Shown here: positions 1 through 64,000 of the stretch, piece by piece | Position numbering within the stretch: position 1 is the stretch's first letter | Layout: every line of letters begins with the position of its first letter | DNA from: Deltaproteobacteria bacterium | GTDB lineage: Bacteria > Desulfobacterota > GWC2-55-46 | NCBI GenBank assembly: GCA_038043525.1 | Contig: JBBTBW010000016.1 | Span: 14,713-78,712, forward strand | Length of the DNA stretch: 64,000 nucleotides | Direction: 5' to 3' | Program-made: the position numbers and the translations under genes | The notes under the pieces: generated by a model | Told to the model about the DNA's origin: nothing | Seen by the model: the letters and a program-made list of their open reading frames with translations, nothing else | Database searches by the model: none

Positions 1-71
1 AAATAACGGCCTGTTCTGGTTTAGATTGTCTTTGATCATAATATGAGACGGCGGAGGTGGACGTTTTACTT

Positions 72-980
72 ATGTACGACCTGATAATCATCGGCGGCGG
101 TCCCGCAGGCCTTACTGCGGGGATATATGCACAGAGGGCGAAGCTGAAGACGCTTCTTCTTGAAAAGGAGTTTGTCGGCGGACAGATAGCTGTAAGCGAT
201 GTGATAGAGAATTACCCCGGGTTTCCTTCGATAAGCGGGGCAGGCCTCATGGAGAAGTTCGAGGAGCACGCAAAGGGGTTCGGGCTTGAGATAAAATTCG
301 CCCAGGTGGAGACTATCACCCTTGAGGGGAACGTCAAGGTCTTGAAGATAACCGAAGGCGAGCTAAGAGCGAAGGCAGTCATAGTGGCGACAGGGGCTAA
401 GCCGAGAAGGCTCGGGGTCGCCGGCGAAAAGGAGCTTACAGGCAAGGGCGTCTCATACTGCGCTACATGCGACGGGCCTTTTTTCAGGGGCCAGCCGGTC
501 ATGGTTGTCGGCGGCGGGGATACGGCCGTGAAAGAGGCTGTATATCTCTCGAAGATAGCCTCTAAGGTCTACATCGTCCACAGGAGAGACAAGTTCAGGG
601 CTGAGAAGATACTCCAGGAAAAGCTTATGGCTGCCGAGAACATCATAAAGCTCACAAGCCATGTATTGAAAGAGATAAAGGCCGAGGGCGGGGTCGTAAA
701 AAAGGCTGTGGTCGAGGACCTGAAGTCGTCAGAGATAAAGGAAATAGATGTGGAAGGCGTCTTTATTTTCGTAGGGATAAACCCCACTACCGACTTTGTG
801 GATGCTGAGAAAGATGAGGGTGGTTTCATAAAAACGAACCAGAAGATGGAGACGAACCTGCCCGGGATATACGCCGCAGGTGATTGCCGTGATACGCCAC
901 TTTTGCAGGTTGCGACAGCCGTAGGTGACGGAGCTATAGCCGCCTACTGCGCCGAGGCGTTCATAGAAGACCATTTTTAG
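72..980 (+). CDS. trxB: thioredoxin-disulfide reductase
   Basis: N-terminal FAD motif IIGGGPAGLTAGIYA, redox-active CATCDG, second NAD(P) Rossmann (VVGGGDTAVKEA), C-terminal GDCRD. ATG at 72 preferred over the GTG at 57, which overlaps the GGAGG. Confidence 0.9.
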   Translation: MYDLIIIGGGPAGLTAGIYAQRAKLKTLLLEKEFVGGQIAVSDVIENYPGFPSISGAGLMEKFEEHAKGFGLEIKFAQVETITLEGNVKVLKITEGELRAKAVIVATGAKPRRLGVAGEKELTGKGVSYCATCDGPFFRGQPVMVVGGGDTAVKEAVYLSKIASKVYIVHRRDKFRAEKILQEKLMAAENIIKLTSHVLKEIKAEGGVVKKAVVEDLKSSEIKEIDVEGVFIFVGINPTTDFVDAEKDEGGFIKTNQKMETNLPGIYAAGDCRDTPLLQVATAVGDGAIAAYCAEAFIEDHF

Positions 981-1024
981 TCGATGCGTATGATCTGGCG
1001 CGGGGCGGACAGGGAGGCCGGGCT

Positions 1025-1993
1025 ATGGGGCGGACGAATCCTCCTGTGAAGGGCGCTCAAAAAATGATAGTCTCCATAGGCGGTAACGCCATAGCAAGAA
1101 AGGGGCAGGCCGGGACTATTTCCGAGCAGTTCGCAAACGTCGCCATCGCCTGCCGGTCGATCTCTTCCATCATCCGCTCCGGCCGCCCTGTTATCATAAC
1201 CCACGGGAACGGCCCTGCAGTAGGCAACCTTCTTATCCAGAACGAGGCCGCCTCTGCTCAAGTCCCTCCGATGCCACTGTATATCTGCAACGCCGATTCT
1301 GAGTGCTCTCTCGGTCTGATCATACAACAGTCCCTTTACAACGCTCTGAGATCCTCTGATATGGAAAGAGAGATCGCTACAGTCCTTACGCAGGTGATCG
1401 TCGCCCGGTCAGACACGGCATTTGCAGACCCGCAAAAACCGATAGGACCGTTCTATGATGAACAGGCGGCGCTAGTCCTCTCCAGGGATAGAGGCTGGGT
1501 GATGAAGGAAGACGCTCGAAGGGGTTTCAGGCGCGTTGTGGCCTCACCGAAGCCTTTAAGGGTAGTCGAGGCCGGTGTGATCAAAAGGCTCTCGGAGCAG
1601 GGTGTTATCGTCATCGCCGCAGGCGGCGGAGGCGTGCCTGTCTTCGAGTCTGCCGAAGGGCTACTTACAGGCGTTGACGCGGTGATCGACAAGGATCTTG
1701 CGACAGCGCTTCTAGCGAGCGTGGTCAAGGCAGAGACCCTCCTCAATCTTACCGGCATCGAGATGGTCTATAAAGCGTTCGGCACTCCATCTCAGGCAGG
1801 GCTGTCTCAGATGAGTATTTCTGAGGCCAGGTCGTATCTTGATAAAGGCGAGTTCGAGCCCGGCTCGATGAAGCCCAAGATCGAGGCGGCTCTAGAATTT
1901 CTTGAAGACGGGGGCAAAGAGGTTTTTATAACGACTCCGGAGCTTGCCGAAGAAGCCCTTTCAGGCAGAGCCGGGACACGGATCTACAGATAG
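1025..1993 (+). CDS. arcC: carbamate kinase
   Basis: MIVSIGGNAI...ITHGNGPAVGNLLIQ carbamate-kinase/amino-acid-kinase fold motifs; AGGGAGG 7 nt upstream of the ATG at 1025. Confidence 0.8.
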   Translation: MGRTNPPVKGAQKMIVSIGGNAIARKGQAGTISEQFANVAIACRSISSIIRSGRPVIITHGNGPAVGNLLIQNEAASAQVPPMPLYICNADSECSLGLIIQQSLYNALRSSDMEREIATVLTQVIVARSDTAFADPQKPIGPFYDEQAALVLSRDRGWVMKEDARRGFRRVVASPKPLRVVEAGVIKRLSEQGVIVIAAGGGGVPVFESAEGLLTGVDAVIDKDLATALLASVVKAETLLNLTGIEMVYKAFGTPSQAGLSQMSISEARSYLDKGEFEPGSMKPKIEAALEFLEDGGKEVFITTPELAEEALSGRAGTRIYR

Positions 1994-2153
1994 ACCGAAG
2001 GACAAGGCAGGACTAACCCCACCCGGCCTCCCCTTATTATAGACAAGGGGGAGGAGTGAAAACCGGCAAACCTGTGATTTCGGATAAGCTCATAAAGACA
2101 GTCACTCACTCTTTTTAAAGAGAAAGCCTTGGGAGTTATATCTCTCCATCAAG

Positions 2154-2190
2154 AAAGCCCCGCCTTTTCAGGCGGGGCTTTCGTTTGTCT
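2154..2190. terminator. bidirectional intrinsic terminator hairpin between convergent arcC and helicase genes
   Basis: AAAGCCCCGCC-ttttca-GGCGGGGCTTT perfect 11-bp stem, with an A-run on one side and a T-run on the other. Confidence 0.55.
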
Positions 2191-2293
2191 CAATCGATTA
2201 ATCAGACTTAGTGACTACTCAGGCAGTGAAGCCTATGTTGATGCGCTTTGCGTTCAGCCTGAGTCTGGTTCGGCCGCTACGTTCAGGTATTTT

Positions 2294-3523
2294 CTACCTG
2301 CGCCTTGACGGCTGGCGTGAAAAGCCGCTCGTCTTTCTCGGCGTGGCATGACCCGGGCCGCCCGGTCTTTCAGTGGAGGCTGGAGGCGCAGACGCGTCCT
2401 GCTCGAAGCCGTCTATCATCTCTACCGGTATCTTGTGGCCGAGCACCTTATGGATATCGTTTAACAGGCCTCTCTCCTCGGCTGAAACAAGCGAGAGCGC
2501 GCAACCGGACTCTCCGGCGCGGCCTGTTCTGCCGATGCGGTGGACGTAGTCCTCTGGCACGTTCGGCAGGTCGTAGTTCACGACGTGCGGCAGGCTGTCT
2601 ATGTCAAGTCCGCGCGCGGCTATGTCAGTCGCAACGAGGGCGCGTACCGAGCCGTTCTTGAAGTCCGCAAGTGCGCGGGTGCGGGCCGTCTGGCTCTTGT
2701 TGCCGTGGATGGCGGCTGAGTTTATGCCGTCGGTCGCAAGCTGAGTCGCGAGGCGGTTAGCCCCGTGTTTGGTGCGTGTGAAAATGAGGACCTGTCTCCA
2801 GTCTCCCTTCTTTATCAGGTGAGACAGAAGTTCGCGTTTGCGTGTATGCCCGACAGGATGGACAACCTGGGTCACAAGCTCGGCCGCGGTATTGCGGCGC
2901 GCTACTTCGACGAATTCCGGATTGTGCAGAAGCCCGTCAGCGAGGCGCTTTATGTCGTCGCTATAGGTCGCGGAGAAGAGCAGGTTCTGGCGCTTTACCG
3001 GGAGCAGTTTCAGTATCCTGCGGATGTCGTGGATAAAACCCATGTCCAGCATCCTGTCCGCTTCATCCAGGACGAGTATCTCTATCTGAGAGAGGTTGAG
3101 CGTCTTTTGGCCTGCGTGGTCAAGGAGCCGTCCCGGTGTTGCCACGAGGATATCGATCCCGCGGCGGAGCTGTTCGATCTGCGGGTTGATGCCGACACCG
3201 CCGAATATCACCGTTGACTTGAGATGCAAGCCCTTGCCGTAAGTCCGCACGCTCTCTTCGACCTGAGCGGCGAGTTCGCGCGTTGGTGTCAGGACAAGGG
3301 CGCGGGGCAGTTTGCCTGTGCGCTCGCGGCTGCTTAAGAGCTGCAGTATCGGCAGCGTGAAAGCGGCTGTCTTGCCTGTGCCTGTCTGCGCTCCGGCAAG
3401 TACGTCGCGGCCTGCGAGTATGAACGGGATGGTCTTGGATTGAACAGGGGTCGGGGTCGTGTAGCCCTGCGCCGAAATAGCGCCGAGCAGTTCGGCTTGG
3501 AGGCCGAGAGCTTCAAATGACAT
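2294..3523 (-). CDS. DEAD-box ATP-dependent RNA helicase
   Basis: Q-motif (TPTPVQ), AQTGTGKT Walker A, DEAD ([13 protein letters not shown]), [13 protein letters not shown], Arg-rich C-tail. ATG at 3523 (MSFEALGL) has a GAAGGA SD; the ORF-track start at 3556 is a TTG. Confidence 0.9.
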
Positions 3524-3899
3524 AAAAATATCCTTCTTTGGAATCAGCCTGCTCAAATGTCTTGAGCCGGTCCAGGCACGATTGTTAAGGTTAGACTGGG
3601 TGAGGTTGAAAGACGGGGTGGATCAACCAGAACACAGCAGGCACTGACCGGTGAGGTGCAATCAAGTTTGATACTATAGCACGTAAAATATTTAATAGGT
3701 AGATAAATATTGTCGACGCCTGGGATCGAGGCGGTGGTCAGGTGTTGGCATCGCAATTTGACCGTAGATCCAGGCTGTCATCGAAGGATGCCGATACGCG
3801 CGATATGAACGGCTTTTCAGCGCTCCTTATAATGTAAGACAGGGACTTTGTTCCGCTTTCATGCTCTGCCAAAAACAGTATTTATGATATAACATCAAC

Positions 3900-5138
3900 A
3901 TGAGATACGACGTAGCAATAATCGGCGGCGGGCCGGCCGGGATGATGGCCGCAGGAAGGGCCGGAGAGCTTGGGGCTAGCGTCGTCCTGCTTGAGAAGAA
4001 CGACAGGCTCGGGATCAAGCTCCTTATAACCGGCCACGGGCGGTGCAACATAACCAACAATACCGAGTCGGCCAGAGAGATGGCCTTGATGTTCGGAAAG
4101 AACGGCAGGTTCCTCCTTTCGGTCTTTACAAGGTTCGGCGTCAGGGACGTGATAGGATTTTTCGAGGGCCGCGGCGTAAAGACCAAGATAGAAAAAGGCA
4201 ACAGGGTCATTACCGAGAGCGACAGGGCCCAAGACGTGCTCGACGCGCTTATCGGATACATGAATGGGTCCAGCGTCGATATCAGGCTCGGCGCTGAAGT
4301 GGGAAAGATAGTCAGAAGTGAGGCCGGCATTGAGAAGGTCGTGCTGGCTGACGGCGAAGAGATCGAGGCGGAGAGGTTCATAATATGCACCGGAGGAAAA
4401 TCGTATCCTGCAACCGGCTCGACAGGCGACGGCTACGGATGGGCCAAGACCCTCGGCCATACTGTTGTACGCCCTGTGCCTGCGCTTTCTCCGGTCCTTG
4501 TGAAAGACGCGTTCGTAAAAGAGCTTGAAGGGTTGTCCCTGAGAGATGCGCCAGTCTCAGTATGGAAAGACGGCAGGAAGTCCACCTCAGGCGCAGGCGA
4601 CGTGCTTTTCACCGCCAAGGGGCTTAGCGGACCTTTTATCTTCAATATGAGCAAGGGGATCGCTAAAGAGCTCCCGGGCGACGTGGCCTTGAAGATAGAC
4701 CTTGTGCCTGACCTTGATTTTACGGCGCTTGACAACAGGATGCTGAAGTATTTTCAGGAAGGCCCGAATAAGCTGATCAAAAACCTGCTTGATCAGTTTT
4801 TGCCGCAAAAACTCATCCCTGTCATCGTAACGATTGCCGGGGTAGACCCTGCAAAAAAAGGCAACTTCATCACAAAAGAAGAACGGAAGAGATTGGTCCA
4901 CCTCATGAAGGGATTCAGCCTGCATGTGGCTGGTCTTGTCGGTTTTGACAAGGCGGTAGTTACCGCAGGCGGTATTGAGCTAAGCGAGGTAGAGCCGAAG
5001 ACTATGAGGTCGAAGTTGATAGAGAACCTCTACTTCGCAGGCGAGATACTCGATCTTGACGGGCCTACAGGCGGGTATAACCTGCAGGTCTGCTGGTCAA
5101 CGGGGTATCTGGCCGGAGAGTCGGCAGGCACCAGGTGA
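3900..5138 (+). CDS. HI0933/BaiN-family NAD(P)/FAD-dependent flavoprotein
   Basis: MRYDVAIIGGGPAGMMAA Rossmann, GHGRCNITN signature of the HI0933-like family, C-terminal FAGEILDLDGPTGGYNLQ. Confidence 0.85.
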   Translation: MRYDVAIIGGGPAGMMAAGRAGELGASVVLLEKNDRLGIKLLITGHGRCNITNNTESAREMALMFGKNGRFLLSVFTRFGVRDVIGFFEGRGVKTKIEKGNRVITESDRAQDVLDALIGYMNGSSVDIRLGAEVGKIVRSEAGIEKVVLADGEEIEAERFIICTGGKSYPATGSTGDGYGWAKTLGHTVVRPVPALSPVLVKDAFVKELEGLSLRDAPVSVWKDGRKSTSGAGDVLFTAKGLSGPFIFNMSKGIAKELPGDVALKIDLVPDLDFTALDNRMLKYFQEGPNKLIKNLLDQFLPQKLIPVIVTIAGVDPAKKGNFITKEERKRLVHLMKGFSLHVAGLVGFDKAVVTAGGIELSEVEPKTMRSKLIENLYFAGEILDLDGPTGGYNLQVCWSTGYLAGESAGTR

Positions 5139-5323
5139 GGTAGCATTTCCAATGCCCCTCGGTCAATAGGACTTAAAGACATTTATGTCCATAGCCGGTC
5201 GCGTGTTAACATGGCTTCTTAAAGTCTGTCCATCAATTTATTCAAAGAAGTAGTATGTCATAGATTGGAAGTAATCGTGGGAGTGTTGTTTGCTATGTAT
5301 CTGGATATCTTTCTCACTAAAAT

Positions 5324-6286
5324 ATGTCGAAACTAATTTATATAGATACTAACGTTTACAATTCGCTTGTGGATAAGACGACACTTGATCAGCGCCACAG
5401 GTTTTATGAAAAGTTAAGCCAAAAAAGCACTCGTTTTCTCCTCTCTCCTGTTAATGTTTTAGAGATTTTATGCATTGAGGATGAGTTGCGGAGGGAATCA
5501 ATAATCTCTCTCTTACAAAATATTTGTGACCGTAGTATGCTTGCTGAAGTAGAGGCATTAATTATTGACTTTATTGCGGAAAAGACTGTGAATAGTAATC
5601 TTCAGAATTTCTGTTTAGATACGCAGTTCTGTAACTCTAACTTTTCTCATACTTGGCAGGATATATTCGACAACAAACTAAAAACCTTTGTTTTTGATGC
5701 CAATGCTCTGAAGCAGTTCTCAGTTCTTAAACAGGTAATGGCTTTGTTGCACGCACATTTTGCAAGAGGTGGAAGCCTCACTGATCTTGATGTAAGTGGA
5801 TGTGATTTAAGGAAGGTACACCAAGATAAATTTTTTGACGAAATTAAAAGGCAGGTGGCAAAGCGAAGGGCCTTGCCTGTTGAAACGCCACGCACTGTGA
5901 AGGTGATTGATCATGTTTATTTGCTTATTGCAATAATATTATGCGCTGGCCTTACCCCATTTTTTGAGCCTATTGCCAGTCTGTGGTATGTTTTAGGCGT
6001 CAAAGAAATAACGCAAAGGATTGATTATTCATTTCGGCACTTCGATTTTCTTTACAAAGAGGGTGTCTTTATCGGCATGGGCGCACTTATGGGTTGGCAG
6101 GCAACACGAGCTTATAGTAATGGAAATTTGTTTGATTGCTATCACATATCTTACCTGCCTTATATTGATGAATTTCTAACCTTAGACAGTGGTCTGCTGG
6201 AGTTCGCACAGACCTATTCCTATATCCAAGATTTTCAAAAAATACATTCTGCTGAGAGTTTACTGCAAGATGCACTACAGTCTTGA
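5324..6286 (+). CDS. hypothetical protein, AT-rich, N-terminal PIN-like motif (IYIDTNVY)
   Basis: Long ORF in a markedly AT-rich patch (5140-6570) of a ~60% GC window. N-terminus KLIYIDTNVYNSL resembles the first catalytic Asp strand of PIN nucleases. No other recognisable motifs. Confidence 0.55.
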   Translation: MSKLIYIDTNVYNSLVDKTTLDQRHRFYEKLSQKSTRFLLSPVNVLEILCIEDELRRESIISLLQNICDRSMLAEVEALIIDFIAEKTVNSNLQNFCLDTQFCNSNFSHTWQDIFDNKLKTFVFDANALKQFSVLKQVMALLHAHFARGGSLTDLDVSGCDLRKVHQDKFFDEIKRQVAKRRALPVETPRTVKVIDHVYLLIAIILCAGLTPFFEPIASLWYVLGVKEITQRIDYSFRHFDFLYKEGVFIGMGALMGWQATRAYSNGNLFDCYHISYLPYIDEFLTLDSGLLEFAQTYSYIQDFQKIHSAESLLQDALQS

Positions 6287-6649
6287 GTGACGAGCTTATG
6301 CAACCATAGAGGTTTCGTAATGTGTAATATAATGCTTTGAGAGACTACTGTTTGCCATGAAACCCAGAAAAAGGAGATAAATTCAACGTCATTCTCAAAC
6401 CACTTGCCTGAGTCCCTGGTTTGTGTTATATAAACTTTTTGCAATATTTTCTATTGCATCTGCGAAAGACTGGATTTCGCTCCGCGAAAGTGTTATCTTT
6501 AAAAGCCGCGGTTGTTTTGCGGGCCGGTAGTGTTACGGCGATAGATGAATTGGTCGTTAAATGGCAGTGCCAGGCAGACCGCCTGCAAGGGATAGGCGGT
6601 CTTTGCATAAACCCGCTGGCATGCTTGATTTTTCTGTTTTTTAGAAGTT

Positions 6650-6726
6650 CGGGGCGTGGCTCAGCCTGGTAGAGCACCGCGTTCGGGACGCGGGGGCCGG
6701 AGGTTCGAATCCTCTCGCCCCGACCA
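6650..6726 (+). tRNA. tRNA-Pro (anticodon CGG)
   Basis: CGGGGCG/CGCCCCG acceptor stem, GTTCGAATC T-loop, anticodon loop TTCGGGA, encoded CCA. Confidence 0.9.
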
Positions 6727-6739
6727 TTTTCCCTGAAAT

Positions 6740-6776
6740 CGGGGTCCGGCCAAAAGGCCGGGCCCCGTTTCTATTT
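6740..6776 (+). terminator. intrinsic terminator after tRNA-Pro
   Basis: CGGGGTCCGGCC-aaaa-GGCCGGGCCCCG 12-bp stem (one G.U) followed by TTTCTATTT. Confidence 0.7.
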
Positions 6777-6786
6777 GAAGGCTGAC

Positions 6787-7662
6787 ATGCCGAATATCAA
6801 AGACAATCAAAAGATCCTGAAGCGCCAGCTCGATATCCTGTACAAGACCTTTGATCTTAAGTTCCTCGCAACAGACCCGCTCGAGTTCGTCCACAGATAT
6901 AAGACGCCTGAAGACAGGGAGATAGTTGGCCTTGTCTCTTCCTGTCTCGCCTACGGCAGGGTTGAAACGATCAAAAAGTCGATAGAGGCCGTGATGGGCT
7001 CGGTCGGCCCGTCGCCGTACAGGTTCACTATGCGCTTTGACCCGGTCCGAGACTCTTCGACCTTCGAGGGGTTCATCCACAGGTTCAATAACGGCCGGGA
7101 CATCCGCGCCCTCTTCTACTTCATGAGGCAGATGATAGAGAAGGCAGGCTCCATAAAGGGCTTCTTCCTCAAGGGTTATTCATCCGGAGACAAAAACGTG
7201 AAGGGGGCGCTAGTCTCTTTTTCTTCCAACGCACTGGCCCTCGATTCAGTCCCTGTCTACAAGAGTGTGATACTGCCGCCAAAGGCTGGGGTAAGGTTTT
7301 TTTTCCCGTCACCGTCAGATAACAGCGCCTGTAAGAGGCTGAACCTTTACCTCAGGTGGATGGTAAGACGCGGCGACGCACTTGACTTTGGTATTTGGAA
7401 GGAGGTCGACCCTGCAAGGCTTGTCATGCCGCTCGATACGCATATCGCGAGGATATCCCGGAACATCGGGCTTACCTCAAGGGCGACGCCTGACTGGAAG
7501 ATGGCAGAGGAGATAACGACGGCGCTCGCGGCCTTTGACCCGTCAGACCCGGTCAAGTATGACTTCGCGCTTTGCAGGCTCGGCATACTGGATAAGTGCC
7601 CTGCCAACAAGGACAGGGCCAAGTGCGAGAGCTGTCTTATAAAAAAGCTGTGTGTGCTTTAG
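6787..7662 (+). CDS. TIGR02757/DUF2400-like conserved hypothetical protein
   Basis: Recognised from memory of the family, with a conserved LAYGRV segment and a Cys-rich C-terminus (CPANKDRAKCESCLIKKLC). ATG at 6787; the TTG at 6775 lies in the terminator T-tract. Confidence 0.65.
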   Translation: MPNIKDNQKILKRQLDILYKTFDLKFLATDPLEFVHRYKTPEDREIVGLVSSCLAYGRVETIKKSIEAVMGSVGPSPYRFTMRFDPVRDSSTFEGFIHRFNNGRDIRALFYFMRQMIEKAGSIKGFFLKGYSSGDKNVKGALVSFSSNALALDSVPVYKSVILPPKAGVRFFFPSPSDNSACKRLNLYLRWMVRRGDALDFGIWKEVDPARLVMPLDTHIARISRNIGLTSRATPDWKMAEEITTALAAFDPSDPVKYDFALCRLGILDKCPANKDRAKCESCLIKKLCVL

Positions 7663-7739
7663 GTTTTATCTTTTTTTCCGGCCGCTTTCAGCCGGGCGCT
7701 CGGTTTGCATGCGTGCCTCGACGACTTGAGTGAAAAACT

Positions 7740-7768
7740 TTGACAGTGCCTTTCAGATGGGGTAACAT
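7740..7768 (+). promoter_or_regulatory. candidate sigma70 promoter upstream of polyprenyl synthase
   Basis: TTGACA (7740-7745), 17-nt spacer, TAACAT (7763-7768). Confidence 0.3.
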
Positions 7769-7885
7769 TACAGATCCAAGCCCAAAAGACTGCAGGTTTT
7801 GACGGACGTTGTCAGCTCTAGGGCTTTCGGCGGCCTCTTTGCGGTGCTTTCTTGTAAGGCAGGCGGTTCATCTAACGGGGTAAGC

Positions 7886-8860
7886 ATGCATATACAGGAA
7901 GTCTTCGGTCTTATAAAAGACGATGTCTCCAAAATGGAGGCGGGGTTCAAGAAAGACCTCAATTCCGACGTCTATCTTGTCAGCAAGGTCGGAGAATATA
8001 TATTAAAGAGCGGCGGCAAGAGGTTCAGGCCGATGGTATTGCTCCTTGCCTCAAGGCTCTGCGGCTACGCCGGCGACAGCCACATACCGCTTGCCGGGGT
8101 CGTGGAGTTCATACATACGGCGACACTCCTGCATGACGACGTAGTAGACAGGGCCAACCTCAGAAGGGGTTCTGCGTCAGCCAACTCCGTATGGGGCGAC
8201 GGGGCAAGCATACTTGTCGGCGACTACCTCCTCTCAAAGGCGTTTTCTCTTGCTGTCGCCAACGGAGACATGCGGATACTAAATGTACTGTCCGCGACTA
8301 CCACGCGTATGGCTGAAGGCGAAGTCCTCCAGCTCTTGAAGCACAGCGACGCCGAGACGATGGAGAGCGAGTATCTCGCCGTAGTGACTAACAAGACCGC
8401 CGTCCTTATCTCAGCCGCGGCGCAGGTGGCAGGCATCCTCGGCGGAGTTTCAAAGGAAAAAGAGACGGCCCTTGCAGGCTACGGCATGGGCCTCGGCATA
8501 GCGTATCAGCTCATGGACGATTGCCTTGACTACGTATCGACCGACGAAGACCTCGGCAAGGCTGTGGGCAACGACCTGAGGGAAGGCAAGGTGACTATGC
8601 CTTTGATACACGCCGCTGCCAAGGCGACCGGGGCAGAGCGGGAGTATATAAGGACCGCTATCGAGTCTGATGAGATCACCCCGGAGACTCTCAAAGAGGT
8701 CATATCCATCATCAACAGGTATAAGGGGATCGAGTACACTACAGACAGGGCGCACCGCTACGTAGCGGACGCGAAAAAATCCCTCGATGTATTCGACCCT
8801 AATATCGAGAGGGCCGCGCTTCTGGCGGTGGCTGACTTCGTGATAGACAGGACGCATTGA
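7886..8860 (+). CDS. ispB: polyprenyl diphosphate synthase (octaprenyl/heptaprenyl type)
   Basis: GGKRFRPMVLLLA, first DDxxD (LLHDDVVDRANLRRG), second DD motif (YQLMDDCLD). ATG at 7886 is in frame and fits the family N-terminus (LNSDV.L...G.YI). Confidence 0.85.
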   Translation: MHIQEVFGLIKDDVSKMEAGFKKDLNSDVYLVSKVGEYILKSGGKRFRPMVLLLASRLCGYAGDSHIPLAGVVEFIHTATLLHDDVVDRANLRRGSASANSVWGDGASILVGDYLLSKAFSLAVANGDMRILNVLSATTTRMAEGEVLQLLKHSDAETMESEYLAVVTNKTAVLISAAAQVAGILGGVSKEKETALAGYGMGLGIAYQLMDDCLDYVSTDEDLGKAVGNDLREGKVTMPLIHAAAKATGAEREYIRTAIESDEITPETLKEVISIINRYKGIEYTTDRAHRYVADAKKSLDVFDPNIERAALLAVADFVIDRTH

Positions 8861-8911
8861 CCGAGCCTTTCCGCCTGCTTTTTATCGCGGGCTTTAATCC
8901 CTCAGGCAGTC

Positions 8912-9556
8912 ATGGACACAAAAGAGAAGGCAAAGAGGGTACTGGACATTCTCGAAGACGAGTTTCCCGGCGCCGCAATCGAGCTGCACTTCAAAAACCC
9001 GCTTGAACTCCTTATCGCTACCATCCTTTCAGCCCAGGCTACAGACAAGCTCGTAAACAAGGTGACCGCATCGCTTTTTCATAGGTACAGGACTGTACAT
9101 GACTATGCCGGGGCGGATATCGGCGAGCTTGAAAAGGCTCTATCCTCTGTCAATTACTTCAGAAACAAGGCTAAGAACATAAAGGCGTCCTGCCGCATTA
9201 TTGAGGACAGGTACGCTGGGTCTGTGCCTGCAACTATCGAAGACCTCACCGGACTTCCGGGTGTAGGAAGGAAGACCGCGAACGTAGTCCTTGCCAACGG
9301 ATTCGGCAAGGAAGCGCTTGCCGTAGATACGCATGTAAAGCGTGTTGCCAAGAGGCTCGGGCTTACAGGTTCGGATAAACCTGACGAGGTGGAAAAGGAC
9401 CTGTGCGGTCTGATACCCAGGTCGAGGTGGTCTATGGTCACGATGCTTTTCATACTCCACGGAAGAAAGACCTGCATCTCAAGGAACCCGGCCTGCGACA
9501 GGTGTCATCTGGCCAGGTATTGCCTCTACTATAAGGAAGTATACCGTTCGAAGTAA
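8912..9556 (+). CDS. nth: endonuclease III
   Basis: HhH-GPD (LPGVGRKTANVVL), catalytic K/D region, C-terminal 4Fe-4S cluster loop C-x6-C-x2-C-x5-C. Confidence 0.9.
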   Translation: MDTKEKAKRVLDILEDEFPGAAIELHFKNPLELLIATILSAQATDKLVNKVTASLFHRYRTVHDYAGADIGELEKALSSVNYFRNKAKNIKASCRIIEDRYAGSVPATIEDLTGLPGVGRKTANVVLANGFGKEALAVDTHVKRVAKRLGLTGSDKPDEVEKDLCGLIPRSRWSMVTMLFILHGRKTCISRNPACDRCHLARYCLYYKEVYRSK

Positions 9557-9618
9557 GATCTCTGTCAGGCTTATGGCATGACATTCCGTAATACCCGGAT
9601 CTTAAGGAGAAGGCCTGG

Positions 9619-10566
9619 ATGAGGGCGATAGTCTTTGATGAGGGGTTAAGGTTTGCAGGTGATCACCCTGAGCCTGTATGCGCGCAAGGCGAAGCGCTTG
9701 TCAAGGTCTCTTGTGCAGGGGTCTGCGCGACTGACATAGAGATAACAAAAGGGTATATGGGTTTTACAGGCATCCTCGGCCATGAGTTCTCAGGCAGGGT
9801 CGTAAGCAAGGGAGGCGCTCTTTCAGGAAGGCGCGTAGTCGGCGAGATAAACGTACCGTGCGCGAGGTGCGCCCTTTGCGGCAAAGGGCTTGAAAGGCAC
9901 TGTCCGAAAAGGACCGTCATCGGGATATACGGCAGGGACGGTGCCTTTGCCGATTACGTAAGTCTGCCGGAATCCAACCTCCATCCGCTCCCGGACTCTG
10001 TCTCTGACAGGGAGGCTGTCTTTGTTGAACCTATTGCTGCGGCCTTTGAGATATTGGAACAAGTGAGTATTGACAAGGATACCAGAGTCGCTGTCATAGG
10101 CGATGGAAGGCTAGGGCTTCTCATCGCGCAGGTGATGGCGCTTTCAAGGTGCAACCTGACAGTGATAGGAAGGCACTCGGAAAAACTTTCGACCTTAGAT
10201 GCCATGGCGATAGATACGAAGGTCGGCTATGACGGCCTCGGCAGGGAGTTTGACGTTGTCATCGACGCCGCAGGTACGAATGAAGGGCTGGCAAGCGCCC
10301 TTGATATCGTTGTCCCTAAAGGGACGATAGTATTGAAGACAACGGTCGCAGGCAACAGAGATGTAGACCTTAACAGGGTGGTAATAGATGAGGTCAGTCT
10401 CGTCGGGTCGCGATGCGGCCCGTTCGCCCCTGCTATCGAGGCGCTTGCAGAGGGCAAGGTGAAAGTGGGCGCTCTAATCGACAGCGTCTTTAAGCTTGAA
10501 GACGGCGTTCATGCGATAGAGCGCGCATCACAAAAAGGCGTTTTGAAGGTGCTTCTGGAGATGTAA
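9619..10566 (+). CDS. zinc-dependent alcohol dehydrogenase (MDR family)
   Basis: CAGVCATD...GHEFSG catalytic Zn motif, structural Zn cysteines (CARCALCGKGLERHC), NAD Rossmann (VIGDGRLG). AAGGAGA SD upstream. Confidence 0.85.
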   Translation: MRAIVFDEGLRFAGDHPEPVCAQGEALVKVSCAGVCATDIEITKGYMGFTGILGHEFSGRVVSKGGALSGRRVVGEINVPCARCALCGKGLERHCPKRTVIGIYGRDGAFADYVSLPESNLHPLPDSVSDREAVFVEPIAAAFEILEQVSIDKDTRVAVIGDGRLGLLIAQVMALSRCNLTVIGRHSEKLSTLDAMAIDTKVGYDGLGREFDVVIDAAGTNEGLASALDIVVPKGTIVLKTTVAGNRDVDLNRVVIDEVSLVGSRCGPFAPAIEALAEGKVKVGALIDSVFKLEDGVHAIERASQKGVLKVLLEM

Positions 10567-10573
10567 GGTCAGA

Positions 10574-11617
10574 TCAGCATATCCTCGGGAGCTGTTCGCC
10601 AGAAGGCATATCGATTATGCGCCTGTTGCCGATCCGTGTCTCCATCAGGAGCCGGCCTTTCGCCCCGGCCCCGTCTGCTCCGCTAGCCGCTCCCTCTACG
10701 ACACCGATTATGGCCGCGTCTACCCCGAGCGGGTTTTTCTTCATCGCGGCAAGGACTCGTCCGGCCGATTCGCCTGATACGACCGCAACGAGCTTGCCTT
10801 CGTTGGCAAGGGATAACGGGTCGAACCCGAGCAGCTCGCACGCGCCTGTCACAGCGTCTTTTACAGGGAGCAGGTTCTCGTCAATGACTATAGTCGTGCC
10901 TGACGAGATGGCGAACTCATTAAGTACGGTAGCGACTCCTCCCCTTGTAGCGTCCCTCATAGCTTTTATGCACCCTCCGGCGCCTAACATGTCGGATACA
11001 AGAGCCCAGAGCGAGGCGCAGTCGCTCTCAACCGGGACTTCCATCTCTATCCCCGCCCGTTTTGTCATAACCGCTATCCCATGATCGCCTATCGTCCCAG
11101 AGACTATCACAGCGTCTCCGGGCCTGATAAGCGTCGGGGATAGAGAGAGGCCGTCTTGCACCACGCCGATGCCTGCCGTATTTATAAAGAGCTTGTCGCC
11201 CTTGCCCCTTTCTACTACCTTCGTATCTCCGGTGACGATGGAGACGCCTTGGGCCCGCGCCTCTTTTGCCATAGACTCGACGACTTTTTTTAGGTCATCG
11301 ATATCAAGCCCCTCTTCGATGATGAACCCGGCGCTCATGTACAGGGGCTTGGCTCCGCCCACGGCAAGGTCGTTTACAGTGCCGCAGACAGAGAGCTTTC
11401 CGATGTCGCCGCCCGGGAAGAATATCGGATTGATGACGTAGGAGTCGGTCGTGAAGGCGACCTGCGACTTCGGCATGGCGAATACTGCCTGGTCGTTTAA
11501 CGGCGCCAGAAGCTCGTTTGCGAACGCCCCTGCGAATACTTCTTCTATAAGCCTGCGCGTCAGAGAGCCACCACTGCCGTGCGCCAGAATGATCTTTTTG
11601 CCTCTATTATCTTCCAT
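10574..11617 (-). CDS. hypE: hydrogenase maturation protein HypE
   Basis: PurM/AIR-synthase-like fold (ILAHGSGG), C-terminal ...PRIC typical of HypE. Confidence 0.9.
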   Translation of the reverse strand: MEDNRGKKIILAHGSGGSLTRRLIEEVFAGAFANELLAPLNDQAVFAMPKSQVAFTTDSYVINPIFFPGGDIGKLSVCGTVNDLAVGGAKPLYMSAGFIIEEGLDIDDLKKVVESMAKEARAQGVSIVTGDTKVVERGKGDKLFINTAGIGVVQDGLSLSPTLIRPGDAVIVSGTIGDHGIAVMTKRAGIEMEVPVESDCASLWALVSDMLGAGGCIKAMRDATRGGVATVLNEFAISSGTTIVIDENLLPVKDAVTGACELLGFDPLSLANEGKLVAVVSGESAGRVLAAMKKNPLGVDAAIIGVVEGAASGADGAGAKGRLLMETRIGNRRIIDMPSGEQLPRIC

Positions 11618-11689
11618 GCAGGTATCTGCCTCCGGTATGTTCTATTGTTTTTTGGCTTGATTATCGCGTCGAGCGTCTGCTGTGATCCG

Positions 11690-12778
11690 TCAGACCGCCC
11701 TGTATTTGTAAAAAGCCGCGCAGGTGCCTTCAGAAGATACCATGCACGGGCCTACCGGGAATTCAGGGGTGCAGACCTTGGCGAAAAGAGGGCATCCTTC
11801 AGGCCTGATGAGGCCTTTAAGCACTGAGCCGCAGGCGCAGCCTTTAGGTTCTTCGTCTATCCCGGGTGCGATCGAGAATCTCTTTTGAGCGTCAAACCCT
11901 GAGTAGCTATCGTTTATGGCAAGGCCGCTCCCTGGGATGTTGCCTATCCCCCTCCACAGCGCATCGGCAGGGACAAAGACCTCGGCTATGACCTCCTGTG
12001 CCTTTGTGTTGCCTTCCCACCTGACGACCCTCTCGTATTGTATCTCGATCTCATTCCTTCCTTCTTCGAACTGCCTTATGAGCATGTATATCCCGTGCAA
12101 AGCGTCGAGCGGCTCGAAGCCTGCGACCACGCACGGCGCATTGAATTCAGAGGAGATGAAGCCGTAGGCCCTCGCGCCGATGATGGCGGTGACATGCCCT
12201 GGGCATAAAAAGCCGTCTATGTCGAGTTCTCCAGCCACGAGAAGGGCCCTCATCGCTGGCGGTGTGAGCTTATGGAGCGATAAGACGGAGAAGTTTTTGA
12301 GACCCTCTTTTTTAGCGGCGATTATAGTCGCGGCGACTGTAGGCGCGGTCGTCTCGAAGCCTACGGCGTACATGACGACCTCTTTGTCAGGGTTCTGTCT
12401 GGCGATATCGAGGGAGCCAAGGGCGGAATAGACGACGCGTATGTCGGACCCGTTGGCCCGCTCCTGTTGGAGGCTCGTCTTCGATCCCGGGACCTTCATC
12501 ATATCTCCGAATGTAGCGATGATGACACCGGGGGTGACCCTTGCAAAATCTATTATCCGGTTGATGTCAGAGGCGGACGTGACGCATACAGGGCACCCCG
12601 GCCCGGAGATGAGCCTTATGTTGGCGGGAAGCGCCTGGCGTATGCCGAACCGTGAGATGGCGTGTGTGTGGGTGCCGCATATCTCCATTATGGAGACGTC
12701 CTTCGTTGATATCTCGGCAATCTTTCGTATAAGCCCCTGCGCAAGCTCTTTTTGTCTGAACTCGTCTAAGTATCTCAT
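11690..12778 (-). CDS. hypD: hydrogenase maturation protein HypD
   Basis: CGTHTHAI, GPGCPVC and C-terminal CxxC...C motifs of HypD. Confidence 0.9.
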   Translation of the reverse strand: MRYLDEFRQKELAQGLIRKIAEISTKDVSIMEICGTHTHAISRFGIRQALPANIRLISGPGCPVCVTSASDINRIIDFARVTPGVIIATFGDMMKVPGSKTSLQQERANGSDIRVVYSALGSLDIARQNPDKEVVMYAVGFETTAPTVAATIIAAKKEGLKNFSVLSLHKLTPPAMRALLVAGELDIDGFLCPGHVTAIIGARAYGFISSEFNAPCVVAGFEPLDALHGIYMLIRQFEEGRNEIEIQYERVVRWEGNTKAQEVIAEVFVPADALWRGIGNIPGSGLAINDSYSGFDAQKRFSIAPGIDEEPKGCACGSVLKGLIRPEGCPLFAKVCTPEFPVGPCMVSSEGTCAAFYKYRAV

Positions 12779-12993
12779 GATCTGCCCATCGCCTCGGCTA
12801 TGAGACGCAAGGTCTCTTCAGCCTTTTCGGTATCGAGCCTCTCTATGGCGAAACCGGCATGTACTATTACGTAGTCCCCGATAGAGGCCTCCCTCATAAG
12901 CTCGATGCTGCAGTCTTTTTTAGTGCCGCCTATCTCCACCTTGGCGAATGGGCCGTCTACTGATATTATCTTTGCCGGTATGCCGAGACACAT
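12775..12993 (-). CDS. hypC: hydrogenase maturation protein HypC
   Basis: MCLGIPAKI N-terminus (essential Cys2) on a ~70-aa OB-fold protein; GGAGG SD upstream; 4-nt overlap with hypD. Confidence 0.9.
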   Translation of the reverse strand: MCLGIPAKIISVDGPFAKVEIGGTKKDCSIELMREASIGDYVIVHAGFAIERLDTEKAEETLRLIAEAMGRS

Positions 12994-12996
12994 CTG

Positions 12997-15339
12997 CTAA
13001 CCTCCTTTCATCAGTTCCCAGGCGACAGCCGCCTGGCCGAGAGCTACCCCTCCGTCGTTCGAAGGGACCTGCTCATTTATATATACCTTGAAACCCTCTC
13101 TGGCAAGAGAGTCCATTGAGAGCGAAAGGAGGAGGCGGTTCTGGAAGGCGCCTCCGCTTAATGCCACGTCGCTTATGCCTGTAGCCTCGGCCATGGGTAT
13201 AAGGGTCTTAGTGATAATCGAGGCGAGGGTCTGATGGAACTTCGCGGCGATCTCAGAGGGAGTTTTTCCGTCAGAAACGTCCGCGACTATGGATCTTATC
13301 ATCTGAGCCAGGTCTATAGCCGTGATGCGCTCGGTAGAGCGCAAACCGTTATTCTCTATCTCGAAAGGGTAAGGGGCCGCCCGTTCGATGGGGTACTCTC
13401 TTGCCGCGGCCTCAAGGTTGACGGCGGCCTCTGCCTCGTAGGTTATCCTGTCTCTTATGCCGGCAAGCGAGGCGACGGCATCAAAGAGCCTTCCGGCGCT
13501 CGATGTCAGAGGCGTGTTGATGTCCTCATCCAGCATCTTCATTATGACTGCGCCTTCGGGTGTTGCGAACCTTGGGAAGTGTTTTTTTATGACCTCAATG
13601 GATCTTTCGCCATAAGCCTGCCGCAGATAAGAAAGGGCCATCCTCCACGGCTCTTTTACAGCCATCTCTGCGCCCGGGAGTCCAGTAGTGCCGAGGTGCG
13701 CGACCCTTTTGAAGGCCGACCTGTCGCATACGAAAAACTCTCCGCCCCAGACAGTGCCGTCTGTGCCGTAGCCTGTGCCGTCGAACGCGACCCCGAAGAT
13801 CTTTTTTCTGATCCCGTGTTCAGCCATCACGCCCGCGATGTGCGCGTGGTGGTGCTGGACCTCGACTATCCTGCCGACAGGTATCCCTTCGGATGCGGCG
13901 TACTCTGAGGCAAACGCGCTGGTGGCGTATCCCGGGTGCATGTCCCTTGCTATGATAGAAGGGTTTGACTTGAAAGAGGACCTGAGGTTCCTAAGGCTCT
14001 CTTTATAAAATTCGAGGGCGCCGGCGTTTTCCATGTCTCCTATATGGGTGCTCATGATGGCGAAGCGTCCCTTTGTAAGGCAGAAGGTATTTTTAAGCTC
14101 AGGGCCTGTCGCAAGTATATCGGCAGTATCTTCACCGAGGTCTATCGCTCCGGGGACAAAGCCCCTGGCCCTCCTTGAAAGGGAGACTCGCTTTCCGGTT
14201 ATCCTTGCGATCGAATCATCGACGCGCATATATATGTCCCTGTCGTGGAGTAGGAAGAAATCTGCCATGCCGGAGAGTTTTTCTACCGCGTCTTTGTTGG
14301 ATGTGACGATAGGCTCATCTGCCCTGTTGCCGCTCGTCATTACAAGGGCATTGAATTTTGCGCCGCTCAGGAGTATATGGTGCAAAGGGGTGTACGGGAG
14401 CATCACCCCGTATGCGGAATTGCCGGGCGCGACATGGACCGAAAGGGACCCGGTCTGTTTTTTTCCTAGAAGGACTATGGGCCGTGTCCGTTCTTCGAGG
14501 AGGTCTCTTTCCTCCGCTGAGACCTCAGCAAACCCTTCTACGGCAGATACGTCAACTGACATCACAGCGAATGGCTTGTTCGACTGAGACGCCTTTGTAA
14601 GAGAGCTTCTCTTTGAAGTACGAAGTCTTTTGACCGCCTCGTCGTTTTCAGCGTCGCACGAGAGGTGAAAACCTCCAATCCCCTTGATCGCTATGATCCT
14701 GCCTTCTTGCAAGAGCCTTACCGCCTCGTCGATTGCAGGACTGTTGACCCTTGAGACAGGCTTGCCTGTACCGTCAACGAGCCATGCCTTCGGGCCGCAT
14801 ATCTCGCAGGCGTTAGGCTGAGCGTGGAAGCGTCTGTCAGAAGGGTCGTGATATTCGGCGTCGCACGCAGGGCACATCATGAACCCAGCCATCGTCGTAT
14901 TCGGCCTGTCGTACGGCATATCTTTGATTATCGAATAGCGTGGGCCGCAGTTGGTGCAGTTTATGAAAGGGTAGAGGTGTCTCCTGTCGTTAGGGTCGAA
15001 TAGCTCGGCAAGGCACTCGGCACATACCGCAAAGTCAGGTGAGATAAGACCGAAGGCCCCTGCAAAGGAGACGGATTCCCTTATGGAGAATCCTGTGACA
15101 TCTCCGGTTAGAAAACATGGCTCTGTACGCAGGCCCGTTATCCTTGAAAGGGGCGGCGCGTTGCTTTTCAGCTCTTCAACGAACCTGTCGAGTCTGTCTC
15201 CGTACGCCTCTATTACGACGCCCTCGGAGTCGTTCAAGCAAAAGCCTCTTATCGAATGGGAGACAGCGAGGTTGTAGACGAACGGCCTGAAGCCTACGCC
15301 CTGGACGACCCCGGTGATATGTATCCGTATCCCGTCCAT
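12997..15339 (-). CDS. hypF: carbamoyltransferase HypF
   Basis: Acylphosphatase-like N-terminus (VQGVGFRPFV), two CxxC-x18-CxxC Zn fingers, YrdC/Sua5-like and Kae1-like domains. Size (780 aa) is typical. Confidence 0.9.
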   Translation of the reverse strand: MDGIRIHITGVVQGVGFRPFVYNLAVSHSIRGFCLNDSEGVVIEAYGDRLDRFVEELKSNAPPLSRITGLRTEPCFLTGDVTGFSIRESVSFAGAFGLISPDFAVCAECLAELFDPNDRRHLYPFINCTNCGPRYSIIKDMPYDRPNTTMAGFMMCPACDAEYHDPSDRRFHAQPNACEICGPKAWLVDGTGKPVSRVNSPAIDEAVRLLQEGRIIAIKGIGGFHLSCDAENDEAVKRLRTSKRSSLTKASQSNKPFAVMSVDVSAVEGFAEVSAEERDLLEERTRPIVLLGKKQTGSLSVHVAPGNSAYGVMLPYTPLHHILLSGAKFNALVMTSGNRADEPIVTSNKDAVEKLSGMADFFLLHDRDIYMRVDDSIARITGKRVSLSRRARGFVPGAIDLGEDTADILATGPELKNTFCLTKGRFAIMSTHIGDMENAGALEFYKESLRNLRSSFKSNPSIIARDMHPGYATSAFASEYAASEGIPVGRIVEVQHHHAHIAGVMAEHGIRKKIFGVAFDGTGYGTDGTVWGGEFFVCDRSAFKRVAHLGTTGLPGAEMAVKEPWRMALSYLRQAYGERSIEVIKKHFPRFATPEGAVIMKMLDEDINTPLTSSAGRLFDAVASLAGIRDRITYEAEAAVNLEAAAREYPIERAAPYPFEIENNGLRSTERITAIDLAQMIRSIVADVSDGKTPSEIAAKFHQTLASIITKTLIPMAEATGISDVALSGGAFQNRLLLSLSMDSLAREGFKVYINEQVPSNDGGVALGQAAVAWELMKGG

Positions 15340-16002
15340 TCAGGGCCTGCCTGCGCAACTGAGCTTGGCAAGGTAGTCGGAGAGGGCTTCTATCCCGGCC
15401 CCTGTCCTGCACGATGTCTCGAATATGGCGAGACCCGGGTTTATCTTAAGGGCGTTTGCCCTTGCCCTTTTGATGTCGAAGTCGGTAAACGGCGCAAGGT
15501 CTGTCTTGTTTATAACAAGGATATCCGAGGCTGAGAAGATGGCAGGGTATTTAAGCGGTTTGTCATCGCCCTCGGCGGTAGAAAGGATGGTCGCCATCAT
15601 ATCTTCCCCGAGGTCGTACTCCGCAGGGCAGACCATGTTGCCGACGTTTTCTATGATAAGTAGCCTGACCCCGGGGTTGCCGAAGACCCAGTCGAGCGCG
15701 TGGCCTACCGCGTGCGCGTCCAAATGGCAGGCCTTGCCCGTAGTGATCTGTTTCGCCGGGATGCCGCTTCTTAAGACCCTCTGACTGTCGAGGTCCGTCT
15801 GAAGATCGCCCTCGATGACTAAGGTATTCAGCCTGGGTTTGAGAAAAGGGGCGAGAGCCTCGATGAGGGAGGTCTTTCCTGCCCCCGGAGAGCTGACCAT
15901 GTTGATCGAAAAAATCCCGCGGGACTTGAGAGCCGCCCTGTTTGCCGAGGCGAGCTCGTTATTCCTTGCAAGGACCTTCTCTTCTATGAGTATCTCGTGC
16001 AT
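15340..16002 (-). CDS. hypB: hydrogenase nickel-incorporation GTPase HypB
   Basis: SPGAGKTSL P-loop and ENVGNMVCP of HypB; stop abuts the hypF start. Confidence 0.9.
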   Translation of the reverse strand: MHEILIEEKVLARNNELASANRAALKSRGIFSINMVSSPGAGKTSLIEALAPFLKPRLNTLVIEGDLQTDLDSQRVLRSGIPAKQITTGKACHLDAHAVGHALDWVFGNPGVRLLIIENVGNMVCPAEYDLGEDMMATILSTAEGDDKPLKYPAIFSASDILVINKTDLAPFTDFDIKRARANALKINPGLAIFETSCRTGAGIEALSDYLAKLSCAGRP

Positions 16003-16017
16003 CGGCCTCCGATGGGG

Positions 16018-16359
16018 CTAAAGCGCGTCGATAGAGACTATGTCAAGCTCGGTGCCGGCTATCTTTTCAACGTCCGTGCCGGAACAGGCCGGGCATATCA
16101 ACGCGAAATCAGTTATCTTCCATGTAGTCGCGCACCCGGAGCACCTGCCTGTGAGCGGCACGCCTTCGATCTCGAGTGTAGCTCCTTCGAGTTCGGTCTT
16201 TTTGATAGAGGCGTCAAAGCAGAACCTGAGCGATTCCGGGTCGATGGCCGTAAGCTCTCCTATCCGGAGCTTTACGGATAGGAGGCGCTTAAAATAGCTC
16301 TTTTTCATCTCTCCACGGATTATATCGATGATATCTTCCGTTATCGACATCTCGTGCAT
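16018..16359 (-). CDS. hypA: hydrogenase nickel-insertion protein HypA
   Basis: MHEMSI N-terminus (His2), C-terminal CxxC-x12-CxxC Zn site. Confidence 0.9.
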   Translation of the reverse strand: MHEMSITEDIIDIIRGEMKKSYFKRLLSVKLRIGELTAIDPESLRFCFDASIKKTELEGATLEIEGVPLTGRCSGCATTWKITDFALICPACSGTDVEKIAGTELDIVSIDAL

Positions 16360-16369
16360 ATCAGACCCT

Positions 16370-16864
16370 TCAGCCCTTCTTTTTAACGAAGAAGCCTGCT
16401 GCTGTAAGCTCAGAGGCGATCGCCCCTGCGACCTCAGGGAGCAGCCTTTCCATTGTATCTGTCAGTGTAAGGCCCGGGCAGACCTTTTCAGGAACGACGC
16501 CTATGACTGATGTCTCAGGCGCTCTCCCTTCAAAGGCCGCAAGCGCTAGAAATTCCCTGACCCCCACACCGTGCGCCGTCGTGAGGGTGGAATCGCCTTT
16601 GAGTATATCATCTGATTTGAGACGGCGGATGGAGCCTACCCTGCTGCCGTCTTTTATCGCGTCGACTATGACGGCATGGGTGAACCCGCAGAGTATATCG
16701 GCGAGCTTTGCCCCTGCGGTGCCGCCGTCAAGGCATTCGATCTCGCCGCCTGTAGAGTATAGACGTTCAAAGGCCTCGACAGAGCGCACACCTACCCCGT
16801 CGTCTCTCATGAGTATGTTGCCGATGCCGAGTACCAGCGCCTTTTTTTCAGGTCTTTTCTTCAT
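16370..16864 (-). CDS. [NiFe]-hydrogenase maturation endopeptidase (HyaD/HybD/HycI family)
   Basis: LVLGIGNILMRDDGVGV N-terminus and DAIKDGSRVG motif of hydrogenase maturation proteases. First gene of the minus-strand operon. Confidence 0.85.
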   Translation of the reverse strand: MKKRPEKKALVLGIGNILMRDDGVGVRSVEAFERLYSTGGEIECLDGGTAGAKLADILCGFTHAVIVDAIKDGSRVGSIRRLKSDDILKGDSTLTTAHGVGVREFLALAAFEGRAPETSVIGVVPEKVCPGLTLTDTMERLLPEVAGAIASELTAAGFFVKKKG

Positions 16865-17166
16865 CTTATGCCGATCGGAGAGGCAGTATCATCCCTGCCG
16901 GTGACCTGTCTCAGCTTGAGAAGCTCGCGACAAGTATCAAAGAGATAACGGCGATATTTACAATCGCCCCGAGAAGTATTACGATGTCCACCGGTGATGT
17001 GATATGTCTTTTAAGTTTTCGCAGCATCCGGATAGATTAATCCAGTACGGTTTTTTTGTCAATGAGGCCGCGGACATCATCTGCCACCTCTTTCGGCAGG
17101 CAGACGCACATTAAAATGTTGCCGGCACTCGAACTGCCTACGCCGTGGCGGCGATAACCGGGGGGT

Positions 17167-17197
17167 TTGTGGTCAGGTATTCTCTTGTCTTTATAAT
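17167..17197 (+). promoter_or_regulatory. candidate promoter for bd-like oxidase cluster
   Basis: Perfect TATAAT at 17192-17197, with a weak -35 (TTGTGG) 19 nt upstream, in a 428-bp divergent intergenic region. Confidence 0.25.
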
Positions 17198-17292
17198 ATC
17201 TCTTCTGGCGTCAGCAGGTTTTTTCATCCTGTTGGATATCTTTTTTTTCGACCTTCAGGGGTTGACCCTCATATTCAGGGGCTGAGATCTCT

Positions 17293-19275
17293 ATGCTGAT
17301 ATCGGGATATATGATGAGGAAGATAATAAGAGCGTTTCGCCCTCTGTCGGTCATGGCCTTCGGGCTGATTGTCTGCGCTCTGATGATATGCGTGCTTTTT
17401 GTACCTTCTGTTGCCCTGTCCTCTGAGAAGGCCGTTACATCCGGCTCAGGGGCTGAGGCAGTGGTGCAGTCAGTTCGACCCGGCCTTGCGTCAGCCGGGC
17501 AGGACCCTTCTCCTCCAGCGCCTCTTTCTGCGTCTCTCAGTTCAGCGCCAGATTATGTAAGCGGGGCAGTTGGGGTAAATGCGGCCGTCGGGAAAGGCGA
17601 GGAAGGGCAGGGCGCGCCGCAGCTCAAGGCTGGGGATTATCCGAAGATAAGGGGAGTTAACGGCAGGGTCGCCGTCTGGCTTGCGGCGCAGATGCACCTC
17701 TGGTTTGCCGCCTTCGTTCTTGCCGTTCCGATATTCGTCCTTCTCATAGAAGTCATCGGCGTCTATACCGGTAGCGACAGGTATGACGATATGGCGTACG
17801 AGTTCATACGCGTCTCCATGACCGCCTATTCAGTCACGGCTATTACAGGCGGAGTACTGCTACTCGGCCTTGTCGTCTTTTATCCGGATCTCATGAAGTA
17901 CCTCTCGCGCATCTTCGCCCCTACGATGATCATCTATGCCGTCCTTTTCTTCGTCGAGACAGGGGCGCTATACGTCTATTATTACGGCTGGCGCTCTATG
18001 AGAAGAGGGAGGCTCAAATGGGCGCATCTCGGCGTAGGGTTGGTATTGAACACGGCAGGGACCTCTCTCATGCTTATTGCAAACGCATGGGTGACGTTCA
18101 TGATGACCCCTTCAGGGGTGGGGCCTTCCGGGATCTTTGACGGCAACGTATGGCACGCCGTTAACAATCACCTCTGGTCGCCGATGAACCTCCACAGGTT
18201 CATCGCCAACATAGCCTACGGCGGGTCTATCGTCGGGGCCTACGCCGCTTACAGGTTCTTAAGTGCAAGGACCGAAGAGGCGAGAGCGCACTACGACTGG
18301 ATGGGTTATACCGCCAACCTCATCGCCATAGGGGCTCTGCTGCCGCTCCCGTTCGCAGGGTACTGGCTCACAGCCGAGATATACGCCTACAGCCAGCAGA
18401 TGGGGATAAACCTGATGGGCGGGGTCTTCGCGTGGCTCTTCATAATACAAGCTGTCATAATCGGGGCGCTTTTTCTGGCGGCCAATTATTATCTCTGGTG
18501 CGGCTTTGAAAGAAGCGAGGGAGGCCGCCGTTATACGCCTTATATAAAGTATATAGCCTTAGCCCTGCTCGCATCTTTTCTCGTATGGTTCACTCCTCAC
18601 TCGCTTGTAATGACTCCGTCCGAGGCGGCCCGGTTAGGCTCACAGTACCATCCGTGGCTCGCGCCGCTGGGGCTGATGCCTGCAAAGAACATAGCTGTCA
18701 ACGTCATGCTCCTTGCGACGTTCCTGAGTTTTCTCTTCTACCGGAGGACGAACAGGGTCGCTGTCGTAGGGTGGGCAAAGACCGGCAGCGCAATCCAGGC
18801 CGCCGTCTTTTGCGCGGGGCTTATAAACATAGTCGTCCTCGGTGTCTATTACGGGTATTATACGAACTCCGTCTACAAGGTCGCCTCGTCCGTTCCTCAG
18901 GTAGCGACTACCCTTGCGGTCATCATCGGGATACTTGTTATCGAAAGGCTGGTCTTTAAGGGGGCGAGGGAGGTCGGGCCTTTTAAATGGGGCAGGATGC
19001 CGGGTAGAAGCCAGTACGCATTGGTCCTTATAGCCGTATCTTTTACGTGGCTGATGGGGCTAATGGGTTTCATACGCTCGGCGATAAGACAGAACTGGCA
19101 CGTCTACTCGGTCATGAAAGATGCGTCCGTAGACGCCTTTACCCCGACTATAGCTTACGCGGCAAACGTGGTATCCATCGGCACGGTAGCCTTCATGTCT
19201 ATCGTGGTCTTCATATTCTGGCTGAGCCGGAAAGGGCCCAGTGACAGCGGCAAGGGCGTAAGTGATGAAGAATAA
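17293..19275 (+). CDS. cytochrome bd-like (CydA-like) polytopic membrane protein with N-terminal extension
   Basis: About 14 predicted TM helices. Segment GRVAVWLAAQMHLWFAAFVLAVPIFVLLIEVIG resembles the CydA N-terminus (RWQFA.T..FH..FVP). TM1 is followed by a Ser/Ala/Pro-rich spacer (residues ~40-110). Function inferred. Confidence 0.6.
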   Translation: MLISGYMMRKIIRAFRPLSVMAFGLIVCALMICVLFVPSVALSSEKAVTSGSGAEAVVQSVRPGLASAGQDPSPPAPLSASLSSAPDYVSGAVGVNAAVGKGEEGQGAPQLKAGDYPKIRGVNGRVAVWLAAQMHLWFAAFVLAVPIFVLLIEVIGVYTGSDRYDDMAYEFIRVSMTAYSVTAITGGVLLLGLVVFYPDLMKYLSRIFAPTMIIYAVLFFVETGALYVYYYGWRSMRRGRLKWAHLGVGLVLNTAGTSLMLIANAWVTFMMTPSGVGPSGIFDGNVWHAVNNHLWSPMNLHRFIANIAYGGSIVGAYAAYRFLSARTEEARAHYDWMGYTANLIAIGALLPLPFAGYWLTAEIYAYSQQMGINLMGGVFAWLFIIQAVIIGALFLAANYYLWCGFERSEGGRRYTPYIKYIALALLASFLVWFTPHSLVMTPSEAARLGSQYHPWLAPLGLMPAKNIAVNVMLLATFLSFLFYRRTNRVAVVGWAKTGSAIQAAVFCAGLINIVVLGVYYGYYTNSVYKVASSVPQVATTLAVIIGILVIERLVFKGAREVGPFKWGRMPGRSQYALVLIAVSFTWLMGLMGFIRSAIRQNWHVYSVMKDASVDAFTPTIAYAANVVSIGTVAFMSIVVFIFWLSRKGPSDSGKGVSDEE

Positions 19276-19834
19276 TTTTATATGGATAGCTCTGTTCGGC
19301 ATAGGGCTCGTCATTGCCTACGCGCTCTTTTCGAACCTCTACATACCATCTTCGGTCCCTGATCGGCAGACGGAAGATATCTCATCCGATACAGGCGTTT
19401 TGACTGGTGATGAGCTTGCGGCCTTCGGCGAGGAGATTTATTCCGGCAAGGGCTCTTGCGGACTTTGCCACGACGCTGTCGGAGATAGAGCTCCTGCACT
19501 TGATTCTATCGCAGTGAGAGCCGCCGAAAGGCTTTTGGACCCCCGCTACAAGGGCAAGGCCACTGACGCCGTAGGGTATATCTACGAGTCTATGGCAGAC
19601 CCGTCTGCTTATGTCGTTAAGGGCTACGGGGTAGCAGGGACAGATGATGCGGTCAGTCCGATGCCGGGCGTGCTTGGAGGCCAGATAGAGCTTACCGAAG
19701 TAGAGGTGACGGCTGTCATCGCGTATCTTCAAAAGAGGGCAGGGGTCGAGGTTACGGCAGGTTCTGCCCAAGGACCACTCATGCAGGGAAACGCTCCTGC
19801 GCCTGATACAACCGGCCTGATAAAATCGAGATGA
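19265..19834 (+). CDS. membrane-anchored monoheme cytochrome c
   Basis: N-terminal TM anchor and a single CGLCH heme-binding motif. ATG at 19265 overlaps the upstream stop. Confidence 0.8.
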   Translation: MKNNFIWIALFGIGLVIAYALFSNLYIPSSVPDRQTEDISSDTGVLTGDELAAFGEEIYSGKGSCGLCHDAVGDRAPALDSIAVRAAERLLDPRYKGKATDAVGYIYESMADPSAYVVKGYGVAGTDDAVSPMPGVLGGQIELTEVEVTAVIAYLQKRAGVEVTAGSAQGPLMQGNAPAPDTTGLIKSR

Positions 19835-19838
19835 CCAG

Positions 19839-20609
19839 ATGAAGATAGGAAGATTATTACGGCTCGTTATATTGACGTCCCTGGCGTATCTGCTCTTTAA
19901 GATCCCGGGCATCATCCTCGGAAAGCCGATCCCGTCGTCCATCATACAGATGTATATGTTTTTTGTTATCGTGACGATACTCCTTGTCATGACCGCTACT
20001 GAGGATTCGGCCCAGAGGCTCTTTGGGCCGATAAAAGCCATTGCGAGCGGCCAGTCCCCTTCAATGAGGCGCATTCGCACGGCTCTGTTTTTTATCATGC
20101 CGCTCTTTGCAGCGTATCTGACCTATCTCTCCATGAGACCTTCGACAGACCCGCCCGTGGAGCTCCGCTCAGTGCATCCGGCGCCTCCGGCTCTGATGAC
20201 CGCCTACGAAAAGACCTTTGACCTCGCTCTTCTTGAAAACCCGTTCCGGCCTTTAGAGAAGGAGGACCCGCTTCTCTTTCGGTCGATTGTCGCCGAGGGC
20301 GGGGAGATATATTTCAAGAACTGTTTTTTCTGCCACGGGGACAAGCTTGACGGCAGAGGCCATTATGCAAGGGCTTTAAACCCGGCGCCTCTGCCATTCC
20401 AAGGTGGCGATACGATAGCGCAGCTCCAGGAATCGTATGTATTCTGGAGGATAGTCAAGGGCGGGCCGGGACTCCCTAAGGAGGCAGGGCCTGCTGTTTC
20501 TTCCATGCCCGCCTGGGAGGGGATGCTTACCGAAGAAGATGTCTGGAAGACGATGCTCTTTATATACGACTACACCGGCAATACGCCGAGATCATGGGTG
20601 AACAGGTGA
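19839..20609 (+). CDS. membrane-bound monoheme cytochrome c
   Basis: Three N-terminal hydrophobic helices then a CFFCH heme-binding motif in a C-terminal soluble domain. Confidence 0.8.
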   Translation: MKIGRLLRLVILTSLAYLLFKIPGIILGKPIPSSIIQMYMFFVIVTILLVMTATEDSAQRLFGPIKAIASGQSPSMRRIRTALFFIMPLFAAYLTYLSMRPSTDPPVELRSVHPAPPALMTAYEKTFDLALLENPFRPLEKEDPLLFRSIVAEGGEIYFKNCFFCHGDKLDGRGHYARALNPAPLPFQGGDTIAQLQESYVFWRIVKGGPGLPKEAGPAVSSMPAWEGMLTEEDVWKTMLFIYDYTGNTPRSWVNR

Positions 20610-20620
20610 AGGGCTATTCA

Positions 20621-22162
20621 ATGCGTCAGTTCATCTTGATATCGATATCTGCGGCTATCGGGTTGTTTTTTGCAGGCGGCTCGAATCTGAGCCATGCCGA
20701 CGAGGCTGTATCTCCGGCTGTAAGGGATGCCTACGTAAAGAGGTGCTCGTGGTGCCACGGCCTTGAAGGCGCCGGAGACGGCCCTGCATCAGGGTACTTA
20801 AACCCGGCGCCAAGGGACTTTACCCTTGGTATGTATAAGTGGAAGACGACGCCTTATGACGAGTACTCGCCGTCGGACGGAGATCTTGAGAGGATGATCG
20901 CAGGTAGATCAGAAGGCGGCTGGGACGGTCTGAAGGATACGTCCATGCCAGGCTGGTCGGATACCATCACAAGGCAGGAGATAAGGGATATCGGCGCCTA
21001 CATAAAGACCTTCGCCAGCCTCGGCCCGTCTGTCAACAAGGTGATAGAGCCGCCTTCAGGCATGAAGGGAGCGTCGAAGAATGTTCTCGAGCAAGGCAGG
21101 AAGCTCTTTCTCGACAGGTGCTCTGAATGCCACGGCGAGCTTGGCAGGGGAGACGGCACAAAGAGGCTCAAAGACGACTGGGGCGGGCGAACGTGGCCGA
21201 GGAACCTTACAAAGGATTGGACGTTCAGGGCAGGCAGTGATGTAAAGGATATCTACAGGAGGATCATGGCAGGCATCCCGGGCACACAGATGCCGAGTTT
21301 TGCCGACCCTCAGAGCAAAAAGAGGCTCTCTGATGAAGAGGCGTGGGCTGTAGCCTCGTACGTCAAAACGTTAAACGCGCCGCACAAGAGGCCTGTCGAG
21401 GGAGCCGTCATAAACGCCGTTAAGATAGACACCCCGGTGCCGACGAGCGTTGACGACGAAAGATGGGAGAAGGCGGCGTACGCGAGTTTTTATACACTTC
21501 CTCAGGTAATAGCCGGAGAGAGGCACTTCACCCCGACTATCAACTCGATGTCTGTAAAGGCTCTTTATAATGACATGGATATCGCCTTTCTTGTCGAATG
21601 GGACGATCCGACGCGCGGCGTGCCGGGAGATGTAAAGTCAATGGAGATCGCCGGAGGCGAGGTCTTTGTTGACGGGGCGGCGATGCAGTTCACTGTAAAG
21701 CCGTCAGGTACCCTGAGGCCGTATTTCGGGATGGGAGACGGAATGCACCCGGTGAATCTCTGGATGTGGCAGTCCGCAGAAGGGGCCGGGGCGGTGCGGC
21801 TTTTGAACGCCAGAGGGGTTAAGGAGATAGATGAGCGTGACGCGCCGATGGTCGGGCTTACTGCCTCTGGTGTGTATTCAAACGGCCAATGGAAAGCGAT
21901 TTTTACAAGGCCGCTTTTGACGGAAGACCCGTCTGTTGATATCCAGTTCAGCCCCGATACCTTCATCCCTGTCGCATTGTCAGCGTGGGACGGGTCAAAC
22001 AATGAGAAGGGCTCGAAGCACGTCTTGACGCAGTGGCAGTGGGTAAGGCTTGGCAGGGATGAGGGCGGGTCGCCTTACCTCTGGCCTGCTCTCGCAGGTG
22101 TAGCAGTGCTGGCGATAGAGCTTTTGTGGGTCCGCAGTGCGAGGAAGAGGCGGGAGGGGTAG
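20621..22162 (+). CDS. diheme cytochrome c fused to ethylbenzene-dehydrogenase-gamma-like (EB_dh) heme-b domain, C-terminal TM anchor
   Basis: Signal peptide (MRQFILISISAAIGLFFAGGSNLSHA), CSWCH and CSECH motifs. The C-terminal ~250 aa (YNDMDIAFLVEWDD...MQFTVKP...GMGDGMHPVNLWMWQ) resembles the EB_dh/NarH-gamma-like domain. Ends in a hydrophobic anchor. GAAGGG SD upstream of the ATG at 20621. Confidence 0.7.
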   Translation: MRQFILISISAAIGLFFAGGSNLSHADEAVSPAVRDAYVKRCSWCHGLEGAGDGPASGYLNPAPRDFTLGMYKWKTTPYDEYSPSDGDLERMIAGRSEGGWDGLKDTSMPGWSDTITRQEIRDIGAYIKTFASLGPSVNKVIEPPSGMKGASKNVLEQGRKLFLDRCSECHGELGRGDGTKRLKDDWGGRTWPRNLTKDWTFRAGSDVKDIYRRIMAGIPGTQMPSFADPQSKKRLSDEEAWAVASYVKTLNAPHKRPVEGAVINAVKIDTPVPTSVDDERWEKAAYASFYTLPQVIAGERHFTPTINSMSVKALYNDMDIAFLVEWDDPTRGVPGDVKSMEIAGGEVFVDGAAMQFTVKPSGTLRPYFGMGDGMHPVNLWMWQSAEGAGAVRLLNARGVKEIDERDAPMVGLTASGVYSNGQWKAIFTRPLLTEDPSVDIQFSPDTFIPVALSAWDGSNNEKGSKHVLTQWQWVRLGRDEGGSPYLWPALAGVAVLAIELLWVRSARKRREG

Positions 22163-22195
22163 CATCTGTAAGGCGCCTTTTGCGGTTTCAAGTTT

Positions 22196-22270
22196 ATAAC
22201 TTGAACCCAATGATCCGTAAAGGCGCATGCTAAATTCAAGGGGCAGGTTGTAAGCCTGCTCCTTGAAGAA
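22196..22270. repeat. left imperfect direct repeat flanking GmrSD insertion
   Basis: ACTTGAACCCAATGATCCGTAAAGGCGCATGCTAAATTCAAGGGGCAGGTTGTAAGCCTGCTCCTTGAAGAAG is ~80% identical to 24255-24328. Confidence 0.5.
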
Positions 22271-22368
22271 GTCTATAGATGCTGTGTTTGCGGCAGACCT
22301 CCTAGACAGGGAAGCTTACGGTTTTGCGGGTCTTAGAGGAAATGACAAGACGGGCATGAACGACTTCT

Positions 22369-24144
22369 TCATTGCTCGATAGCTTTTTCAAGATCAGCAA
22401 TTGGCAAGGTAATACCATAGGATGCCAACAACATAGTAAGCGTCTCTTTATGGTTCCTTTTTAGATCATCCAACGTCCAATTATTGAAGGTTTGTAAAAT
22501 TCTTACGGAGTTGCTAAAAAGTTCTACGTTTTTCTGAAAGTATCCTTCCCTTTTTTGCCGGTAATCCTGATTGCCTTGTGCGGTATTCTTCCTCCGAGAC
22601 AGGAGAATGAGATTGCCGAGCCTGTTAGTCCATTTGTCTCGCTCCGGTCCTGTAAAATCAGCAACCCATTGACTACTTGTATCCGGTGTCTGAGGAAGAA
22701 TATGCTCAATGCTTATTGTTTCAGGTGGTGAAAATTTAGTTGTGTGCCCATGATAGGCAAGATCGATCTTTAAAATGATATATCTAGCATAACCACGGCC
22801 ATAAATTGCCCCTGTGAGCGATCGAAGAATATCCTGAGTTTCCACTTTGAAAACGGGAGAAGCAAACAGGGCATTTTGATCGGCTGCACCTTCGATCTCT
22901 TTGAGGATGGCATTTGCATTTTCGATACGTTTTGTTGGTGCCAATCCAATTATCCAATCAGAAGAAAACTTCACGTCTAAAAGGTGCAAGAACTTGAGTA
23001 AGTTTTCCGTTTTATATTTTGCGTAATAGCATAGAAGGGGTGCAATCCAGTAATCAGCCTCAAAACCAATTCGCATCAGGGTAAGTTGGTTGTGAAGTTC
23101 GAAGCTGTTTGTCAAATTGTAAGTGTCATCTTCAAAAAGACTAAGGTAGTGCTTATAATGACTTTCGACAAATTCGAAAGTATCTTCCCCTTTTTTTAAT
23201 AGCGGAGTTTTATTGATATAGGTTTTCGTATTACGGTCAAATTCTTTTGGAGCGTAGATATTTTCCTCAAATTCTTTAAGAAGATTGTAGCCTGCTTTCT
23301 GTTTGACAAGCACGGTTCTGAGGTGAGAGAGAAAGTTGTCGAACTCTTCAGTAAAATATCCCTCAATATTCTCCCATGTTTTTGCATATTTGGTTCTGGT
23401 GTTGTTGTCTTTAATTCTGGCGAGGTTCTCTGCCTTAAGAATGTCGCTATTGCGTAGCTTGATGCCTCGGTTGTTCATAACTGTAAACAGATGAAAGGCA
23501 TCTTCAAGCTCTTCAGTCGCAACATAGATCATCAGAACGTTGGAGCGTAAAAACGGAAAGAACGTTTCCAGAGATTTGCCATTCTTGAAAAAGCCTCTAA
23601 TGGTCAGAATGGCATTGGCCATATTTCTGATGGACATGTCTTCATCGTTTTCTTGAGAAAGATGCTTTATTTCTTCGTCTTTGAGTGTACCTCCATCTGC
23701 CTTGACGTACTTATCAACAAAATTCTTCACTGTATCGCGGATATCAAAGACAATACGACTGCGCTCGGGAATATTGTCGTCGGGATTTGCCATCTGATAA
23801 ATAGTTTCCCGGCAGGTCTTGATCCGCGCCTTATTGTCTGCTGGTGTTAGATCACGAACCACAGCAGTTATCAGGAAGAGGGTTGTCAGCCGTTGTTGGC
23901 CGTCAAGAAGGTCATGCTCTTCGTATCTGATATTCCCATCCTGCTTATCCGATTTTTTTAATACCATAGAACCAAGAAAGTACTGAGACCTGGGGTTAGA
24001 TTGACTCGCACGATACACATCATCAAGCAATTCTACAACTTGATCAGCCTCCCAAACATATGGACGCTGGTATTCCGGGATGCGGTACCATTTCAGGAAA
24101 ACATCTTTTACGAAAAGTTTCTCACTTTTAATTTCAGGCGCCAT
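22369..24144 (-). CDS. GmrSD-family type IV restriction endonuclease (DUF262 + DUF1524)
   Basis: N-terminal DUF262/ParB-like motif (EYQRPYVW...DGQQRLTT), C-terminal His-Me/HNH-like DUF1524 (IEHILPQ...NLILLSRRKN). Gene body is conspicuously AT-rich. GAGGTGG SD upstream. Confidence 0.85.
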   Translation of the reverse strand: MAPEIKSEKLFVKDVFLKWYRIPEYQRPYVWEADQVVELLDDVYRASQSNPRSQYFLGSMVLKKSDKQDGNIRYEEHDLLDGQQRLTTLFLITAVVRDLTPADNKARIKTCRETIYQMANPDDNIPERSRIVFDIRDTVKNFVDKYVKADGGTLKDEEIKHLSQENDEDMSIRNMANAILTIRGFFKNGKSLETFFPFLRSNVLMIYVATEELEDAFHLFTVMNNRGIKLRNSDILKAENLARIKDNNTRTKYAKTWENIEGYFTEEFDNFLSHLRTVLVKQKAGYNLLKEFEENIYAPKEFDRNTKTYINKTPLLKKGEDTFEFVESHYKHYLSLFEDDTYNLTNSFELHNQLTLMRIGFEADYWIAPLLCYYAKYKTENLLKFLHLLDVKFSSDWIIGLAPTKRIENANAILKEIEGAADQNALFASPVFKVETQDILRSLTGAIYGRGYARYIILKIDLAYHGHTTKFSPPETISIEHILPQTPDTSSQWVADFTGPERDKWTNRLGNLILLSRRKNTAQGNQDYRQKREGYFQKNVELFSNSVRILQTFNNWTLDDLKRNHKETLTMLLASYGITLPIADLEKAIEQ

Positions 24145-24254
24145 TTACCACCTCGGTTTCTTAAATCATCAGACATCTGTGGACATCCGTGTCTGTGCAA
24201 TCCTTTTAGCATAATGTGGAATGTAAAGCAACCCCCTGTCGGATCAAAATCTGC

Positions 24255-24328
24255 GACTTGAACTGCATGATCAGGAAAGGCGTATGCGAAATCCAAGGAG
24301 CAGGTTGCAAGCTTGCTCTTGCGAAGAA
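24255..24328. repeat. right imperfect direct repeat flanking GmrSD insertion
   Basis: ACTTGAACTGCATGATCAGGAAAGGCGTATGCGAAATCCAAGGAGCAGGTTGCAAGCTTGCTCTTGCGAAGAA, paralogous to 22196-22270. Confidence 0.5.
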
Positions 24329-24334
24329 AACCGC

Positions 24335-24775
24335 TTGTTACTAACCCCACCCAGCCTCCCCTTGTGAGTAAGGGGAGGAGCAAAACCAAAACGGCCTTTG
24401 AATTTAGCCGCTGCTTTTAACAAAACCCGGGTCATGGCGTAGCGAGCCTGACTGAGAGACGTTGAGCAGGTTCTTGTATCTACTGCGAAACGGCTCGAAA
24501 GCGAAGCGAGCCATACCCAAAAGGAGCGCCGAAGCGCAAAGCAAGAGTCAGACCGATGTTTTTCGCAAAGGGGCGTTGTAAAGAAAATCATTCGGCGGGT
24601 GTGACCCGCCCTACCAGACTTGTATCTGCTGCGAAACGGCCGGACAGCGAAAGCGAAGCGAGCCATACCCAAAAGGCGCACGGAAGTGCAAAGCAGGAGT
24701 CAGGCAGATGTTTTTTGTAAGGGCAGTTCGAGCCATACCCAAAAGACGCGCAGAAGTGCAACTCAGCTCTTTGTC
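24335..24775. repeat. block of modular dispersed repeats (palindrome unit A, the TTTGAATTT module, and ~160-nt structured unit C ending in GATGTTTTT)
   Basis: Shares near-identical modules with 32960-33117 and 36965-37590. Example: 24400-24560 is ~90% identical to 37425-37585. No ORF of credible coding quality. Confidence 0.65.
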
Positions 24776-24957
24776 CTCGACCATACCCCGTAAAGAAGCA
24801 GGGCAGTGCCTGCAATGATGAATAGATAACTGACAGGCCCTATCTGCTCGCCTGACTTGATGGCGAGCAGGGAATTCAATCCGCCTGTGAATACAAGCGC
24901 GCACCCGATGAGGCTGCGGCCAGCTCGGTTGGCATTATAACCCTCGTTCCCCTTCAT
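24763..24957 (-). CDS. putative small two-helix membrane protein
   Basis: 64-aa ORF whose ATG directly follows the radical-SAM stop (TAG-ATG), with two hydrophobic segments. Its 3' end runs into the repeat block, so it is speculative. Confidence 0.3.
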   Translation of the reverse strand: MKGNEGYNANRAGRSLIGCALVFTGGLNSLLAIKSGEQIGPVSYLFIIAGTALLLYGVWSRTKS

Positions 24958-26184
24958 CTATCGGCCTGCCCGTTTTCTCAGTGTCGCCATGACCTCAGGC
25001 GTTATCTCGTTCAATCCCTTTGACCTAGCGTATGCCTCTACGCCCTTTTTTATCATCGATCTTAAAAATGAAGGCGCTTTGTCAAGGCGCTCCTGAGCCT
25101 CGGCCGTCCATCTCACAAATGTGCCGGTGATTTTCTCAGAGGCGTTTTTTGACGGAGTGTATACGCACCACGGGTCTTCGCCTGAGAGGCTGTTGCCTGA
25201 AGCAAAGGCGCGGGCCCTGCACCCTCCGCACGTCTCTTTGAATTCGCATCCGCCGCACCTGCCTTCTAGGTCGCGCTTCCTCATTGCTGTAAAGAGGGGG
25301 TCTTTCTCCCAGATATCTTTGAGGGATTTTTCTCCTATGGCAGGTCCTTCCGGTGAGGGAGGTATGTACGGGCACGGGGTGACACGCCCTTCCGGCGTTA
25401 TCCTCATATAACCCGTAGCGGCGATGCATCCGCTCGTGCCGCCTCTTGCCAGCGAGCCGTCAGGATTGATCCTGCCGGCAACTCTCACGATGTGCGGCGC
25501 GCATCTGGCCCTGACCATAACGCCTCCGGCCGTATCGTCTGCCTTTGCGATTTCTTCAAGGACGCCTTCGTATTCCGAAGGAGAGAGGTCGGTCATTTGC
25601 TGGCCTCTGCCTGTGCAGACAAGGAAGAATATGTTTACTCCAGTAGCACCCTTTTCACCGGCGAGCCGTATTACGTCCTTTAGCGACCCTCTGTTCTCTT
25701 TCGTCACTGTCAGGTGGAGTTGGAACGGAAGACCGCTTTCCTTCAGGTTGTCTATTCCTTTTATAGTCGAGAGCCATGCGCCTGGAACCCCTCTGAACCT
25801 GTCGTGTACTTCAGGGGCCGCGCTGTCAAGGCTTACGCCTACGCCTGCGACGTTTGCCTTTATGAGGCTCTCGATTGCGGAAGGGGTCAGGAGCGTGCCG
25901 TTTGTCCCGACTACGACCGAGAGGCCTTTTGATGAGGCGTATGAGGCTATCTCAGGAAGGTCCGGCCTTAAAAGCGGTTCCCCTCCCGTCATGATGACCA
26001 TGGCAGAGGGGTTTATCGAGGCTATCTCATCTACGATCCTGAGGGCTGATCTTGTATCGATGTCAGAGGCGCCTTCGAGCTCTACCGCGCCTAAGTAGCA
26101 GTGGACACACCTCAGGTTGCACCTCTTTGTCAGGTTCCATGAGACGAGAAATGGAGGCGTTGTCATCTCTGGTGTCTCTGGCAT
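24958..26184 (-). CDS. radical SAM/SPASM-domain protein with C-terminal PCP_red-like helical module
   Basis: CNLRCVHCY (CxxxCxxC), SPASM cysteines (CGGCEFKETCGGCRARAF), C-terminal W-TAEAQERLDKAPSFLRSMIKKGVEAYARSKGLNEITPEVM. Confidence 0.85.
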   Translation of the reverse strand: MPETPEMTTPPFLVSWNLTKRCNLRCVHCYLGAVELEGASDIDTRSALRIVDEIASINPSAMVIMTGGEPLLRPDLPEIASYASSKGLSVVVGTNGTLLTPSAIESLIKANVAGVGVSLDSAAPEVHDRFRGVPGAWLSTIKGIDNLKESGLPFQLHLTVTKENRGSLKDVIRLAGEKGATGVNIFFLVCTGRGQQMTDLSPSEYEGVLEEIAKADDTAGGVMVRARCAPHIVRVAGRINPDGSLARGGTSGCIAATGYMRITPEGRVTPCPYIPPSPEGPAIGEKSLKDIWEKDPLFTAMRKRDLEGRCGGCEFKETCGGCRARAFASGNSLSGEDPWCVYTPSKNASEKITGTFVRWTAEAQERLDKAPSFLRSMIKKGVEAYARSKGLNEITPEVMATLRKRAGR

Positions 26185-26186
26185 CC

Positions 26187-27380
26187 TTAGCCTTCCATAT
26201 TCTTTCTGATTTTGCGCATGAACGCCGGGCTTATGGTATTAACGCCGTCTTTCCTGGCGGCATCCTCGACCATGAGCCTGACGACACCCCTTGCGAACAG
26301 GGGGATAGAGTCGAGTATGGAGGTCGCATCTTTTTCCCATACGGGCGCGTCTCCTGTGGCGGTACCTGAGGCGGCTCTTTCCGCCTCTCCATCATATCTC
26401 CTTGACGAGATGAGCAGGTTGCAGCTTGTGCGCTGCAGGCTTCTTTCTGTGAGAGACCCGATATCAAGTGACGGGCTCTCATGCGCCCCGGTCTTTCCGA
26501 GGACGAAGAGAAAGGGGCGGGCCTCTTCGACGTGCCTTATCACCACGTCCGATGGCTTGCCTTCAAGCAGGGTCGTTTTTATGGTGACGGAGTTCTGCTT
26601 AGCTATCATGGAGGCTGTATCAAGGTGGTCCTGATATATGCGTCCGAGGCCCTTGTCTATGACCTCTTCATGGAGACGCTCCTGCTCTGAAAACCTGAAG
26701 AGCCTGCCTGCCTCGTCGGATAATACTCCTCCCAGAGAGCGGAAGGCGTGTCTATGGTAATCGGTGTCGTATGCGCTTATAGCCTCTATCTGCCCGCCGA
26801 ACGCTTTTGAGAGTTCGATTGCTGTTAGTAGCCCTCCGAATGAGCGAGTGGAGCCGTCTATTGCGACGATGATCGAGCCTGAACGGTCCGTATCCACCCT
26901 TGAGATGAGCGTGTCGCAAGGCGCCATCCTTGCCACCCTCGCGCATACGCTGCCGGTCTCGCTATCTCTCGTTTTGCCGAGCCCTGATGAGCCGATGACA
27001 AGAAGGTCGTATCCGCCGCTAGCGGCCTCTTTGATCAGTTCCTCGAAGTTTTTGCCCTCTCTGCTGATCGCATCGGCCTCGACGCCGAGGGTGCGGGCAG
27101 ATGTGAGGAATACGTCGTTATACGAATCAGAGATTATGCGCAGGCCCTTGGATATCAGTGTGTCGTGCACCTCTCTCTGGTCTTTCAGGCGGCTTGTGTC
27201 CTGATACTGGGGGGGCAGGCCTGCCTCCATCTGGCGGAACCTGTCGTTATGGAGGTTTGCCGCGTAGACGTGACAGCCCGTTGCCGCAGCTCCTTCAAAG
27301 CGGGCGATTGCCAGGCCGAGATCCGCGCCTGAGTTTGACTGTGCGGAGTTATCAAGACAGATGAGGATTTTTTTTAGCAT
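26187..27380 (-). CDS. tandem universal-stress-protein (UspA) domain protein with C-terminal PCP_red-like module
   Basis: Two UspA-like alpha/beta domains (ILICLDNS..., IIVAIDGS...) plus a C-terminal W-EKDATSILDSIPLFARGVVRLMVEDAARKDGVNTISPAFM, clearly paralogous to the C-terminus of the downstream radical-SAM protein. Stop lies 2 nt before the next gene's start. Confidence 0.8.
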   Translation of the reverse strand: MLKKILICLDNSAQSNSGADLGLAIARFEGAAATGCHVYAANLHNDRFRQMEAGLPPQYQDTSRLKDQREVHDTLISKGLRIISDSYNDVFLTSARTLGVEADAISREGKNFEELIKEAASGGYDLLVIGSSGLGKTRDSETGSVCARVARMAPCDTLISRVDTDRSGSIIVAIDGSTRSFGGLLTAIELSKAFGGQIEAISAYDTDYHRHAFRSLGGVLSDEAGRLFRFSEQERLHEEVIDKGLGRIYQDHLDTASMIAKQNSVTIKTTLLEGKPSDVVIRHVEEARPFLFVLGKTGAHESPSLDIGSLTERSLQRTSCNLLISSRRYDGEAERAASGTATGDAPVWEKDATSILDSIPLFARGVVRLMVEDAARKDGVNTISPAFMRKIRKNMEG

Positions 27381-27632
27381 AGAGAAGATATTTTATCCCA
27401 ACTGAATTCCGGAAGGAAGGCTTTTAAGGGGCAGCGGCTGAAGGCATCGTTCTGTCGCGGCAGCGGCGGCCGAAGTAGATAATAATGCCGGATGATATAT
27501 TTTGACGGAAAAACCTCGGCCTCGCTCATCTCTTTAAAAAAAACAGAGGGCTGATATAAGGCTGAACCGAATATCAGCACGGCCATCTTTTATCCGGAAA
27601 CAGGCATGGATCAGAGCCTCGTTTATGTTATA

Positions 27633-28292
27633 TCATTTCGGATCGGACGGGCCTTCATCAGGACCATCGCCGGAAGTTATCTCATTGAAGGCTCCGGTAG
27701 CCTCGTTGTAGGCTGATATCGTCCCTGCGCCTATGTCGTAGTACCAGCCGTGGAGCGCGAGCTTTTTGCTCTCGAACCCCTTTTTGACAAGCGGGTAGCT
27801 CTTGAGGTTCTCTATCTGGTTAACTATGTGGTTCTTCTCGATCTGTTCGTAGCATGTCTGGAATGAAGGGTTGGTGCAATGGCTTATGACGTTATGCTTC
27901 ACCTCGGAGGCGGCCCCGAGCCAGCCCTTTAGCCCGGGCATATCGGCAAAGTCCTTATCATCATAGTAGAGCGCCTTCATCGCCCCGCAGTCAGAGTGTC
28001 CGCACACGACTATGTCGGTTATCTGGAGCGCGTGTACTGCGAACTCTATGGCCGCGGCCGTGCTGTTTTTCAGGAGCGCAGGGTCGTTAAACGGGATTAT
28101 GTTGCCGATGTTCTTTAATATGAAGAGCTCTCCGGGCTTCGACTGCGTTATGAGGTTCGGGTCGACGCGCGAATCCGAGCAGGCTATGAAAAGCACGTCA
28201 GGGGATTGCCCCTCTGAGAGCTCCTCGAAAAAAGCCTCCTGTTTCTTATGGAGCTGCTGGAACTTTTGAACGCCTTCGTACAGGTCGCGCAA
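27633..28292 (-). CDS. beta-class carbonic anhydrase
   Basis: CSDSRV and HSDCGAM zinc-ligand motifs. TTG start preceded by AAGGAG; no in-frame ATG near the N-terminus. Confidence 0.9.
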   Translation of the reverse strand: MRDLYEGVQKFQQLHKKQEAFFEELSEGQSPDVLFIACSDSRVDPNLITQSKPGELFILKNIGNIIPFNDPALLKNSTAAAIEFAVHALQITDIVVCGHSDCGAMKALYYDDKDFADMPGLKGWLGAASEVKHNVISHCTNPSFQTCYEQIEKNHIVNQIENLKSYPLVKKGFESKKLALHGWYYDIGAGTISAYNEATGAFNEITSGDGPDEGPSDPK

Positions 28293-28388
28293 TGCCTCTC
28301 CTTTATACGGCAGTCCGTATCGAGTTATGTGATTGTTGTTTTATGTACTCATGCGGCCTCTGCCGGAATCTGAGCATCGGCCGCATTA

Positions 28389-29651
28389 TCAGAAAAGTCC
28401 GGTTTGTACCGGGCCGGCAGGCACGATCAGATCTTTTTCGCCGAAGATGCTGATGCGGCCGAACTCGCCATCGAACCCCGGGGAGATCGCAACGTTGCCC
28501 TGCCTTACCCTTGTGATCGCCTCGGCGAGGCGCGCTCCCCCTGCCGAGGCGATCTCGTCAAAGCCCATATCAAGGAGTATTTCGAACTCGGTGCCAGCCT
28601 CGGTCGTCAAGCGATCGTACTCGTTTTGCACCTTCTTTGTGTTTATCCCTGTCCCGATGACCTCTGCTACTATCTCGGCAAGAGGTATGACGTGCCTTGA
28701 AGGTATTGTACCGGCAGGCGTGGACCCTTCGTCCCTGTCTGCGAGTTCTGCTATGCGGTTAAGGACGCCTACTGTCAGGCCTCTGCCGCATACAGGGCAG
28801 TTGGCGCGGGCCTTTTCCGTTTCTTCGGGGGTGAACATGATGCCGCACGCCCTGTGTCCGTCATGGTGGTACTTCCCTTCCTCAGGAAAAAATTCTATCG
28901 TGTAGAGGAATCTCGCAGGGTCTCTTGCCTTTATTGCGCCTGTTATCGCAGTGTAGCTCAGGTCGCAGTCAAAGACGTTTGCCTCCCTGCCGAGTTTCGA
29001 CGGCGAGTGGGCGTCTGAGTTGGATATGAGGCATATATTGTCAAGGGCGGAGAGCCTCCGGTTCATCCCGGGGTCTGATGAGAGGCCTGTTTCAATGGCG
29101 TGTATGTGGCGGCTGTCATCCCCGAAGCATTCTTCGATGGAGTCGAACCCTGACTTGGACCCGAATATGGAAAACCAGGGGGTCCATGCGTGCGCGGGTA
29201 TAAGCATCGCGTCAGGGGAGGCGTCAAGTACTATCTTCAAAAGGTCTTTTACAGGAAAACCTAATATCGGGCGGCCGTCAGACGATACGTTGCCTCTTGA
29301 TGCAAGGGCCGTGTTTATCCTCTGCGCCGTCTCTATGGAATCCGCGAAGATAAGGCTGTGGACCTTGCGCGTCTTGCCGCCCTGCGTGTAGATGTTGCAG
29401 ACCTCGGCGGTCAGCATGAAGCTTGTCGGTCTTGCTTTTTCCTGTTCTTTCTTTAAGACGAAGAGCCCGCTACCTGACGGCGCAAGGCTTTCGCATATCG
29501 AGCTAAAGTGGGCAGGGTGTGTGAAGTCGCCTGTCCCGACGATGCAGATCCCTTTCTTCGCGGCCCACCTGCCGATGGCAGGAAGGGTCATCTCCTTGCT
29601 CGTAGCCCTTGAGTATCCGCTGTGTATGTGAAGGTCTGCTATTATCCGCAT
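28389..29651 (-). CDS. PHP-domain protein, endonuclease Q-like (TIGR00375-like)
   Basis: N-terminal ADLHIHSGYS PHP metal motif, further His/Asp clusters, a C/H-rich knuckle (HHDGHRAC...CPVCG). Size ~420 aa. Assignment is from memory of the family. Confidence 0.65.
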   Translation of the reverse strand: MRIIADLHIHSGYSRATSKEMTLPAIGRWAAKKGICIVGTGDFTHPAHFSSICESLAPSGSGLFVLKKEQEKARPTSFMLTAEVCNIYTQGGKTRKVHSLIFADSIETAQRINTALASRGNVSSDGRPILGFPVKDLLKIVLDASPDAMLIPAHAWTPWFSIFGSKSGFDSIEECFGDDSRHIHAIETGLSSDPGMNRRLSALDNICLISNSDAHSPSKLGREANVFDCDLSYTAITGAIKARDPARFLYTIEFFPEEGKYHHDGHRACGIMFTPEETEKARANCPVCGRGLTVGVLNRIAELADRDEGSTPAGTIPSRHVIPLAEIVAEVIGTGINTKKVQNEYDRLTTEAGTEFEILLDMGFDEIASAGGARLAEAITRVRQGNVAISPGFDGEFGRISIFGEKDLIVPAGPVQTGLF

Positions 29652-29679
29652 GGTCTTGATCGCGCCTGCGTGCGCAGAC

Positions 29680-30453
29680 TCAGTTCCCGATGGTGTTGTA
29701 TCCGGCGTCCACGTATATGATCTCGCCTGTGACGCCGCTTGACAGGTCGCTCAAGAGATAGAGCGCCGTCCTTGCCACGTCAGCCTGAGTCACGTTTCTT
29801 CTCAGCGGCGCCTTTGTCTCTACCGCGTCCAATATCGATTTGAACCCTGAGATGCCCATTGCGGCAAGCGTTTTTATCGGCCCTGCCGAGATGGTGTTGA
29901 CCCTGATGTTTTTGGGGCCGAGGTCTGCCGCGAGGTAGCGCGCAGAGGCCTCGAGCGCCGCCTTTGCCACACCCATGACGTTATAGTTCTGGATGACCTT
30001 TTCGCTCCCGTAATAGCTCATGGTGATGATCTTGCCGCCGCCGTTTGCCTCCATGAGTGGTATGGCATAGCGCGTAAGGGCGACAAGCGAGTAGGCTGAG
30101 ACGTCCAGGGCCAGGGCGAAGCCTTCCCTTGAGGTATCGTAGAACGCGCCCTTGAGCTCTTCTTTTTTGGCGAAGGCGAGAGAGTGGACCATTGCGTCGA
30201 GCCCGTTCCATTCGGTCTTGAGCCTGTCGAAGACGCCGGCTATCTGGGAGTCGTTGGTGACGTCGCATGGCAGGATGATCTTTGAGCCGATAGATTCGGC
30301 AAGAGGGCGTACCCTTGATTCAAGGACCTCTCCGGCGTAGGTGAAGGCAAGCTCCATCCCTTCGCTGTGCAGAAGCTGGGCAATGGCCCAGGCGATGCTC
30401 TTTTCATTGGCGACGCCGAATATGACGCCTTTTTTGCCGTCAAGAAGTCCCAT
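29680..30453 (-). CDS. fabI: enoyl-[acyl-carrier-protein] reductase (NADH)
   Basis: [25 protein letters not shown]-terminus, catalytic Y-x6-K ([21 protein letters not shown]). ATG at 30453 with GGAGG SD; the longer ORF-track start is a TTG. Confidence 0.9.
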
Positions 30454-30590
30454 AGGGTGATACCTCCTGTCTTTTTGGGCCTGCGGCAAGGGGAGCAGCC
30501 ACGCGGGCGCTGTGTTTTGCGGTAGCTAAAATGCTATATTTTTTACCATTTACAGCCGGATTGTTCAACAAAATACTTTGTCAGAGCGCC

Positions 30591-30619
30591 TTGCCTAACT
30601 CCGGGTCTTCTGATAAGAT
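30591..30619 (+). promoter_or_regulatory. candidate promoter for ferritin-like gene
   Basis: TTGCCT, 17-nt spacer, TAAGAT. Confidence 0.25.
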
Positions 30620-30677
30620 TTAGCTTATCGGGTCTGTGGGCAGTAGAAAATTCGCACCGCCCGAAAATGGAGGTTTT

Positions 30678-31166
30678 ATGGTATTTGAACATCTGGAAGA
30701 AAAAGAAGCTGTGAAGACAGCGGCCATCATAGAGGTGAACGGATACGCCTTTTATACACTGCTCTCTAAAAAGACCGAGAACAAAGGGGTCAAGGCGGTC
30801 CTTAAAAAGCTCGCCGATGATGAAAAAAGGCACCTGAGGGTCATCGAAAAAAAGTTTTTCCCTGAGGCGGGCTTTCCTGCCGAGGACATAACAGAGGAAG
30901 AGCTTGAGATCGAGGAGTATGTAGAGAGATCCACGCGCGCCGACATATTCACAAAGAAGATCAATGTCGACGATCTGGTGAAGGTCCTCGACTCTCCGAA
31001 AAAGGCGCTTCTGCTGGCGCTCGATACAGAGAGACACTCCGTCGAGTTTTTTTCCGAGATGGCCAGAAAGGCCGAGACAGAGGAGGCGCGGACGATCTAC
31101 AGGGAGCTTGTTGATGAGGAGGCCGCGCATGTAATGCAGATAGAGGCGCTTCTGGCTTCGGTCTGA
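30678..31166 (+). CDS. ferritin-like/rubrerythrin-family diiron protein
   Basis: Repeated E-x2-H ligand pairs (DDEKRHLRVIE, DTERHSVEFF, DEEAAHVMQIE) in a four-helix-bundle-sized protein. GGAGG 4 nt upstream of the ATG at 30678. Confidence 0.7.
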   Translation: MVFEHLEEKEAVKTAAIIEVNGYAFYTLLSKKTENKGVKAVLKKLADDEKRHLRVIEKKFFPEAGFPAEDITEEELEIEEYVERSTRADIFTKKINVDDLVKVLDSPKKALLLALDTERHSVEFFSEMARKAETEEARTIYRELVDEEAAHVMQIEALLASV

Positions 31167-31290
31167 GAGCCGTTGCCACGCTTTTTTGGGAAGGGGTAGG
31201 GGATCATCAGGTCGGTCCGGGGAAGTAGCGGCTGATGCACTTTGATTTGCGGATGGCCAGAGTCATGTATGACATAACGTAGTATATGAC

Positions 31291-32325
31291 ATGACAGGTC
31301 ATTTTAATATTAACGGCGAGAATCGTCATCCTATGTCAGAGATCAGGCTTAACATCCTCACCAGAGAATGGGTCATAGTATCCGCTGAAAGGGCCATGAG
31401 GCCGACGGATTATATCGATACCAGGGAAAAGAAGTCGGCGCCGGCGCATCTGCCGTCTTGTCCTTTCTGCCTCGGAAACGAGAGAAAGACGGCTGACGAG
31501 TACTTCAGGCTATCCGAGGACGGGGGCTGGAAGATAAGGGTCGTTGCCAACAGGTATCCGGCCCTTTCGTTTGGCGGCGAGAGGAAGCAGACAGTAGATG
31601 GGTTGAAGCGCTCTGTCTCAGCTGTCGGACGGCACGAGATAATCATAGAGACCCCGGCGCATGATCTGGATATCGCTTCATACGACTTGAAGCATATAGA
31701 AGAGCTGATACGCATCTACCGCGGCAGGTTCAACGAAGCGCATGCCGACCCGAGGGTCGAGCACGTCATTATATTCAAGAACCACGGCGAGGGATCAGGC
31801 ACGACCATTGAGCATCCGCACACGCAGCTTGTCGCCGTCCCTGTCGTCCCGATGCAGTTCAGAAAACGGGTCGAGTACGCAATGCATTACTTCGACGATA
31901 CGGGCCAGTGCCTCGTATGCTCCATGCTCGGCCAGGAGCGAGATGAGGGCGTGAGGGTCGTGATAGATACCGAGCACTTCCTGACCTTCATCCCGTACGC
32001 GGCGCTCTCCCCGTTCCACACATGGATATTCCCCAAGAGGCACTGCGCCACGTTCTCAGGGATCACTGATGACGAGGCAATGGACCTCGCCGTTCACATG
32101 AAGACGCTTTTTGCAAAGTTCAAAAACGGCCTCGAAGACCCAGCTTATAACTACGTCATAAGGTCGAGCCGCCCTCAGGACGGGCGAAACGAGTACTGCC
32201 ACTGGTATCTGAGCGTAGTCCCGAGGATTACAAAGACGGCGGGGTTCGAGCTGGGGAGCGGCATGTTCATAAACACGGAGCCGCCTGAGGAGTCAGCCGC
32301 CTTTCTGAGGGGTGTCGGGGTCTGA
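31291..32325 (+). CDS. galT: galactose-1-phosphate uridylyltransferase-like HIT-family nucleotidyltransferase
   Basis: CPFCLGNE zinc/active-site region and HPHTQL HIT-like motif. Alternative start at 31333 (MSEIRLN). Confidence 0.8.
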   Translation: MTGHFNINGENRHPMSEIRLNILTREWVIVSAERAMRPTDYIDTREKKSAPAHLPSCPFCLGNERKTADEYFRLSEDGGWKIRVVANRYPALSFGGERKQTVDGLKRSVSAVGRHEIIIETPAHDLDIASYDLKHIEELIRIYRGRFNEAHADPRVEHVIIFKNHGEGSGTTIEHPHTQLVAVPVVPMQFRKRVEYAMHYFDDTGQCLVCSMLGQERDEGVRVVIDTEHFLTFIPYAALSPFHTWIFPKRHCATFSGITDDEAMDLAVHMKTLFAKFKNGLEDPAYNYVIRSSRPQDGRNEYCHWYLSVVPRITKTAGFELGSGMFINTEPPEESAAFLRGVGV

Positions 32326-32340
32326 GCCTTTGATGCCGCC

Positions 32341-32388
32341 GGGCCGCTGCGTGTCTTTCTCCAAACGCGGCCTTTTGTTTTTTTATCC
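32341..32388 (+). terminator. possible intrinsic terminator after galT
   Basis: GGCCGC...GCGGCC stem with a long loop followed by TTTTGTTTTTTT. Confidence 0.35.
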
Positions 32389-32433
32389 CCGTCCCCAGGT
32401 TGCATCCAAATCCCGGATAATGAGCGCAGGTAT

Positions 32434-32862
32434 ATGGAAAGAGAATACAAAAACCCGCTCCTTACGGTCGATATAATAATAGAGCTTGGTGACGAGGGCA
32501 TAGTCCTCATCCAACGGAAGAACCCTCCTTACGGCTGGGCAATACCCGGAGGCTTCGTCGATTACGGAGAGACGTTAGAGGAGGCCGCAGCAAGAGAGGC
32601 GCTCGAAGAGACCTCGCTCGTGGTATCTCTGAGGTGCCAGATGCGCGCGTACTCCGACCCTGAAAGAGACCATAGATTTCATACCGTCTCGATGGTATTC
32701 GTGGCAAGGGCGCACGGAGTCCCTGAGGCACGGGACGACGCGAAGGGGATAGGGGTCTTTACTCAAAAGAACCTCCCGTCGGCTCTTGCCTTTGACCACG
32801 AAAGGATACTCGGCGATTATTTCAGGTGGAAGAAAAAAGGGTTCGAGGCCTTCGGGCTGTGA
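32434..32862 (+). CDS. NUDIX hydrolase
   Basis: Nudix box [18 protein letters not shown]. Confidence 0.85.
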
Positions 32863-32959
32863 TCCGGGAATAAATACGACGCGTGGCTTGATGACGTTTC
32901 TGCGAATGGAGTCGCAAGGCATGGGGTAGCGGCCGTGTCATCAGTAGCGAGAGGTGTTA

Positions 32960-33117
32960 ACGCAAATGGTGGGCTGAGTCCACCCTACCAATGTGTATCT
33001 CCGTCCTTCAAAATCAACCCCTCCCAGCCTCCCCTTGTAAGTAAGGGGAGGAGCCAAGTCTAAGCTCCGGCCTTTGAATTTTGCATTCGGCGGGTGTGAC
33101 CTGCCTTGCCAGACTGA
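32960..33117. repeat. dispersed repeat block (GGTGGGCTGAGTCCACC palindrome; CCTCCCCTTGTAAGTAAGGGGAGG palindrome; GGCGGGTGTGACC unit)
   Basis: Modules shared with 24335-24775 and 36965-37590. Confidence 0.55.
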
Positions 33118-36100
33118 TCAGAAGGTCAAATGCTCAGGTTTGCCTATATAATATCCCTGCGCATAGTCGACGCCAAGCTTCTTTAAGATCTGGAACGTCT
33201 CCTCGCTCTCTACGAATTCAGCGATGCTCTTCACCTTCATACCTCTCGCCACATCCGCTATGGCCTTGACGAAAAGCTGGTCGTTCGCGTTTTTTTTGAG
33301 GTTGCGTATGAAAGAACCGTCTATTTTTATATAGTCCACGTCGAGTTCCCTCAGATAGGTGAAAGACGTGAATCCCACGCCGAAATCGTCGAGGGAGAAA
33401 TGGCATCCGAGCGACTTCAGCGCCTTGATGAATCTTGCGGCCCGTTCGATGTCGCAGACCGCCGCCGTCTCCGTGATCTCAAAGACTATATGGTCGGGAT
33501 CGGCACCTGTTTCCGATATGGCGGACCTGATGAACAGCAGCAGATCGTCATCCATCAGGTCCTTTCCCGAGAGGTTTATGCTGAATGTGAGAGATCTGCC
33601 CTTGCGGCCTGCCTCCGACATGAGTATCAGAGTCTTTTTTATTATCTGTTTATCGACTGCTCCGATTATGTCGAACCTCTCGGCCACTTCGATAAAGGCG
33701 CCGGGCAGAAGGATGTTTCCTTCCTCGTCGCGCATCCGCGCCAGCGCCTCATAGTGGCGGACCTTGTTGTCGTTCAGCCCGATGATTGGCTGCATCCATA
33801 CCTCAAAGCGGTCTTCATCGAGGGCCTTGAGTATACGCTCCTTCCACTTGAGCCTTGAATGGATGTCTTCCAGTATATGGTCTTCATCGCGGTAGAGGTG
33901 GCTTCTGTTGCGTCCAAGCTCCTTGGCCCGGTACATGGCCGCATCGACCTTTGTGAAGAGTTCGCTCACCGCTGCCCCGTGGACAGGATACAGGACTGCG
34001 CCTATGCTTGCGGACAAACGGAAAGGAAGACTCCCCGAACGGTATCCCTCTATCTGTTCTCTGATCCTCTCAGCTATCGCCATACCTTTTTTTTCATCCG
34101 TCGGAGCCAGATAGATTGCGAACTCATCCCCGCCAAGCCGCCCCAGGATGGATTCTTCGTCCTGAAGGGTTTTCTTGAGCAGCCTGGAGACGCTTCTCAG
34201 CACCTCGTCACCGAGGCCGTGCCCGTACCCGTACGAATCGTTTATGAATTTGAAATGGTCTATGTCAAGCATCAGCAAGACTCCAGGTTCTTTGTCTTCC
34301 AGATTGCTGAAAAGCCGCTCGCCCATTAGTTCCATGAAACGCGACCTGTTCAAAAGGTCGGTCATCTCGTCGTGATAGGCGAGGTATTTGATCTTTGCTT
34401 CCGAGGCCTTCTTTTCAGTGATGTCTTCCTGGACCGCGAGGTAATTTATGATATTCCCGTTCTGGTCCTTGACCGGGCTTATGACCGTATTGCACCAGTA
34501 GCGCCCTCCGTCTTTCGTCCTGTTTTTCAGGATGCCGCGCCACGTCCATCCTCCCTTTATCGTGCCCCACATCTCCCCGTACATGGAATCAGGGGTCTCC
34601 CCTGAAGAAAGGATGCGGGGCGTCTGGCCAAGGGCCTCCTGTTTGGCGTAGCCCGTGACCTGCTCGAAAATCGGGTTTACGTATTCGATGACCCCGTCGC
34701 TGTCAGTGATGAAGACTATGCTACTGCTCTGTTCTATCGCCGCGGAAAGTTTTTTTATCTCGAAGGTCGCCTGCCTCTGTTCAGTGACATCGGTGCCGTA
34801 AATATTGACATACTCGCTTTGGGCCACCGGCGCCACTACCATCGAGAATATCCTGCCTTTATTCTTCAATTCGAGTAGTTTGGTTTTCTGAGAGTCGTAG
34901 ACCTCATTGACGGTCTGCTTCAAGGCCTCCGGCACTGATTGTCCAGCCTCGCATCCCCATTCATCAAGCAACGGGGCGCTCGCATCGTTTCCGTACAGTA
35001 TCGTTCCGTCCGTTGCGATGCGCAAGACAGGGTTCGGGTTCTCCGAAGGGAACTTTGCGAGGACCTTTATCTCTTCCTCGACCCGCTTGCGCTCGGTGAT
35101 ATCATGGGCCGCGCAGACTACCCCGAAGAGTGCGCCTCCGGCCCCTCTCATCACCGATCCTGAGAAAAGCACCGGTATCTTTCTGCCGTCTTTGGCCAGA
35201 TACGTCTTCTCGGCGTTGCGGATAAAACCGTTTTTCATAAGCTCTTCAAAGTCTTTTTCTTGTTCTTCAAATATCGTTAATATGGGCCTGCCCAAAAGTT
35301 CGTCATCTACGTAGCCTAACATATCAAGGGCGGCCTTGTTGACGGCGGAAACAGCGCCTTCGGGTGTCGTCACTATGAGGCTGTCCATCATGCTTTCAAA
35401 GATTTTTTCAACGTAATTCCTGGATACGGTTATCTTCTGCAGGTCCACGGCCATTTTGTTAAAGGCCGCTCCAAGCTCGCCGATCTCGTCTTTTGACACC
35501 AATTCGATTCGCGAGCCGAATTCTCCGGCACCGAATTTTAAAGCAGCGTTCCTGAGTCTTTCAATAGGCCTTGAGATGGAACGCGACACCATTAAGGCCA
35601 TAAGGACGACGAAGGCCGGAGAGACGGCAAAGAGCGCCAGCAATGCGTTCCTGACCCTCCTGACAGGACGCAGTATCTCGTCGGCGTTGAAGTCCATTAC
35701 GACAGTCCACCCAAGGCCGCTGAATCCCTTCGAATGGCTGAAGGCCCTCAATATTTCCATGCCTTCTTCAGGGATGAAAACGAAACCGCTTTTCCCTCCG
35801 AGCACGTCAGAGGCCCCCTGCAGTCGCGAGACATCCTCGCCGAACTCTTCGAGCCTTATGTCCTTGCCCTGTTTTTTCAGAGTCGGGTCCAGTCCGCTGA
35901 AGATGACAAGCCCTTTTTTGTCGAGCAGACGCGGCTCCATGCTCTTATATTTAGAACGCGTCTGGGCCAGATCGATGATGCTTTTCATGGCCTCTATATT
36001 CAAGACACCCTTGAGAAGACCTGCAAAGGCGCCTTTTCTGTCATATATGTTTACAACGATATCGATTGAAACTGCGTCTGAGCTTTCGTCGAATTCTACG

Positions 36101-36639
36101 TCGCCAAGCCAGAAATCCCTTTTTTTCAAGGCTTCTTGATACCACCGTTCGTCGGCCTGCAGATAATCGCTAGTCCTGCCGGTCGAAGCGAGGACAACGC
36201 CGTACCTGTTCGTCACGTATACTTCGCTAAAAGGCGCGTACTCGTATTTCTGTTTATAGAAATCGAGGTACCTTACGAGTTCCTCTGAGAGTTCATTATT
36301 CAATACGCTTGTTATGAATGGTGTCTGTTTTTTGCTTTTCCAGTCTTCGTCTGTTTTTTTGATGAAGTCCATGATGCCGGGTGTCTTATCGAATGCCTTG
36401 TTTGATCTGACGACATCCTTCGCCAGCAACAGGTCGTTAGCGTAGGCCTGTATATCCTCGACCCTGACATATATCTCTCTATCGACATCTCTTATGATAT
36501 CGTCCGCCAATTGAAGGGCGCTCTCACCCGCATCCTTTTTCATGGCATTTTCCGCAATGTAGATCGAGGCGACCCCTGCAATGGCGGACACAAAGATAAC
36601 CGTGGAAAAGGCAATAGTCAATTTTCGGCCGATCCTCAT
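33118..36639 (-). CDS. sensor diguanylate cyclase/phosphodiesterase (periplasmic sensor-HAMP-PAS x3-GGDEF-EAL)
   Basis: TM helix then periplasmic domain, second TM plus HAMP, three PAS-like segments, GGDEF (RLGGDEFAIYL), EAL (YEALARMRDEEGN). ATG at 36639 precedes the TM; the ORF-track start at 36798 is a GTG. Confidence 0.85.
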   Translation of the reverse strand: MRIGRKLTIAFSTVIFVSAIAGVASIYIAENAMKKDAGESALQLADDIIRDVDREIYVRVEDIQAYANDLLLAKDVVRSNKAFDKTPGIMDFIKKTDEDWKSKKQTPFITSVLNNELSEELVRYLDFYKQKYEYAPFSEVYVTNRYGVVLASTGRTSDYLQADERWYQEALKKRDFWLGDVEFDESSDAVSIDIVVNIYDRKGAFAGLLKGVLNIEAMKSIIDLAQTRSKYKSMEPRLLDKKGLVIFSGLDPTLKKQGKDIRLEEFGEDVSRLQGASDVLGGKSGFVFIPEEGMEILRAFSHSKGFSGLGWTVVMDFNADEILRPVRRVRNALLALFAVSPAFVVLMALMVSRSISRPIERLRNAALKFGAGEFGSRIELVSKDEIGELGAAFNKMAVDLQKITVSRNYVEKIFESMMDSLIVTTPEGAVSAVNKAALDMLGYVDDELLGRPILTIFEEQEKDFEELMKNGFIRNAEKTYLAKDGRKIPVLFSGSVMRGAGGALFGVVCAAHDITERKRVEEEIKVLAKFPSENPNPVLRIATDGTILYGNDASAPLLDEWGCEAGQSVPEALKQTVNEVYDSQKTKLLELKNKGRIFSMVVAPVAQSEYVNIYGTDVTEQRQATFEIKKLSAAIEQSSSIVFITDSDGVIEYVNPIFEQVTGYAKQEALGQTPRILSSGETPDSMYGEMWGTIKGGWTWRGILKNRTKDGGRYWCNTVISPVKDQNGNIINYLAVQEDITEKKASEAKIKYLAYHDEMTDLLNRSRFMELMGERLFSNLEDKEPGVLLMLDIDHFKFINDSYGYGHGLGDEVLRSVSRLLKKTLQDEESILGRLGGDEFAIYLAPTDEKKGMAIAERIREQIEGYRSGSLPFRLSASIGAVLYPVHGAAVSELFTKVDAAMYRAKELGRNRSHLYRDEDHILEDIHSRLKWKERILKALDEDRFEVWMQPIIGLNDNKVRHYEALARMRDEEGNILLPGAFIEVAERFDIIGAVDKQIIKKTLILMSEAGRKGRSLTFSINLSGKDLMDDDLLLFIRSAISETGADPDHIVFEITETAAVCDIERAARFIKALKSLGCHFSLDDFGVGFTSFTYLRELDVDYIKIDGSFIRNLKKNANDQLFVKAIADVARGMKVKSIAEFVESEETFQILKKLGVDYAQGYYIGKPEHLTF

Positions 36640-36964
36640 CCCAACCGCCTTGTTTTTTGCTCTCGCTGGAGCCGGTGCTAAATCGTCTGAAAAAGCGTGA
36701 AAGTCAGCTGAAAGGGGAAATATCCGGAGTTGCAAATTCATGGGGGTGTGGCTCAAAGATGGTATGCGCCTGCTTTTGCAGGCGGTCAGGCCCTTCACTG
36801 CGAGGCTGTCTCGAAGCCGCAGGGACTGAGCTGTCCGGGGTTACATTGGCGTTAGTGTAGTTCGTTGAAGACCTGAGAGATCGCCTGAACATCACCTGAC
36901 AATCAATATATTCTACGTCTGACTCGCTCTTTTTGCAACCGGCCCACAAAAAAACAAGGCTGAT

Positions 36965-37590
36965 GAGAGTTCAGGCCAGCCTCCCCTTGTGAGTAAGGCG
37001 CAAGAAGACAAAACTCCCCTCCTTACCAAGGAGGGGCTGGGGGTGGTTTGAGAATTAGTTTGCCTTTGCTTTAAAACAACCGGGGCATGGCGGAACGAGC
37101 CTAAAGGATGGCCGACGAACAGGCGGTGGTATCAACTGCGAGTCGGCCAGACAGCGAAGGGAGCCATACCCAAAAGATGCACGGCAAGTGCAAAGCTGAA
37201 ATCAGATAGATGTTTTTTTATTCGGGACGTTCGAGCCATGCACGAAAGGCGCACCCAGTGCGGCAAAAAAACATCCGGCGGGTGTGACCCGCTCTGCCGG
37301 ACTTACGCAAATGGTGGGCCGAGCCCACCCCACCCTACCTGACTACGTTGCTGACCTCTCTCAGTCTCCCCTTGTAAGTAAGGGGAGGTGTTAGGCAAAG
37401 ATCAAGACTTTGAATTTTGCCTTTGCTTTAAAACAATCGGGTCATGGCGTAGCGAGCCTGACTGAGAGCCGTAGAGCAGGTCCTTGTATCTACTGCGAAA
37501 CGGCTCGAAAGCGATGCGAGCCATACCCAAAAGGCGCACGGAAGTGCAAAGCTGAAATCAGACAGATGTTTTTTATACGGACGGTTCCTA
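36965..37590. repeat. dispersed repeat block (palindrome units plus two copies of ~160-nt unit C ending GATGTTTTTT)
   Basis: 37425-37585 is ~90% identical to 24400-24560; 37125-37275 is a diverged copy. Contains CCCCTCCTTaccAAGGAGGGG and TCTCCCCTTGTAAGTAAGGGGAGG palindromes. Confidence 0.65.
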
Positions 37591-37601
37591 TGCGTTGATG
37601 C

Positions 37602-39038
37602 CTATCCGAGTTTTTCCTTGAGGAGCTTATTGACCGCCTGAGGGTTGGCCTGTCCTTTCGTGGCCTTCATCGTCTCGCCTACGAAAAAGCCGATGAGCTG
37701 GACCTTGCCTTCCCTGAACTTCGCGACGTTGTCCGGGTTGGCTTCGATTATCCCGTCTATTATCTTCGCCAGTGCCGACTCGTCTGAAATCTGAGACATG
37801 CCCTTTGACTTGACTATCTCAGCCGCACCTTTGCCTGTGCGGTACATCTCTTCAAAGACCTCTTTCGCGGTCTTGCCGTTTATCTCGCCTTTTTTTACCA
37901 TCAGGATAAGCTCTGAGATAGCCTCAGCGGCCAGGGCGCAGGCCCTTATATCCGCCTGGTCTTCCTTGAGGAGCCTTAGAAGCTCTCCCATGATCCAGTT
38001 GGAAGATACCTTCGGTTCTCCGGTCAGGGTTGCGAGCCTTTCGTAGTAGTCGGCCAGATACTTATCCGCTGTGAGTACCCCTGCGTCGTAGGGCGGTATC
38101 GAGTACTGTTCGACAAACCTCTGCCTCTTTGCCTGAGGGAGTTCAGGCACGGCCGAGCGGGCGGCCTCAACAAGGGCTTCGTCAATGATCAGAGGCAGGA
38201 GATCGGGCTCAGGGAAGTAGCGGTAGTCGTGAGCTTCTTCTTTCGATCTCATGGAGAGCGTTATGCCCTTTGCCGAATCGAAGAGGCGCGTTTCCTGAAC
38301 GACCTTTCCGCCGTTCTCGATGAGGTCGATCTGCCTATGGATCTCGTAGTCTATCGCGTCCTTGACGAACTTGAAGGAGTTGACGTTCTTGATCTCGGCC
38401 TTGGTGCCAAGTTCTTTCTGTCCTACAGGCCGGACCGAGACGTTGGCGTCGCAGCGGAAGCTTCCTTCTTCCATGTTGCCGTCGCATATCTCAAGGTAGA
38501 CGAGTATGTCCCTTATCATCTTCAGGTACGCGTGTGCCTCTTCGGAGGTCCTCATGTCAGGTTCGCTCACTATCTCTATGAGAGGGACGCCTGTCCTGTT
38601 AAGGTCGACGAACGAGTAGCCTGCGTCCTGCGGTCCTTCGCCGTGGAGGAGTTTTCCGGCGTCCTCTTCCATGTGTATGCGCGTTATGCCAAGCCTCTTT
38701 TTAGTGCCGTCAAGCTCTATATCGATGTGGCCGTACTCGGCAAGCGGTTCGTTATATTGCGATATCTGGTAGCCCTTGGGCAGATCCGGGTAGAAGTAGT
38801 TCTTCCTCGCGAAGACGCTCTTCAGGTTGATCTTGCAGCCTACGGCAATGGCCATCCTTACAGCGTAATCGACAGAGCGCCTGTTGAGTACCGGAAGGAC
38901 CCCGGGCATCCCGAGGCATATCGGGCAGACCTGAGTGTTAGGCTCAGAGCCGAACTTTGTCGAACATGAGCAGAAAAGTTTTGAATCCGTCAAAAGCTGG
39001 GCGTGGACCTCAAGCCCTATAACCGCTTCGAATTTCAT
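37602..39038 (-). CDS. gatB: Asp-tRNA(Asn)/Glu-tRNA(Gln) amidotransferase subunit B
   Basis: [16 protein letters not shown]-terminus, GatB/YqeY C-terminal domain; unambiguous. Confidence 0.95.
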
Positions 39039-39162
39039 CTGTCTGTCCCTTGTGTGAGATTTTTATGCCACGGCGTGAAACGGCCCGGCCTCTTTCAGCC
39101 TCAGTCCAAGACTCAGATATAGTAAACTCCTGTCTTGACCTGAGGATTGTCTGGAAATAGTT

Positions 39163-39211
39163 TTTGTCTGAAACTCAGTCTTTGCCTGAAACTTCGTTTT
39201 TGCCTGAAACT
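39163..39211. repeat. 3 x 18-nt tandem repeat (TTTGYCTGAAACT core) in gatA-gatB intergenic region
   Basis: Copies at 39163, 39181 and 39199 with an exact 18-nt period. Confidence 0.4.
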
Positions 39212-40671
39212 TAGATCGCCGGCCTCTTCTTGTGCCACTCGGTTGCCTGTTCGTACGCGTGCGCGGCCTTTAGTATCGCGCCCTCGTCCATCTGCCTTGA
39301 CAGGAGCTGTAGCCCCACCGGAAGCCCTTCACCGGTAAAGCCGCAAGGGACCGATATGCCGGGCAGGCCCGCGAGGTTGCACGAGATCGTGAATATGTCG
39401 GAGAGATACATGGTCAGCGGGTCTTCGAGCTTCTCTCCGAGCCTGAACGCGGCTGTCGGGGCCGTAGGCGTGGCTATCACGTCGCATAGATCAAAGGCCG
39501 AGTCGAAGTCGCCCTTGATAAGCGTCCTCACCTGCGAGGCCTTTTTGTAGTAGGCGTCGTAGTAGCCGGATGAGAGCGCATACGTCCCGAGCATTATCCT
39601 TCTTTTGACCTCGGCGCCGAAGCCGGTGTCCCTCGTCATCTTGTACATCTCAAGGAGGTTCTTTGCGCCGTCGGCCCGAAGACCGAACCTTACTCCGTCG
39701 TAACGCGCAAGGTTGCTTGACGCCTCTGCCGTTGCAACGAGATAGTAGACGGATACCGCGTACTCGGTGTGCGGCAGGCTTACGGGGACAAGTTCGGCAC
39801 CGAGGCCTTTGAGCGTTTTAAGGGCCGAGTCTATGGAGGAGGCGACGTCGGCATCAATCCCATCGATGAAGTATTCCTTCGGTATGCCGATCTTGAGGCC
39901 CTTGATGTCTTTCGTAAGAAAGGCCGTGTAATCAGGTGTCGCGGCATTGATGGACGTTGAATCTAACGAGTCGTGCCCTGCGATCGCTCCAAGCATAATG
40001 GCCGCGTCGCGGACATCTTTGGTGAAAGGCCCGGCCTGATCGAGAGAGGATGCGAACGCGATCATGCCGAAGCGCGAGACCCTGCCGTAAGTGGGCTTGA
40101 GACCGACAACCCCGCAGCATGAGGCAGGCTGTCTGATGGAGCCGCCTGTGTCAGTGCCGACCGAGGCCGCCGAAAGCGACGCGGCTACAGCGGCGGCAGA
40201 ACCCCCGGAGCTTCCTCCCGGGACGCGGTCGAGCGCCCACGGGTTTGAGGTCTTTTTGAAGGCCGAGTTTTCGGTGGATGAACCCATCGCGAACTCGTCC
40301 ATGTTGTTCTTGCCGATGATCACTGCCCCGGCTTCTTTGAGCCTTCTTACGACGGTTGCGTCGTACGGCGGGATGAAGTTGCCGAGTATCTTCGAGCCGC
40401 AGGTCGTGCGTATCCCCTTCGTGCAGAAGATGTCTTTAACGGAAATCGGTATGCCTGCAAGCGGGCCCTGCTTTGCGCCTGAGGCGAATCTTTTGTCTGC
40501 CTCTGCCGCGGCTTCCATCGCCGCCTCGGCCGTTACAGTGAGGTAGGCGTTCACCGAGCCTTCGACGGCATCTATCCGTTTGAGGTAGGCCGCAGTAAGT
40601 TCGCTTGATGTGATCTCTCCGGCGGAGAGTTTTTCAGTCAGTTCGTGTATCGTAAGCGAGGTCAGGTCCAA
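39211..40671 (-). CDS. gatA: Glu-tRNA(Gln) amidotransferase subunit A
   Basis: Amidase signature ([12 protein letters not shown], catalytic Ser-cisSer-Lys context). TTG start with AAGGAG upstream; no nearby ATG. Confidence 0.95.
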
Positions 40672-40705
40672 GGTTGGTTCTCCTTGCGTTTGTTTTTATC
40701 CGAGT

Positions 40706-40993
40706 TTATTCGATGATCTTGGGCACTTTGAAACAGCCCTTCTCTCTAAGCGGCGCGTTGGAGGTGGACAGATCCTGTCCGAGAGAATCAGCTACTACGT
40801 CATCTCTAAAGACCGATGTGGGAGGAACGGTATATGTCGTAGGGACTATCCCATCGGTATTCAGCTCGGAGAGCTTTTCAACGTGCTTCAATATCCTCTG
40901 CAGCTGGTCTGTGTATAGATCTGATTCCTGCGGTGTGAGTGCGAGCCTCGCAAGGTCTGCGACACGCATGACGTCATCTTTTGTTATCGACAT
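40706..40993 (-). CDS. gatC: Glu-tRNA(Gln) amidotransferase subunit C
   Basis: A 95-aa protein (MSITKDDVMRVADLARLAL...) at the head of the gatCAB operon. Confidence 0.9.
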   Translation of the reverse strand: MSITKDDVMRVADLARLALTPQESDLYTDQLQRILKHVEKLSELNTDGIVPTTYTVPPTSVFRDDVVADSLGQDLSTSNAPLREKGCFKVPKIIE

Positions 40994-41185
40994 GATAGCC
41001 CCTTTATCTCAAGTTTTACGGATGCCGTTCTTTTTGTTTGTGTGCGTATAGCGCGTTTGAAGGCCGTGGGATATGGCCTTTGGTTCGTCTGCCATTGGAG
41101 CTTAAGCATGCTGGTTCGTAAAGCTATCATAATCGGCCGCCTCAGGCAAGCCTTTGGTGTCTCACGGTTTTTTTGCCTCAAGAGG

Positions 41186-41214
41186 TTGACACGGTGATAC
41201 TTCGCTGATAGATT
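41186..41214 (+). promoter_or_regulatory. candidate promoter for small Lys-rich ORF
   Basis: TTGACAcgg, 17-nt spacer, TAGATT. Shares the TTGACACGG -35 context with the promoter at 41476. Confidence 0.3.
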
Positions 41215-41282
41215 TATCATATAAGGGCCTAAGCATCGATCTCATCAGTACCTGATGGCCCAAAACCAAGGAGGTGTCTGAG

Positions 41283-41375
41283 ATGGCAACAGTAAAGAAA
41301 CCTGCCAAGAAGAAAGCGGCTCCTGCAAAAAAGACGGCAGCGAAGAAGATGGCCAAGAAGCCGGGCTGCTGCTGA
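41283..41375 (+). CDS. 30-aa Lys/Ala-rich basic peptide ending in Gly-Cys-Cys
   Basis: Perfect AAGGAGG 8 nt upstream of the ATG, followed by an intrinsic terminator. Translation: MATVKKPAKKKAAPAKKTAAKKMAKKPGCC. Absent from the ORF track because it is under 60 aa. Confidence 0.45.
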   Translation: MATVKKPAKKKAAPAKKTAAKKMAKKPGCC

Positions 41376-41402
41376 TAAGCCGCTGTCCATCTGCTTCAGA
41401 GA

Positions 41403-41448
41403 AGGGGAGATGACCTTAGTCGTAAGGCCTTCTCCCTTTTTTTATTTT
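41403..41448 (+). terminator. intrinsic terminator after small ORF
   Basis: GGGAGA...(inner CCTTA-gtcg-TAAGG)...TCTCCC nested hairpin followed by TTTTTTTATTTT. Confidence 0.55.
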
Positions 41449-41475
41449 CCTTCGTATCCCGTCTGTTTCTGCCTC

Positions 41476-41505
41476 TTGACACGGCTGGGGGCTCGGCATT
41501 AGAAT
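41476..41505 (+). promoter_or_regulatory. candidate promoter for CN-hydrolase gene
   Basis: TTGACAcgg, 18-nt spacer, TAGAAT; followed by a ~160-nt leader. Confidence 0.3.
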
Positions 41506-41665
41506 ACTGAAGCTCAGGCGTTGTCTTTATTGGGCTCTGTGTTTATCAGAGACTGTGTAGCCGGTCCGCAGTCTTTGACTTCAAGGGATGGGGATGTGAT
41601 AGTGCGCGCGTATCAGGCCCATCGAGAAGCCTTGTCAGTCCGGCCGGTCAGTTCGAAGGAGGCTT

Positions 41666-42457
41666 ATGAAGGTCGCTTGCATCCAGACGTCGCCGGTCTT
41701 CGGCGCTATAAAAAAGAATGTCGATGACGCAGTAAAAAAGATCTCTCGCATCGACGCCGACCTTGTAGTCCTGCCGGAGTTGTTTTCTACCGGCTATCAG
41801 TTCAGGGACAAGAAGGAGGCGTTAAGTTACGGAGAAGATGTCAGGACAGGGTACGCCTCGACCATGCTCGCAGGTCTTGCAAAAAAGAAGAAGATGCATA
41901 TAGTCGCAGGGATAAACGAGAGGGCCGGGAAGAAGGTCTATAACTCCGCTGTGCTCGTCGGTCCGAATGGGCTCTGCGGGCTATATAGAAAGGGGCATCT
42001 CTTCTGGAACGAGAAGAAGATATTCTCCCCCGGGGATACAGAGCTTAATGTGTATGATATCGGCAAGGCGAAGATCGGGCTGATGGTTTGCTTCGACTGG
42101 ATATTTCCGGAGGTGGCAAGGACTCTGGCTCTGAGAGGAGCTGATATCCTCTGCCAGCCATCGAACCTGGTGCTTCCGTACTGCCCTCAGGCGATGATAA
42201 CAAGGTCTATCGAGAACAGGGTCTATTCGATAGTCGCTAACAGGGTCGGCACAGAGGAGCGTATTAAGGGGAGCCGCCTCGATTTTATCGGGCAGAGCGA
42301 GGTCGTAGCCCCTGACGGGGAGGTCCTCTGGAGGGCTGGAGGCAAGAGGACCGCTTCAAAGGTCGTTGATATCGATCCGAGGCTTGCCAGGAACAAGTCG
42401 ATAAACCCCCTGAACAACCTCTTTAAGGACAGAAGAGAGGACCTTTTTGCATTATAG
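41666..42457 (+). CDS. carbon-nitrogen hydrolase (nitrilase superfamily)
   Basis: E-K-C triad context: VLPELF (Glu), RKGHLF (Lys), LMVCFDWIFPE (Cys). GAAGGAGG SD. Confidence 0.85.
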   Translation: MKVACIQTSPVFGAIKKNVDDAVKKISRIDADLVVLPELFSTGYQFRDKKEALSYGEDVRTGYASTMLAGLAKKKKMHIVAGINERAGKKVYNSAVLVGPNGLCGLYRKGHLFWNEKKIFSPGDTELNVYDIGKAKIGLMVCFDWIFPEVARTLALRGADILCQPSNLVLPYCPQAMITRSIENRVYSIVANRVGTEERIKGSRLDFIGQSEVVAPDGEVLWRAGGKRTASKVVDIDPRLARNKSINPLNNLFKDRREDLFAL

Positions 42458-42674
42458 CCGCCTTTTTTGGAAAGTTAAAGGTTAGGTATTACAGGGTGTT
42501 AGCTCCGGGCGGTCTCTTTTTTGCGACTTACTGTATACAGTATACCACTTTCCGCTTGACAAAGGTCTTGAGTTGGTTTATTTTGGCAACATTCCAAGAC
42601 GAGCATATCGTAACATTTAGAACCTTTGTTGGCTGACGGCTGCACAAAACCGTAAAAACTACGAGGGACTTGAG

Positions 42675-43040
42675 ATGCTGCTGTCTTATCTGCCGATACT
42701 CATAATGGTGGGCGCCGCGACCTTCATGGGCGTTATGGCTCTCTTTATGAGTTTCATAATGCAAAACAAGAATCCCTACAAGGCCAAGCTCTCGCCGTGG
42801 GAATGCGGCATGGAGCCTATCGGAGAGGCCAACAAGGGTCATTTCAGGATCCACTTCTTTATCATCGCCATACTCTTCGTTATATTCGACGTTGAAACGC
42901 TCTTTCTTTTCCCTTGGGCGGTACTCCTTACAGACACGACAATATCCATGTTCATATTTATCGAGATGGTGCTCTTTATAGCGGTGCTCGCCATAGGGCT
43001 TGTCTACGCCTGGGTCAAGGGCGCGCTTGAGTGGGTCTGA
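42675..43040 (+). CDS. nuoA: NADH-quinone oxidoreductase subunit A
   Basis: Three TM helices, LSPWECGMEP motif. Confidence 0.9.
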   Translation: MLLSYLPILIMVGAATFMGVMALFMSFIMQNKNPYKAKLSPWECGMEPIGEANKGHFRIHFFIIAILFVIFDVETLFLFPWAVLLTDTTISMFIFIEMVLFIAVLAIGLVYAWVKGALEWV

Positions 43041-43102
43041 CGCGCCGCGGCGCAGGTTGTTATCTAATAAAAACGCCTGTTTAGCAGGCTTAGAGTAGGC
43101 AG

Positions 43103-43666
43103 ATGAACTCTGGAAAAAACCCGATAGAAGATTCAATGTTCTTTACCACGCTCGACTCCATCGCCGACGTGCTCCGGAACAACCCCATAGTAAAGACGGT
43201 CAAGGGCAACCCTGTCGTCGGTGACGTGGTGAACTGGGGCAGGACATCTTCGCTCTGGCCGATGACCTTCGGGCTTGCCTGCTGCGCTATCGAGATGATA
43301 GCGGCCGGATGCTCGCGTTACGACCTTGACAGAATGGGCATCGTCTTCAGGCCGTCACCCCGCCAGTCGGACGTAATGGTGGTAGCCGGCACAATGACTA
43401 AAAAGATCGCTCCGGCCGTTAAAAGGCTCTATGACCAGATGCCTGAGCCCCGCTGGGTCATAGCCCAGGGCGGGTGCGCCTCTGCCGGCGGCCCGTATAA
43501 TACGTATTCGGTCGTGCAGGGCACTGACCTTGTTATCCCGGTCGACGTGTATATCCCGGGTTGTCCTCCGAGGCCTGACGCGCTCTTGTTCGGGTTCCTT
43601 CAGCTAATGGAGAAGATCAAAAAAGAGAGCCCCTTTATCATAGAAGACAGAAAGTTAGGCTATTAG
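43103..43666 (+). CDS. nuoB: NADH-quinone oxidoreductase subunit B
   Basis: N2-cluster cysteines [10 protein letters not shown]-terminal GCPPRP. Start could instead be 43133. Confidence 0.9.
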
Positions 43667-43673
43667 GCGGGAT

Positions 43674-44177
43674 ATGGTAGAAAAGGAATCTGTACTCATA
43701 AAGAAGGTAAAAGAGGCGTTCAGGGATGCGATCCTTGAGACGACCGTCTTTCGCGGCGAGATCACGCATCTGGTCGAAAAAAGCGCTATCTTGTCCCTGT
43801 GCACCTTTTTGAAGAACGATTCTGAGCTTAAGATGAACTATCTTGTCGACGTCATCGGTGTAGATTACCAGCCCAGAGAGCCTCGTTTTGAGGTCGTATA
43901 CCACCTCTACTCCATATCCAGAAGGCACAGGGTAAGGCTCAAGGTGAGGCTTGCCGAAGGCGAGGCAGTTGCCTCGGTTGCAAATGTCTGGAAGGGCGCG
44001 GACTGGCCTGAGAGAGAGGCGTACGACATGTTTGGTATTGTCTTTGAAGGCCACCCGGAACTCAAGCGCATATACATGGCCGAAGACTGGGAGGGTTTCC
44101 CTCTCAGGAAGGATTATCCTCTAAGGGGCTTTAAGGACAGATATAACCCTTACGGCGTTGACAAAGAAGAGAACTGA
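43674..44177 (+). CDS. nuoC: NADH-quinone oxidoreductase subunit C
   Basis: 30-kDa-subunit motifs (EREAYDMFGIVFEGHPELKRIY); separate from nuoD, not fused. Confidence 0.9.
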   Translation: MVEKESVLIKKVKEAFRDAILETTVFRGEITHLVEKSAILSLCTFLKNDSELKMNYLVDVIGVDYQPREPRFEVVYHLYSISRRHRVRLKVRLAEGEAVASVANVWKGADWPEREAYDMFGIVFEGHPELKRIYMAEDWEGFPLRKDYPLRGFKDRYNPYGVDKEEN

Positions 44178-44235
44178 GAGGCAGCGGCATAAAGCGGCGC
44201 ATAACGACTGAATAATCGCAAAAGACATAAACATA

Positions 44236-45432
44236 ATGGCAGAGCGCGACGAACAAAACTTGATTGATACGCAGGTGATGACCCTGCACATGGGCCCTCA
44301 GCACCCCTCGACTCACGGGGTGCTCCACATGATCCTCGATATGCAGGGCGAGAAGGTCTTGAAGGTCGTCCCTGACATCGGTTATCTCCACAGGGGCACG
44401 GAGAAGATCGCAGAGAACCTGCTGTACCACCAGTTTATCCCTTATACGGACAGGCTCGACTATATGTGTGCGATGTCGAATAACCTCGCGTACGTCCAGG
44501 CCGTAGAGAAGCTGATGGGCATAGAGATCACCGAGAGGGCCAAGTACATAAGGGTCATCTCAGCCGAGCTTTCAAGGATAGCCGGCCATCTGTTAAGCGT
44601 CGGCGCTTGGGCCATGGATCTCGGCGCCATGTCGATACTCCTTTACGCCATCAGGGAAAGAGAGATCATACTCGACATATTCGAGATGCTTTGCGGTGCG
44701 AGGATGACGCTCAGCTACCTGCGGGTGGGCGGTGTCAGGTACGACTTCACCGATCAGTGCAAGGATGCGACAAAGAACCTCCTTGAGATACTTCCCAAGA
44801 GGATAGACGAATACGAGACGATACTTACCGGCAACAGGATCTGGCTCAAGAGGAACAAGGGCGTCGGCGTCATAAGCGCTGAAGAGGCGATAAACCTCGG
44901 CCTTTCAGGCCCGTCGCTTCGCGGAAGCGGCGTTAAGTGGGATGTGAGAAAGGACGAGCCGTATCTTGTTTACGACAGGTTCGATTTCAACATACCGACA
45001 GGCACGAATGGCGACTGCTTCGACCGTTATCTCGTTAGAATTGAAGAGATCCGCCAGTCGATACGGATAATAGGCCAGGCGCTGAAAGACCTGCCTGAAG
45101 GCCCTTTCAACATCGATATGCCGCAGGTAGTGCCTCCGCCGAAGCCGGACGTCTACAAGAACATGGAGGCGCTCATCCATCACTTCAAGTACGTCTCAAA
45201 CGGCTTCAAGGTCCCTGCCGGAGAGATATATTCCTCGATAGAGGCCCCGAAGGGCGAGCTCGGCACCTACATTGTTAGCGACGGGTCCGAGAAGCCGCAC
45301 AGGGTGAAGCTCCGAGTGCCGACATTCATGAACCTTCAGACGATAGACCACATGTGCAGGGGCAACTACCTTGCCGACGTCATAGCGATAGTTTCAAGCC
45401 TCGACCCTGTCTTCGGCGAGTGCGACAAGTAA
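44236..45432 (+). CDS. nuoD: NADH-quinone oxidoreductase subunit D
   Basis: 49-kDa subunit: LHMGPQHPSTHGV, GYLHRGTEK. Confidence 0.95.
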   Translation: MAERDEQNLIDTQVMTLHMGPQHPSTHGVLHMILDMQGEKVLKVVPDIGYLHRGTEKIAENLLYHQFIPYTDRLDYMCAMSNNLAYVQAVEKLMGIEITERAKYIRVISAELSRIAGHLLSVGAWAMDLGAMSILLYAIREREIILDIFEMLCGARMTLSYLRVGGVRYDFTDQCKDATKNLLEILPKRIDEYETILTGNRIWLKRNKGVGVISAEEAINLGLSGPSLRGSGVKWDVRKDEPYLVYDRFDFNIPTGTNGDCFDRYLVRIEEIRQSIRIIGQALKDLPEGPFNIDMPQVVPPPKPDVYKNMEALIHHFKYVSNGFKVPAGEIYSSIEAPKGELGTYIVSDGSEKPHRVKLRVPTFMNLQTIDHMCRGNYLADVIAIVSSLDPVFGECDK

Positions 45433-45480
45433 GGCAGAGAGCGCATTAAAACATAAGCGAGACAGAAGCAGAGAGAGAAC

Positions 45481-45951
45481 ATGTTTTCAGAAAACGCCAG
45501 AAAAGAGCTCGAAGCGATCCTCAAGAAGTACCCGAACAAGCGTTCAGCGGTCATGGACGCGTTAAGGGTGGCTCAGAACGAGGGGGCAGGGCATATAACG
45601 AAAGCGGACATGGAAGAGATCTCCAGGGTTCTTGAGATGCCTGCGAACGAGGTCCACGCAGCGGCGACCTTCTACACGATGTACAGGGTCAATAAGCCGG
45701 TAGGCAAGTACCATATACAGGTATGCGCCAACATATCATGCTCTCTTATGGGCGCGGACCACATCATTAAGCACATGGAAAACGTCCTTCGTATAAAGAC
45801 AGGCGAGACGACGCCGGATTCCAAGTACACCCTTTCGACAGTCGAATGCCTCGGCTCTTGCGGAACGGCGCCGATGATGCAGGTAAACGACGATTATTAC
45901 GAGAACCTCGACGAGAAGAAGATAGACGAGCTTCTGGGCAGACTTAAATAG
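45481..45951 (+). CDS. nuoE: NADH-quinone oxidoreductase subunit E
   Basis: Thioredoxin-like 2Fe-2S cysteines (CANISCSLMG...CLGSCGTAP). Confidence 0.9.
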   Translation: MFSENARKELEAILKKYPNKRSAVMDALRVAQNEGAGHITKADMEEISRVLEMPANEVHAAATFYTMYRVNKPVGKYHIQVCANISCSLMGADHIIKHMENVLRIKTGETTPDSKYTLSTVECLGSCGTAPMMQVNDDYYENLDEKKIDELLGRLK

Positions 45952-45986
45952 AAGGCCCTTTAAAGGGCGCGGATAAATTACCGGGC

Positions 45987-47249
45987 ATGGAAAAAGTACT
46001 CCTTAAAAATTACGGCAAGCCTGATTCGCACAAGATAGAGAATTACATCTTGAGCGGCGGGTACAAGGGCCTCGAAGCGGCTGTAAAGCTCAAGCCGGAC
46101 TCCCTTATCCAGTTGATAAAGGACTCAGGCCTCAGGGGCCGCGGCGGCGCGGGCTTTTCAACAGGCCTCAAGTGGAGCTTCATACCCAAGGACCCGACAA
46201 TACCCAAGTTCCTGTGCTGCAACGCCGACGAGGGCGAGCCGGGGACGTTCAAGGACAGGGGTATCATAGACCACGACCCGCATCTGTTGATCGAGGGGAT
46301 GATCATAACATCCTACGCCATCGGCGCATCGAACGCGTACATCTACATCAGGGGCGAGTTCGTCTTCGGCACAAACAGGCTACAGGTAGCCATAGACGAG
46401 GCCTACGCAAAGGGTTACCTCGGAAAAAACATCATGGGTTCGGGCTTCAACCTTGATATGTACATACACAGGGGCTTCGGCGCCTATATATGCGGCGAAG
46501 AGACCGCGCTTCTCGAATCTATCGAGGGCTACAGGGCTCAGCCGAGGAAGAAGCCTCCGTTTCCAGCGCTTGCCGGACTCTACGCCAAGCCTACCGTCAT
46601 AAACAACGTCGAGACGCTCTCGTGCATACCGTCGATAGTCGAGAAAGGCGCTGAGTGGTTCTCGAAGATCGGCGCTCCGAAGAGCCCTGGGCCGAAGATA
46701 TACTGCGTAAGCGGACACGTGAAAAAGCCGGGCCTTTATGAGCTTCCGATGGGTACGACGGTCAGGGACCTGATATTCAACCATTGCGGCGGCATGCTCC
46801 ACGAGGGCAGGGCCTTGAAGGCTGTAATACCCGGAGGGGTCAGCGCGCCTCTGCTTACGCCGAAGGATCTTGATACGCCTCTTGATTTCGATTCTCTGGC
46901 CGCAAAAGGCTCGATGCTTGGGTCAGGCGCGGTCATAGTGATGGACCAGACGACCTGCATGGTCAAGTCAGCACACATCGTAACCAGGTTTTTCAGCCAT
47001 GAATCATGCGGAAAGTGCACCCCGTGCAGGGACGGCACACCGTGGCTCACCAGGGTGCTCGGCAGGATAGAGCACGGCGAAGGAAAGCCCGGCGACGTTG
47101 AGCTTTTGGAGAGCCTGTGCACGAACATATTCGGCAGGACGTTTTGCCCGCTCGGCGACGGCGCGGTGATGGCGCTTCGGGGTTTCGTGAAGAACTTCAG
47201 GGACGAGTTCCAGTTCCACATAGACTATAAGAGATGCATGGTCTCATAA
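45987..47249 (+). CDS. nuoF: NADH-quinone oxidoreductase subunit F
   Basis: GRGGAGFSTGLKW FMN/NADH site, 4Fe-4S cysteines (ESCGKCTPCRDG). Confidence 0.95.
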   Translation: MEKVLLKNYGKPDSHKIENYILSGGYKGLEAAVKLKPDSLIQLIKDSGLRGRGGAGFSTGLKWSFIPKDPTIPKFLCCNADEGEPGTFKDRGIIDHDPHLLIEGMIITSYAIGASNAYIYIRGEFVFGTNRLQVAIDEAYAKGYLGKNIMGSGFNLDMYIHRGFGAYICGEETALLESIEGYRAQPRKKPPFPALAGLYAKPTVINNVETLSCIPSIVEKGAEWFSKIGAPKSPGPKIYCVSGHVKKPGLYELPMGTTVRDLIFNHCGGMLHEGRALKAVIPGGVSAPLLTPKDLDTPLDFDSLAAKGSMLGSGAVIVMDQTTCMVKSAHIVTRFFSHESCGKCTPCRDGTPWLTRVLGRIEHGEGKPGDVELLESLCTNIFGRTFCPLGDGAVMALRGFVKNFRDEFQFHIDYKRCMVS

Positions 47250-47271
47250 ACAGCAACAGCGAAGAGCAGAG

Positions 47272-49785
47272 ATGGCAACGGTAAAGATAAACGGCATAGA
47301 GCTCCAGGTCGAGGACAATACCCTGATACTGGACGCGGCAAGGAAGGCAGGCTTCGAGATCCCGACGTTCTGCTATCAGGCTGACCTAATGGGCATAGGC
47401 TCGTGCAGGATGTGTCTGGTGGAGATCGAAGGGCAGAAGAAGCTCCAGCCCTCCTGCGTCACACCGGTCCTTCACGGCATGAGCATTAACACTGAGACGC
47501 CTACGGTCATGTCGGCAAGGGCCTCGATGCTCGAGTTCCTCCTCGCTAACCACGCTATGGATTGCCCGGTCTGCGACAAGGGCGGAGAGTGCGAGCTTCA
47601 GGACATGGTCCACAAGTACGGCCCGCGCAAGGGGCGCCACGCTGACGCCAAGTTCAAATTCCATGAGAAGGACTACGCTTTAAGCCCCGTCATCATAAAG
47701 AACTCCAACAGATGCGTCAACTGCATGAAGTGCGTGAGGGTCTGCCGCGAAGTCGTCGGCAGGAACGTCCTTACGGCGCTTAACAGGGGAGACCATCAGG
47801 AGGCCACAAGCTTCATGAGGACCTTCCTCGACTGCGATCACGACGGCAACTGCATCGAGGTCTGCCCGGTCGGATGCTTTATGAGGCTTCCTTACAGATA
47901 CAAGACGCGCCCCTGGGACCTTAAGGGCGTTGATACGATATGCACTTACTGCGCGACAGGGTGCAGGATGGTCATTGAACATCGCGACGGCACAGTCGTA
48001 AGGGCCAGGGCGCAGATGGGAGTCGGGATAAACAGCGAAACGTTGTGCGCGCGCGGCCGTTTCGGCTACGACATAATGAACGACGACGGGCGGGTAAAGA
48101 CGCCCATGATAAAAAAGTCGAGGACCGGCGGGCTTGAACCTGCATCTTGGGAAGAGGCGATAGCCTTTATAAAGGATAACCTCGCTACCGTTGACGGCGA
48201 GAAGCTGGGCGGCATCATCTCTCCAAGGTCGACCAACGAAGAGGCGTACCTCTTCCAGAAGCTCATCAGGACTATATTCAAGAGCCCTAACATAGATTCG
48301 AGCGTAAGGTTTAAGGCTGACGCGGTCGAGGGTTTCGTAAAGGCTACAGGGATGGACGAAGGTGGGGCCTCCATATTCGATTGCATGGAAGCAGATACGG
48401 TCCTCATCATAGGCGCCCATCTTTCAGATGAGAACCCTGTCACTGATTATATCGTAAGGCGCATCTCCGGCAGCCGCAGGATGAACCTTATCATAACTTC
48501 ACCCAGGGCTATGAAGCTCGACAGCTCCGCTAGCGTCGTTTTAAGGCATCTGCCTGCTACGGAAGGCGCGCTTCTGGACGCGATCATATTAAACCTCAAC
48601 GCGGATAAGATAGTCGGCTCTGAGGCGCTGACTGCGCTCAAGGATACGAAGCTCGAGGCGGTCCTTGCCGAGGCCGGCGTGGATGCAGAGACAGTAAAAC
48701 TCATATCAAATAAGATCGCCGGTTCGGCCTCGGTCGGCATAATAGCAGGGACAGATTTCCTCAGAAGCCCGGAGGGGCTGCCTCCACTCGGCCTTTTAAG
48801 AGAACTTCTCAAGGCCACAGGAAAGAAGCTGACGGTAGTACCTGTCCTTGACAGGTGCAACCAGAGGGGCGTTTGGGAGATGGGCGGGCACCCGAACTTC
48901 GGGCCAGGCTATTCGGCTGTCAAGGCAAAGGGCATGGGCACAGAGGCGATGCTCGATGCGGCGCACAGCGGCGGATTAGAAGCCCTGTATATCGCAGGCG
49001 CTGATCTGGTGACGCTCGCCGAGGATGAGGATTTTGTAAAAAGGGCCCTTTCAAAGGTCGGTTTCCTGGTCGTGCAGGATACCTTCATGACCGAGACCGC
49101 AAGGCTTGCCAATGTCGTTCTTCCCGGCGTATCTACAGGCGAGAAAGACGGGATGTTCACGAATCAGGAGGGCAGGGCGCAGGTCATAAAGAAGCTGTTG
49201 CCTCCGCCGGGCAAGGCAAAGAAGGATATAGACATAATAAGGGCGGTAGGCGAGGCGTTTGAGAGGTCTTTCGGCCCCAAGAACCCGGCGCTCGTACTTG
49301 ATGAGATAAGAAAAGAGATCGGGATGTACTCGGAAGTAAGCCTTACCTTCAAGAATAAGAGGAATCCGGATAATGAGCTTGACAACAAGGCGGCCCTCGT
49401 AAAAGGCACACATAGCGATCTGAAGATAGGTTCTTGGCCCAGGCGTCACGTTGCGGCCGACCCGGCCTTTCCGTTCATACTTACCACAGGCAACCAGCTC
49501 TTTCATTCCGGCAGGTTATCTAGAAGGTCGGAGATACTGACAAGCCTTTCAAAAGGCGCTGAGGTCGAGATAAGCGAGTCTGACGCAACGGCGCTCGGTT
49601 TGAAGGCCGGGGACAAGGTAAGGGTAAAGGGCGCCAGGTACGAGGCGGTAGTATCACTGAAGACGAAGAAGGGCTCAAAGCCAGGGGTCGCCTTCATAGC
49701 AGAGAACTACAACGAGGCGCCGGTCAACAGGTTCTTTAAGAAGGGCGAGGGGTTGCCGAGGGTAAGCATAACCAAGGCGCTGTAG
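47272..49785 (+). CDS. nuoG: NADH-quinone oxidoreductase subunit G
   Basis: N-terminal 2Fe-2S ferredoxin cysteines, His-ligated 4Fe-4S (HAMDCPVCDKGGEC), molybdopterin-oxidoreductase-like body; 837 aa. Confidence 0.9.
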   Translation: MATVKINGIELQVEDNTLILDAARKAGFEIPTFCYQADLMGIGSCRMCLVEIEGQKKLQPSCVTPVLHGMSINTETPTVMSARASMLEFLLANHAMDCPVCDKGGECELQDMVHKYGPRKGRHADAKFKFHEKDYALSPVIIKNSNRCVNCMKCVRVCREVVGRNVLTALNRGDHQEATSFMRTFLDCDHDGNCIEVCPVGCFMRLPYRYKTRPWDLKGVDTICTYCATGCRMVIEHRDGTVVRARAQMGVGINSETLCARGRFGYDIMNDDGRVKTPMIKKSRTGGLEPASWEEAIAFIKDNLATVDGEKLGGIISPRSTNEEAYLFQKLIRTIFKSPNIDSSVRFKADAVEGFVKATGMDEGGASIFDCMEADTVLIIGAHLSDENPVTDYIVRRISGSRRMNLIITSPRAMKLDSSASVVLRHLPATEGALLDAIILNLNADKIVGSEALTALKDTKLEAVLAEAGVDAETVKLISNKIAGSASVGIIAGTDFLRSPEGLPPLGLLRELLKATGKKLTVVPVLDRCNQRGVWEMGGHPNFGPGYSAVKAKGMGTEAMLDAAHSGGLEALYIAGADLVTLAEDEDFVKRALSKVGFLVVQDTFMTETARLANVVLPGVSTGEKDGMFTNQEGRAQVIKKLLPPPGKAKKDIDIIRAVGEAFERSFGPKNPALVLDEIRKEIGMYSEVSLTFKNKRNPDNELDNKAALVKGTHSDLKIGSWPRRHVAADPAFPFILTTGNQLFHSGRLSRRSEILTSLSKGAEVEISESDATALGLKAGDKVRVKGARYEAVVSLKTKKGSKPGVAFIAENYNEAPVNRFFKKGEGLPRVSITKAL

Positions 49786-49867
49786 AAGACCCTTTTGCCG
49801 CGAGACGCCAACATTGCAGAAAACGCCAGCCCAGCCGCTCAAAGGGGCCGGAACGGAGGAAATGCTG

Positions 49868-50338
49868 ATGATAGATCCGAGGATGCTCAGAGAGTTGTCT
49901 TTTTTCTCCGACCTGACCGATACCGAGCTCGCGACGGTTGCCTCGATCACGAAGCAACAGGACTTCAAGGTAGGCGATACCATCTTCAAGGAGTCGCAGG
50001 ACGGCGCAGCGATATATGTGATAAAAAGGGGAGAGGTCAAGGCCTGCAAGACCGCCCCGGACGGAGAGCTCTTCACGCTGACCATAATGAAGGACGGCGA
50101 GATATTCGGAGAGATGAGCTTCCTTGACGGCAGGCCGCGCTCGGCGACTGTGGTCGCTATCTCGGACCTTGAGACTTATGTGATAGACAAGAGCGACTTC
50201 GAGACGATCGTGGACGCGAACCCGAGGATAATCTACAAGCTCCTTAAGAACATAGTATTCACGATACATTCCATCGTGCGCGGCATGAACTCCAGGTACA
50301 TAGAGATGATCAACTACATGTGGGGCAGAAGGAGATAA
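49868..50338 (+). CDS. stand-alone cyclic-nucleotide-binding (cNMP/CAP-effector) domain protein inserted in nuo operon
   Basis: FKVGDTIFKESQDGAAIYVIKRGEV...GEIFGEMSFLDGRPRSATVVA is a canonical CAP-type beta-roll with no C-terminal HTH. GGAGG 8 nt upstream of the ATG at 49868. Sits between nuoG and nuoH. Confidence 0.75.
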   Translation: MIDPRMLRELSFFSDLTDTELATVASITKQQDFKVGDTIFKESQDGAAIYVIKRGEVKACKTAPDGELFTLTIMKDGEIFGEMSFLDGRPRSATVVAISDLETYVIDKSDFETIVDANPRIIYKLLKNIVFTIHSIVRGMNSRYIEMINYMWGRRR

Positions 50339-50389
50339 TATCTCCCATGTCAATCGCTTCTAACAAACAAGGCGCGCGCACATAATATA

Positions 50390-51421
50390 ATGCCAGATAT
50401 AACCCTCATATTAGAAGTCCTTCTGATCATAGTCAAGGTCATGGTAGTCACCATGATCCTGTTCGGACTTCCTTTGCCTCTGACATGGATGGAAAGGAAG
50501 ATCGCAGGCCACATACAGGTGAGGCTCGGTCCCTGGAGGGTAGGCCCGCACGGGCTTCTGCAGCCCTTCGCGGACATGATAAAGCTTCTCTTCAAGGAAG
50601 ACATCATCCCGTACAAGGCTGACAAGTTCCTCTTCACCATTGCGCCTCTCCTTGCGATGGTCCCGGCCTTCGCGGTCTTCGTGGCCGTGCCGTTCGGCGA
50701 CAAGGTGATGATCCCGTTCATCAACAAGGAGGTGACGCTCTATATCTCCGATATGAACGTCGGCATACTCTATGTGCTGGCGGTATCAGGCCTGTCCATC
50801 TACGGCGTGATACTCGGCGGCTGGGCGTCGAACAGCAAGTATTCTCTCCTCGGAGGGCTTCGTTCCGCGGCGCAGATGATCAGCTACGAGGTGGCGATAA
50901 GCTTCGCAGTCATAGGCGTGGTGATGCTTTCAAACTCCCTGAGCCTTGTCGAGATAGTAAAGAGCCAGGGCAACAGCATCTTCACTTGGAACATATTCTA
51001 CCTGCCGGTCGGGCTCGTCTGGTTCGTGATCTTCCTTATCGGATCGCTCGCCGAGGTAAACAGGATACCTTTCGACCTGAACGAGGACGAAGGCACGCTC
51101 GCCTGCGGCTTCCATACCGAGTACAGCGGGATGCGCTTTTCGTTCTTCGCGCTCGCAGAGTACGTTGCCATGGTCACTGTTGCGATACTCGCGGTGATAC
51201 TCTTTTTCGGCGGCTGGAACGCGCCCTTCGACATACCTCTTCCGATACCGCCTATCTTCTGGCTGCTCGGCAAGGTAATCATCTTTATATACTTCTTCAT
51301 GTGGCTCCGGTTCACGCTTCCGAGATACAGGTATGACCAGCTGATGACTATCGGCTGGAAGGTGCTGATACCGCTTTCACTGGTGAACCTGCTCGTTACA
51401 GGCTTCATGAGGATAGGATAA
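50390..51421 (+). CDS. nuoH: NADH-quinone oxidoreductase subunit H
   Basis: ND1-like membrane protein with 8 TM helices (GHIQVRLGPWRVGPHGLLQPFAD). Confidence 0.95.
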   Translation: MPDITLILEVLLIIVKVMVVTMILFGLPLPLTWMERKIAGHIQVRLGPWRVGPHGLLQPFADMIKLLFKEDIIPYKADKFLFTIAPLLAMVPAFAVFVAVPFGDKVMIPFINKEVTLYISDMNVGILYVLAVSGLSIYGVILGGWASNSKYSLLGGLRSAAQMISYEVAISFAVIGVVMLSNSLSLVEIVKSQGNSIFTWNIFYLPVGLVWFVIFLIGSLAEVNRIPFDLNEDEGTLACGFHTEYSGMRFSFFALAEYVAMVTVAILAVILFFGGWNAPFDIPLPIPPIFWLLGKVIIFIYFFMWLRFTLPRYRYDQLMTIGWKVLIPLSLVNLLVTGFMRIG

Positions 51422-51450
51422 CAGTCTTACTAAAAAAGGCTTTAACAGAC

Positions 51451-52029
51451 ATGAGCGATAAGAACAGCGGTTTCAATCTGATAGAACTGATCAAGAGGGT
51501 GGTCTTCGCGGACTTCGTGAAGGGCCTGTCCATCACGCTCGGCTACAATTTGTCGCGGGCGATATCGGTAAAGTACCCTGACCAGGAAAAGTGGGTGCCT
51601 TATCGCAGGTGGAGGGGGCTTCACACCCTGAACAGGGACGCGAACGGCCGCGAGCTGTGCGTCGCGTGCGAGCTTTGCGCGAAGGCGTGCCCTACCGGAT
51701 GCATCACCGTTATCCCGATGGAGGACGATTCTGGCAGGGGCATCGCCGACAGGGTCGCCGAGACCTGGAGGATAGACCTCGTCAGGTGCTTATATTGCGG
51801 ATACTGCGAGGACGCATGCCCGACAAGGGCCTTGAGGCTCGGCAGGGAGTATGAACTCGCATGCACTGATATCCGGTGCACGATAAGGAACAGGGAAGAG
51901 CTTCTTGTCCCGCAGCCGATACCCGAGGCCATCGAAGGCGGCTTCATCGTCAGGGCGAAGTTCGAAAGGACAAGCGCCGGCATCAAGGTAGTAGCGGATC
52001 TGAGGGACTCTAAGAAAAGGCTCATATAA
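51451..52029 (+). CDS. nuoI: NADH-quinone oxidoreductase subunit I
   Basis: Two 4Fe-4S ferredoxin motifs (CVACELCAKACP, CLYCGYCEDACP). Confidence 0.95.
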   Translation: MSDKNSGFNLIELIKRVVFADFVKGLSITLGYNLSRAISVKYPDQEKWVPYRRWRGLHTLNRDANGRELCVACELCAKACPTGCITVIPMEDDSGRGIADRVAETWRIDLVRCLYCGYCEDACPTRALRLGREYELACTDIRCTIRNREELLVPQPIPEAIEGGFIVRAKFERTSAGIKVVADLRDSKKRLI

Positions 52030-52062
52030 CGCATTGTCCGGCCGTCCGGACGGAGTTAATCG

Positions 52063-52593
52063 ATGGAACAGATATTCTTTTATATATTCGCCGCGGTAGC
52101 CATCATCTCAGCCCTGTGCGTAGTCACGCTCAGGAACCCGGTCCACTCAGCCTTCTCGCTGATCATCTGCCTTGTGCAGGTGGCGGCTATATTCATACTG
52201 CTGAGGTCGCCGTTCCTAGCCGTGGTCCAGGTCTTCATATACGTCGGCGCGGTCATGGTCCTCTTTCTCTTCGCAGTCATGGTCCTTGACATGGGCAAAG
52301 AGACGATCCGTGAACACATGCACAGCCAGACGATACCGGCCGTCGGCATTGTGGTCCTGCTTCTCGCCCTCATAGGCTGGCTTATATCAAGGGGAGGCAT
52401 CACCGCTCCGCTCGGGCCTTTTGACGAGGCGGCACTTGCGAAGAACACAGAGGTCATAGGCAAGACTCTCTTTACCGAGTACATATTCCCGTTCGAGGTA
52501 GTCTCGCTCCTTCTTCTCATTGCACTTATCGGCGCGGTCGTACTCGTGATGAAGGAAAGGCCCAAGTCAAGGCTGCAGGGGCCACAGGCGTGA
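52063..52593 (+). CDS. nuoJ: NADH-quinone oxidoreductase subunit J
   Basis: ND6-like membrane subunit. Confidence 0.9.
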   Translation: MEQIFFYIFAAVAIISALCVVTLRNPVHSAFSLIICLVQVAAIFILLRSPFLAVVQVFIYVGAVMVLFLFAVMVLDMGKETIREHMHSQTIPAVGIVVLLLALIGWLISRGGITAPLGPFDEAALAKNTEVIGKTLFTEYIFPFEVVSLLLLIALIGAVVLVMKERPKSRLQGPQA

Positions 52594-52629
52594 GCCGTTA
52601 AACATTAAAAAGTCTCCGCAGACGGAAAA

Positions 52630-52929
52630 ATGACCATAACCCATTATCTTATACTCAGTCTTCTGCTCTTCTCCATAGGTGTAGCCGGAGTCCTGCTTCG
52701 CAGGAACACCATCATAGTGCTGATGTCGCTTGAGCTGATCTTCAACTCGGTGAACATAAGCCTTGCGGCGTTTTCCTACTTTCTCCAATCTTTGAACGGC
52801 ACTGTTTTCGTGATCTTCAACATCACTGTCGCGGCCGCTGAGGTCGCCATAGGTCTGGCGATAGTCGTCAGCGTGTACAGGAGCAGGAAGACGGTCAATG
52901 TCGAAGAACTCGATGAGATGAGGTATTGA
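52630..52929 (+). CDS. nuoK: NADH-quinone oxidoreductase subunit K
   Basis: ND4L-like, ~100 aa, three TM helices. Confidence 0.9.
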   Translation: MTITHYLILSLLLFSIGVAGVLLRRNTIIVLMSLELIFNSVNISLAAFSYFLQSLNGTVFVIFNITVAAAEVAIGLAIVVSVYRSRKTVNVEELDEMRY

Positions 52930-54785
52930 TGAACATCTGGGCGCTTCTAATATTGCCGCTCGCGTCGGCTGTCATAATAACGCTGCTGACCAGGAAGAAC
53001 AAGGACCTCAGTTCGTATATCTCCATCGGGGCCGTTGTCGCGTGTTTTGCGATCGTAGCGCCGTATATACTCAAGATGTTCGGCGACCCGCACATGCACC
53101 CGGAAGAGCAGGCCTTCATTTGGCTCGATATCCCCGGCCTGATGGTCGAGATCGGCACGCTAATAGACCCTCTCAGTATCGTGATGCTCACAGTAGTGAC
53201 CTTCGTCGGTTCTCTTATCCACATATATTCAAGGGGCTACATGCACGGCGAGGAGGGCTTCTCAAGGTTCTTCGCCTGCCTCTCGCTCTTCATCTTCGCG
53301 ATGATCGGCATCGTCATCTCCAACAACTTTATAATGACGTTTATCTTCTGGGAGCTTGTCGGCCTCGCTTCGTACCTTCTCATCGGGTATTACTACCAGA
53401 AGCCTTCGGCCGCTGACGCCGCCAAGAAGGCATTCATAGTCAACCGCGTCGGCGACTTCGGTTTTGTCCTCGGCATAATCGTAATATTCTACGCGACCGG
53501 CACCGTCAACTTCGCCGAGGTCGCAAGGCATATAGCGGCAGGCGAGGTCTCCAACGGGACTCTCGGACTGGCATCTCTGCTGATATTTTGCGGCGCGGTC
53601 GGAAAATCCGCGCAGTTCCCGCTCCATGTCTGGCTCCCTGACGCGATGGAAGGCCCGACTCCGGTCTCAGCCCTTATACATGCCGCTACGATGGTCGCAG
53701 CCGGCGTGTATATGCTTGCGCGCACAGGCTTCCTCTTCGCTGCGGCACCCGCAGGGGCGATGGAGGTCATAGCGTACACAGGCGGCATCACAGCCCTTAT
53801 GGCCGCGCTCCTCGCCTTCGGTCAGACAGATATAAAGAGAATAATCGCATACTCGACTCTTAGCTCGCTCGGCTACATGGTAATGGCAGTAGGCGTTGGC
53901 GGCACAAATGCAGGTATGTTCTACCTGATGACGCACGCGTTTTTCAAAGCACTCCTCTTCCTCGGCGCAGGCAGCGTCATTCACGCCTGCCACACGAACG
54001 ACATCTGGGAGATGGGCAAGCTCTACCCGAAGCTGAAGATCACGGCAGTGACCTTTATCCTAGGCTCGCTGGCCATGATGGGCATATTCCCGTTCAGCGG
54101 ATTCTGGTCAAAGGACGAGGTCCTCACCTCAGCCTTTACATCAGGCCATACTCTGCTCTTTATCATGGGCGTCTTTACGGCGTTCCTGACAGCCGTATTT
54201 ATGACCAAACTGCTCATCGTGACGTTCTTCGGCGAGAAGAGGTATCACGGGCATCCGCATGAATCTCCGTCCCTGATGACCATCCCGCTGATAATCTTAT
54301 CTATTTTCGCGGTCATCGCCGGCGTTGTCGGCATACCTGGCGTCGAGCCGAGCTTCGGGGACTTCATGCCGAGCTTCGGGGAAGGGCACGGCGAGCATCA
54401 CTTTAATTACTTCGTCGCCGTAACGTCTACGATAGCGGTCTTTATAGGTATCTTCGTCGGCTGGCTCATATACTCGAAGAAGGCCATAGACAACAAGCAG
54501 CTTGCCGCTAACTGGTCCGGCCTTTACGCCGCTCTCGTCAACAGGTTCTACATCGATCACTTCTATGACACCGTGCTCGTAAAAGGGATATACAACCAGA
54601 TAGCCAGGATCTCGAACTACATAGAGGTCTATATCATAATCAACTTCATCATAAACGGCTCGGCCTACTTAACCAGGCAGACCGGCAAGGCGCTGAGGCT
54701 GACGATATCCGGACAGCTCCAGCACTACGCGCTTGCCATGGTTGGCGGAGTGCTCGTGATAATGATGATGTACGTAATCTTATAA
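52929..54785 (+). CDS. nuoL: NADH-quinone oxidoreductase subunit L
   Basis: ND5-like antiporter subunit. ATG at 52929 overlaps the nuoK stop (ATGA); the ORF-track start at 52926 is a TTG. Confidence 0.95.
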   Translation: MNIWALLILPLASAVIITLLTRKNKDLSSYISIGAVVACFAIVAPYILKMFGDPHMHPEEQAFIWLDIPGLMVEIGTLIDPLSIVMLTVVTFVGSLIHIYSRGYMHGEEGFSRFFACLSLFIFAMIGIVISNNFIMTFIFWELVGLASYLLIGYYYQKPSAADAAKKAFIVNRVGDFGFVLGIIVIFYATGTVNFAEVARHIAAGEVSNGTLGLASLLIFCGAVGKSAQFPLHVWLPDAMEGPTPVSALIHAATMVAAGVYMLARTGFLFAAAPAGAMEVIAYTGGITALMAALLAFGQTDIKRIIAYSTLSSLGYMVMAVGVGGTNAGMFYLMTHAFFKALLFLGAGSVIHACHTNDIWEMGKLYPKLKITAVTFILGSLAMMGIFPFSGFWSKDEVLTSAFTSGHTLLFIMGVFTAFLTAVFMTKLLIVTFFGEKRYHGHPHESPSLMTIPLIILSIFAVIAGVVGIPGVEPSFGDFMPSFGEGHGEHHFNYFVAVTSTIAVFIGIFVGWLIYSKKAIDNKQLAANWSGLYAALVNRFYIDHFYDTVLVKGIYNQIARISNYIEVYIIINFIINGSAYLTRQTGKALRLTISGQLQHYALAMVGGVLVIMMMYVIL

Positions 54786-54797
54786 AAAGAGGTCAAC

Positions 54798-56291
54798 GTG
54801 GAAGGCTTTCCGATATTATCGGCGATAATACTCGCCCCGCTCATAGCGGTAGTGATACTGCTCTTCGTCCAGGAGAGGATGATCGCCCTTATAAGGACGA
54901 TAGCGGTGGTCTCTACAAGCATATCGCTGATACTCTCCTTCTACCTGTTATTCGCCTATGACAAGGCGCTGGGCGGTTATCAGTTCATCGAGAAGATCGA
55001 GTGGGTCAAATCTCTCGGCATCTCGTATCACCTGGGCGTCGACGGCATCAGCGTCGCGATGCTTGTCCTCACTTCCATTGTCATATTTACCGGCGTCTTC
55101 GTCTCGTGGGTCGGGATAAAGCACAGGATCAAGGAGCATTACATATTCCTCCTGCTGCTCGTTGCCGGCGTCTTCGGCGTCTTCGCCTCGCTGGACATGC
55201 TCTTTTTCTTCCTCTTCTATGAGCTTGCCGTCATCCCGATGTATCCGCTCATAGGCATCTGGGGCAGCGCCAACAGGGAATACGCCACGATGAAGCTCAC
55301 GCTTTACCTGAGCCTTGGCGCCCTCTTCGCACTGCTCGGCCTCTTGTCCATATACTTCACGAGCGGCGCTCAGACAGGCGTATACACCTTTGATATGCTG
55401 GCCATATCCCAGCTTTCATTCGACTCCGGTTATCAGATAAAGGTCTTCTTGCCGCTGCTTATCGGGTTCGGAGTCCTTGTTCCGCTGGCGCCTTTCCACT
55501 CATGGTCTCCGATAGGCCACGCCGCCGCCCCTTCGGCTGTCAGCATGCTTCATGCCGGAGTGCTCATGAAACTCGGCGCGTACGGCATAATCAGGGCGAT
55601 GTGGCTCGTGCCCGAGGGCGCTCAGTTCTGGATGCCGTGGGTGGCAGGTTTCGCCCTGATCAACATATTCTACGGCGGCATGGTCGCGATGGGCAGGAAG
55701 GACATGAAGTTCATGATCGGCTATTCGTCGTCCAGCCACATGGGATACGTCCTTTTGGGCTTAGCGACCGTCAATTATATAGGCGTCAACGGAGCGGTAC
55801 TTCTGATGTTCGCTCACGGCATAATGACAGCCCTGGCCTTCTCTCTCATAGGGTTCGTCTACGATCAGGCGCATACTCGAATGATGTATGATTTTTCAGG
55901 TCTCGCAAAGAAGCTGCCTTTCGTGGCCGTTGCCTTCGCTATCATGGCATTCGCTTCAAGCGGACTGCCGGGTCTCGCTAACTTCGTCGCCGAGCTGATG
56001 GTCTTCATCGGGGCGTTCAAGGAGTACCCGATCCACGCGATAGTCGCGGTGTTCGGTATAATCGTGACTGCTACATACATGCTCAGGTCCATACGCGACG
56101 TCTTTTTCAGGGAACCGCAGGACAAGTGGGACCATCTCAAGGACGCTACGACCTTTGTCGAGAGGCTTCCGTTCGTGATACTCATTATCGTCCTCATGGT
56201 GGTCGGCTTCTATCCGTCTATCCTCGTGGATCTAATCAACACCGGCGTGGTGCCGCTCGTCGACAAGGTCAACGCGTCCACGCTCGGTTAA
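54798..56291 (+). CDS. nuoM: NADH-quinone oxidoreductase subunit M
   Basis: ND4-like antiporter subunit; GTG start with AAAGAGG SD. Confidence 0.9.
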   Translation: MEGFPILSAIILAPLIAVVILLFVQERMIALIRTIAVVSTSISLILSFYLLFAYDKALGGYQFIEKIEWVKSLGISYHLGVDGISVAMLVLTSIVIFTGVFVSWVGIKHRIKEHYIFLLLLVAGVFGVFASLDMLFFFLFYELAVIPMYPLIGIWGSANREYATMKLTLYLSLGALFALLGLLSIYFTSGAQTGVYTFDMLAISQLSFDSGYQIKVFLPLLIGFGVLVPLAPFHSWSPIGHAAAPSAVSMLHAGVLMKLGAYGIIRAMWLVPEGAQFWMPWVAGFALINIFYGGMVAMGRKDMKFMIGYSSSSHMGYVLLGLATVNYIGVNGAVLLMFAHGIMTALAFSLIGFVYDQAHTRMMYDFSGLAKKLPFVAVAFAIMAFASSGLPGLANFVAELMVFIGAFKEYPIHAIVAVFGIIVTATYMLRSIRDVFFREPQDKWDHLKDATTFVERLPFVILIIVLMVVGFYPSILVDLINTGVVPLVDKVNASTLG

Positions 56292-56341
56292 ACGCGCCGT
56301 CCGGCGCGTTATTACAGTCTTCGCTTATGAGAGGCTTTTAA

Positions 56342-57775
56342 ATGGAAATGAACCTTCTGCTGGCTGTCCCCGAATTTATAGTCCTTGGCACCGCTTTCAT
56401 AATACTCGTCATGGAGTTTTTCATGACCGGCGGGTCGCGCAAGGTCTCTGCCGTGATCGGGATCATAGGCTCCGTGGCCGCCGCAGTAAGTCTTATAAAC
56501 ATGCCTGTAGGCAGGGCGCTGGGCGGGCTGTATATACAGGACCAGCTGGCCATATTCTTTAAATGGCTATTCCTCTTTGTGACCATCATTGTCTTGTATA
56601 TAACGATGGTCTATGAGCATAAGATCGAGAGATGGAAGGGCGAGTTTTATTCCCTTGTAATGTTCGGCCTCTCCGGCATGATGTTCATGGCTTCGAGCGC
56701 GGATTTTATAAGCTTTTACGTCTCGCTGGAGCTTGTCGCCGTATGTCTCTACGTTCTCGCGGCCTTCAACACCGGGAACCGCCTCTCCGTCGAGGCCGGT
56801 CTTAAGTACCTGGTGACAGGCGCTCTCGCATCGGGGTTTCTTGTATACGGCATAAGCTTCATCTACGGGGCCACAGGCTCGACCGGGTTTACGGATATAG
56901 CGGTCGCGCTGATGGGCGGCGATACCTCGATATACCTGATGATAGGCCTCGCTATAACGGTGCTCGGTCTGACATTCAAGGTCTCATCGGTCCCGTTTCA
57001 CGTCTGGTCGCCTGACGTATATCAGGGTTCTCCTACGCCGGTCGCGGCCTTCCTTGCCTCTGCTTCAAAGGCCGCAGGCTTTGTGGTGATCATAAGGATA
57101 ATGCTCTCAGCGCTCGCAGGTGTGAAGGGCGAGTGGGTGATGCTGGTATCTTTAATATCCGGCGCCTCTCTTATATTCGGAAACCTCGCGGCGATGCCGC
57201 AAAAGGACATCAAAAGACTTATCGGTTATGCCGGCATAGGATCAGCAGGCTACCTCCTGATGGCTGTTGCCGCCGCCTCGGAGCTTGGGACAGGCGCGAT
57301 CATGTTCTACATGGTCGCCTACTCCATAGGCATACTCGGAAGTTTTCTGGCTATAGTCATATTCAATAACTCCGAGGGGTCGGATCTCATCGAGTCTTAC
57401 GCTGGGTTGAGCAGGAGGTCTCCGCTCCTGGCGATATCTCTCTTTATAGGGCTCCTTTCCTTAGCGGGCTTTCCTCCGCTCGGCGGATTTATCGCAAAGT
57501 TCTATATCTTCGCCGCGGCTGTTAAAGAGGGGCTCTGGGCGCTGGCCGTTATAGGCGTGATCATGGCGATAGTCTCGATGTATTACTTCCTGCTCGTAGT
57601 AAAGAGCATGTACCTGAGACCCCCTAAGAACACGGACCCGATCAAGGTCGACTGTGTCTCGACGGTCGTTTTGTACATCGCTAATATTGCGACACTGGCG
57701 CTCGGCATATACCCCGGCCCGCTCACAGACTGGGTCATGAATATAGCCAAGCTCTTTTTTAAATCGACAATCTAA
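56342..57775 (+). CDS. nuoN: NADH-quinone oxidoreductase subunit N
   Basis: ND2-like antiporter subunit. Confidence 0.9.
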   Translation: MEMNLLLAVPEFIVLGTAFIILVMEFFMTGGSRKVSAVIGIIGSVAAAVSLINMPVGRALGGLYIQDQLAIFFKWLFLFVTIIVLYITMVYEHKIERWKGEFYSLVMFGLSGMMFMASSADFISFYVSLELVAVCLYVLAAFNTGNRLSVEAGLKYLVTGALASGFLVYGISFIYGATGSTGFTDIAVALMGGDTSIYLMIGLAITVLGLTFKVSSVPFHVWSPDVYQGSPTPVAAFLASASKAAGFVVIIRIMLSALAGVKGEWVMLVSLISGASLIFGNLAAMPQKDIKRLIGYAGIGSAGYLLMAVAAASELGTGAIMFYMVAYSIGILGSFLAIVIFNNSEGSDLIESYAGLSRRSPLLAISLFIGLLSLAGFPPLGGFIAKFYIFAAAVKEGLWALAVIGVIMAIVSMYYFLLVVKSMYLRPPKNTDPIKVDCVSTVVLYIANIATLALGIYPGPLTDWVMNIAKLFFKSTI

Positions 57776-57792
57776 TCCATATCGGGTGAATT

Positions 57793-58053
57793 ATGGCGGG
57801 ACATAACGACAAGCATCATCACGAACCAGGCGTAGTAACAGGCAAGATGATAGTCCAGGATCTGCTCCAGGTCTGTCCGCAGGCCGAGGCTATCTTCAAA
57901 AAGCACCTTGGCGAGAGGGTCTTCTGCATCCCTGCGATGAAGACCGAGGCGATAGAGTTTGTCGCGGCCATGAATGACTATCATGAGTATATTCTTGTCG
58001 CTGAACTCAACGAGATCTGCAAGATAGCCCCTGAAAAGGTAGGCCACTTCTAA
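57793..58053 (+). CDS. DUF1858-like small protein (hybrid-cluster-protein-associated redox-disulfide family, inferred)
   Basis: 86 aa. Core IVQDLLQVCPQAEAIFKKHLGERVFCIPAMKTEAIEFVAAMNDYHEYILVAELNEI resembles DUF1858. His-rich N-terminus (HNDKHHHE). Starts 17 nt after the nuoN stop. Confidence 0.45.
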   Translation: MAGHNDKHHHEPGVVTGKMIVQDLLQVCPQAEAIFKKHLGERVFCIPAMKTEAIEFVAAMNDYHEYILVAELNEICKIAPEKVGHF

Positions 58054-58079
58054 GCGTATCGATTATCAAGGCTCATCAA

Positions 58080-58964
58080 ATGGAACCAGCAAGCACAGAG
58101 TCCGGCGTCTTAAAACGCCGGACGTTTTTATCTCCGGCCAAGGTCAACATCTTCCTGAAGGTCCGCTCTAAAAGGCCGGACGGTTACCATGAGATATATT
58201 CCCTCATGCAGCCGGTATCCCTCTATGACGTGATCGAGATCTTACTTACTCCCGGGGCCTTGAAGGCTGTCAGGTGCAAGGGCTACGGCGTGCCTGAAGG
58301 CCGAGAAAACCTCGCATGCAGGGCGGCTGAGGCCTTTCTTGAAAGAACCGGGATCGCCGCAGAGGTCGAGATATTCATCACAAAAAACATCCCGATTGGC
58401 GCGGGGCTCGGAGGCGGAAGCTCTGATGCGGCAGGCGTTCTGCTGGGGCTCAACTCCATGACCGGCCAAGGTCTGGCCGAAACCGAACTGATGGAACTTG
58501 GCGCTTTAATAGGGTCGGATGTGCCGTTTTTTATCCTTAAGGGCCCGGCCATCGCATCAGGCAGGGGGGAGATCCTCAAGAGGGTCAAGACCCCGCGATG
58601 CCACTACGTATTGGTAAACCCCTCCATTCACGTTTCGACCCAGTGGGCATACTCTAATTTGGACTTGACAAAAAAGGCGAAAGATAATACGCTAACGTAT
58701 TCTGAGGCGGGTTTTTCAACCGCAGAATCGATGGCCGGCATCCTTGAAAACGACCTTGAGGCCGTTACCGCAGTGAGTTTTCCTGAGATCGGTTTGATAA
58801 AGGAAGCGTTGGTTGAGTATGGTGCGCTCGGCGCCTTGATGTCAGGGAGCGGGTCTACCGTATTCGGGGTTTTTTCCGAGGAGGCGCGGGCAGAGGCGGC
58901 CTTCGAGCTTGTCAGTAAGAGATTCGGCGGTAGTTATAGCGTCTATCTCGCCCAAGGTCTTTGA
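58080..58964 (+). CDS. ispE: 4-diphosphocytidyl-2-C-methyl-D-erythritol kinase
   Basis: SPAKVNIFLKV...DGYHEI and the GHMP-kinase loop PIGAGLGGGSSDAAGVL. Confidence 0.9.
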   Translation: MEPASTESGVLKRRTFLSPAKVNIFLKVRSKRPDGYHEIYSLMQPVSLYDVIEILLTPGALKAVRCKGYGVPEGRENLACRAAEAFLERTGIAAEVEIFITKNIPIGAGLGGGSSDAAGVLLGLNSMTGQGLAETELMELGALIGSDVPFFILKGPAIASGRGEILKRVKTPRCHYVLVNPSIHVSTQWAYSNLDLTKKAKDNTLTYSEAGFSTAESMAGILENDLEAVTAVSFPEIGLIKEALVEYGALGALMSGSGSTVFGVFSEEARAEAAFELVSKRFGGSYSVYLAQGL

Positions 58965-59022
58965 GGATACGCTGTAAAGTCTCGGTAATTGCTTTAGTTT
59001 AGCCCCTACACGGGATCTCTGC

Positions 59023-59097
59023 TGGGGCGTCGCCAAGCGGTAAGGCACGGGGTTTTGATCCCCGCACCCGGAGGTTCGAATCCTTCCGCCCCAACCA
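59023..59097 (+). tRNA. tRNA-Gln (anticodon UUG)
   Basis: TGGGGCGTCGCCAAGCGGTAAGGC closely matches canonical bacterial tRNA-Gln; anticodon loop TTTTGAT; GGTTCGAATCC T-arm; encoded CCA. Confidence 0.9.
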
Positions 59098-59174
59098 AAG
59101 TGGCGCTGTCGTCAGGATGCCGTAAGTTTTACATAAAAATCGGTCTTATCGCTAAAACCTGAGAAGAGAAGGAT

Positions 59175-60113
59175 ATGGATACGAAGATAAAGGTATTTAC
59201 CGGCAACTCAAACAAGCCGCTTGCGCTTGAGATATGCGAACACCTAGGCTTAACGCTCGGCAAATCAGAGGTGAGGAGCTTCAGCGACGGCGAGGTCTTT
59301 GTCGATATACAGGAATCCGTCAGGGGTGTCGAGGTCTATGTTGTCCAGTCGACATGCCTGCCGTGCAACAATAACCTGATGGAACTTCTTATAATGCTCG
59401 ATGCTTTCAAAAGGGCCTCGGCAGTCTCAGTAACGGCAGTGATCCCATACTACGGGTACGCGAGGCAGGACAGGAAGGTAGCTCCGAGGACGCCGATCTC
59501 AGCCAAGCTCGTGGCGGACCTTATTACTGTCGCGGGTGCTACCAGGGTCGTATGCGTCGATCTTCACGCAGGACAGATCCAGGGGTTCTTCAATATTCCC
59601 GTTGACCATCTCTACGCCACACCTGTGCTTCTCAACTACATCAAAGAGAACTTTCACGACGATATGGTGATCGTATCTCCTGACGCCGGAGGCGTCGAAA
59701 GGGCTAGGGCTTTCGCAAAGAGGCTCGGCGCGAACCTTGCCATCATAGACAAGAGAAGGCCGGCGCCTAACGTCTCCGAAGTCATGAACATAATCGGCGA
59801 CATCGAAGGCAAGACAGCGATCATACTCGACGACATGATAGATACGGCAGGGACTATAACACAGGCCGCAGAGGCGCTCAAGAAGCAGGGCGCGAAACAG
59901 ATCTATGCCTGCTGTTCGCACGCGGTGCTTTCAGGCCCTGCGATAGAGAGGCTTGAAAAGTCTCCTATCAAGGAGCTTGTCGTGACTAACACAATACCTA
60001 AAAGAGACGGCGCAACGTCGGATAAGATCAAGAGGCTCTCTGTCGGTCCGCTTCTCGGCGAGGCGATAAAGAGGATACATTACGGAGAGTCGGTAAGTTC
60101 TCTCTTCGTTTGA
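59175..60113 (+). CDS. prs: ribose-phosphate pyrophosphokinase
   Basis: PRPP-binding loop ([11 protein letters not shown]), divalent-cation site (GYARQDRK); classic position after tRNA-Gln/ispE. Confidence 0.95.
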
Positions 60114-60266
60114 CACATGCGCAGTTGCAGCAACGTTTGTTTTGGCAGGACATGAGACCGGGCAACCGAAGCCGAGGGCAGTCATGGAGCAGCGATAACA
60201 GAGCGGTTGAAGTCTACCGCATAAATGAACGAACAATAAAACGCAAGAAATAACCGGAGGACTAAG

Positions 60267-60926
60267 ATGGAACAGATTAATCTAACAGCCAGCCAGAGGG
60301 CGGAGACAGGCAAGAACGCCGCCAGAAGGCTTAGAAGCGCGGGTAGAGTGCCGGCGGTTATCTACGGCGCGAGCATCAAGGGCGACGCCCTGTCGATCTC
60401 ACTTAACAACAAGGAACTCGACAAAATACTTCATACGGCGGCCGGTGGAAACGTGCTGGTCAACCTCAGCCTTGATGGCGAGGCGAAGCCTCGCACAGTG
60501 ATGTTCAAGGAGGTCCACCTCCATCCGCTCAGAGGCTCGCTGATCCATGTCGATATGTACGAAGTGCAGATGGACCACAAGATCACGGTCGATGTGCCGG
60601 TCCACCTCGTCGGCAAGGCCGATGGACTGGCCTTCGGCGGAATAGTACAGGTCGAACACAGAAGGGTTCGCGTCGAGTGCTTCCCGACTCAGATACCGGA
60701 TTCTTTCGAGCTTGATATTACGCCACTTGGCGTAGGGCAGTCGTATCACGTCAGCGATATAAAGCTTGCCGAAGGCGTCGAGATGCTCGATGACCCGACG
60801 ATGACGCTAGTCTCTATCGTCTCTCCGACCGCAGAGGTGGCCCCAAAGACCGCCGAAGAGGTTGCGGCAGAGCTTGCCAAGAGCTTCGAAGAGAAGGACA
60901 AGGATGGCGCCAAGAAGGAGGCCTGA
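60267..60926 (+). CDS. rplY: 50S ribosomal protein L25/general stress protein Ctc
   Basis: N-terminal L25 beta-barrel (RAETGKNAARRLRSAGRVPAVIYG), acidic C-terminal Ctc extension. GGAGG SD. Confidence 0.9.
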   Translation: MEQINLTASQRAETGKNAARRLRSAGRVPAVIYGASIKGDALSISLNNKELDKILHTAAGGNVLVNLSLDGEAKPRTVMFKEVHLHPLRGSLIHVDMYEVQMDHKITVDVPVHLVGKADGLAFGGIVQVEHRRVRVECFPTQIPDSFELDITPLGVGQSYHVSDIKLAEGVEMLDDPTMTLVSIVSPTAEVAPKTAEEVAAELAKSFEEKDKDGAKKEA

Positions 60927-60975
60927 TCTCCCTAAGCCGTCAAAGTCTCTCTTCTGCCTTTTATCCGTATCTTCA

Positions 60976-61022
60976 AGCCAGAGGGCCGCTGTTCGTGGAA
61001 CAGAGTCCCTCTGGCTTTTTTT
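60976..61022 (+). terminator. intrinsic terminator after rplY
   Basis: AGCCAGAGGG...(inner CTGTTC-gtg-GAACAG)...CCCTCTGGCT followed by TTTTTTT. Confidence 0.75.
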
Positions 61023-61086
61023 GAGCGCGCCTTAAGCGCGTTCTTCCTTTTTGGGACCTGATGGTGTTTATTCGTAAAATACAAGG

Positions 61087-61656
61087 ATGGCATCGTTGTT
61101 TCTGATAGCAGGGCTTGGAAATCCGGGTAGCAGGTATGCAAGGACCAGGCATAACGTCGGGTTCATGCTTGCTGACAGGCTAGCCTCGGCCTCTCATCTC
61201 AAGTTTTCATCAGCAGGTGAGAGCCTCTGGGCAAAGGGGGCCGTGTCAGGCCACGATGCGCTTTTTCTGAAGCCTCAGACCTTCATGAACCTCTCAGGCG
61301 GGCCTGTCAGGGCCTTTGCCGAAAGATTCAAGGTGCACGAAGAGTCCATAATAATTGCATACGATGATATCGATCTCCCTGTCGGCAGGATACGGGTCAA
61401 ACGTGGAGGAGGGAGCGGCGGCCATCGAGGTGTCGCGTCGATCATAGAGCGTCTTGGAGGGCGCGAGTTCATACGCGTAAGGCTTGGGGTCGGAAGGCCG
61501 GTTTATGGGGATGTGGCGGATTATGTCTTGAGCCCTTTTTCAGAGGATGAAGTTGCGAGTCTCGACGAGATGCTCGAACGAGGCCTCCAGGCGATAGAGA
61601 CGATCGTAGCGCAAGGACTTGACGCGGCTATGAACAGGTTCAACTGCGCCGTGTGA
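61087..61656 (+). CDS. pth: peptidyl-tRNA hydrolase
   Basis: FLIAGLGNPGSRYARTRHNVGF, catalytic His, HRGVASI. Confidence 0.95.
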   Translation: MASLFLIAGLGNPGSRYARTRHNVGFMLADRLASASHLKFSSAGESLWAKGAVSGHDALFLKPQTFMNLSGGPVRAFAERFKVHEESIIIAYDDIDLPVGRIRVKRGGGSGGHRGVASIIERLGGREFIRVRLGVGRPVYGDVADYVLSPFSEDEVASLDEMLERGLQAIETIVAQGLDAAMNRFNCAV

Positions 61657-61848
61657 GGCGGCTGCCAGCCGGTCTGTCAGATTACAAAACGCTGGATCTG
61701 TGATAAACTTAAATAAGTTTTCGCTTGCGGCCCGCTTCTTTAGCGGCTTGGAAAAGGCGAATTGAAAAAATAGATGAATCCTGCCGTGAAGACCCTTTGC
61801 CGCTCGGCAGGGCCCTTCGAACGCGGATGAGAAAAGACAGGGGAGACG

Positions 61849-63867
61849 ATGGATATCACATCATTTGCGCCCATTCTCGGTATCGGCGGACTCGCAGTCG
61901 TAGCTTTTATTTACAGGCGCATCGCAGGTCTTCCTGACGGCAACGAGAGGATGAGGCATATAGCCGGGCTCATCCATAACGGGGCGATGACCTATCTTCG
62001 AAGGCAGTACCTGATCATAGCTATTTTTGTTGCTGTAGTTGCAACGCTCCTTGCCTTATTTATAAACTGGCAGACCTCTATCGCCTATATATCCGGCGGT
62101 ATGCTCTCGATGCTGGCAGGATACGTCGGGATGCAGGGCGCTACGAAGGCCAACGTCAGGACGGCTGAAGCGGCCAGGAGTTCCAAGCCTGGTATGGCAA
62201 GGGCCCTCGGCGTGGCGTTTTTCGGCGGTTCCATCATGGGCCTTTCCGTTGCAAGCCTCGGGCTTGTCGGGGTCGGCGTATTTTTTATCATATTCGGCGA
62301 GCCTGAGACCGCGTCGGTCATAAGCGGGTTCGCGATGGGCGCGTCTTCCATAGCCCTTTTCGCAAGGGTCGGCGGCGGCATATTCACAAAGAGCGCTGAC
62401 GTAGGGGCCGACCTTGTAGGCAAGGTCGAGGCAGGCATCCCTGAGGACGACCCTAGAAACCCGGGTGTGATAGCCGATAATGTGGGAGATAACGTAGGAG
62501 ACGTAGCCGGGCTCGGTGCTGATATATTCGAGTCCTATGTAGGGGCGATCATTGCCTCGATCGCGCTCGGGGCAACGGTCGCATCAGGGGCAGCGCTGGA
62601 GGAGCTGGGCACGCGCGCCCAGCTGATGTCGTACCCTGTAATACTGGTGATGGCGGGGCTTGTCGCGTCGCTTGCCGGCGTTTTTTCAATGGGTTTTTTG
62701 AGAAGATATGACCCGGCCTCAGCGCTTCGCTTCTCGACTTTCATAGCAACGGGAGCGTTCCTGGCGCTCGGCTACTGGGCTACGATAATCGCAGGGTGCG
62801 GTATCGGGTGTTACTGGGCGGTTGTCGCCGGTTGTCTGTGCGGAAGCGCCATAGGTCTTATAACGGAGTATTTCACCTCGGCGGGCCAGGTAAGAAAGAT
62901 CGCGACCGCGTCTCTTACGGGCGCGGGAACTAACATAATCACCGGCATCGCGGTAGGGCTTGAAAGCACGGTACTGCCTGTTATCGCTATCTGCGCCGCG
63001 ATACTCATATCCGATTATGTGGCAGGGATCTACGGGATCGGCATAGCGGCCGTAGGCATGCTTGCGACTACCGGGATAATAATGAGCGTAGACGCATACG
63101 GCCCGATAGCGGATAATGCCGGCGGCATCTCCGAGATGAGCGGGCTCGGCAAAGACGTAAGGGATATAACCGACTCCCTTGATTCGCTCGGCAATACGAC
63201 CGCCGCGATAGGAAAGGGTTTTGCAATAGGGTCGGCGGCGCTCACAGCGCTAGCTCTTTTTGCCGCTTATGGCCAGGCCATAAGCTTAAAGACCGGCGTG
63301 GTGTTTGATCTCTCTCTTACCGACCCGATAGTCGTTACAGGGCTTCTGCTCGGCGGCATAATACCGTTTTTCATAGGCGCGCTTACAATGACAAGCGTCG
63401 GGAAGGCCGCCTTTAAGATGGTCAATGAGATAAGGAGGCAATTTAAAGAGATACCCGGCCTTCTTGAGGGAAGACCCGGGGCGGAACCTGACGTTGACAA
63501 GTGCGTTGACATCAGCACCAGGGCGGCCTTGACGGAGATGATACTGCCCGGGACTCTGGCAGTCGCGTCACCAGTTCTGGTAGGCTTTGTCCTCGGGCCT
63601 CTGGCCCTTGGAGGGATGCTTGCCGGGGCGACCGTAACAGGGGTGCTACTCGCCATATTCATGGCGAATGCGGGCGGGGCATGGGATAACGCCAAGAAAT
63701 ATATCGAACAGGGCAACCTTGGGGGAAAGGGCTCGGAGGCGCACAAAGCCGCTGTAGTCGGCGATACCGTGGGAGACCCTTTCAAGGATACCTCCGGGCC
63801 TGCGATGAACATACTTATAAAGCTCATGTCGATAGTCGCACTTATCATAGCGCCGCTTCTGGTATAA
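61849..63867 (+). CDS. hppA: membrane-bound proton-translocating pyrophosphatase (V-type H+-PPase)
   Basis: ~15 TM helices; conserved [12 protein letters not shown] motif ([21 protein letters not shown]) and C-terminal [22 protein letters not shown]. Confidence 0.95.
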
Positions 63868-64000
63868 GGTCTTTCAATCATCTGTATGCACGCAGGCAGC
63901 GTCTGTGGCGCGGCCTCTTTTTTTGTGAAAATAAATCGAAAGGGATCAAGGGAAAGAGCGATGGGATTTAACTGCGGGATAATAGGACTGCCGAACGTCG

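Follow-up and report, generated by a model that had tools for sequence, protein, structure and literature searches.

Gene content and organization of the locus

The window analyzed here is a 64-kb stretch of DNA from an uncultured "Deltaproteobacteria" MAG. Between positions 17293 and 22162 it carries four co-directional ORFs on the + strand, named here g1 to g4, and the coordinates of the original prediction were confirmed for all of them. The features recognized in and around this cluster were:

17170..17197, + strand: candidate sigma-70-type promoter, TGGTCA-16-TATAAT (10 of 12 consensus matches)
17293..19275, + strand: g1, OR-N2-type CydA-like membrane subunit, 660 aa (Pfam, PDB, Foldseek, signature residues)
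19262..19834, + strand: g2, monoheme cytochrome c, 190 aa (CxxCH at residue 66)
19839..20609, + strand: g3, monoheme cytochrome c, 256 aa (CxxCH at residue 162)
20594..22162, + strand: g4, diheme cytochrome c plus EB_dh domain, 522 aa (CxxCH at residues 51 and 176)
24958..26184, - strand: candidate accessory radical SAM/SPASM protein of the NirJ2/AhbD (tetrapyrrole-modifying) group (Pfam, NCBIfam)
26187..27380, - strand: candidate accessory gene with tandem Usp and a C-terminal PCP_red domain (Usp 91 bits, PCP_red 37.7 bits)

The junctions after g1 are short or overlapping, as had been predicted: a 14-nt overlap between g1 and g2, a 4-nt spacer between g2 and g3, and a 16-nt overlap between g3 and g4. 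Given this tight spacing, they are probably translationally coupled. CxxCH motifs were absent from g1, and found once in g2, once in g3 and twice in g4. The only other ORF of at least 100 aa with this motif in the window was an endonuclease III-like gene. The candidate promoter sits ~95 nt upstream of g1, inside a 428-nt divergent intergenic region. The number of promoter-like sites in this region was not above the shuffle expectation, so the site counts as positional evidence only.

The bd-like membrane subunit

The Pfam family PF01654 (Cyt_bd_oxida_I) matched g1 with 71.6 bits (cutoff 26.2), the match being confined to profile positions 3–226 of 418, in the N-terminal half. With phmmer, g1 matched the solved CydA chains 9r2g_A (3e-8) and 5doq_A (4e-5). 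In a Foldseek search of the PDB with the AlphaFold model of g1, which has a pLDDT of 68.9 and thus moderate confidence only, the ten best matches were all CydA, with probability 1.0. Judged from these sequence and model comparisons, g1 is a member of the cytochrome bd superfamily with a CydA fold. The original prediction of a CydA-like but not canonical protein therefore stands, the Pfam match being limited to the N-terminal half.

About 14 TM helices were found in the AF2 model, in agreement with the predicted number, and a hydropathy scan was consistent with this. An N-terminal anchor or signal helix (~19–36) and a linker (37–103), disordered in the model and non-conserved, precede 13 long core TM helices. 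The Q-loop between TM6 and TM7 was absent; in the model, TM helices at 352–433 take its place. This agrees with Lucker et al. 2013 (PMC3578206), where the Q-loop and quinol-site residues were likewise absent. An assignment of g1 to the OR-C family was ruled out by the missing CxxCH and by ~14 TM helices versus ~8 in OR-C.

As originally predicted, no CydB follows g1. The next three genes all carry CxxCH, and no CydB partner was found among them or in 62 of 62 complete related loci. Further, no second CydA-like gene was detectable in the window by tblastn, and for the catalytic subunit no match to a heme-copper oxidase family was found.

The predicted heme ligands of g1 are H135, H301/M462 and possibly H603. 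H135, part of the motif by which g1 had been recognized as CydA-like, aligns with the His19/His21 heme ligand of CydA (9r2g_A, 5doq_A) and was 99–100% conserved in 84 homologues. The original prediction had named four canonical ligand positions. Three of them, His19, His186 and Met393, have conserved equivalents in H135, H301 and M462, where the assignment of Met462 is a residue-offset match to a published table rather than a structural superposition. The fourth, Glu99, is replaced by Tyr215, and Glu445 by Ser596, according to the offset to Table S6 (Murali et al. 2021) and the family alignment; this is the published OR-N2 pattern. The predicted proton-channel residues E222 and H245 were 100% conserved in the 84 homologues, across which 141 positions of g1 were at least 97% identical. 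Invariant polar residues in the extra helices included H333, D335, E362, H436, E444, H453, K465 and R485. In the model, H135, H301, M462 and W602/H603 are located at the periplasmic helix ends, and E222 and H245 toward the cytoplasmic side.

The OR-N2 subfamily was defined by Murali et al. 2021, whose Table S6 gives its signature for Nitrospira TKS59798.1 as H99, Y183, E190, Y197, Y199, H213, H269, M430/N434, S563 and W569. Compared by position numbers, g1 had 10 of the 10 (H135, Y215, E222, Y229, Y231, H245, H301, M462/N466, S596 and W602), with equal spacing at an offset of 32–36 and all residues at least 90% conserved.

The cytochrome c partners

The prediction of three c-type cytochromes held for g2 and g3, whereas g4 is more than a cytochrome c. 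One N-terminal TM anchor was found in g2, which is shortened: it lacks the second heme c domain present in most relatives. In g3, three N-terminal TM helices precede the heme c domain, and the protein matched the Pfam family Cytochrome_CBB3 (31 bits, cutoff 27).

The g4 protein consists of a signal peptide, a diheme c domain, an NxrC/EbdC-type domain (~291–475) and a C-terminal TM anchor (~495–516). This heme b domain was overlooked in the original prediction. Pfam matches were Cytochrom_C (74.7 bits) and EB_dh (72.9 bits, cutoff 33.3); the TIGR03477 score of 88.5 bits was below the cutoff of 169.85. PDB matches were 6h5l_B (7e-29), NxrC 7b04_C (8e-14) and EbdC 2ivf_C (1e-6). Its diheme domain was closest to 6h5l_B from Kuenenia, which we take to be an NO-binding cytochrome complex. 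The predicted heme b ligands are M380 and H476, positions that vary in the family between H, M and R (380) and between H and M (476). According to the topology prediction, all heme c domains and the EB_dh domain face the periplasm.

Conservation of the cluster and its surroundings

Of 80 related genome loci, 62 had the complete order g1-g2-g3-g4. The remaining 18 were cut by contig ends, hence 62 loci were testable, all of them intact, and no counter-example was found among the 80. The co-occurrence of the four genes, which had been proposed as a check, is thus conserved, and with none of the loci broken the arrangement is far beyond chance. A g2 homologue directly followed g1 in 77 of the 80 loci. 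The related loci came from at least six bacterial classes. An in-frame fusion of g3 with g4 was seen in those of Gamma- and Alphaproteobacteria (~35 loci). The carriers were mostly microaerophilic or interface lithotrophs: Nitrospinota, Mariprofundaceae, Magnetococcales, Sedimenticola and Thiodiazotropha. This spread of the family far beyond nitrite oxidisers had not been noted originally.

The candidate radical SAM protein had the Pfam domains Radical_SAM, SPASM and a C-terminal PCP_red (BchB C-terminal, 60.3 bits). Its NCBIfam scores for NirJ2 (292 bits) and AhbD (280 bits) were both under the 500-bit cutoffs. A 44%-identical homologue adjoins the module in other loci. The Usp/PCP_red gene was always paired with the radical SAM gene; of the 78 genome loci, 29 had its homologue (cluster C6), as did 9 of the 10 full-flank metagenome loci bearing a PCP_red-type radical SAM gene. 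In searches run in both directions, the PCP_red gene pair (24958–27380) was associated with the four-gene module, which makes this link a new lead.

In 13 of 25 full-flank loci the module was directly upstream of iodate-reductase-like (idrP1P2BA-like) genes. Two MauG/CCP-like peroxidase genes, together with Idr-like genes, adjoin it in many loci. The 64-kb window contained no molybdopterin/DMSO-reductase-family alpha or FeS beta genes, and no N-oxide or halogen metabolism genes.

Proposed function and alternatives

The missing Q-loop and the presence of cytochrome c partners suggest an electron route other than that of quinol-fed bd oxidases, as the original prediction had it; that prediction had left the choice between a terminal oxidase and a quinol:cytochrome c module. 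The function we consider most likely, with about an even chance of being correct, is that of a quinol-independent cytochrome c:O2 oxidoreductase, in which the four proteins would form one membrane complex of the OR-N2 branch. Periplasmic donors, either soluble cytochromes c or a periplasmic dehydrogenase, would feed a membrane-tethered wire facing the periplasm. This wire would comprise four c-hemes, one each from g2 and g3 and two from g4, together with a single b-heme, ligated by Met and His, in the NxrC-like g4 domain. From there, electrons would pass to the low-spin heme on the periplasmic side of g1, which takes the heme b558 position (His301/Met462), and on to the His135-ligated active-site heme, where O2 would be reduced to water. 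Protons would be drawn from the cytoplasm via the retained Glu222/His245 channel, so that turnover would build membrane potential without pumping. Quinol would not be a substrate, because three TM helices replace the Q-loop.

For a physical association speak the gene order, invariant in all testable loci, and the g3-g4 fusion. With respect to O2, judging from bd oxidase structures, an N-side proton channel leading to a P-side heme would be productive only with an exergonic, proton-consuming reduction. The mostly microaerophilic or interface life style of the carriers also speaks for O2, as does the high transcription of the cluster: it ranked with the 40 most transcribed genes of Nitrospira moscoviensis, and in Manganitrophus, where it is named TO_1 (10.1101/2021.11.15.468770), it reached the 98th expression percentile. 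Against O2 as the acceptor, the classical b595/d pair may not exist, because Tyr215 and Ser596 stand in the places of Glu99 and Glu445. Also against it, the same cluster has been reported in strictly anaerobic anammox bacteria, and in the loci with downstream idr-like genes a quinol-to-cytochrome-c feeder would be equally sensible.

Such a feeder belongs to the main alternative, a possible but clearly less probable reading as a cytochrome c:quinone oxidoreductase resembling alternative complex III, with a new quinone site in the helices that replace the Q-loop. Working forward, it would pass electrons from quinol via cytochrome c to Idr or another periplasmic reductase; in reverse, it would lift electrons from nitrite, Fe or Mn uphill to quinone for autotrophy. 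Published work has suggested this function for Nitrospina, Nitrospira and anammox bacteria. It accounts for the anaerobic occurrence and for the idrP1P2BA-like genes, and it fits the many invariant polar residues in the extra helices of g1 and the need of lithoautotrophic carriers for reverse electron flow. Mobile respiratory islands usually bring their own quinol dehydrogenase. On the other hand, the canonical quinol-site residues are all absent, the Pfam match stopping at profile position 226, and bc1 or ACIII is expected to be present already in most carriers. With a cytoplasmic proton path, moreover, quinone reduction by cytochrome c would be doubly unfavourable, and quinol oxidation would waste proton-motive force. 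As an ordinary quinol-oxidising subunit I, as which g1 could pass by its NCBI name (cytochrome ubiquinol oxidase subunit I) and its Pfam family, it is refuted with near certainty: it lacks a Q-loop and a CydB, matches half a profile, has 14 instead of 9 TM helices, has E99 and E445 replaced, and is accompanied by cytochromes c.

It is unlikely that the complex is a cytochrome-c-fed reductase or detoxifier of another small oxidant, such as NO, H2O2, hypohalite or chlorite-like species. Canonical bd oxidases are described as handling NO and H2O2, and NO is an intermediate in the anammox bacteria that carry the cluster. The peroxidase and Idr-like neighbours in many loci and the proximity of the g4 diheme domain to the Kuenenia protein point in the same direction. 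The window, however, is devoid of N-oxide and halogen genes, and its high, constitutive expression in aerobic oxidisers of nitrite and Mn better fits a main respiratory role. We give slightly less weight still to a non-catalytic role, in which the complex would anchor an NXR-like periplasmic molybdoenzyme in the membrane and collect its electrons, and g4 would be a genuine gamma subunit. Its EB_dh/NxrC-like domain would suit this role, and alt_NxrC_2 has been put forward as an NXR anchor in the literature. But DMSO-reductase-family alpha and beta genes are missing from the window, g4 falls short of the TIGR03477 cutoff, and the module is present in many lineages not known as nitrite oxidisers. 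The strictly conserved heme ligands and proton-channel residues of g1 argue for catalysis.

Comparison with known systems

With canonical CydAB(X) (E. coli bd-I, 6RKO; G. thermodenitrificans, 5DOQ), g1 shares the fold of the first five TM helices, heme ligands, the periplasm-side position of the hemes and, in part, the cytoplasmic proton channel. It differs by lacking the Q-loop, the quinol site, CydB and CydX, by the replacement of Glu99 and Glu445, and by five extra TM helices (14 versus 9). Unlike in CydAB(X), g1 is accompanied by cytochromes of the c type and by a periplasmic b-heme domain. The cbb3-type oxidase (CcoNOP) has a similar logic, a membrane catalytic subunit fed by anchored mono- and diheme cytochromes c, and a similar microaerophile setting, but its catalytic subunit is unrelated to g1.

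The C-terminal domain of g4 has the EB_dh fold of NxrC (7B04_C) and EbdC (2IVF_C). M380 corresponds to the EbdC ligand Met108, and the Lys ligand position is His476 in g4. In contrast to both, the g4 domain shares one polypeptide with a diheme cytochrome c and a TM anchor, with no alpha/beta genes nearby.

The closest counterparts are (i) the Nitrospira moscoviensis cluster of bd-like_3, alt_NxrC_2 and two cytochromes c (Mundinger et al. 2019, PMC6606698; Lucker et al. 2013, PMC3578206) and (ii) TO_1 of Ca. Manganitrophus, in which two cytochromes c and a periplasmic cytochrome b accompany a bd-like oxidase (10.1101/2021.11.15.468770). Set side by side via the published descriptions, their gene content and domain architecture match those of the window, including a 14-TM bd-like protein and two membrane-bound cytochromes c. 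The architecture of alt_NxrC_2, given as "SP, TMH, diheme cyt c" (Table 2, PMC6606698), matches that of g4, both being gamma-like subunits in which a C-terminal TM helix is combined with a signal peptide and a diheme c domain. From the nitrite-oxidiser side, the sequences compared directly were Nitrospinota MAG loci, with 57–61% identity. The clusters of nitrite oxidisers and anammox bacteria have nxr genes around them, whereas no molybdoenzyme gene is found within the 64 kb of the window. The original prediction had correctly pointed to such loci in nitrite oxidisers as biochemically uncharacterised, no OR-N member having been purified or assayed in the literature; it had overlooked that a formal classification exists (OR-N2; TO_1 in Manganitrophus).

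As in g1, OR-N2 proteins keep the equivalents of H19, E107, H126, H186 and M393, have E99 replaced by Y and E445 by S, retain W441, carry a Y-x-Y motif, and have 14 TM helices without a quinol site. Their operons, like the cluster in the window, encode several cytochromes c and an EbdC homologue. The window copy does not differ from them in kind; what sets it apart is its shortened, monoheme g2 and its origin in a "Deltaproteobacteria" MAG instead of Nitrospirota. By its sequence features, the cluster is of the kind already described as the OR-N2 operon, TO_1, or bd-like_3 plus alt_NxrC_2, a widespread type whose presumed function is oxygen reduction.

Operon layout and conservation of the gene order

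Four ORFs, all on the forward strand, were confirmed where the original prediction had set a bd-like membrane protein followed by three cytochromes c:

17293–19275, +, g1, 660 aa, CydA-like protein
19262–19834, +, g2, 190 aa, cytochrome c with one N-terminal TM helix and one CxxCH
19839–20609, +, g3, 256 aa, cytochrome c with three TM helices and one CxxCH
20594–22162, +, g4, 522 aa, signal peptide, two CxxCH, EB_dh domain and C-terminal TM helix

Neighbouring genes overlap by 14 nt (g1/g2) and 16 nt (g3/g4) or are separated by 4 nt (g2/g3), as would be expected in an operon with translational coupling. A promoter-like site (TGGTCA-16-TATAAT, 17170–17197) was well placed in the 428-nt divergent intergenic region, with counts not above those of shuffled sequences. 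No terminator was found 3' of g4, terminator counts likewise not exceeding shuffles, and no structured RNA from Rfam matched within 16000–28000.

Scanning one genome per species with g1 gave at least 591 loci with a relative, from which the best 80 were kept (loci are numbered with the prefix L). These came from “Deltaproteobacteria” MAGs (66–73% identity), Alpha-, Beta- and Gammaproteobacteria, Mariprofundaceae, Magnetococcales and Nitrospinota, and included the cultured Sedimenticola hydrogenitrophicus and Aestuariirhabdus sp. The order g1-g2-g3-g4(cytochrome c)-g4(EB_dh) was complete and colinear in 62 of the 80; the contigs of the other 18 stopped inside the module, and the order was broken in none. 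Related genomes therefore keep the same four genes. The g1 family is large, with more than 5000 proteins matched in a database clustered at 90% identity, and 1015 (E ≤ 1e-3) or 179 (E ≤ 1e-30) matches among 50%-identity representatives.

The four genes are obligatorily co-inherited, and g3 is fused with g4 in the Gamma- and Alphaproteobacterial loci (L039–L079, e.g., L040:9584–12001 and L062:10657–13089). The fusion is a single ORF of ~800 aa that has three TM helices at its N-terminus, carries three CxxCH and the EB_dh domain, and ends in the C-terminal anchor. As Rosetta-stone evidence, it argues that g3 and g4 work together. About a dozen loci (including L012, L013, L016, L017, L026, L028, L031, L032, L034 and L069) had a second, paralogous complete module directly upstream. 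In the paralogous module, g1' is ~720 aa long and 42% identical, and the EB_dh ligand positions are R/M, not M/H. Two cytochrome c genes follow it, for a small diheme protein (~225 aa) and a monoheme protein (~125 aa).

g1 is a CydA homologue without a quinol site

The Pfam family Cyt_bd_oxida_I recognized g1 with 71.6 bits (cutoff 26.2), over profile positions 3–226 of 418 only. By sequence, TM helices 1–5 matched solved CydA chains (9r2g_A, 3e-8; 5doq_A, 4e-5). No NCBIfam family was found at E ≤ 1, hence g1 has no curated name. An AlphaFold2 model built with 42 homologues as input (pLDDT 68.9, pTM 0.63) bore out the topology of about 14 helices that had been proposed from the sequence: a hydrophobic helix (19–36), a disordered, non-conserved linker (37–103), and a core of thirteen long helices between residues 124 and 646, plus a short helix (352–369). 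The ten best Foldseek matches of the model in the PDB were CydA chains (E 2e-7 to 3e-4, probability 1.0). CydB chains matched more weakly, which may just mirror the fold common to CydA and CydB. In the model, the topology is self-consistent when the core N-terminus is periplasmic, as in CydA, the basic C-terminus then being cytoplasmic. An internal duplication, in which the C-terminal half would serve as a fused CydB, had no sequence support (hhalign of N- against C-half profiles, probability 0.06).

The 84-sequence alignment (g1 and 83 homologues from related loci, including the paralogues at 42% identity) had 141 positions at least 97% identical. Every OR-N2 signature position of Murali, Gennis & Hemp (Supplementary Table 6) was found in g1, at a constant offset.

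Signature and heme-ligand residues of g1 and their E. coli CydA equivalents
H135: H19
Y215: E99
E222: E107
Y229 / Y231: Y-x-Y motif
H245: H126
H301: H186
M462 / N466: M393
S596: E445
W602: W441

The resemblance to CydA seen in the original prediction extends to part of the heme-ligand set: H135, H301 and M462 are kept, whereas Glu99 and Glu445 are replaced by Y215 and S596. This is the OR-N2 pattern; OR-N1 has Gly at the E107 position. g1 has a CydA fold with heme ligands kept. Further invariant residues were H333, H436, H453, H603 and several methionines. The model topology puts H436, H453 and H603 at the periplasmic face, close to where the hemes are expected. Since H603 adjoins the W441 equivalent, it could conceivably stand in for Glu445 as a heme ligand.

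Helices 352–433 take up the position of the Q-loop, in line with what Lucker et al. 2013 described. In the public record g1 (MEK6759955.1) is named “cytochrome ubiquinol oxidase subunit I”, as are most homologues. Because the quinol-binding Q-loop is absent, this name is misleading and would distort metabolic reconstructions. An OR-C protein was ruled out by the lack of a CxxCH in g1.

The cytochrome subunits

The g2 of the window is a short monoheme form, found also in a few relatives. In most loci it is ~275 aa long with a second heme c (CxxCH) domain, and this long form corresponds to the partner that has been called “diheme” in Nitrospina and Kuenenia.

That g4 is a cytochrome c, as first proposed, holds for its diheme part, which resembled Kuenenia 6h5l_B in the PDB (7e-29). 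The proposal had missed an NxrC-like domain and also the existing classification. This EB_dh domain scored 72.9 bits (cutoff 33.3) and resembled NxrC 7b04_C (8e-14) and EbdC 2ivf_C (1e-6). M380 of g4 aligned with the EbdC ligand Met108, and H476 occupied the position of EbdC Lys201. Across 70 family members, position 380 was H, M or R, and position 476 was H or M. Judged from these alignments, Met and His are the most likely heme b ligands in g4. All four c-hemes and the EB_dh domain are predicted to be periplasmic. The public annotation of g4 is “c-type cytochrome”. We rejected g4 as a genuine NXR/EBDH gamma subunit at this locus: TIGR03477 gave 88.5 bits, under its cutoff of 169.85, and no alpha or beta genes were present.

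Genomic surroundings in the window

The following features flank the module:

10574–16864, −, hypE, hypD, hypF, hypB, hypA and a HycI-type protease gene, divergent from the module
22369–24144, −, type IV restriction-like gene (GmrSD_N and GmrSD_C), 43% GC versus ~54% around it
24473–24770, non-coding repeat spacer between the GmrSD and radical SAM genes
24958–26184, −, radical SAM/SPASM protein with a C-terminal PCP_red domain (60 bits)
26187–27380, −, tandem Usp domains with PCP_red, the second gene of the radical SAM/Usp pair

The hyp genes make up a full [NiFe]-hydrogenase maturation set; among the window ORFs examined, none was recognized as a hydrogenase structural gene. They also lie upstream in L001 and L002, which may be lineage synteny, not a functional link. 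Farther along, the window carries a nuo operon and a H+-pyrophosphatase gene. No molybdoenzyme genes were found within the 64 kb; the module here does not stand beside NXR or a similar enzyme.

In the closest relatives (L001–L003) the radical SAM/Usp pair is directly 3' of g4, so the GmrSD gene is an insertion between them, apparently a defence gene that entered recently. It lies between the arms of a weak 25-nt inverted repeat (22218–22242 / 24395–24419). The repeat spacer contains a 76-nt unit twice (87% identity, 152-nt spacing) and a 38-nt core three times. The radical SAM gene scored 292 bits with NirJ2 and 280 bits with AhbD, both under the 500-bit cutoffs.

Tetrapyrrole-type and Idr-like neighbours in related genomes

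A radical SAM, Usp-PCP_red or HemY-type gene was found within 8 kb of the module in 18 of 25 genome loci with full flanks, in three different arrangements. The HemY-type protoporphyrinogen oxidase gene scored 236 bits against TIGR00562 (cutoff 98). In the reverse direction, metagenomes were searched using aligned radical SAM proteins as the query. The bd-like module was present in 24 of the 57 loci whose radical SAM carries PCP_red (6 of 10 where at least 6 kb was available on both sides), and in none of the 23 with a radical SAM lacking PCP_red. This association suggests a dedicated function of the pair in tetrapyrrole maturation or delivery. Loci with the pair include L001–L003, L010, L013, L016, L082, L084, L087, L110, L112, L127 and L131, among others, often with a HemY-like gene adjacent. 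The literature search turned up no publication that connects a radical SAM enzyme with bd-like oxidases.

Gammaproteobacterial loci also encoded a HEAT-repeat protein of 800 aa whose matches were bilin-lyase-like. Eleven loci added a SCO1-like gene, often between the module and Idr-like genes. The latter followed the module on the same strand in 13 of 25 full-flank Gamma- and Alphaproteobacterial loci (L039–L079), as four genes encoding two MauG/CCP-like diheme proteins, an AioB-like Rieske protein and an AioA-like molybdopterin protein (e.g., L040, 12.0–16.7 kb; L061, 12.5–17.7 kb; L064, 12.8–17.7 kb). This content (idrP1P2BA-like) is that used to diagnose iodate reductase, idrABP1P2, whose flanking genes were described as poorly conserved in the Idr paper. 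Among top-ranked papers, those on iodate reductase and those mentioning cytochrome bd did not overlap.

Proposed function and alternatives

The g1–g4 proteins would form one complex, in which a periplasmic wire of five hemes passes electrons to the H301/M462 heme of g1 and from there to the H135 heme. As the electron acceptor we favour O2, to which we give roughly an even chance. The cytoplasm-facing E222/H245 channel is invariant, and a proton path from the N-side to a P-side heme would be productive only for an exergonic, proton-consuming reduction. In addition, the carriers are mostly microaerophilic lithotrophs, and expression is very high in nitrite and Mn oxidisers. The main rival is a cytochrome c/quinone oxidoreductase, which would better account for the module in anammox bacteria and for its position upstream of Idr-like reductases; it lacks a recognizable quinone site and fits the proton-channel geometry poorly, and in our estimate it is less probable than O2 reduction. 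Reduction of an oxidant other than O2 is less likely still. An ordinary quinol oxidase is excluded by the features of g1 and its partner genes.

A passive NXR anchor is also less likely. The window, from an uncultured “Deltaproteobacteria” MAG of groundwater, contains the invariant four-gene unit and, over its 64 kb, no gene for nitrite oxidoreductase; across related genomes the unit is spread over six or more bacterial classes. The module is thus a device for respiration in general rather than an accessory to NXR.

More speculatively, and in our estimate quite unlikely, the OR-N2 module may rely on a dedicated set of adjacent cofactor-maturation genes, and its active site would then include a modified tetrapyrrole and possibly copper, bound by the invariant periplasmic-side histidines H436, H453 and H603. 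The maturation set in the window may consist of the NirJ2/AhbD-like radical SAM fused to a BchB-type tetrapyrrole-binding PCP_red domain, together with Usp-PCP_red. In other lineages it may be the HemY-like oxidase, the HEAT-repeat lyase-like protein and the SCO1-like copper chaperone. If true, the module would not be a bd oxidase with ordinary hemes, and respiratory O2 reduction would have a third chemical solution. The tetrapyrrole-type radical SAM/PCP_red and Idr-like neighbours provide concrete hypotheses on cofactor content and physiological partners. Genetic tests would be far easier in the cultured non-nitrifier carriers, S. hydrogenitrophicus and Aestuariirhabdus sp., than in nitrifiers.

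Relation to published clusters

In Nitrospira, Nitrospina and the Mn-oxidising Manganitrophus, which have key roles in nitrogen and metal cycling, “bd-like” complexes of the OR-N type are presumed to be the main terminal oxidases. According to reviews of 2024 and 2025, the subunit composition, O2 affinity and function of the complex are still unconfirmed. Family, residue and synteny results all support the original reading of an unconventional bd-like and cytochrome c module. By its sequence, the window locus appears to belong to the already described OR-N2-type cluster, OR-N2 being, in the definition of Murali et al., a CydA homologue that has 14 TM helices and lacks the quinol site. For Nitrospira moscoviensis, Mundinger et al. 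(PMC6606698) describe a strongly transcribed cluster in which bd-like_3 is joined by two cytochromes c bound to the membrane and by alt_NxrC_2, a 66.8 kDa diheme cytochrome c with a signal peptide and a TM helix; the cluster is also kept in Nitrospina and anammox bacteria. In Manganitrophus, the TO_1 cluster reached the 98th expression percentile (10.1101/2021.11.15.468770).

Follow-up and report, generated by a model that had tools for sequence, protein, structure and literature searches.

A probable triheme protein encoded in a cytochrome bd-like module of an uncultured groundwater 'Deltaproteobacteria' MAG

The triheme gene and its operon

The window that we analysed is a 64-kb stretch of DNA from an uncultured groundwater 'Deltaproteobacteria' MAG. 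On its + strand it carries a 4.9 kb operon (positions 17293-22162) that encodes, in this order, a cytochrome bd-like CydA homologue, a monohaem cytochrome c, a three-TM monohaem cytochrome c and, last, a probable triheme protein (the triheme protein below). The bd-like gene (17293..19275, + strand) overlaps the monohaem cytochrome c gene by 14 nt and the other gaps in the operon are 4-11 nt. The initial annotation had placed the triheme protein next to a bd-like protein, and the two are indeed encoded in the same operon. The monohaem cytochrome c (19262..19834, + strand; 190 aa) has a CGLCH motif at aa 66 and an N-terminal hydrophobic anchor or signal, and its position is conserved in related loci. 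The three-TM cytochrome c (19839..20609, + strand) has 256 aa with CFFCH at aa 162. A candidate promoter-like site, TGGTCA-16-TATAAT with 10/12 matches (17170..17197, + strand), lies in the 428-bp divergent intergenic region 5' of the bd-like gene; site counts in the promoter/terminator scan were not above the shuffled background.

The bd-like protein has 660 aa and about 14-15 hydrophobic segments. Pfam Cyt_bd_oxida_I covers only its N-terminal part (aa 125-351, E 6e-20), alignments with CydA proteins in the PDB fall on its first helices, and no match to a Q-loop was found in it. Four residues (H135, Y215, E222 and H301) are invariant in 63/63 homologues; H135 and H301 align with the CydA haem ligands and E222 with the channel Glu. 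This H/Y/E/H arrangement, with Y and E seven residues apart, is the OR-N2 pattern in Table S6 of Murali et al., where the criteria are His at E. coli H19 and H186 and Y/E at the E99/E107 positions. Together with ~14 TM helices and the lack of a Q-loop, it places the protein in OR-N2, an assignment made by residue pattern. There are about 7 extra helices, and H245, H436, H453 and H603 are further conserved His residues.

In some genomes the three-TM cytochrome c is naturally fused to the triheme protein. In one such fusion of 760 aa (P0105), residues 2-250 share 59% identity with the three-TM cytochrome c and residues 255-759 share 48% with the triheme protein, and at least a dozen proteins of similar size (740-777 aa) are among the homologue matches listed. 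This fusion argues for a physical association of the two proteins and for a consistent periplasmic topology.

The triheme gene itself (20621..22162, + strand) is an intact ORF with its stop codon at 22160-22162. The longest form starts at ATG 20594 and encodes 522 aa that are 100% identical to an NCBI entry (P0001). The start chosen initially, ATG 20621, gives 513 aa, has AAGGG 7 nt 5' of the ATG and is equally or more plausible; residue numbers given here refer to this 513-aa form. Hydropathy revealed only two strongly hydrophobic stretches, aa 1-23 and aa 484-507. The first is built like a Sec signal peptide, with n, h and c regions and an S-H-A end before D27, from which we predict a signal peptide at aa 1-26 (MRQFILISISAAIGLFFAGGSNLSHA; 20621..20698, + strand). 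The second corresponds to a C-terminal TM helix (LWPALAGVAVLAIELLWVRSA; 22079..22141, + strand) followed by a basic cytoplasmic tail, RSARKRREG; the structural model has a helix at 487-512. Hydropathy agrees with the signal peptide and C-terminal anchor that had been proposed for this protein. The sequence of the helix is conserved, including an intramembrane Glu, E500 (72/106 sequences), and R505 (79/106), which suggests that it makes a specific contact beyond mere anchoring.

Between these stretches lie a dihaem cytochrome c module (aa 32-256; 20714..21388, + strand) and an EB_dh/EbdC-like beta-sandwich domain (aa 269-478; 21425..22054, + strand). The dihaem module contains CSWCH (aa 42-46) and CSECH (aa 167-171). 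Two stretches match Pfam Cytochrom_C (E 1.6e-20, 74.7 bits; cut-off 21.3), and the two CxxCH motifs, each with a candidate distal Met, mark these as class I c-type cytochrome domains. The C-terminal half had been expected to match PF09459 (EB_dh) in a profile search, and it scores 72.9 bits (E 5.3e-20, profile positions 4-234 of 236) with a curated gathering cut-off of 33.3 bits. Sequence comparison with the PDB gave Kustc0457 (6h5l_B; E 6e-29 over aa 32-256), KsNxrC (7b04_C; E 8e-14) and EbdC (2ivf_C; E 1e-6), and with a family profile these values were 2e-47, 1e-17 and 2e-16. No PDB entry closer than 6H5L, 7B04 or 2IVF was found. The full-length AlphaFold2 model (pLDDT 80.8, pTM 0.77) agrees with this division: its N-terminal half resembles the Kuenenia dihaem protein Kustc0457 (Foldseek TM 0.83 to 6h5l_B) and its C-terminal half resembles EbdC (0.75 to 2ivf_C) and NxrC (0.6 to 7b04), TM scores being normalised to the target. 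The next matches are CBM9, DOMON and cellobiose dehydrogenase cytochrome folds. These domain, sequence and fold matches are not attributable to chance. In sum, the gene product is a periplasmic protein that is tethered to the membrane and carries two haems of the c type and, probably, one of the b type.

The initial annotation was therefore right about the fusion of a dihaem cytochrome c to an EbdC-like domain. It had presented this architecture as a departure from the usual setting of the domain; the three Pfam domains are common to all of the best 120 database matches and the fusion is described in the literature, so that it is already known and not unusual. Its grouping of NarI with the EB_dh gamma subunits was also mistaken, as NarI is not an EB_dh-domain protein.

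Haem ligands

In the dihaem module, haem 1 would be bound by C42/C45/H46 with M109 as the distal ligand and haem 2 by C167/C170/H171 with M224; each of these residues is invariant in 102-106 of the 106 homologues.

For the haem b, Met/Lys ligation had been anticipated, as in the type II gamma subunits (EbdC M108/K201; KsNxrC M155/K305). Only the Met half of this survives. In HMMER alignments M371 (nt 21731-21733) aligns with EbdC M108, and H467 (nt 22019-22021) aligns with EbdC K201. The residue beside it, K466, varies freely (K/R/I/A/V). With an unconserved K466 and a His at the K201 position, we reject Met/Lys ligation. Position 467 is H in 84/106 sequences and M in 20/106, and H467 is invariant in the main clade; position 371 is M in 74/106, R in 23/106 and H in 5/106. 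All 20 sequences with M467 carry H368 and R371 and form a paralogous clade. Because an invariant H467 stands opposite M371 and this clade has the reciprocal H368/R371/M467 pattern, the haem b is probably His/Met-ligated via M371 and H467. Such ligation would be expected to give a redox potential below that of the Met/Lys haem of EbdC (+254 mV). A few family members do not have the Met and His pair at these sites, for example L085 (Y/A/Y) and L076 (Y/M/R), and the model is of low confidence in the loop that holds H467 (aa 461-465, pLDDT under 50). Judged from the alignments, the EB_dh domain would be occupied by haem b. Our literature search found no papers on NxrC-type ligand variants.

Gene neighbourhood and distribution

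EB_dh domains are otherwise known from partners of molybdoenzymes, and the initial annotation had held that this protein has none. Within the DNA examined this held: the 64-kb window encodes neither an alpha nor a beta subunit of the type II DMSO-reductase family, and no molybdoenzyme alpha/beta is among the gene clusters that recur in 80 related loci. The only molybdopterin-fold protein in the window is NuoG, which is the 837-aa ORF that we considered as a possible partner. Two other large ORFs were likewise rejected, one of 1226 aa being a Cache/HAMP/PAS/GGDEF/EAL sensor and one of 672 aa an H+-pyrophosphatase.

Coupling of the triheme gene to the bd-like gene is near-obligate. Among fused genes in related loci with at least 4.5 kb of upstream sequence, 57/58 are preceded on their own strand by a bd-like gene whose end lies no more than 2.5 kb away. 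The family comprises about 1,100 representative clusters across many lineages, mostly not nitrite oxidisers. Related loci include MAGs labelled Deltaproteobacteria/Thermodesulfobacteriota, Alpha-, Gamma- and Zetaproteobacteria, Magnetococcus and Nitrospirae, and members also occur in MAGs labelled Gallionella, Mariprofundaceae, Woeseia and Rhodospirillaceae. The Gallionella, Mariprofundaceae, Magnetococcus, Woeseia and Rhodospirillaceae lineages are not known nitrite oxidisers. Homologues in MAGs labelled Nitrospirae/Nitrospiria are 44-45% identical and lie in the same module where the contig is long enough (L051, L063, L066; partial in L079). Using one Nitrospiria-MAG homologue as the seed, the best 120 matches contained Nitrospinae-, Gallionella- and Magnetococcales-labelled proteins and no Nitrospira-named protein.

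The module is also present in the Ca. Ferrigenium straubiae genome. Many Gallionellaceae homologues and a similar cytochrome description ("cytochrome b, hypothetical, monohaem, dihaem") brought to mind the Fe(II)-responsive ircABCD cluster (Slit_1321-1324) of Sideroxydans. We rejected this identity. The irc clusters span 2.2-3.3 kb and encode a dihaem c, a DUF1924 monohaem c (IrcB), a hypothetical protein and a small cytochrome b, whereas the module here spans 4.9 kb and includes an EB_dh fusion and a CydA-like protein of 660 aa; the irc layout is absent from the Ca. Ferrigenium locus that holds the true homologue.

Two genes on the - strand follow the operon. The first (24958..26184) encodes a NirJ2/AhbD-like radical-SAM/SPASM enzyme with a C-terminal PCP_red domain according to Pfam and NCBIfam; its NCBIfam scores, 292 bits for NirJ2 and 280 bits for AhbD, are both under the 500-bit equivalog cut-offs. 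The second (26187..27380) encodes a tandem-Usp protein that, by Pfam, also ends in a PCP_red domain. Each of the two genes is kept in 29/40 related loci with enough flank, and many of the best radical-SAM homologues share contigs with triheme-protein homologues. Proteobacterial versions of the Usp-PCP_red protein have up to 4 PCP_red repeats. We found no paper joining the terms 'bd-like', 'radical SAM' and 'cytochrome', and this gene pair beside the module is the freshest lead to come from the locus.

Proposed role of the triheme protein

The triheme gene belongs to a widespread respiratory module of four genes that genome papers have already described, and is an ordinary member of it. What is called 'alternative NxrC' in N. 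moscoviensis, Nitrospina gracilis and Kuenenia is a protein that has a signal peptide and one TM helix besides a dihaem cytochrome c and a DMSO-reductase-like haem-b domain; its gene clusters with those for a bd-like oxidase (14-TM) and two membrane-bound cytochromes c (PMC6606698, PMC3578206). The module has been named alt_NxrC_2/bd-like_3 in Nitrospira, TO_1 in Ca. Manganitrophus and the OR-N2 operon. For TO_1 of Ca. Manganitrophus noduliformans, the components given are a 'periplasmic cytochrome b', a bd-like oxidase and a pair of cytochromes c (10.1101/2021.11.15.468770), and OR-N2 operons carry a 'subunit homologous to ebdC' (supplement of 10.1101/2021.01.16.426971). The triheme protein has the features of this subunit (signal peptide, two CxxCH, EB_dh and one C-terminal TM helix), and its neighbours are likewise a Q-loop-less ~14-TM CydA and two membrane-bound cytochromes c. 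The operon in the window is identical in content and order to the cluster of alt_NxrC_2 (NITMOv2_3640) of N. moscoviensis. The equivalence of the two proteins rests on architecture and gene context; alt_NxrC_2 is 66.8 kDa, compared with about 56 kDa here, and its host is a Nitrospira, whereas the MAG examined here has no nxr genes in 64 kb. The bd-like protein shows the residue pattern of OR-N2 (Murali, Gennis and Hemp). The papers on TO_1 and the OR-N2 operons discuss neither the haem-b ligands nor the Kustc0457-like fusion nor the radical-SAM/Usp-PCP_red neighbours, and the functions given there are hypothetical.

More distant systems match parts of the protein. The beta-sandwich, EB_dh membership and Met position are shared with EbdC (2IVF chain C) and Kuenenia NxrC (7B04 chain C). 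Those proteins are soluble and single-domain, hold a Met/Lys haem b (K201; K305 in NxrC) and sit on a molybdoenzyme beta subunit, whereas the triheme protein has His for Lys, an added dihaem c module and TM helix, and no molybdoenzyme genes nearby. Kustc0457 (6H5L chain B) is homologous to the N-terminal 225 residues with 32% identity and both CxxCH motifs shared. It is a stand-alone soluble partner of the HAO-like, octahaem Kustc0458, whereas in the triheme protein the corresponding part is joined to a haem-b domain and a membrane anchor. Two proteins that are not closely homologous serve as functional analogies. CcoP of cbb3 oxidases is a membrane-anchored dihaem c that feeds an oxidase core; its sequence matches are weak, it is anchored by an N-terminal helix and it has no haem-b domain. 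The cytochrome domain of cellobiose dehydrogenase, a fungal flavoenzyme, is a built-in electron relay of the same fold superfamily and has a His/Met haem b.

The module has been proposed to be a terminal oxidase or a cytochrome c-oxidising OR-N enzyme. It is highly expressed: in Ca. Manganitrophus it reaches the 98th percentile, and in N. moscoviensis it is in the top 40 genes by transcription. OR-N enzymes were still termed uncharacterised in 2024-2025 papers, and our literature search found no paper on the structure of any bd-like complex. On balance, we favour the idea that electrons enter a four-subunit cytochrome c-oxidising bd-like complex, which most likely reduces O2, through the triheme protein as its periplasmic subunit. 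We infer the formation of this complex, its direction of electron flow and its acceptor. The protein would be exported by Sec, with removal of the signal peptide, and would bind its two c haems covalently with His/Met ligation. One haem b would be held in the beta-sandwich by M371 and H467, and the conserved C-terminal helix would keep the protein against the membrane subunits. Soluble donors in the periplasm, such as cytochromes c, would then send electrons along the c/c/b chain to the two small cytochromes and on to the bd-like haems, where O2 would most likely be reduced; the complex would then be a bd-superfamily cytochrome c oxidase. A c/c/b wire had been suggested initially, and its architecture and gene context are retained here, with His in place of the Lys.

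Against O2 reduction stand the reported retention of the module in strictly anaerobic anammox bacteria, the missing Q-loop and the extra helices. The same four-subunit complex might instead be a cytochrome c:quinone (or quinol:cytochrome c) oxidoreductase in which the bd-like subunit reacts with quinone, not O2, an alternative-complex-III-like device for reverse electron transport. Such a role has been proposed for Nitrospina, Nitrospira and anammox bacteria (PMC3578206, PMC6606698). It would explain why strict anaerobes keep the module, the extra helices with their conserved His and Met could form a new quinone or cofactor site, and many carriers are lithotrophs on high-potential donors (iron, manganese, nitrite) that need reverse electron flow. 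However, the bd-like subunit lacks the known quinol-binding residues as well as the Q-loop, the Pfam match is N-terminal only, and the residues that are kept belong to the haem site at which CydA reduces O2. We consider this role possible but unlikely.

As a second alternative, the protein could be an alternative gamma subunit, the idea from which the name 'alt_NxrC' comes, with its EB_dh domain docking the beta subunit of an NXR-like periplasmic enzyme of the type II DMSO-reductase family encoded elsewhere in the genome, anchoring this enzyme to the membrane and relaying electrons from it to the c haems. In other systems, EbdABC and NxrABC, the EB_dh fold is a beta-subunit partner, and the module is reported in or near nxr clusters in Kuenenia and partly Nitrospina. 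Several observations make this improbable. The protein scores 88.5 bits with the NCBIfam model for type II DMSO-reductase-family haem-b gamma subunits (TIGR03477), below the cut-off of 169.85, and 45 bits with the EbdC equivalog model, below its 400-bit cut-off. The Lys ligand is replaced, no alpha/beta partner is co-encoded in the window or in the recurrent clusters of the 80 loci, the family occurs in lineages not known as nitrite oxidisers, and it is coupled instead to the bd-like gene. In N. moscoviensis the transcript is 2.5-4-fold under nxrABC. A clean example with no nxr genes nearby weakens this reading and favours an NXR-independent role.

Lastly, it is very improbable that the EB_dh-like domain is a haem-free structural or carbohydrate-binding sandwich of the CBM9/DOMON type and the protein only a dihaem c: the fold does include non-haem CBM9 modules, the EbdC Lys is missing and a few members (L085, L076) lack Met and His, but it is the haem-binding EbdC and NxrC, not CBM9, that match best in both structure and sequence, the Met at the EbdC M108 position is kept with an invariant His at the K201 position, and the reciprocal change (M371R and Y368H with H467M) leaves one His and one Met.

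A broader reading joins the module to its neighbours. Speculatively, and with considerable doubt about the whole, the locus may encode a self-contained, NXR-independent respiratory module (oxidase or c:quinone) with a His/Met haem b, whose ligands are swapped in the paralogue. Assembly of the module would depend on a dedicated tetrapyrrole-tailoring set made up of the NirJ2/AhbD-like radical-SAM-PCP_red protein and the Usp-PCP_red protein, joined in Proteobacteria by a HemY-type oxidase.

In Nitrospira, Nitrospina and Ca. Manganitrophus, the main terminal oxidases are presumed to be bd-like complexes of the OR-N type, and our analysis finds such complexes to be widespread in MAGs labelled iron oxidisers and in uncultured groundwater bacteria. 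For this family, our analysis offers a specific prediction of the haem-b ligands, M371/H467 and not Met/Lys. The conserved accessory gene pair could guide heterologous expression of the complex. If a dependence on tetrapyrrole tailoring is true, the complex would carry a modified haem that has so far gone unrecognised.

Architecture of the fused cytochrome

The target open reading frame is intact on the + strand and ends at 22162. Its longest form begins with an ATG at 20594 and encodes 522 amino acids, and is 100% identical to the version deposited at NCBI (P0001). The initial annotation used an alternative ATG at 20621, which has AAGGG 7 nt upstream and gives a 513-aa protein that no longer overlaps the gene before it. 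Residue numbers here refer to this 513-aa form. Hydropathy analysis revealed an N-terminal hydrophobic segment with an S-H-A end before D27. This is the layout of a Sec signal peptide, which we predict on this basis. The N-terminal half carries the two CxxCH motifs originally noted, CSWCH (aa 42–46) and CSECH (aa 167–171). Besides the N-terminal segment there is one hydrophobic stretch (aa 484–507), which is followed by RSARKRREG.

Pfam assigned two stretches to cytochrome c (E 1.6e-20), and the proposed EB_dh domain scored 72.9 bits compared with a gathering score of 33.3. Against the NCBIfam model for type II DMSO-reductase gamma subunits this domain reached 88.5 bits, which is under the 169.85-bit cut-off. 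Judged by these profile scores, it is inside the Pfam domain family and outside the canonical gamma-subunit subfamily. Comparisons with solved structures matched the N-terminal half to the Kuenenia dihaem cytochrome Kustc0457 (6H5L_B; E 6e-29, or 2e-47 using the family profile) and the C-terminal half to Kuenenia NxrC (7B04_C) and the ethylbenzene dehydrogenase gamma subunit EbdC (2IVF_C). None of the solved structures searched was closer than 6H5L, 7B04 or 2IVF. An AlphaFold2 model of the full protein made with 40 homologues as input (pLDDT 80.8, pTM 0.77) is helical in its N-terminal half, forms a beta-sandwich in the C-terminal half and closes with a helix at 487–512. With this model, Foldseek returned 6H5L_B (TM 0.83), 2IVF_C (0.75) and 7B04 (0.6), followed by CBM9, DOMON and cellobiose dehydrogenase cytochrome folds. 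Sequence conservation in the C-terminal helix extends to a Glu within the membrane, E500 (72 of 106 homologues). Because the motifs, Pfam domains, hydropathy, structure matches and model agree, the architecture first put forward, a dihaem cytochrome c fused to an EB_dh domain with a predicted signal peptide and a C-terminal transmembrane (TM) anchor, is fully confirmed.

Haem ligands

We surveyed 106 target homologues drawn from related loci. C42, C45, H46, M109, C167, C170, H171 and M224 were invariant. This pattern fits two His/Met class I c haems, with M109 and M224 as the candidate distal Met ligands.

The known haem-b ligands are M108 and K201 in EbdC and M155 and K305 in Kuenenia NxrC. 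The initial annotation had expected this Met/Lys pair. The Met is retained, since EbdC M108 pairs with M371 in the alignment, but the K201 position is occupied by H467 rather than lysine. The adjacent K466 cannot be a haem-b ligand because its position varies among homologues (K, R, I, A, V or Q). Position 467 is His in 84 of the sequences and Met in 20, and all 20 of the latter have R371 and H368. Thus, the commonest triplet is Y368/M371/H467 (n = 66) versus H368/R371/M467 (n = 20), and H371 is combined with H467 in five sequences. The M467 sequences form a paralogous clade corresponding to the first copy of tandemly duplicated modules in Proteobacteria. Tandem pairs of entire modules occur at many alpha- and gammaproteobacterial loci (for example, L068 3031–4665, L040 2133–3821 and L069 3758–5392), where H368/R371/M467 belongs to the upstream copy's fused protein and Y368/M371/H467 to the main clade. 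The reciprocal change leaves one His and one Met on offer, and these ligands seem to be swapped across the sides of the pocket between the upstream copy and the main clade. From this, the best evidence here, we infer that the domain binds haem through His/Met rather than Met/Lys. Model confidence is low in the loop bearing H467.

A conserved bd-like operon

The target (20621–22162, +) is the fourth and last of a set of co-oriented genes that overlap or are almost contiguous. As initially annotated, a bd-like protein is nearby and is encoded in the same operon (17293–19275, +; 660 aa). It is followed by a monohaem cytochrome c with an N-terminal anchor (19262–19834, +) and a monohaem cytochrome c with three TM helices (19839–20609, +). 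The bd-like protein has approximately 14–15 hydrophobic segments, and its N-terminal helices resemble cytochrome bd CydA (Pfam E 6e-20, and alignments with PDB CydA structures). All 63 bd-like homologues keep H135, Y215, E222 and H301, which pair with CydA haem ligands and channel residues and give the H / Y...E / H pattern tabulated for subfamily OR-N2 (Murali, Gennis and Hemp, 10.1101/2021.01.16.426971). In at least 95% of these homologues the extra C-terminal helices also share H245, H436, H453 and H603, along with several Met and Trp residues, which hints at additional cofactor sites. At its N-terminus the protein is extended by about 120 aa, which contain one TM helix and a low-complexity run of Ala, Ser, Gly and Pro.

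A word-indexed search with the target found 923 homologues, and its three Pfam domains were present in all of the best 120. An exhaustive profile search gave 1,096 representative clusters (50% identity, E <= 1e-30), and species-representative genomes held 178 loci encoding relatives. The best 80 of these loci lie in metagenome-assembled genomes labelled groundwater 'Deltaproteobacteria'/Thermodesulfobacteriota, Rhodospirillaceae, Acidiferrobacteraceae, Woeseia, Halieaceae, Arenicellales, Magnetococcus, Zetaproteobacteria/Mariprofundaceae and Nitrospirae; a second search added hits with the labels Gallionella, Ca. Ferrigenium, Nitrosomonadales, Magnetococcales and Nitrospinae. The window itself derives from a Hainich groundwater metagenome. 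Clustering of all open reading frames at the best 80 loci showed the four-gene order kept almost everywhere, with no recurring molybdopterin-subunit cluster. Of the fused genes, 58 had 4.5 kb or more of sequence upstream, and for 57 of these a same-strand bd-like gene ended within 2.5 kb upstream. The three-TM cytochrome c and the target are joined in a single polypeptide in at least a dozen database clusters, which argues for physical association of the two proteins (the Rosetta-stone argument). The topology of such a fusion would be consistent, with three helices in, the cytochrome domains periplasmic and the last helix back to the cytoplasm. These natural fusions are about 750 aa long and include P0105 (760 aa; 59% identity to the 256-aa three-TM protein and 48% to the target) and 748-aa open reading frames at L036 and L053.

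The best-supported reading is that the target is the periplasmic electron-entry subunit of a bd-like complex, and its membership in this complex is likely. A specific helix would tether its c/c/b chain to the membrane, and this chain and the two small cytochromes would relay electrons from soluble donors to the haems in the bd-like subunit. That the terminal reaction is O2 reduction is less certain, though we lean towards it. An ebdC homologue and multiple cytochromes c are typical of OR-N2 operons, and the probable electron donor is cytochrome c (Murali, Gennis and Hemp, 10.1101/2021.01.16.426971). A quinone-linked, ACIII-like role for the complex is conceivable but unlikely. That the target serves as an "NXR anchor" is improbable, given the absence of molybdoenzyme genes from the recurrent clusters of 80 loci, the taxonomic spread of the family, the changed haem-b ligand and the sub-threshold gamma-subunit score. 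A haem-free EB_dh-like domain is very improbable in light of the His/Met exchange.

The module has already been described repeatedly from genomes, and the window holds one more member of an uncharacterised type. Lücker et al. 2013 (PMC3578206) reported an "alternative NxrC" from Nitrospina, Nitrospira and Kuenenia that combines haem-c sites with a haem-b domain of DMSO-reductase-like type; its gene neighbours are cytochromes c and a bd-like oxidase of 14 helices, termed "conspicuous". Judged by architecture and gene context, the target's equivalent in N. moscoviensis is alt_NxrC_2, which has a signal peptide, one TM helix and a dihaem c and belongs to a strongly transcribed cluster that also includes bd-like_3 and two cytochromes c bound to the membrane (Mundinger et al. 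2019, PMC6606698). The Ca. Manganitrophus equivalent, TO_1 (bd-like, two cytochromes c and a periplasmic cytochrome b), is expressed at the 98th percentile (Yu et al., 10.1101/2021.11.15.468770). Papers as late as 2024–2025 term OR-N enzymes uncharacterised and also report them in Nitrospinota without nitrite oxidation. The initial interpretation is supported overall, with its ligand pair corrected and its novelty much lower.

In the iron oxidiser Ca. Ferrigenium straubiae (Gallionellaceae; CP194331.1, L086 3088–11378), the module lies among five extra small cytochrome c genes and is also flanked by a Ni_hydr_CYTB-type cytochrome b. Since a Gallionellaceae pangenome paper counts cbb3 and cydAB alone as oxidases, this putative oxidase may have escaped notice in iron oxidisers. 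The many Gallionellaceae homologues prompted us to consider identity with the Fe(II)-responsive ircABCD (Slit_1321–1324), described as cytochrome b, hypothetical, monohaem and dihaem proteins. We rejected this because the irc clusters are just 2.2–3.3 kb and have a DUF1924 cytochrome, whereas the true homologue's Ca. Ferrigenium locus resembles the window's module.

Genomic surroundings and conserved neighbours

In agreement with the proposed lack of a molybdoenzyme partner, there are no type II DMSO-reductase alpha or beta genes anywhere in the 64 kb window. Its large open reading frames encode a Cache/PAS/GGDEF/EAL sensor, NuoG and other complex I subunits, GatA/GatB and an H+-pyrophosphatase. 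Upstream of the operon and divergent from it is a hyp/hyc hydrogenase-maturation cluster (10574–16864, −; hypE, D, F, B, a small hypA-like frame and a HycI protease). This adjacency is kept in the 'Deltaproteobacteria' clade (about 12 loci) and not elsewhere, and the window has no hydrogenase structural genes. A GmrSD-family type IV restriction enzyme gene (22369–24144, −) is inserted between the operon and a radical-SAM gene in a low-GC island (~22200–24600; 39–44% GC versus ~55% around it). The relative L003 (87% identical) lacks this gene, which looks like a recently acquired defence gene. The 1226-aa sensor (33118–36798, −; dCache, HAMP, two PAS, GGDEF and EAL) keeps its position in L003. 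A probable nuo operon (~41666–57775, +), judged from its 837-aa NuoG-like subunit and three antiporter-like subunits (Proton_antipo_M), precedes a gene for a membrane H+-pyrophosphatase (61849–63867, +). Together these give the respiratory-chain context of the source organism.

Across phyla, two genes downstream of the module are conserved neighbours. They are convergent with it in the 'delta' clade, and in Proteobacteria they share its strand. One encodes a radical-SAM/SPASM protein with an extra C-terminal PCP_red domain (24958–26184, −). Its closest matches are the haem enzymes NirJ2 (292 bits) and AhbD (280 bits), both below the 500-bit equivalog cut-offs. The other encodes a tandem-Usp protein ending in PCP_red (26187–27380, −), with 1–4 PCP_red repeats across related loci. 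Each gene was found at 29 of the 40 loci with enough flank, and at least one at 31 of 40; other examples are at L068 12084–16967 and L086 259–2046. In Proteobacteria, a HemY-type protoporphyrinogen oxidase comes after both (256 bits, cut-off 97.85). In the reverse search, many radical-SAM homologues shared contigs with target homologues, and our literature search found no paper connecting the radical-SAM or Usp-PCP_red genes with bd-like oxidases. These neighbours may be ordinary late haem-synthesis genes beside a haem-rich complex, or they may be a dedicated, module-specific cofactor-tailoring (tetrapyrrole maturation) set. This neighbourhood is more novel than the target fusion itself.

Follow-up and report, generated by a model that had tools for sequence, protein, structure and literature searches.

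Inspection of a 64,000-nucleotide stretch of DNA from a Deltaproteobacteria bacterium (the window) drew our attention to an operon on its minus strand. The operon is best read, from the sequences of its products and their relatives, as the minimal form of a widespread and unnamed accessory system around a radical SAM/SPASM enzyme of the AhbD/NirJ type. The source annotations call the enzyme and its partner merely 'radical SAM protein' and 'universal stress protein', and we found no description of such a system in the literature. The original prediction, made from the window sequence, described the operon correctly, but missed the affinity of the enzyme to AhbD and NirJ, the adjacent oxidase operon, and the extra components present in other phyla.

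The first gene (26187..27380, minus strand) encodes a tandem ATP-type universal stress protein (USP) of 397 aa, in which Pfam recognizes two Usp domains and a C-terminal PCP_red domain. The second (24958..26184, minus strand) encodes the 408-aa radical SAM/SPASM enzyme, placed in the AhbD/NirJ group by Pfam and NCBIfam matches and likewise ending in PCP_red. The third (24763..24957, minus strand) encodes a protein of 64 aa with two transmembrane helices, identified by a hydropathy scan and positional homologues. The first two ORFs are separated by 2 nt (...GGC TAA GG ATG...), and at the next junction (...CGA TAG ATG AAG...) the ATG of the small ORF abuts the stop codon of the enzyme gene with a gap of 0 nt. 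The ORF positions and spacings given originally are exact in the DNA, and the proposed three-ORF unit is borne out by tight or overlapping junctions kept in relatives. A weak terminator-like hairpin (24594..24610, minus strand), found by a consensus scan, lies about 150 nt 3′ of the small ORF within a repeat block, and an Rfam scan of positions 22000-28500 gave no match to RNA elements. No precursor peptide had been evident before, and our check of the upstream region agreed in giving no conserved short-peptide gene. A 70-aa ORF located 5′ of the USP gene (27374-27586) was rejected as a fourth gene or precursor, because it is not conserved. In three relatives (L004, L091, and L092) a conserved membrane gene of 80-90 aa lies 5′ of the USP gene; the 70-aa ORF does not align with it, and tblastn revealed no trace of it in the window. 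A rubrerythrin gene is conserved near the locus in relatives.

The small ORF, originally regarded as speculative, proved to be a real gene. In relatives whose radical SAM enzymes are 54-90% identical to that of the window, homologues of 59-73 aa lie at or overlap the stop codon of the enzyme gene. L001 (78% identical), L004, and L090 have homologues at this position, and genes of 60-66 aa are called there in L091 and L092. The window protein has two hydrophobic segments (residues 15-35 and 39-61 in the hydropathy scan), and the alignment contains 10 invariant positions besides the start Met, none of them Cys. It has no match in Pfam or NCBIfam and is restricted to a Desulfobacterota clade. Given this restriction and the lack of an invariant Cys, the protein resembles, at the sequence level, a membrane anchor or partner more than it does a substrate. 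A role as substrate is judged unlikely, since Cys19 is not conserved.

The USP and the enzyme share their C-termini. At a gathering cut-off of 32.5 bits, Pfam PCP_red (PF08369) matched residues 348-390 of the USP (26211..26339, minus strand) with 37.7 bits and residues 359-401 of the enzyme (24982..25110, minus strand) with 60.3 bits, which bears out the resemblance to this domain noted at the outset. The likeness between the two tails also held in pairwise statistics. BLASTP of the full-length proteins gave a match confined to the tails (22/59 identical, E 9e-8), the tails alone gave 18/46 identical residues (39%, E 4e-11), and their Smith-Waterman score of 86 was reached by none of 20,000 shuffles (20.6 ± 4.1, maximum 49). 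An HMM search of all ORFs of at least 30 aa revealed no further PCP_red domain in the window. The enzyme tail matched the C-terminus of solved ChlB (2xdq_B residues 460-509, E 1.4e-6) as well as the stand-alone PCP_red NMR structures 2kru and 2l09. AF2 predicted three helices in each tail (361-369, 372-388, and 396-404 in the enzyme; 350-357, 361-378, and 385-395 in the USP), the USP tail being tethered by a predicted disordered linker (residues 333-342, pLDDT < 50). Across 80 homologues W359, L367, P371, F373, and E383 of the enzyme tail are invariant, and PCP_red contains no invariant His, Cys, Met, or Tyr able to ligate heme.

The same domain of about 45 residues, with three predicted helices, forms the C-terminus of BchB/ChlB of DPOR and the stand-alone proteins 2kru and 2l09 (Asr4154), and the pattern W..A...L...P.F.R.....E..A is common to all of them and the window tails. 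Unlike DPOR subunit B, however, the window proteins lack nitrogenase-like domains; the subunit B equivalog models scored 20-34 bits against cut-offs of 490-912 (TIGR01278 / NF002789: 20.5-33.6 against 490-509), with the match limited to the last ~55-70 residues. The module also differs from its DPOR and stand-alone counterparts in being repeated one to five times and carried on USPs, radical SAM enzymes, or rubredoxin-like/Zn-ribbon proteins. It had been called an odd module to find on such scaffolds. This view did not survive, since USPs (26/113) and radical SAM/SPASM proteins (8-11/113) are the commonest partners of this PCP_red subtype among the top representatives. Many PCP_red proteins are arrays of repeats alone. 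It is plausible that the tails dock, either with one another or with some partner that they share. We found no mention of PF08369 in a functional context in the literature, and the DPOR papers that we found describe a trans-acting helix at residues 398-420 but not the terminal PCP_red domain. The operon would give PCP_red its first context outside DPOR, as a repeated, linker-tethered module common to an enzyme and its helpers.

Pfam Usp matched two stretches of the USP protein (91.3 bits). The G-x2-G-x9-G motif is invariant in both halves across 69 homologues (G130/G133/G143 and G295/G298/G308), and the USP fold together with G-x2-G-x9-G-(S/T) assigns the protein to the ATP-binding type. The AF2 model (pLDDT 89) found its best Foldseek matches in the tandem USPs Rv2623 and ATP-bound TTHA0350 (E ~3e-16, TM-score up to 0.85 on the target). 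M. tuberculosis Rv2623, T. thermophilus TTHA0350, and UspE likewise have two USP domains, both with G-x2-G-x9-G-S/T. The window protein differs from these known tandem USPs in its low identity (~15-19%), in long conserved helical inserts with invariant His residues, and in the PCP_red domain on a flexible linker; the UspE equivalog model NF008380 gave 19.7 bits against a cut-off of 227. In the USP partners found in other phyla, PCP_red is repeated 2-5 times, and a rubredoxin-like insert is often present as well.

The enzyme contains Radical_SAM (PF04055, 96.7 bits against a cut-off of 29.5) and SPASM (PF13186, 30.9 against 21.5) domains. The cysteines of its CxxxCxxC motif (C22, C26, and C29) and eight more (C228, C253, C271, C310, C313, C319, C322, and C340) are invariant in 80 homologues. 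Its AF2 model (pLDDT 85) has the SPASM fold, with SuiB, PqqE, SkfB, CteB, and anSME as structural neighbours. The best NCBIfam matches were NirJ2 (292 bits), AhbD (280), TIGR04053 (253), AhbC (181), TIGR04347 (172), NirJ (169), and NirJ1 (168); all six radical SAM families that act on tetrapyrrole side chains are among these seven, and peptide maturase models gave 155 bits or less. Over its whole length (residues 13-344) the core is collinear with the AhbD and NirJ2 models, and it shares with them the radical SAM core, CxxxCxxC, and the SPASM cysteines for two auxiliary clusters. The scores nevertheless fell below the cut-offs for AhbD heme b synthase (TIGR04545, equivalog; 279.7 bits against 500), NirJ2 (TIGR04055, equivalog; 292.2 against 500), and TIGR04053 (252.6 against 395). 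Of the features of RiPP/peptide maturases, the enzyme has neither an adjacent precursor peptide nor, by Pfam, an RRE (PqqD-like) domain. Among 10 large ORFs scanned elsewhere in the window, none was a heme biosynthesis gene.

In a tree of the core alone (residues 10-345), enzymes with one to three C-terminal PCP_red modules were monophyletic with a bootstrap of 95/100 and came from at least 11 phyla. The window core is 41-91% identical to these tailed enzymes and 28-41% to untailed ones; untailed AhbD-like proteins are ~35-41% identical to the window enzyme. The tailed enzymes thus differ from AhbD and NirJ2 as a separate clade that carries PCP_red, is coupled to a PCP_red-bearing USP, and occurs in numerous phyla for which no siroheme route is known; unlike AhbD, they adjoin oxidase genes and not ahbABC. 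No second, AhbC-like radical SAM gene was found within 10 kb of the enzyme in the window or in tailed loci, whereas one is often present within 10 kb in untailed loci (L036-L067). Untailed AhbD-like genes of several other sampled Desulfobacterota MAGs often lie beside such a second gene. Two natural fusions (P0121 and P0122) join a tailed enzyme to a TIGR04053 radical SAM/SPASM protein (C-terminal half 724-732 bits, cut-off 395). TIGR04053, only the third-best NCBIfam match of the window enzyme, is there a second, distinct catalytic domain. By analogy, the fusions echo the AhbC/AhbD and NirJ1/NirJ2 pairs and may point to two-step chemistry.

Related loci were sampled as the best 80 of more than 580, a non-random set. 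Neighbours were counted in 38 non-redundant loci; 28 of them were well flanked, with at least 5 kb on both sides. A USP gene lies within 10 kb of a tailed enzyme in 23 of the 38 loci, from at least 10 phyla, and in 19 of the 28 well-flanked ones, and about 30 USP/radical SAM pairs share a contig. The pair therefore recurs across genomes, as the original prediction had led us to look for. In about one third of the loci, among them those of anammox bacteria, Nitrospina, and some Poribacteria, no USP gene lies nearby. The pair or the enzyme is conserved in nitrite oxidisers, anammox bacteria, Methylomirabilota, Poribacteria, Gemmatimonadota, Bacteroidota, Acidobacteriota, and Desulfobacterota. 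A rubredoxin-like domain is present in 14 of 113 PCP_red proteins, and RUBY_RBDX was found in the long USP of P0361 (33.7 against a cut-off of 26.5). Of 11 Zn-ribbon-PCP_red proteins, 8 have a conserved C-P-F motif, which gammaproteobacterial USPs have as well and which resembles in sequence the Cys-Pro heme regulatory motifs (concept from PMC2742820). An Mrp/ApbC-type ATPase is encoded in 11 loci. A CopD-like membrane protein adjoins the enzyme in Nitrospira and Poribacteria; that of L017 gave one weak HemJ/UPF0093 match.

The convergent neighbour of the operon is a cytochrome bd-like oxidase cluster (17293..22162, plus strand), recognized from the Pfam matches of orthologues in L001, L004, L090, L091, and L092. 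On the plus strand it encodes a CydA-like protein (17293-19275), two monoheme c proteins (19262-19834 and 19839-20609, from CxxCH counts and transmembrane segments), and a diheme c protein with an EB_dh heme-b domain (20594-22162, with an NCBIfam match to the DMSO-reductase-type heme b subunit). We propose this cluster as the client of the module. To our knowledge, the cofactor content and assembly of the terminal oxidases found beside the system are uncharacterised. A CydA-like gene with a cytochrome c/EB_dh cluster lies within 10 kb of tailed enzymes in 11-12 of the 38 loci, in several phyla, and COX1 is adjacent in 7 loci. Half of the well-flanked loci (14/28, this window included) adjoin a terminal oxidase of some kind and the other half do not. 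The kinds are cytochrome bd-like with cytochromes c, aa3 with CtaB, and cbb3, the last adjoining in L089. In L055 the pair sits within a COX2-COX1-UbiA(CtaB-like)-COX3-COX3-COX4 operon, and the contig of P0122 has the order Cyt_bd_oxida_I - cytochrome c - USP_PCP_red - radical SAM. Heme A synthesis was considered and rejected as the common denominator, because the window lineage has no aa3 genes near the locus; among the oxidase-locus ORFs scanned, which cover the loci partially, CtaB-like UbiA was present and no Pfam match to CtaA/COX15 was found. No literature linking a radical SAM protein or a USP to bd-like oxidases was found, and the subunit composition and function of the neighbouring terminal oxidases lack experimental confirmation (PMC10839748).

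On the basis of family resemblance and gene context, we tentatively propose, as quite possible though short of probable, that the proteins form an O2-independent heme-modifying or heme-forming complex serving membrane oxidases, with PCP_red as its docking or hand-off module. The enzyme would carry out oxygen-independent side-chain chemistry on a free tetrapyrrole, most likely turning coproheme into heme b by oxidative decarboxylation, as AhbD does, or else modifying heme further; when oxygen runs short, its product would provide the adjacent membrane oxidase with its cofactor. The three-helix modules could be a common handle, by which the enzyme and its helpers are gathered or the tetrapyrrole is handed from one to another. 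The helpers would be the ATP-binding USP and the small membrane anchor in the window, joined in other phyla by rubredoxin-like electron-transfer domains, the Cys-Pro-Phe-motif protein, and the Mrp-type Fe-S carrier ATPase; the USP may make activity or assembly depend on the nucleotide or energy state. HemW, a protein of radical SAM fold that has been put forward as a heme chaperone for respiratory enzymes, offers a functional analogy; it belongs to the HemN-like family and not to SPASM, has neither PCP_red nor a USP partner, and no homology is claimed. Several points count against the proposed function: the scores far below the AhbD and NirJ2 equivalog cut-offs, the loci that have no USP or no oxidase nearby, the lack of a heme biosynthesis gene among the window ORFs scanned, and the lack of an invariant heme-ligating residue in PCP_red. 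Radical SAM enzymes at 35-40% identity, moreover, often differ in reaction. We consider quite unlikely the more specific scheme of a dedicated O2-independent pathway that makes or hands over a modified (non-b) heme, or installs heme, for bd-like (OR-N/OR-C-type) and neighbouring heme-copper oxidases, with PCP_red in tetrapyrrole hand-off or docking. If true, the hand-off role would also explain the C-terminal domain of DPOR subunit B. The system gives a testable handle on heme supply to the neighbouring oxidases under low oxygen, and a reaction different from that of AhbD would be a new radical SAM step in tetrapyrrole biochemistry.

Alternatively, the enzyme may be nothing more than the housekeeping heme b synthase (AhbD) by which this lineage runs its siroheme-dependent pathway, and its tail mere decoration; the USP would then act on its own in stress or hypoxia, and the oxidase genes would be neighbours by chance. 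The collinear core and the full set of cysteines for the radical SAM and two auxiliary clusters would fit this account, the homologue P0151 is labelled 'AdoMet-dependent heme synthase' in one source, and Desulfobacterota use the Ahb pathway (PMC13564367). It is nonetheless unlikely. The scores of 280-292 bits are far from 500, and several other sampled Desulfobacterota MAGs have their untailed AhbD-like genes outside the tailed clade. Independence of the USP and the enzyme is hard to reconcile with the same rare module and translational coupling, and in P0121/P0122, where the enzyme is fused to a second AhbD-like radical SAM protein, one half would be superfluous if the two catalysed one and the same step.

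A protein or peptide maturase (like QhpD, anSME, or RiPP SPASM enzymes), acting on an oxidase subunit, a small membrane protein, or a PCP_red partner with PCP_red as substrate handle, would account for the SPASM architecture and its structural neighbours, the translationally coupled small ORF downstream, the adjoining structural genes of multi-subunit oxidases, and the presence of PCP_red on both the enzyme and small partner proteins. However, sequence affinity is clearly highest to enzymes of free tetrapyrroles, and neither an RRE/PqqD-like domain nor a conserved short-peptide gene upstream was found, the 70-aa ORF included. The small ORF, mostly transmembrane and confined to one clade, has no invariant Cys or other obvious target, which leaves this reading distinctly doubtful. 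Very unlikely is a generic oligomerisation or stability role for PCP_red, with the USP and the enzyme as a hypoxia- or stress-induced unit not specifically connected with either oxidases or heme. Tandem ATP-binding USPs such as Rv2623, the structural match of the window USP, are associated with hypoxia. Many PCP_red proteins being repeat-only arrays and the rubrerythrin conserved nearby are also consistent with such a role, as are the low-oxygen-induced operons flanked by USPs in Nitrospira marina (PMC8115632). Against it, oxidase adjacency recurs in unrelated phyla with differing gene orders, the core of the enzyme belongs specifically to the AhbD/NirJ type, and redox and Cys-Pro-Phe features are found in the partner proteins.

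The tandem universal stress protein (USP), the radical SAM/SPASM enzyme and the small ORF are encoded on the minus strand exactly where the original prediction had placed them. ORF and Pfam analyses gave the USP 397 aa (26187..27380) and the enzyme 408 aa (24958..26184), and an ORF of 64 aa follows (24763..24957). The window sequence reads TAA-GG-ATG at the USP/enzyme junction and TAG-ATG at the enzyme/small-ORF junction, in agreement with the predicted spacings of 2 nt and 0 nt. Pfam found two Usp domains followed by PCP_red (PF08369) at residues 348-390 of the USP (37.7 bits, cut-off 32.5), and Radical_SAM, SPASM and PCP_red at residues 359-401 of the enzyme (60.3 bits), so that the proposed identity of both C-termini, here called tails, was confirmed. 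Their predicted residue-level similarity was equally borne out. Comparison of the full proteins gave the tail as the sole significant similarity (E 9e-8), and the tails alone were 39% identical across 46 residues (E 4e-11), with a Smith-Waterman score of 86 against 20.6 ± 4.1 for 20,000 shuffles (maximum 49). The PCP_red module is common to the USP and the enzyme. The enzyme tail also matched the last 50 residues of ChlB, in its solved structure, and two stand-alone PCP_red NMR structures. No third copy was detected in the 64-kb window with an HMM built from both tails.

Recurrence of the USP/enzyme pair in other genomes had been set beforehand as a test of the prediction, and the pair does recur. 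Among 38 non-redundant loci encoding tailed enzymes, a non-random sample drawn from the best 80 of more than 580 matches, a USP gene lay within 10 kb of the enzyme gene in 23; among the 28 flanked by 5 kb or more on each side, the count was 19. An independent comparison revealed about 30 enzyme and USP matches whose longest contigs have identical lengths (e.g. 2,533,238; 448,945; 216,858; 116,000). The Desulfobacterota relatives compared for gene order (54-90% enzyme identity) keep the order FabI-like, PHP-like, (carbonic anhydrase), USP, enzyme, small ORF, with 2-nt gaps or 1-4-nt overlaps at the operon junctions; on the convergent side they carry cytochrome c/EB_dh, two cytochrome c and CydA-like genes, then hyc/hyp genes. 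The USP/enzyme pair is conserved and translationally coupled, and in the window it forms a triple with the small ORF.

Upstream of the operon, the window encodes a beta-carbonic anhydrase, a PHP-like/TIGR00375-family (MJ0043_C) protein and a FabI-like reductase (27633-29651 and 29680-30489, minus strand); the latter two genes are syntenic with the operon in four relatives' loci (L001, L004, L091 and L092). An apparently membrane-bound hydrophobic protein of 80-90 aa is encoded directly upstream of the USP in three of these (L004:8509-8781, L091:6506-6748, L092:6523-6771); the window, L001 and L090 lack it. Recurrent neighbours of tailed loci were an Mrp/ApbC-type Fe-S carrier ATPase, a second USP and a HEAT protein. 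A CopD-like membrane protein, with one weak HemJ/UPF0093 match, directly adjoins the enzyme in Nitrospira and Poribacteria. Ahead of the pair in one Nitrospira locus (L009:4185-7583) are genes for an ODP-family di-iron protein, a UbiE/COQ5 methyltransferase and a B12-binding radical SAM protein, the last a relative of the slr0320 'PSII high-light acclimation' family, which it matches with 445 bits, under cut-off.

The USP model (pLDDT 89) resembles the tandem ATP-binding USPs Rv2623 and TTHA0350, with the tail attached through a disordered linker (residues 333-342). Across 69 homologues, the G-x2-G-x9-G motif is invariant and the D-x-S start is kept in both halves, and several His residues within long helical inserts are also invariant. 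In the database, the USP homologues listed bear just the name 'universal stress protein'. Outside Desulfobacterota the USP reaches 550-770 aa with 2-5 PCP_red repeats, and the enzyme carries up to three. A rubredoxin-like CxxCG...CPxC pair lies between the repeats in 8 of 12 long USPs; such rubrerythrin-type inserts are found in L009:7749-9860 (residues about 465-483), L017:2987-4927, L055:8007-9914 and the database homologue P0361, where RUBY_RBDX (Pfam) scored above cut-off. A third family of PCP_red carriers, of 150-200 aa, is present in 10-11 of the 38 tailed loci (L017:7371-7874, L019:7354-7878, L022:7968-8438, L029:9713-10159, L030:9686-10210 and L032:16183-16734, among others) and absent from the window. 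It combines an N-terminal Zn-ribbon or rubredoxin-like CxxC...CxxC (pattern MKFLCxxCDxxM...CPxCGxExAMLTNPxETQ) with a C-terminal PCP_red and, in most members, a conserved C-P-F-x-x-[VM] motif, and it frequently ends in ...FFGM. Gammaproteobacterial USPs (L011, L033) have a C-P-F motif at the place of the rubredoxin insert; in our reading of the sequences, the motif may resemble the Cys-Pro heme regulatory motifs, a concept taken from PMC2742820. With a profile built on both tails of the window, 935 representative proteins were matched among 1.84 billion (E up to 1e-3). The best 113 of these included 26 with Usp, 8-11 with radical SAM/SPASM and 14 with a rubredoxin-like domain (RUBY_RBDX), the rest being mostly PCP_red-only arrays. 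Redox and Fe-S helper proteins bear PCP_red too.

We then considered the oxidase genes near the pair. Of the 38 tailed loci, 11-12 (Desulfobacterota, Gemmatimonadota, Rhodothermales/Bacteroidota and Gammaproteobacteria) have CydA-like and cytochrome c/EB_dh clusters within 10 kb, and 7 have aa3-type COX genes nearby. In L055 the pair directly follows COX2-COX1-UbiA(CtaB-like)-COX3-COX3-COX4, and L089 contains cbb3 genes. With any oxidase counted, 14 of the 28 well-flanked loci had one nearby; oxidase adjacency recurs. The window itself has a cytochrome bd-like oxidase cluster, so far uncharacterised, with overlaps at the gene junctions (17293-22162, plus strand). Its products are a CydA-like protein without a CxxCH motif, two monoheme c proteins anchored in the membrane, and a diheme c protein that is fused to a heme-b domain of the EB_dh type and has its anchor at the C-terminus. 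This composition matches the cytochrome-c-oxidising bd-like families of 10.1101/2021.01.16.426971; that paper and the genome papers on Nitrospirales and Nitrospinota name no radical SAM or USP partner.

What the enzyme does was approached through its family. NCBIfam placed tetrapyrrole side-chain enzymes at the top, with NirJ2 (292 bits), AhbD (280), TIGR04053 (253), AhbC (181) and NirJ (169), every one under its family cut-off, with peptide maturase families at 155 bits or less; the CxxxCxxC motif and eight more cysteines are invariant among homologues. The AlphaFold model (pLDDT 85, pTM 0.82) shows a SPASM fold, then three tail helices. The closest PDB sequence match is PqqE; AhbD has no solved structure. 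That the enzyme is a protein maturase seems improbable. A housekeeping AhbD is also unlikely. A genome scan gave full-length tailed matches and untailed AhbD-like genes, the latter often adjoined by a second AhbC-like radical SAM gene. In a neighbour-joining tree of core residues 10-345, the 36 tailed sequences formed a single clade (bootstrap 95/100) that excluded the 67 untailed sequences, and the window enzyme is 41-91% identical to tailed and 28-41% to untailed sequences. The tailed enzymes are therefore a distinct orthologous family within the AhbD/NirJ group, separate from canonical AhbD. Tailed matches came from Alpha-, Gamma- and Deltaproteobacteria, Planctomycetota (Brocadia, Scalindua), Nitrospirota, Nitrospinota, Poribacteria, Chloroflexota, Gemmatimonadota, Methylomirabilota, Bacteroidota/Rhodothermales and Acidobacteriota. 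At least 240 homologues in the protein database (two top-120 lists) have the identical Radical_SAM/SPASM/PCP_red architecture and, among the matches listed, are named just 'radical SAM protein'.

We tentatively favour, at somewhat below even chances, an enzyme that would act on a free tetrapyrrole without oxygen, by AhbD-like coproheme decarboxylation or a further heme modification, to the benefit of membrane oxidases; PCP_red would be the handle assembling it with helpers that bind ATP, transfer electrons and possibly bind heme. A heme role is a natural reading because AhbD is known to serve outside the Ahb pathway as an alternative that needs no oxygen (PMC13564367). Two consecutive steps are hinted at by the homologues P0121 and P0122 (about 800 aa), in which the tailed enzyme is naturally fused to a second, AhbD-like radical SAM/SPASM domain (TIGR04053, 724-732 bits, above cut-off). 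Such a fusion gene adjoins USP-PCP_red and Cyt_bd_oxida_I genes, and on the P0122 contig Cyt_bd_oxida_I and cytochrome c lie just upstream. Against the heme reading count the scores under the AhbD/NirJ-group cut-offs, the lack of a conserved heme ligand in PCP_red, and the one third of loci without a USP. That the pair is a generic stress unit is quite improbable. Among curated families, solved structures and papers we found none that covers the tailed-enzyme/USP architecture or system; new here are a partner set for tetrapyrrole-type radical SAM enzymes and a context for PCP_red.

The small ORF is a real gene. Its homologues (59-73 aa, two hydrophobic helices by hydropathy) share, in addition to the start Met, 10 invariant positions, of which Cys19 is not one, and are coupled to the enzyme stop codon in every case. 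Among the 38 tailed loci it occurs in the Desulfobacterota clade alone; elsewhere its position is taken by a CopD-like ORF (Nitrospira) or an unannotated hydrophobic ORF (Methylomirabilota). A role as membrane anchor or partner is more likely for its product than one as substrate.

Between the operon and the oxidase cluster sits a GmrSD-type restriction endonuclease gene (GmrSD_N and GmrSD_C, Pfam; 22369-24144, minus strand), in a stretch of 43% GC against about 54%. It looks like an inserted defence gene, since just 70-650 nt separate the two clusters in L001, L004, L091 and L092. Just downstream of the small ORF is an intergenic direct repeat (24473-24766; 2-3 copies of a unit of about 150 nt) with no Rfam match. 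Its 17-nt core, CGAGCCATACCCAAAAG, is absent from the 92 loci retrieved and has five matches in the window against 0.01 expected, including intergenic ones at 37160-37176 and 37517-37533. The window also encodes hydrogenase maturation proteins (12997-16864, minus strand), which are HypF, HypB and HycI by synteny with L001, a complex I (nuo) operon (44236-57775, plus strand), and a large signalling protein of Cache-HAMP-PAS-GGDEF-EAL architecture (33118-36798, minus strand).

Follow-up and report, generated by a model that had tools for sequence, protein, structure and literature searches.

The intergenic regions of the window (the whole stretch of 64,000 nucleotides analysed here) contain three blocks built from the same repeated modules, and every block is flanked by Pfam-supported genes. 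Block 1 has a GmrSD gene on one side and, on the other, a small ORF following a radical-SAM gene; block 2 lies between convergent NUDIX and GGDEF-EAL genes, and block 3 between the stop codon of gatB and the promoter of the GGDEF-EAL gene. We distinguish the hairpin module A, the leader module B, the ~160-nt unit C and the palindromic modules D1 and D2; a further repeat, F+E, occurs in the same surroundings. The following features were located:

2015-2056, + strand: solo module A, between convergent genes
22187-22259: full copy of the F+E repeat
24256-24322, + strand: 5'-truncated F+E copy forming the left part of block 1, E hairpin at 24300-24316
24343-24380, + strand: module A of block 1, AACCCCACCCAGCC and then a 9-bp-stem hairpin at 24355-24378
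24396-24422, + strand: module B, leader CTTTGAAT...TTTTAACA, continuing into unit C
24409-24571, + strand: full unit C, copy 1, type 1 (covariance model R1, 172 bits), with rod hairpin at ~24430-24518, small hairpin at 24526-24537 and T-tract at 24555-24563
24574-24723, + strand: degenerate unit C (covariance model, 66.2 bits), its 5' arm replaced by D1, its 3' arm, core (24660), small hairpin and T-tract (24707-24716) retained
24594-24610, + strand: D1 (GGCGGGTGTGACCCGCC), with CTACC to 24615; the reverse strand reads GGTAG and then the palindrome, terminator-like on the - strand
24729-24766, + strand: isolated 3'-half fragment, GAGCCATACCC plus hairpin, abutting conserved unique sequence
32968-32984, + strand: D2 (GGTGGGCTGAGTCCACC), with CTACC to 32989, a REP-like hairpin
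33016-33053, + strand: module A of block 2
33057-33105, + strand: fragment of module B (GGCCTTTGAATTTTGC) and then an imperfect D1 (33089-33105), without unit C
33089-33105 and 37277-37293, + strand: imperfect or degenerate copies of D1
36976-37036, + strand: degenerate A and then inverted A (37014-37036), head to head
37059-37079 and 37416-37436, + strand: further copies of module B
37064-37225, + strand: full unit C, copy 2, type 2 (174.1 bits), T-tract at 37209-37219
37233-37262, + strand: 3'-half remnant
37313-37329, + strand: D2 of block 3
37365-37388, + strand: module A hairpin of block 3, variant TCTCCCCTT...AAGGGGAGG
37421-37581, + strand: full unit C, copy 3, type 1 (173.6 bits), T-tract at 37565-37574; the gatB stop codon is 20 nt from its end

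Reading of the region together with repeat searches recovered all the modules A to D of the first-pass annotation at or near the positions given there. As it had claimed, all blocks of the window are intergenic and the modules keep the same relative order; order and orientation also recur in long arrays elsewhere. Some of its figures have to be adjusted. Block 1 begins at about 24256, with the partial F+E copy, and not at 24335. The count of at least four copies of unit C holds only if partial copies are included, there being three full copies, the degenerate one (66 bits) and two isolated 3' halves. The identity of the units at 24.4 kb and 37.4 kb, put at about 90%, amounts to 88% over 147 nt and 83% over 229 nt. 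A 22-nt core of the unit, GAGCCATACCCAAAAGRNGCRC, has five exact occurrences in the window and one with three mismatches, all of them on the + strand, and none in shuffled sequences.

Next, we examined how far the family extends. The species-representative genome collection yielded 0 exact matches to the 22-nt core, and the best GatB identity in it did not exceed 63%, showing that this lineage is missing from that collection; relatives for comparison were therefore drawn from the protein collection. The GatB of the window is also encoded on Hainich groundwater metagenome contigs (ENA ERZ12926xx). When the exact core was used as a probe for scanning the metagenome collection, 48 loci on many contigs were obtained, with 69 distinct copies, and all loci but one came from Hain-H41 contigs of similar coverage. 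Only six pairs of loci were redundant between assemblies, the copies at one locus being ~100% identical in different assemblies. A covariance model (R1), built on 46 full units C and scanned against 475 kb of contigs of the same Hainich groundwater population and of a sister species, gave 138 hits, about 100 of them full length and above 150 bits. Modules D1, D2 and A are present in about 42, 11 and 45 copies, respectively, in 410 kb of loci, and the repeat blocks of the metagenome loci measure from 25 nt to 1.2 kb. With 48 core loci on many contigs and 138 model hits, the copies are evidently not a local duplication confined to the window: the family is dispersed genome-wide, exclusively between genes. 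The one metagenome locus that did not come from such H41 contigs (L031) was a chance match in unrelated surrounding sequence. In viral contigs D1 had 0 matches, and the single core match found there was likewise due to chance, lying in AT-rich DNA without a covariance-model hit.

Lengths of indels among the copies are not multiples of three, which rules out a coding function of the units. Intergenic regions containing units are convergent in 12 cases, tandem in 15 and divergent in 5, a distribution that reveals a REP-like preference for 3' ends of genes. Within the tandem gaps, 11 units are antisense and 4 sense, a weak bias (binomial p ~0.06). The strand of the units is linked neither to GC skew (13 vs 20) nor to the majority gene strand (14:19).

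According to RNAalifold and the refined structure, the ~160-nt unit C consists of an imperfect rod hairpin of ~90 nt and of a small 4-bp hairpin behind it. The rod starts with helix P1, in which GGGU(C)AUGGC pairs with GCCAUACCC, and continues with a 7x7 internal loop rich in purines, a GC/GC step, a single covarying pair (G-C or U-A) and a tandem G.A step. Then follows the 8-bp helix P2, for example GAGCCGUU/AACGGCUC in the first of two subtypes and UGGCCGAC/GUCGGCCA in the second, and, after a second tandem G.A step, helix P3 (GCAG/CUGC) with a terminal loop of 13-15 nt. The small hairpin is GCAC/GUGC, replaced by GCGC/GCGC in 7 of the 46 aligned copies. Paired cells make up 92.8% in this fold and 22-30% in slid-partner controls. 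Double-change cells number 52 against a shuffle mean of 21, a value that none of 500 shuffles reached, and compensatory change was found in seven pairs. In the set of 102 distinct copies, Watson-Crick pairs account for 2342 of 2652 cells. The pairing and double-change counts demonstrate that the fold of unit C is under constraint, and pairing in the rod is maintained by compensatory changes. Much of this covariation divides the two subtypes and may therefore stem from few events. The conserved secondary structure proposed for the main unit is thus borne out by compensatory changes.

Counts of G.U and A.C (93 vs 67) single out no strand, and the folding stability of single sequences is unremarkable when compared with shuffles (z = -1.05 and -0.54). 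In an Rfam search of the window only two tRNAs reached the gathering threshold; with E-values up to 10 allowed, the best scores of the blocks were 11-16 bits (E = 2-9), with no family match, so the unit family is absent from Rfam. A hammerhead-like CUGA...GAAA core in type-1 units was rejected because on direct reading its spacing and sequence do not fit, type-2 units have no such core and Rfam is silent. In the terminal loop of the rod (alignment A1, columns 66-72; 24470-24476 in the window, for example), the first six nucleotides fall into few groups (YATCNG, YNNTTG, CGGYGG and YTGTGR) and are far more variable than the rest of unit C. Conservation is seen in the 3' half of this loop (UAUYUA).

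The conserved purine-rich internal loops of the rod (tandem G.A), with pairs that covary on either side, look less like a mere palindrome than like a functional RNA motif. Two or three such loops are invariant, the stems around them covary and the 5' half of the terminal loop is variable, all of which would fit a functional structured nucleic acid, either a new class of multi-copy ncRNA or an RNA or ssDNA partner of a mobile-element enzyme. We regard this as a rather improbable identity for unit C. Were the rod indeed RNA or ssDNA recognised by a protein, it would offer a useful handle on repeat mobilisation outside Proteobacteria.

Unit C does not stand alone. Modules have the same orientation as the nearest unit C in 36:4 cases for A, 31:1 for D1 and 4:0 for D2, and the order in long arrays is A, linker, B, rod, small hairpin, T-tract, linker, degenerate 3' half, D1 and again A. 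The ~70-nt 3' half is reiterated one to three times in arrays. Units are often truncated, extended by 3' halves or fused with D1, which then replaces the rod loop or the 5' arm. Uniform orientation and recurring order indicate that we are dealing with a composite super-unit of ~300-400 nt and not with independently inserted palindromes. The best-conserved module is D1, whose 17-mer, with its CTA(CC) flank, hardly varies among 30 copies and is set in several kinds of sequence context on either side, the inside of the rod included.

Such arrays may be compared with BIMEs of E. coli. BIMEs, described by Gilson, Bachellier and colleagues, are intergenic mosaics of REP hairpins and other conserved motifs, with recurrent orders and tandem reiteration; in them the REPs point in alternating directions, and the additional motifs measure tens of nucleotides. 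Mosaic structure and tandem reiteration are common to both, whereas in our family the orientation is uniform and one of the modules is a 90-nt covarying rod. Neisserial NIMEs, in which RS units are flanked by dRS3, the target of phage and IS110-type integration, are a comparable case: there too, arrays consist of units with a short and strongly conserved palindromic repeat between them and flank variable or accessory genes, and it is the GmrSD and GGDEF-EAL genes that lie between arrays here. The link of dRS3 to phages and IS110 belongs to the neisserial system, and so do the clear 26-bp inverted ends (with TA duplication) of Correia elements, no consistent inverted ends having been found for unit C.

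A REP is defined as a palindrome preceded on its 5' side by the conserved tetranucleotide GT[A/G]G (PMC3686654). Read on the reverse strand, D1 is GGTAG-GGCGGGTCACACCCGCC and D2 is GGTAG-GGTGGRCTCRGCCCACC, with a 7-bp G+C palindrome directly after GGTAG, so both modules fit this definition, which unit C and module A do not. REPs are numerous and hardly ever lie outside intergenic regions, with which the copy counts and the position of the window copies between genes also agree. It follows that the arrays are mosaics containing REPs, and the first-pass opinion that the repeats are something other than simple REP sequences is right for unit C and module A and wrong for D1 and D2. REPs of Stenotrophomonas such as GGTAGTGCCGGCC... 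are closely like D1 and D2 (PMC3116915, PMC3686654). Further traits shared with the REP/REPIN and RAYT systems of Pseudomonas, Stenotrophomonas and E. coli are the extragenic position, high copy number, vertical persistence, lineage specificity and the predicted long hairpins of ssDNA or RNA. There are differences as well. REPINs are inverted doublets, whereas D1 and D2 are single or in direct tandem and in one orientation (31:1, 4:0), the only head-to-head pair being that of module A at 36976-37036. The dominant module here, the 160-nt unit C, is unlike REPs in having no GT[A/G]G with an adjacent palindrome. Finally, REP/RAYT systems have a single-copy RAYT gene flanked by cognate REPs, whereas no ORF with RAYT-like motifs (Y..NP + HUH) was found in ~464 kb of the organism's sequence, which is part of the genome.

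As for architecture, the BOX element of Streptococcus pneumoniae (boxA-boxB(n)-boxC) is also present in about a hundred intergenic copies with extensive predicted structure, a fixed order and a variable internal module (PMC3049150). It is found in the closest relative species, is nearly absent beyond and was judged parasitic, with slow turnover (PMC3049150). Our family shares the fixed order of modules with variable internal copy number, in the form A-B-rod-3' half-(3' half)n-D1. The two were set side by side informally and no sequence likeness was noticed; the analogy is one of architecture only; the host belongs to another phylum, and the arrays reach 1.2 kb and include REP-type hairpins. 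Transcription has been demonstrated for BOX (PMC3049150), whereas the present family is known from sequence alone.

The arrays were also compared between related species. In the sister species GCA_040960175.1 (GatB 96%, radical SAM 90% identical, syntenic), arrays occupy the same sites in the same orientation and differ in content. At the gatB site it carries three units, the window two, and the module order is different; at the radical-SAM site the array differs as well and the GmrSD gene is absent. In another relative (L145, radical SAM 81%), D2-A-B-unit C adjoins NUDIX, which matches block 2, where the window has D1 in place of the unit. In a relative at 85% identity (L144) the contig ends in the E hairpin. 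Syntenic relatives at 79% and 76% GatB identity show no trace of the family and possess textbook terminators after gatB. Arrays at orthologous sites are thus present in three related species and are heavily rearranged: the family has persisted at these sites through at least three related species and was reshuffled by truncation, module replacement and tandem reiteration. Its presence in three species and absence at 76-79% GatB identity indicate that it is confined to a genus-level clade, predates the species splits and turns over fast. The loci compared included none at which a clean empty site pointed to an insertion polymorphism.

Several smaller observations concern the same loci. A 5-nt duplication (CCCAC CCCAC) in the D2 flank at 37325-37334 is present in H41 contigs and absent from an H32 contig (L003); this slippage polymorphism is the only indel difference seen between the wells in that interval. 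Downstream of gatB, one of the relatives devoid of the family (L139, ~11600-11830) contains other palindromic repeats, GTCATTCTGAGCGAAGCGAAGAATCTC...CTTCGCTCCCTCAGAATGAC, and also a TCTCCCCCTTTTCCAAAGGGGGAGA hairpin resembling module A, a hint that neighbouring lineages may have repeat families of a related or analogous type. The conserved sequence after the radical-SAM gene (window ~24775-24957, - strand) corresponds to an ORF of 64-66 aa called in relatives (L137, L139, L142-L144), and window and sister species agree in the point (CAGCTCTTTGTCC) where the array abuts this small-ORF region. Logan short-read contigs of related organisms (L133-L136, L142-L145) end less than ~180 nt after gatB or just past the small ORF, their last nucleotides falling within a unit or an E hairpin, as the repeats break short-read assemblies. 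A 139-aa ORF running across an array of the sister genome (L132, 16556-16975) is probably spurious.

Could unit C be a multi-copy family of sRNA genes, with a promoter in module B, termination at GATGTTTTTT and the rod as the functional RNA? The covariation-supported fold with internal loops conserved in sequence, the T-tract kept at the 3' end of most copies, an A-rich 5' leader able to pair with the T-tract in the MFE fold and the silence of Rfam, as might be expected of a new class, all speak for such genes, yet we find them distinctly unlikely. Consensus scans of blocks 1 and 3, whose reach is limited to sigma-70-like promoters, found none on the unit strand, and the module B hexamers TTGAAT and TAAACA are only ~13 nt apart. 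The terminal T-tract, which had been likened to an intrinsic terminator, does exist, but no G+C-rich stem directly precedes it, nor is any stem conserved in the ~25 nt before it, so it is not terminator-like, and no terminator was called on the + strand. All eight terminator-like sites of blocks 1 and 3 are opposite to the units, on the strand of the flanking genes, and are formed by D1 with a T-run, inverted A with a T-run, or the small hairpin with TTTT. In these two blocks, then, the units show neither a sigma-70-like promoter of their own nor an intrinsic terminator. The closing helix between leader and T-tract was dropped for want of covariation, GATG and GATA both facing an invariant AAACA; the z-score of -1.05 does not speak for an RNA gene and the G.U and A.C counts are indecisive as to strand; truncation, fusion with D1 and reiteration of half-units are unlike genes under selection. 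Of the proposed family of small structured RNAs there remains the conserved fold, the independent gene being unsupported. The other possibility raised by the first-pass annotation was a MITE, classically a deletion derivative of an insertion sequence with DDE transposase, having terminal inverted repeats and target-site duplications. A dispersed, intergenic, high-copy element of 160-350 nt whose whole unit is able to fold back on itself does invite this idea, all the more so as the co-located F+E repeat has inverted ends, TTGCGGG...CCCGCAA. A classical MITE is nevertheless very unlikely: the candidate terminal inverted repeat GACAAGAC/GTCTTGTC was found upstream of 5 and downstream of 10 of 46 units, none of which has it at both ends, the unit ends are ragged, solo copies share no common terminus or target duplication, and multi-module arrays of fixed orientation are atypical of MITEs. 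Clustering of ORFs from the 464 kb gave no multi-copy transposase-like ORF, the paralogous families there being response regulators, sigma-54 activators and sigma factors, and no transposase gene with the same ends is present in this sequence. A non-autonomous repeat it may well be; as inverted-repeat pairs, sharp ends and duplications were not found, it is very probably not a MITE in the strict sense.

The arrays might instead serve the host in cis, as terminators or insulators, stabilisers of mRNA 3' ends, or binding sites of nucleoid proteins or gyrase. Such roles were proposed for REPs and BIMEs of E. coli. They would accord with the location of all terminator-like sites of blocks 1 and 3 on the strand of the flanking genes, with the excess of units antisense to tandem genes (11 vs 4), with the retention of arrays at orthologous sites across species and with gatB, which in the window species has no canonical terminator ahead of the array, unlike in relatives lacking the family. 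On the other hand, strong canonical terminators lie between gene and array at the neighbouring gene in L008 and in L035 and at the EB_dh cytochrome gene of the sister species (L141), showing that termination does not in general depend on arrays. The bias in orientation is weak, array content differs between sister species and close relatives manage without the family altogether, and we therefore hold a host-serving function as the main explanation to be unlikely.

We consider it probable that the blocks are arrays of a previously undescribed, lineage-specific, non-coding and non-autonomous repeat of the REP/BIME/BOX kind. Elements of this sort are well known (PMC3116915, PMC3049150); this particular family is new. 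Its repeating entity would be the super-unit of ~300-400 nt, with a fixed order of A hairpin and linker, B leader, ~90-nt rod, small hairpin and T-tract, linker, a second, degenerate 3' half and the REP-like D1 and D2. Dissemination may take place at the DNA level by a trans-acting enzyme recognising folded single strands, the likeliest candidate being a Y1/HUH transposase of the RAYT type, with D1 and D2, where GTAG adjoins a palindrome, as its substrates. Local growth and decay of the arrays could result from slippage or recombination between modules. Hairpins read through from neighbouring genes may incidentally serve as 3'-end structures, the units presumably not being independent sRNA genes. 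Several observations count against this explanation: no RAYT is present in the 464 kb, D1 and D2 are direct rather than inverted, no clean empty site was seen, unit strand has no link with GC skew (13 vs 20), which strand-specific ssDNA transposition might have produced, and the G.A loops are like those of functional RNA.

If the repeats are of the REP/BIME/BOX kind, such repeats are documented here in an uncultured groundwater lineage of Thermodesulfobacteriota ('Deltaproteobacteria' MAGs). The family also explains why short-read assemblies break just after gatB and the radical-SAM gene and why gene callers report spurious ORFs in arrays, and the covariance model can be used for masking the repeats. 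Moreover, this repeat population kept its intergenic sites as the species diverged, was reshuffled in the process, and flanks accessory genes, namely those of GmrSD and GGDEF-EAL.

The F+E repeat (~95 nt) is also present in L009, L011, L017 (3 copies), L020, L023, L030, L032 and L051. Its closing stem TTGCGGG...CCCGCAA encloses three hairpins, TTCAAGTT-nnn-AACTTGAA, ATTCGTAT-loop-ATGCGAAAT and GGAGCAGGTT-GCA-AACCTGCTCC, giving a cloverleaf-like four-way junction with inverted ends, for which Rfam makes no tRNA call. Relative to unit C it occurs in both orientations, often within arrays. In the window, the full and the truncated F+E copy bracket, in direct orientation, the gene of the GmrSD type IV restriction enzyme (22369-24144, - strand). 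This gene is missing from the orthologous interval between EB_dh and radical SAM of the sister species and has the appearance of an accessory gene that was inserted into a repeat array or travelled with it.

A second accessory gene sitting between arrays is that of the GGDEF-EAL sensor (33118-36798). Arrays lie on both its sides (blocks 2 and 3), in the sister species too, and the gene is absent from the syntenic interval in relatives at 76-85% (L137, L139, L144), where other small genes or none are found. Upstream of it, just outside block 3, there is a promoter-like TTGCAA-17-TAGAAT (window 36938-36910, - strand); being conserved in the sister species, this sequence marks the unique boundary of the block 3 array.
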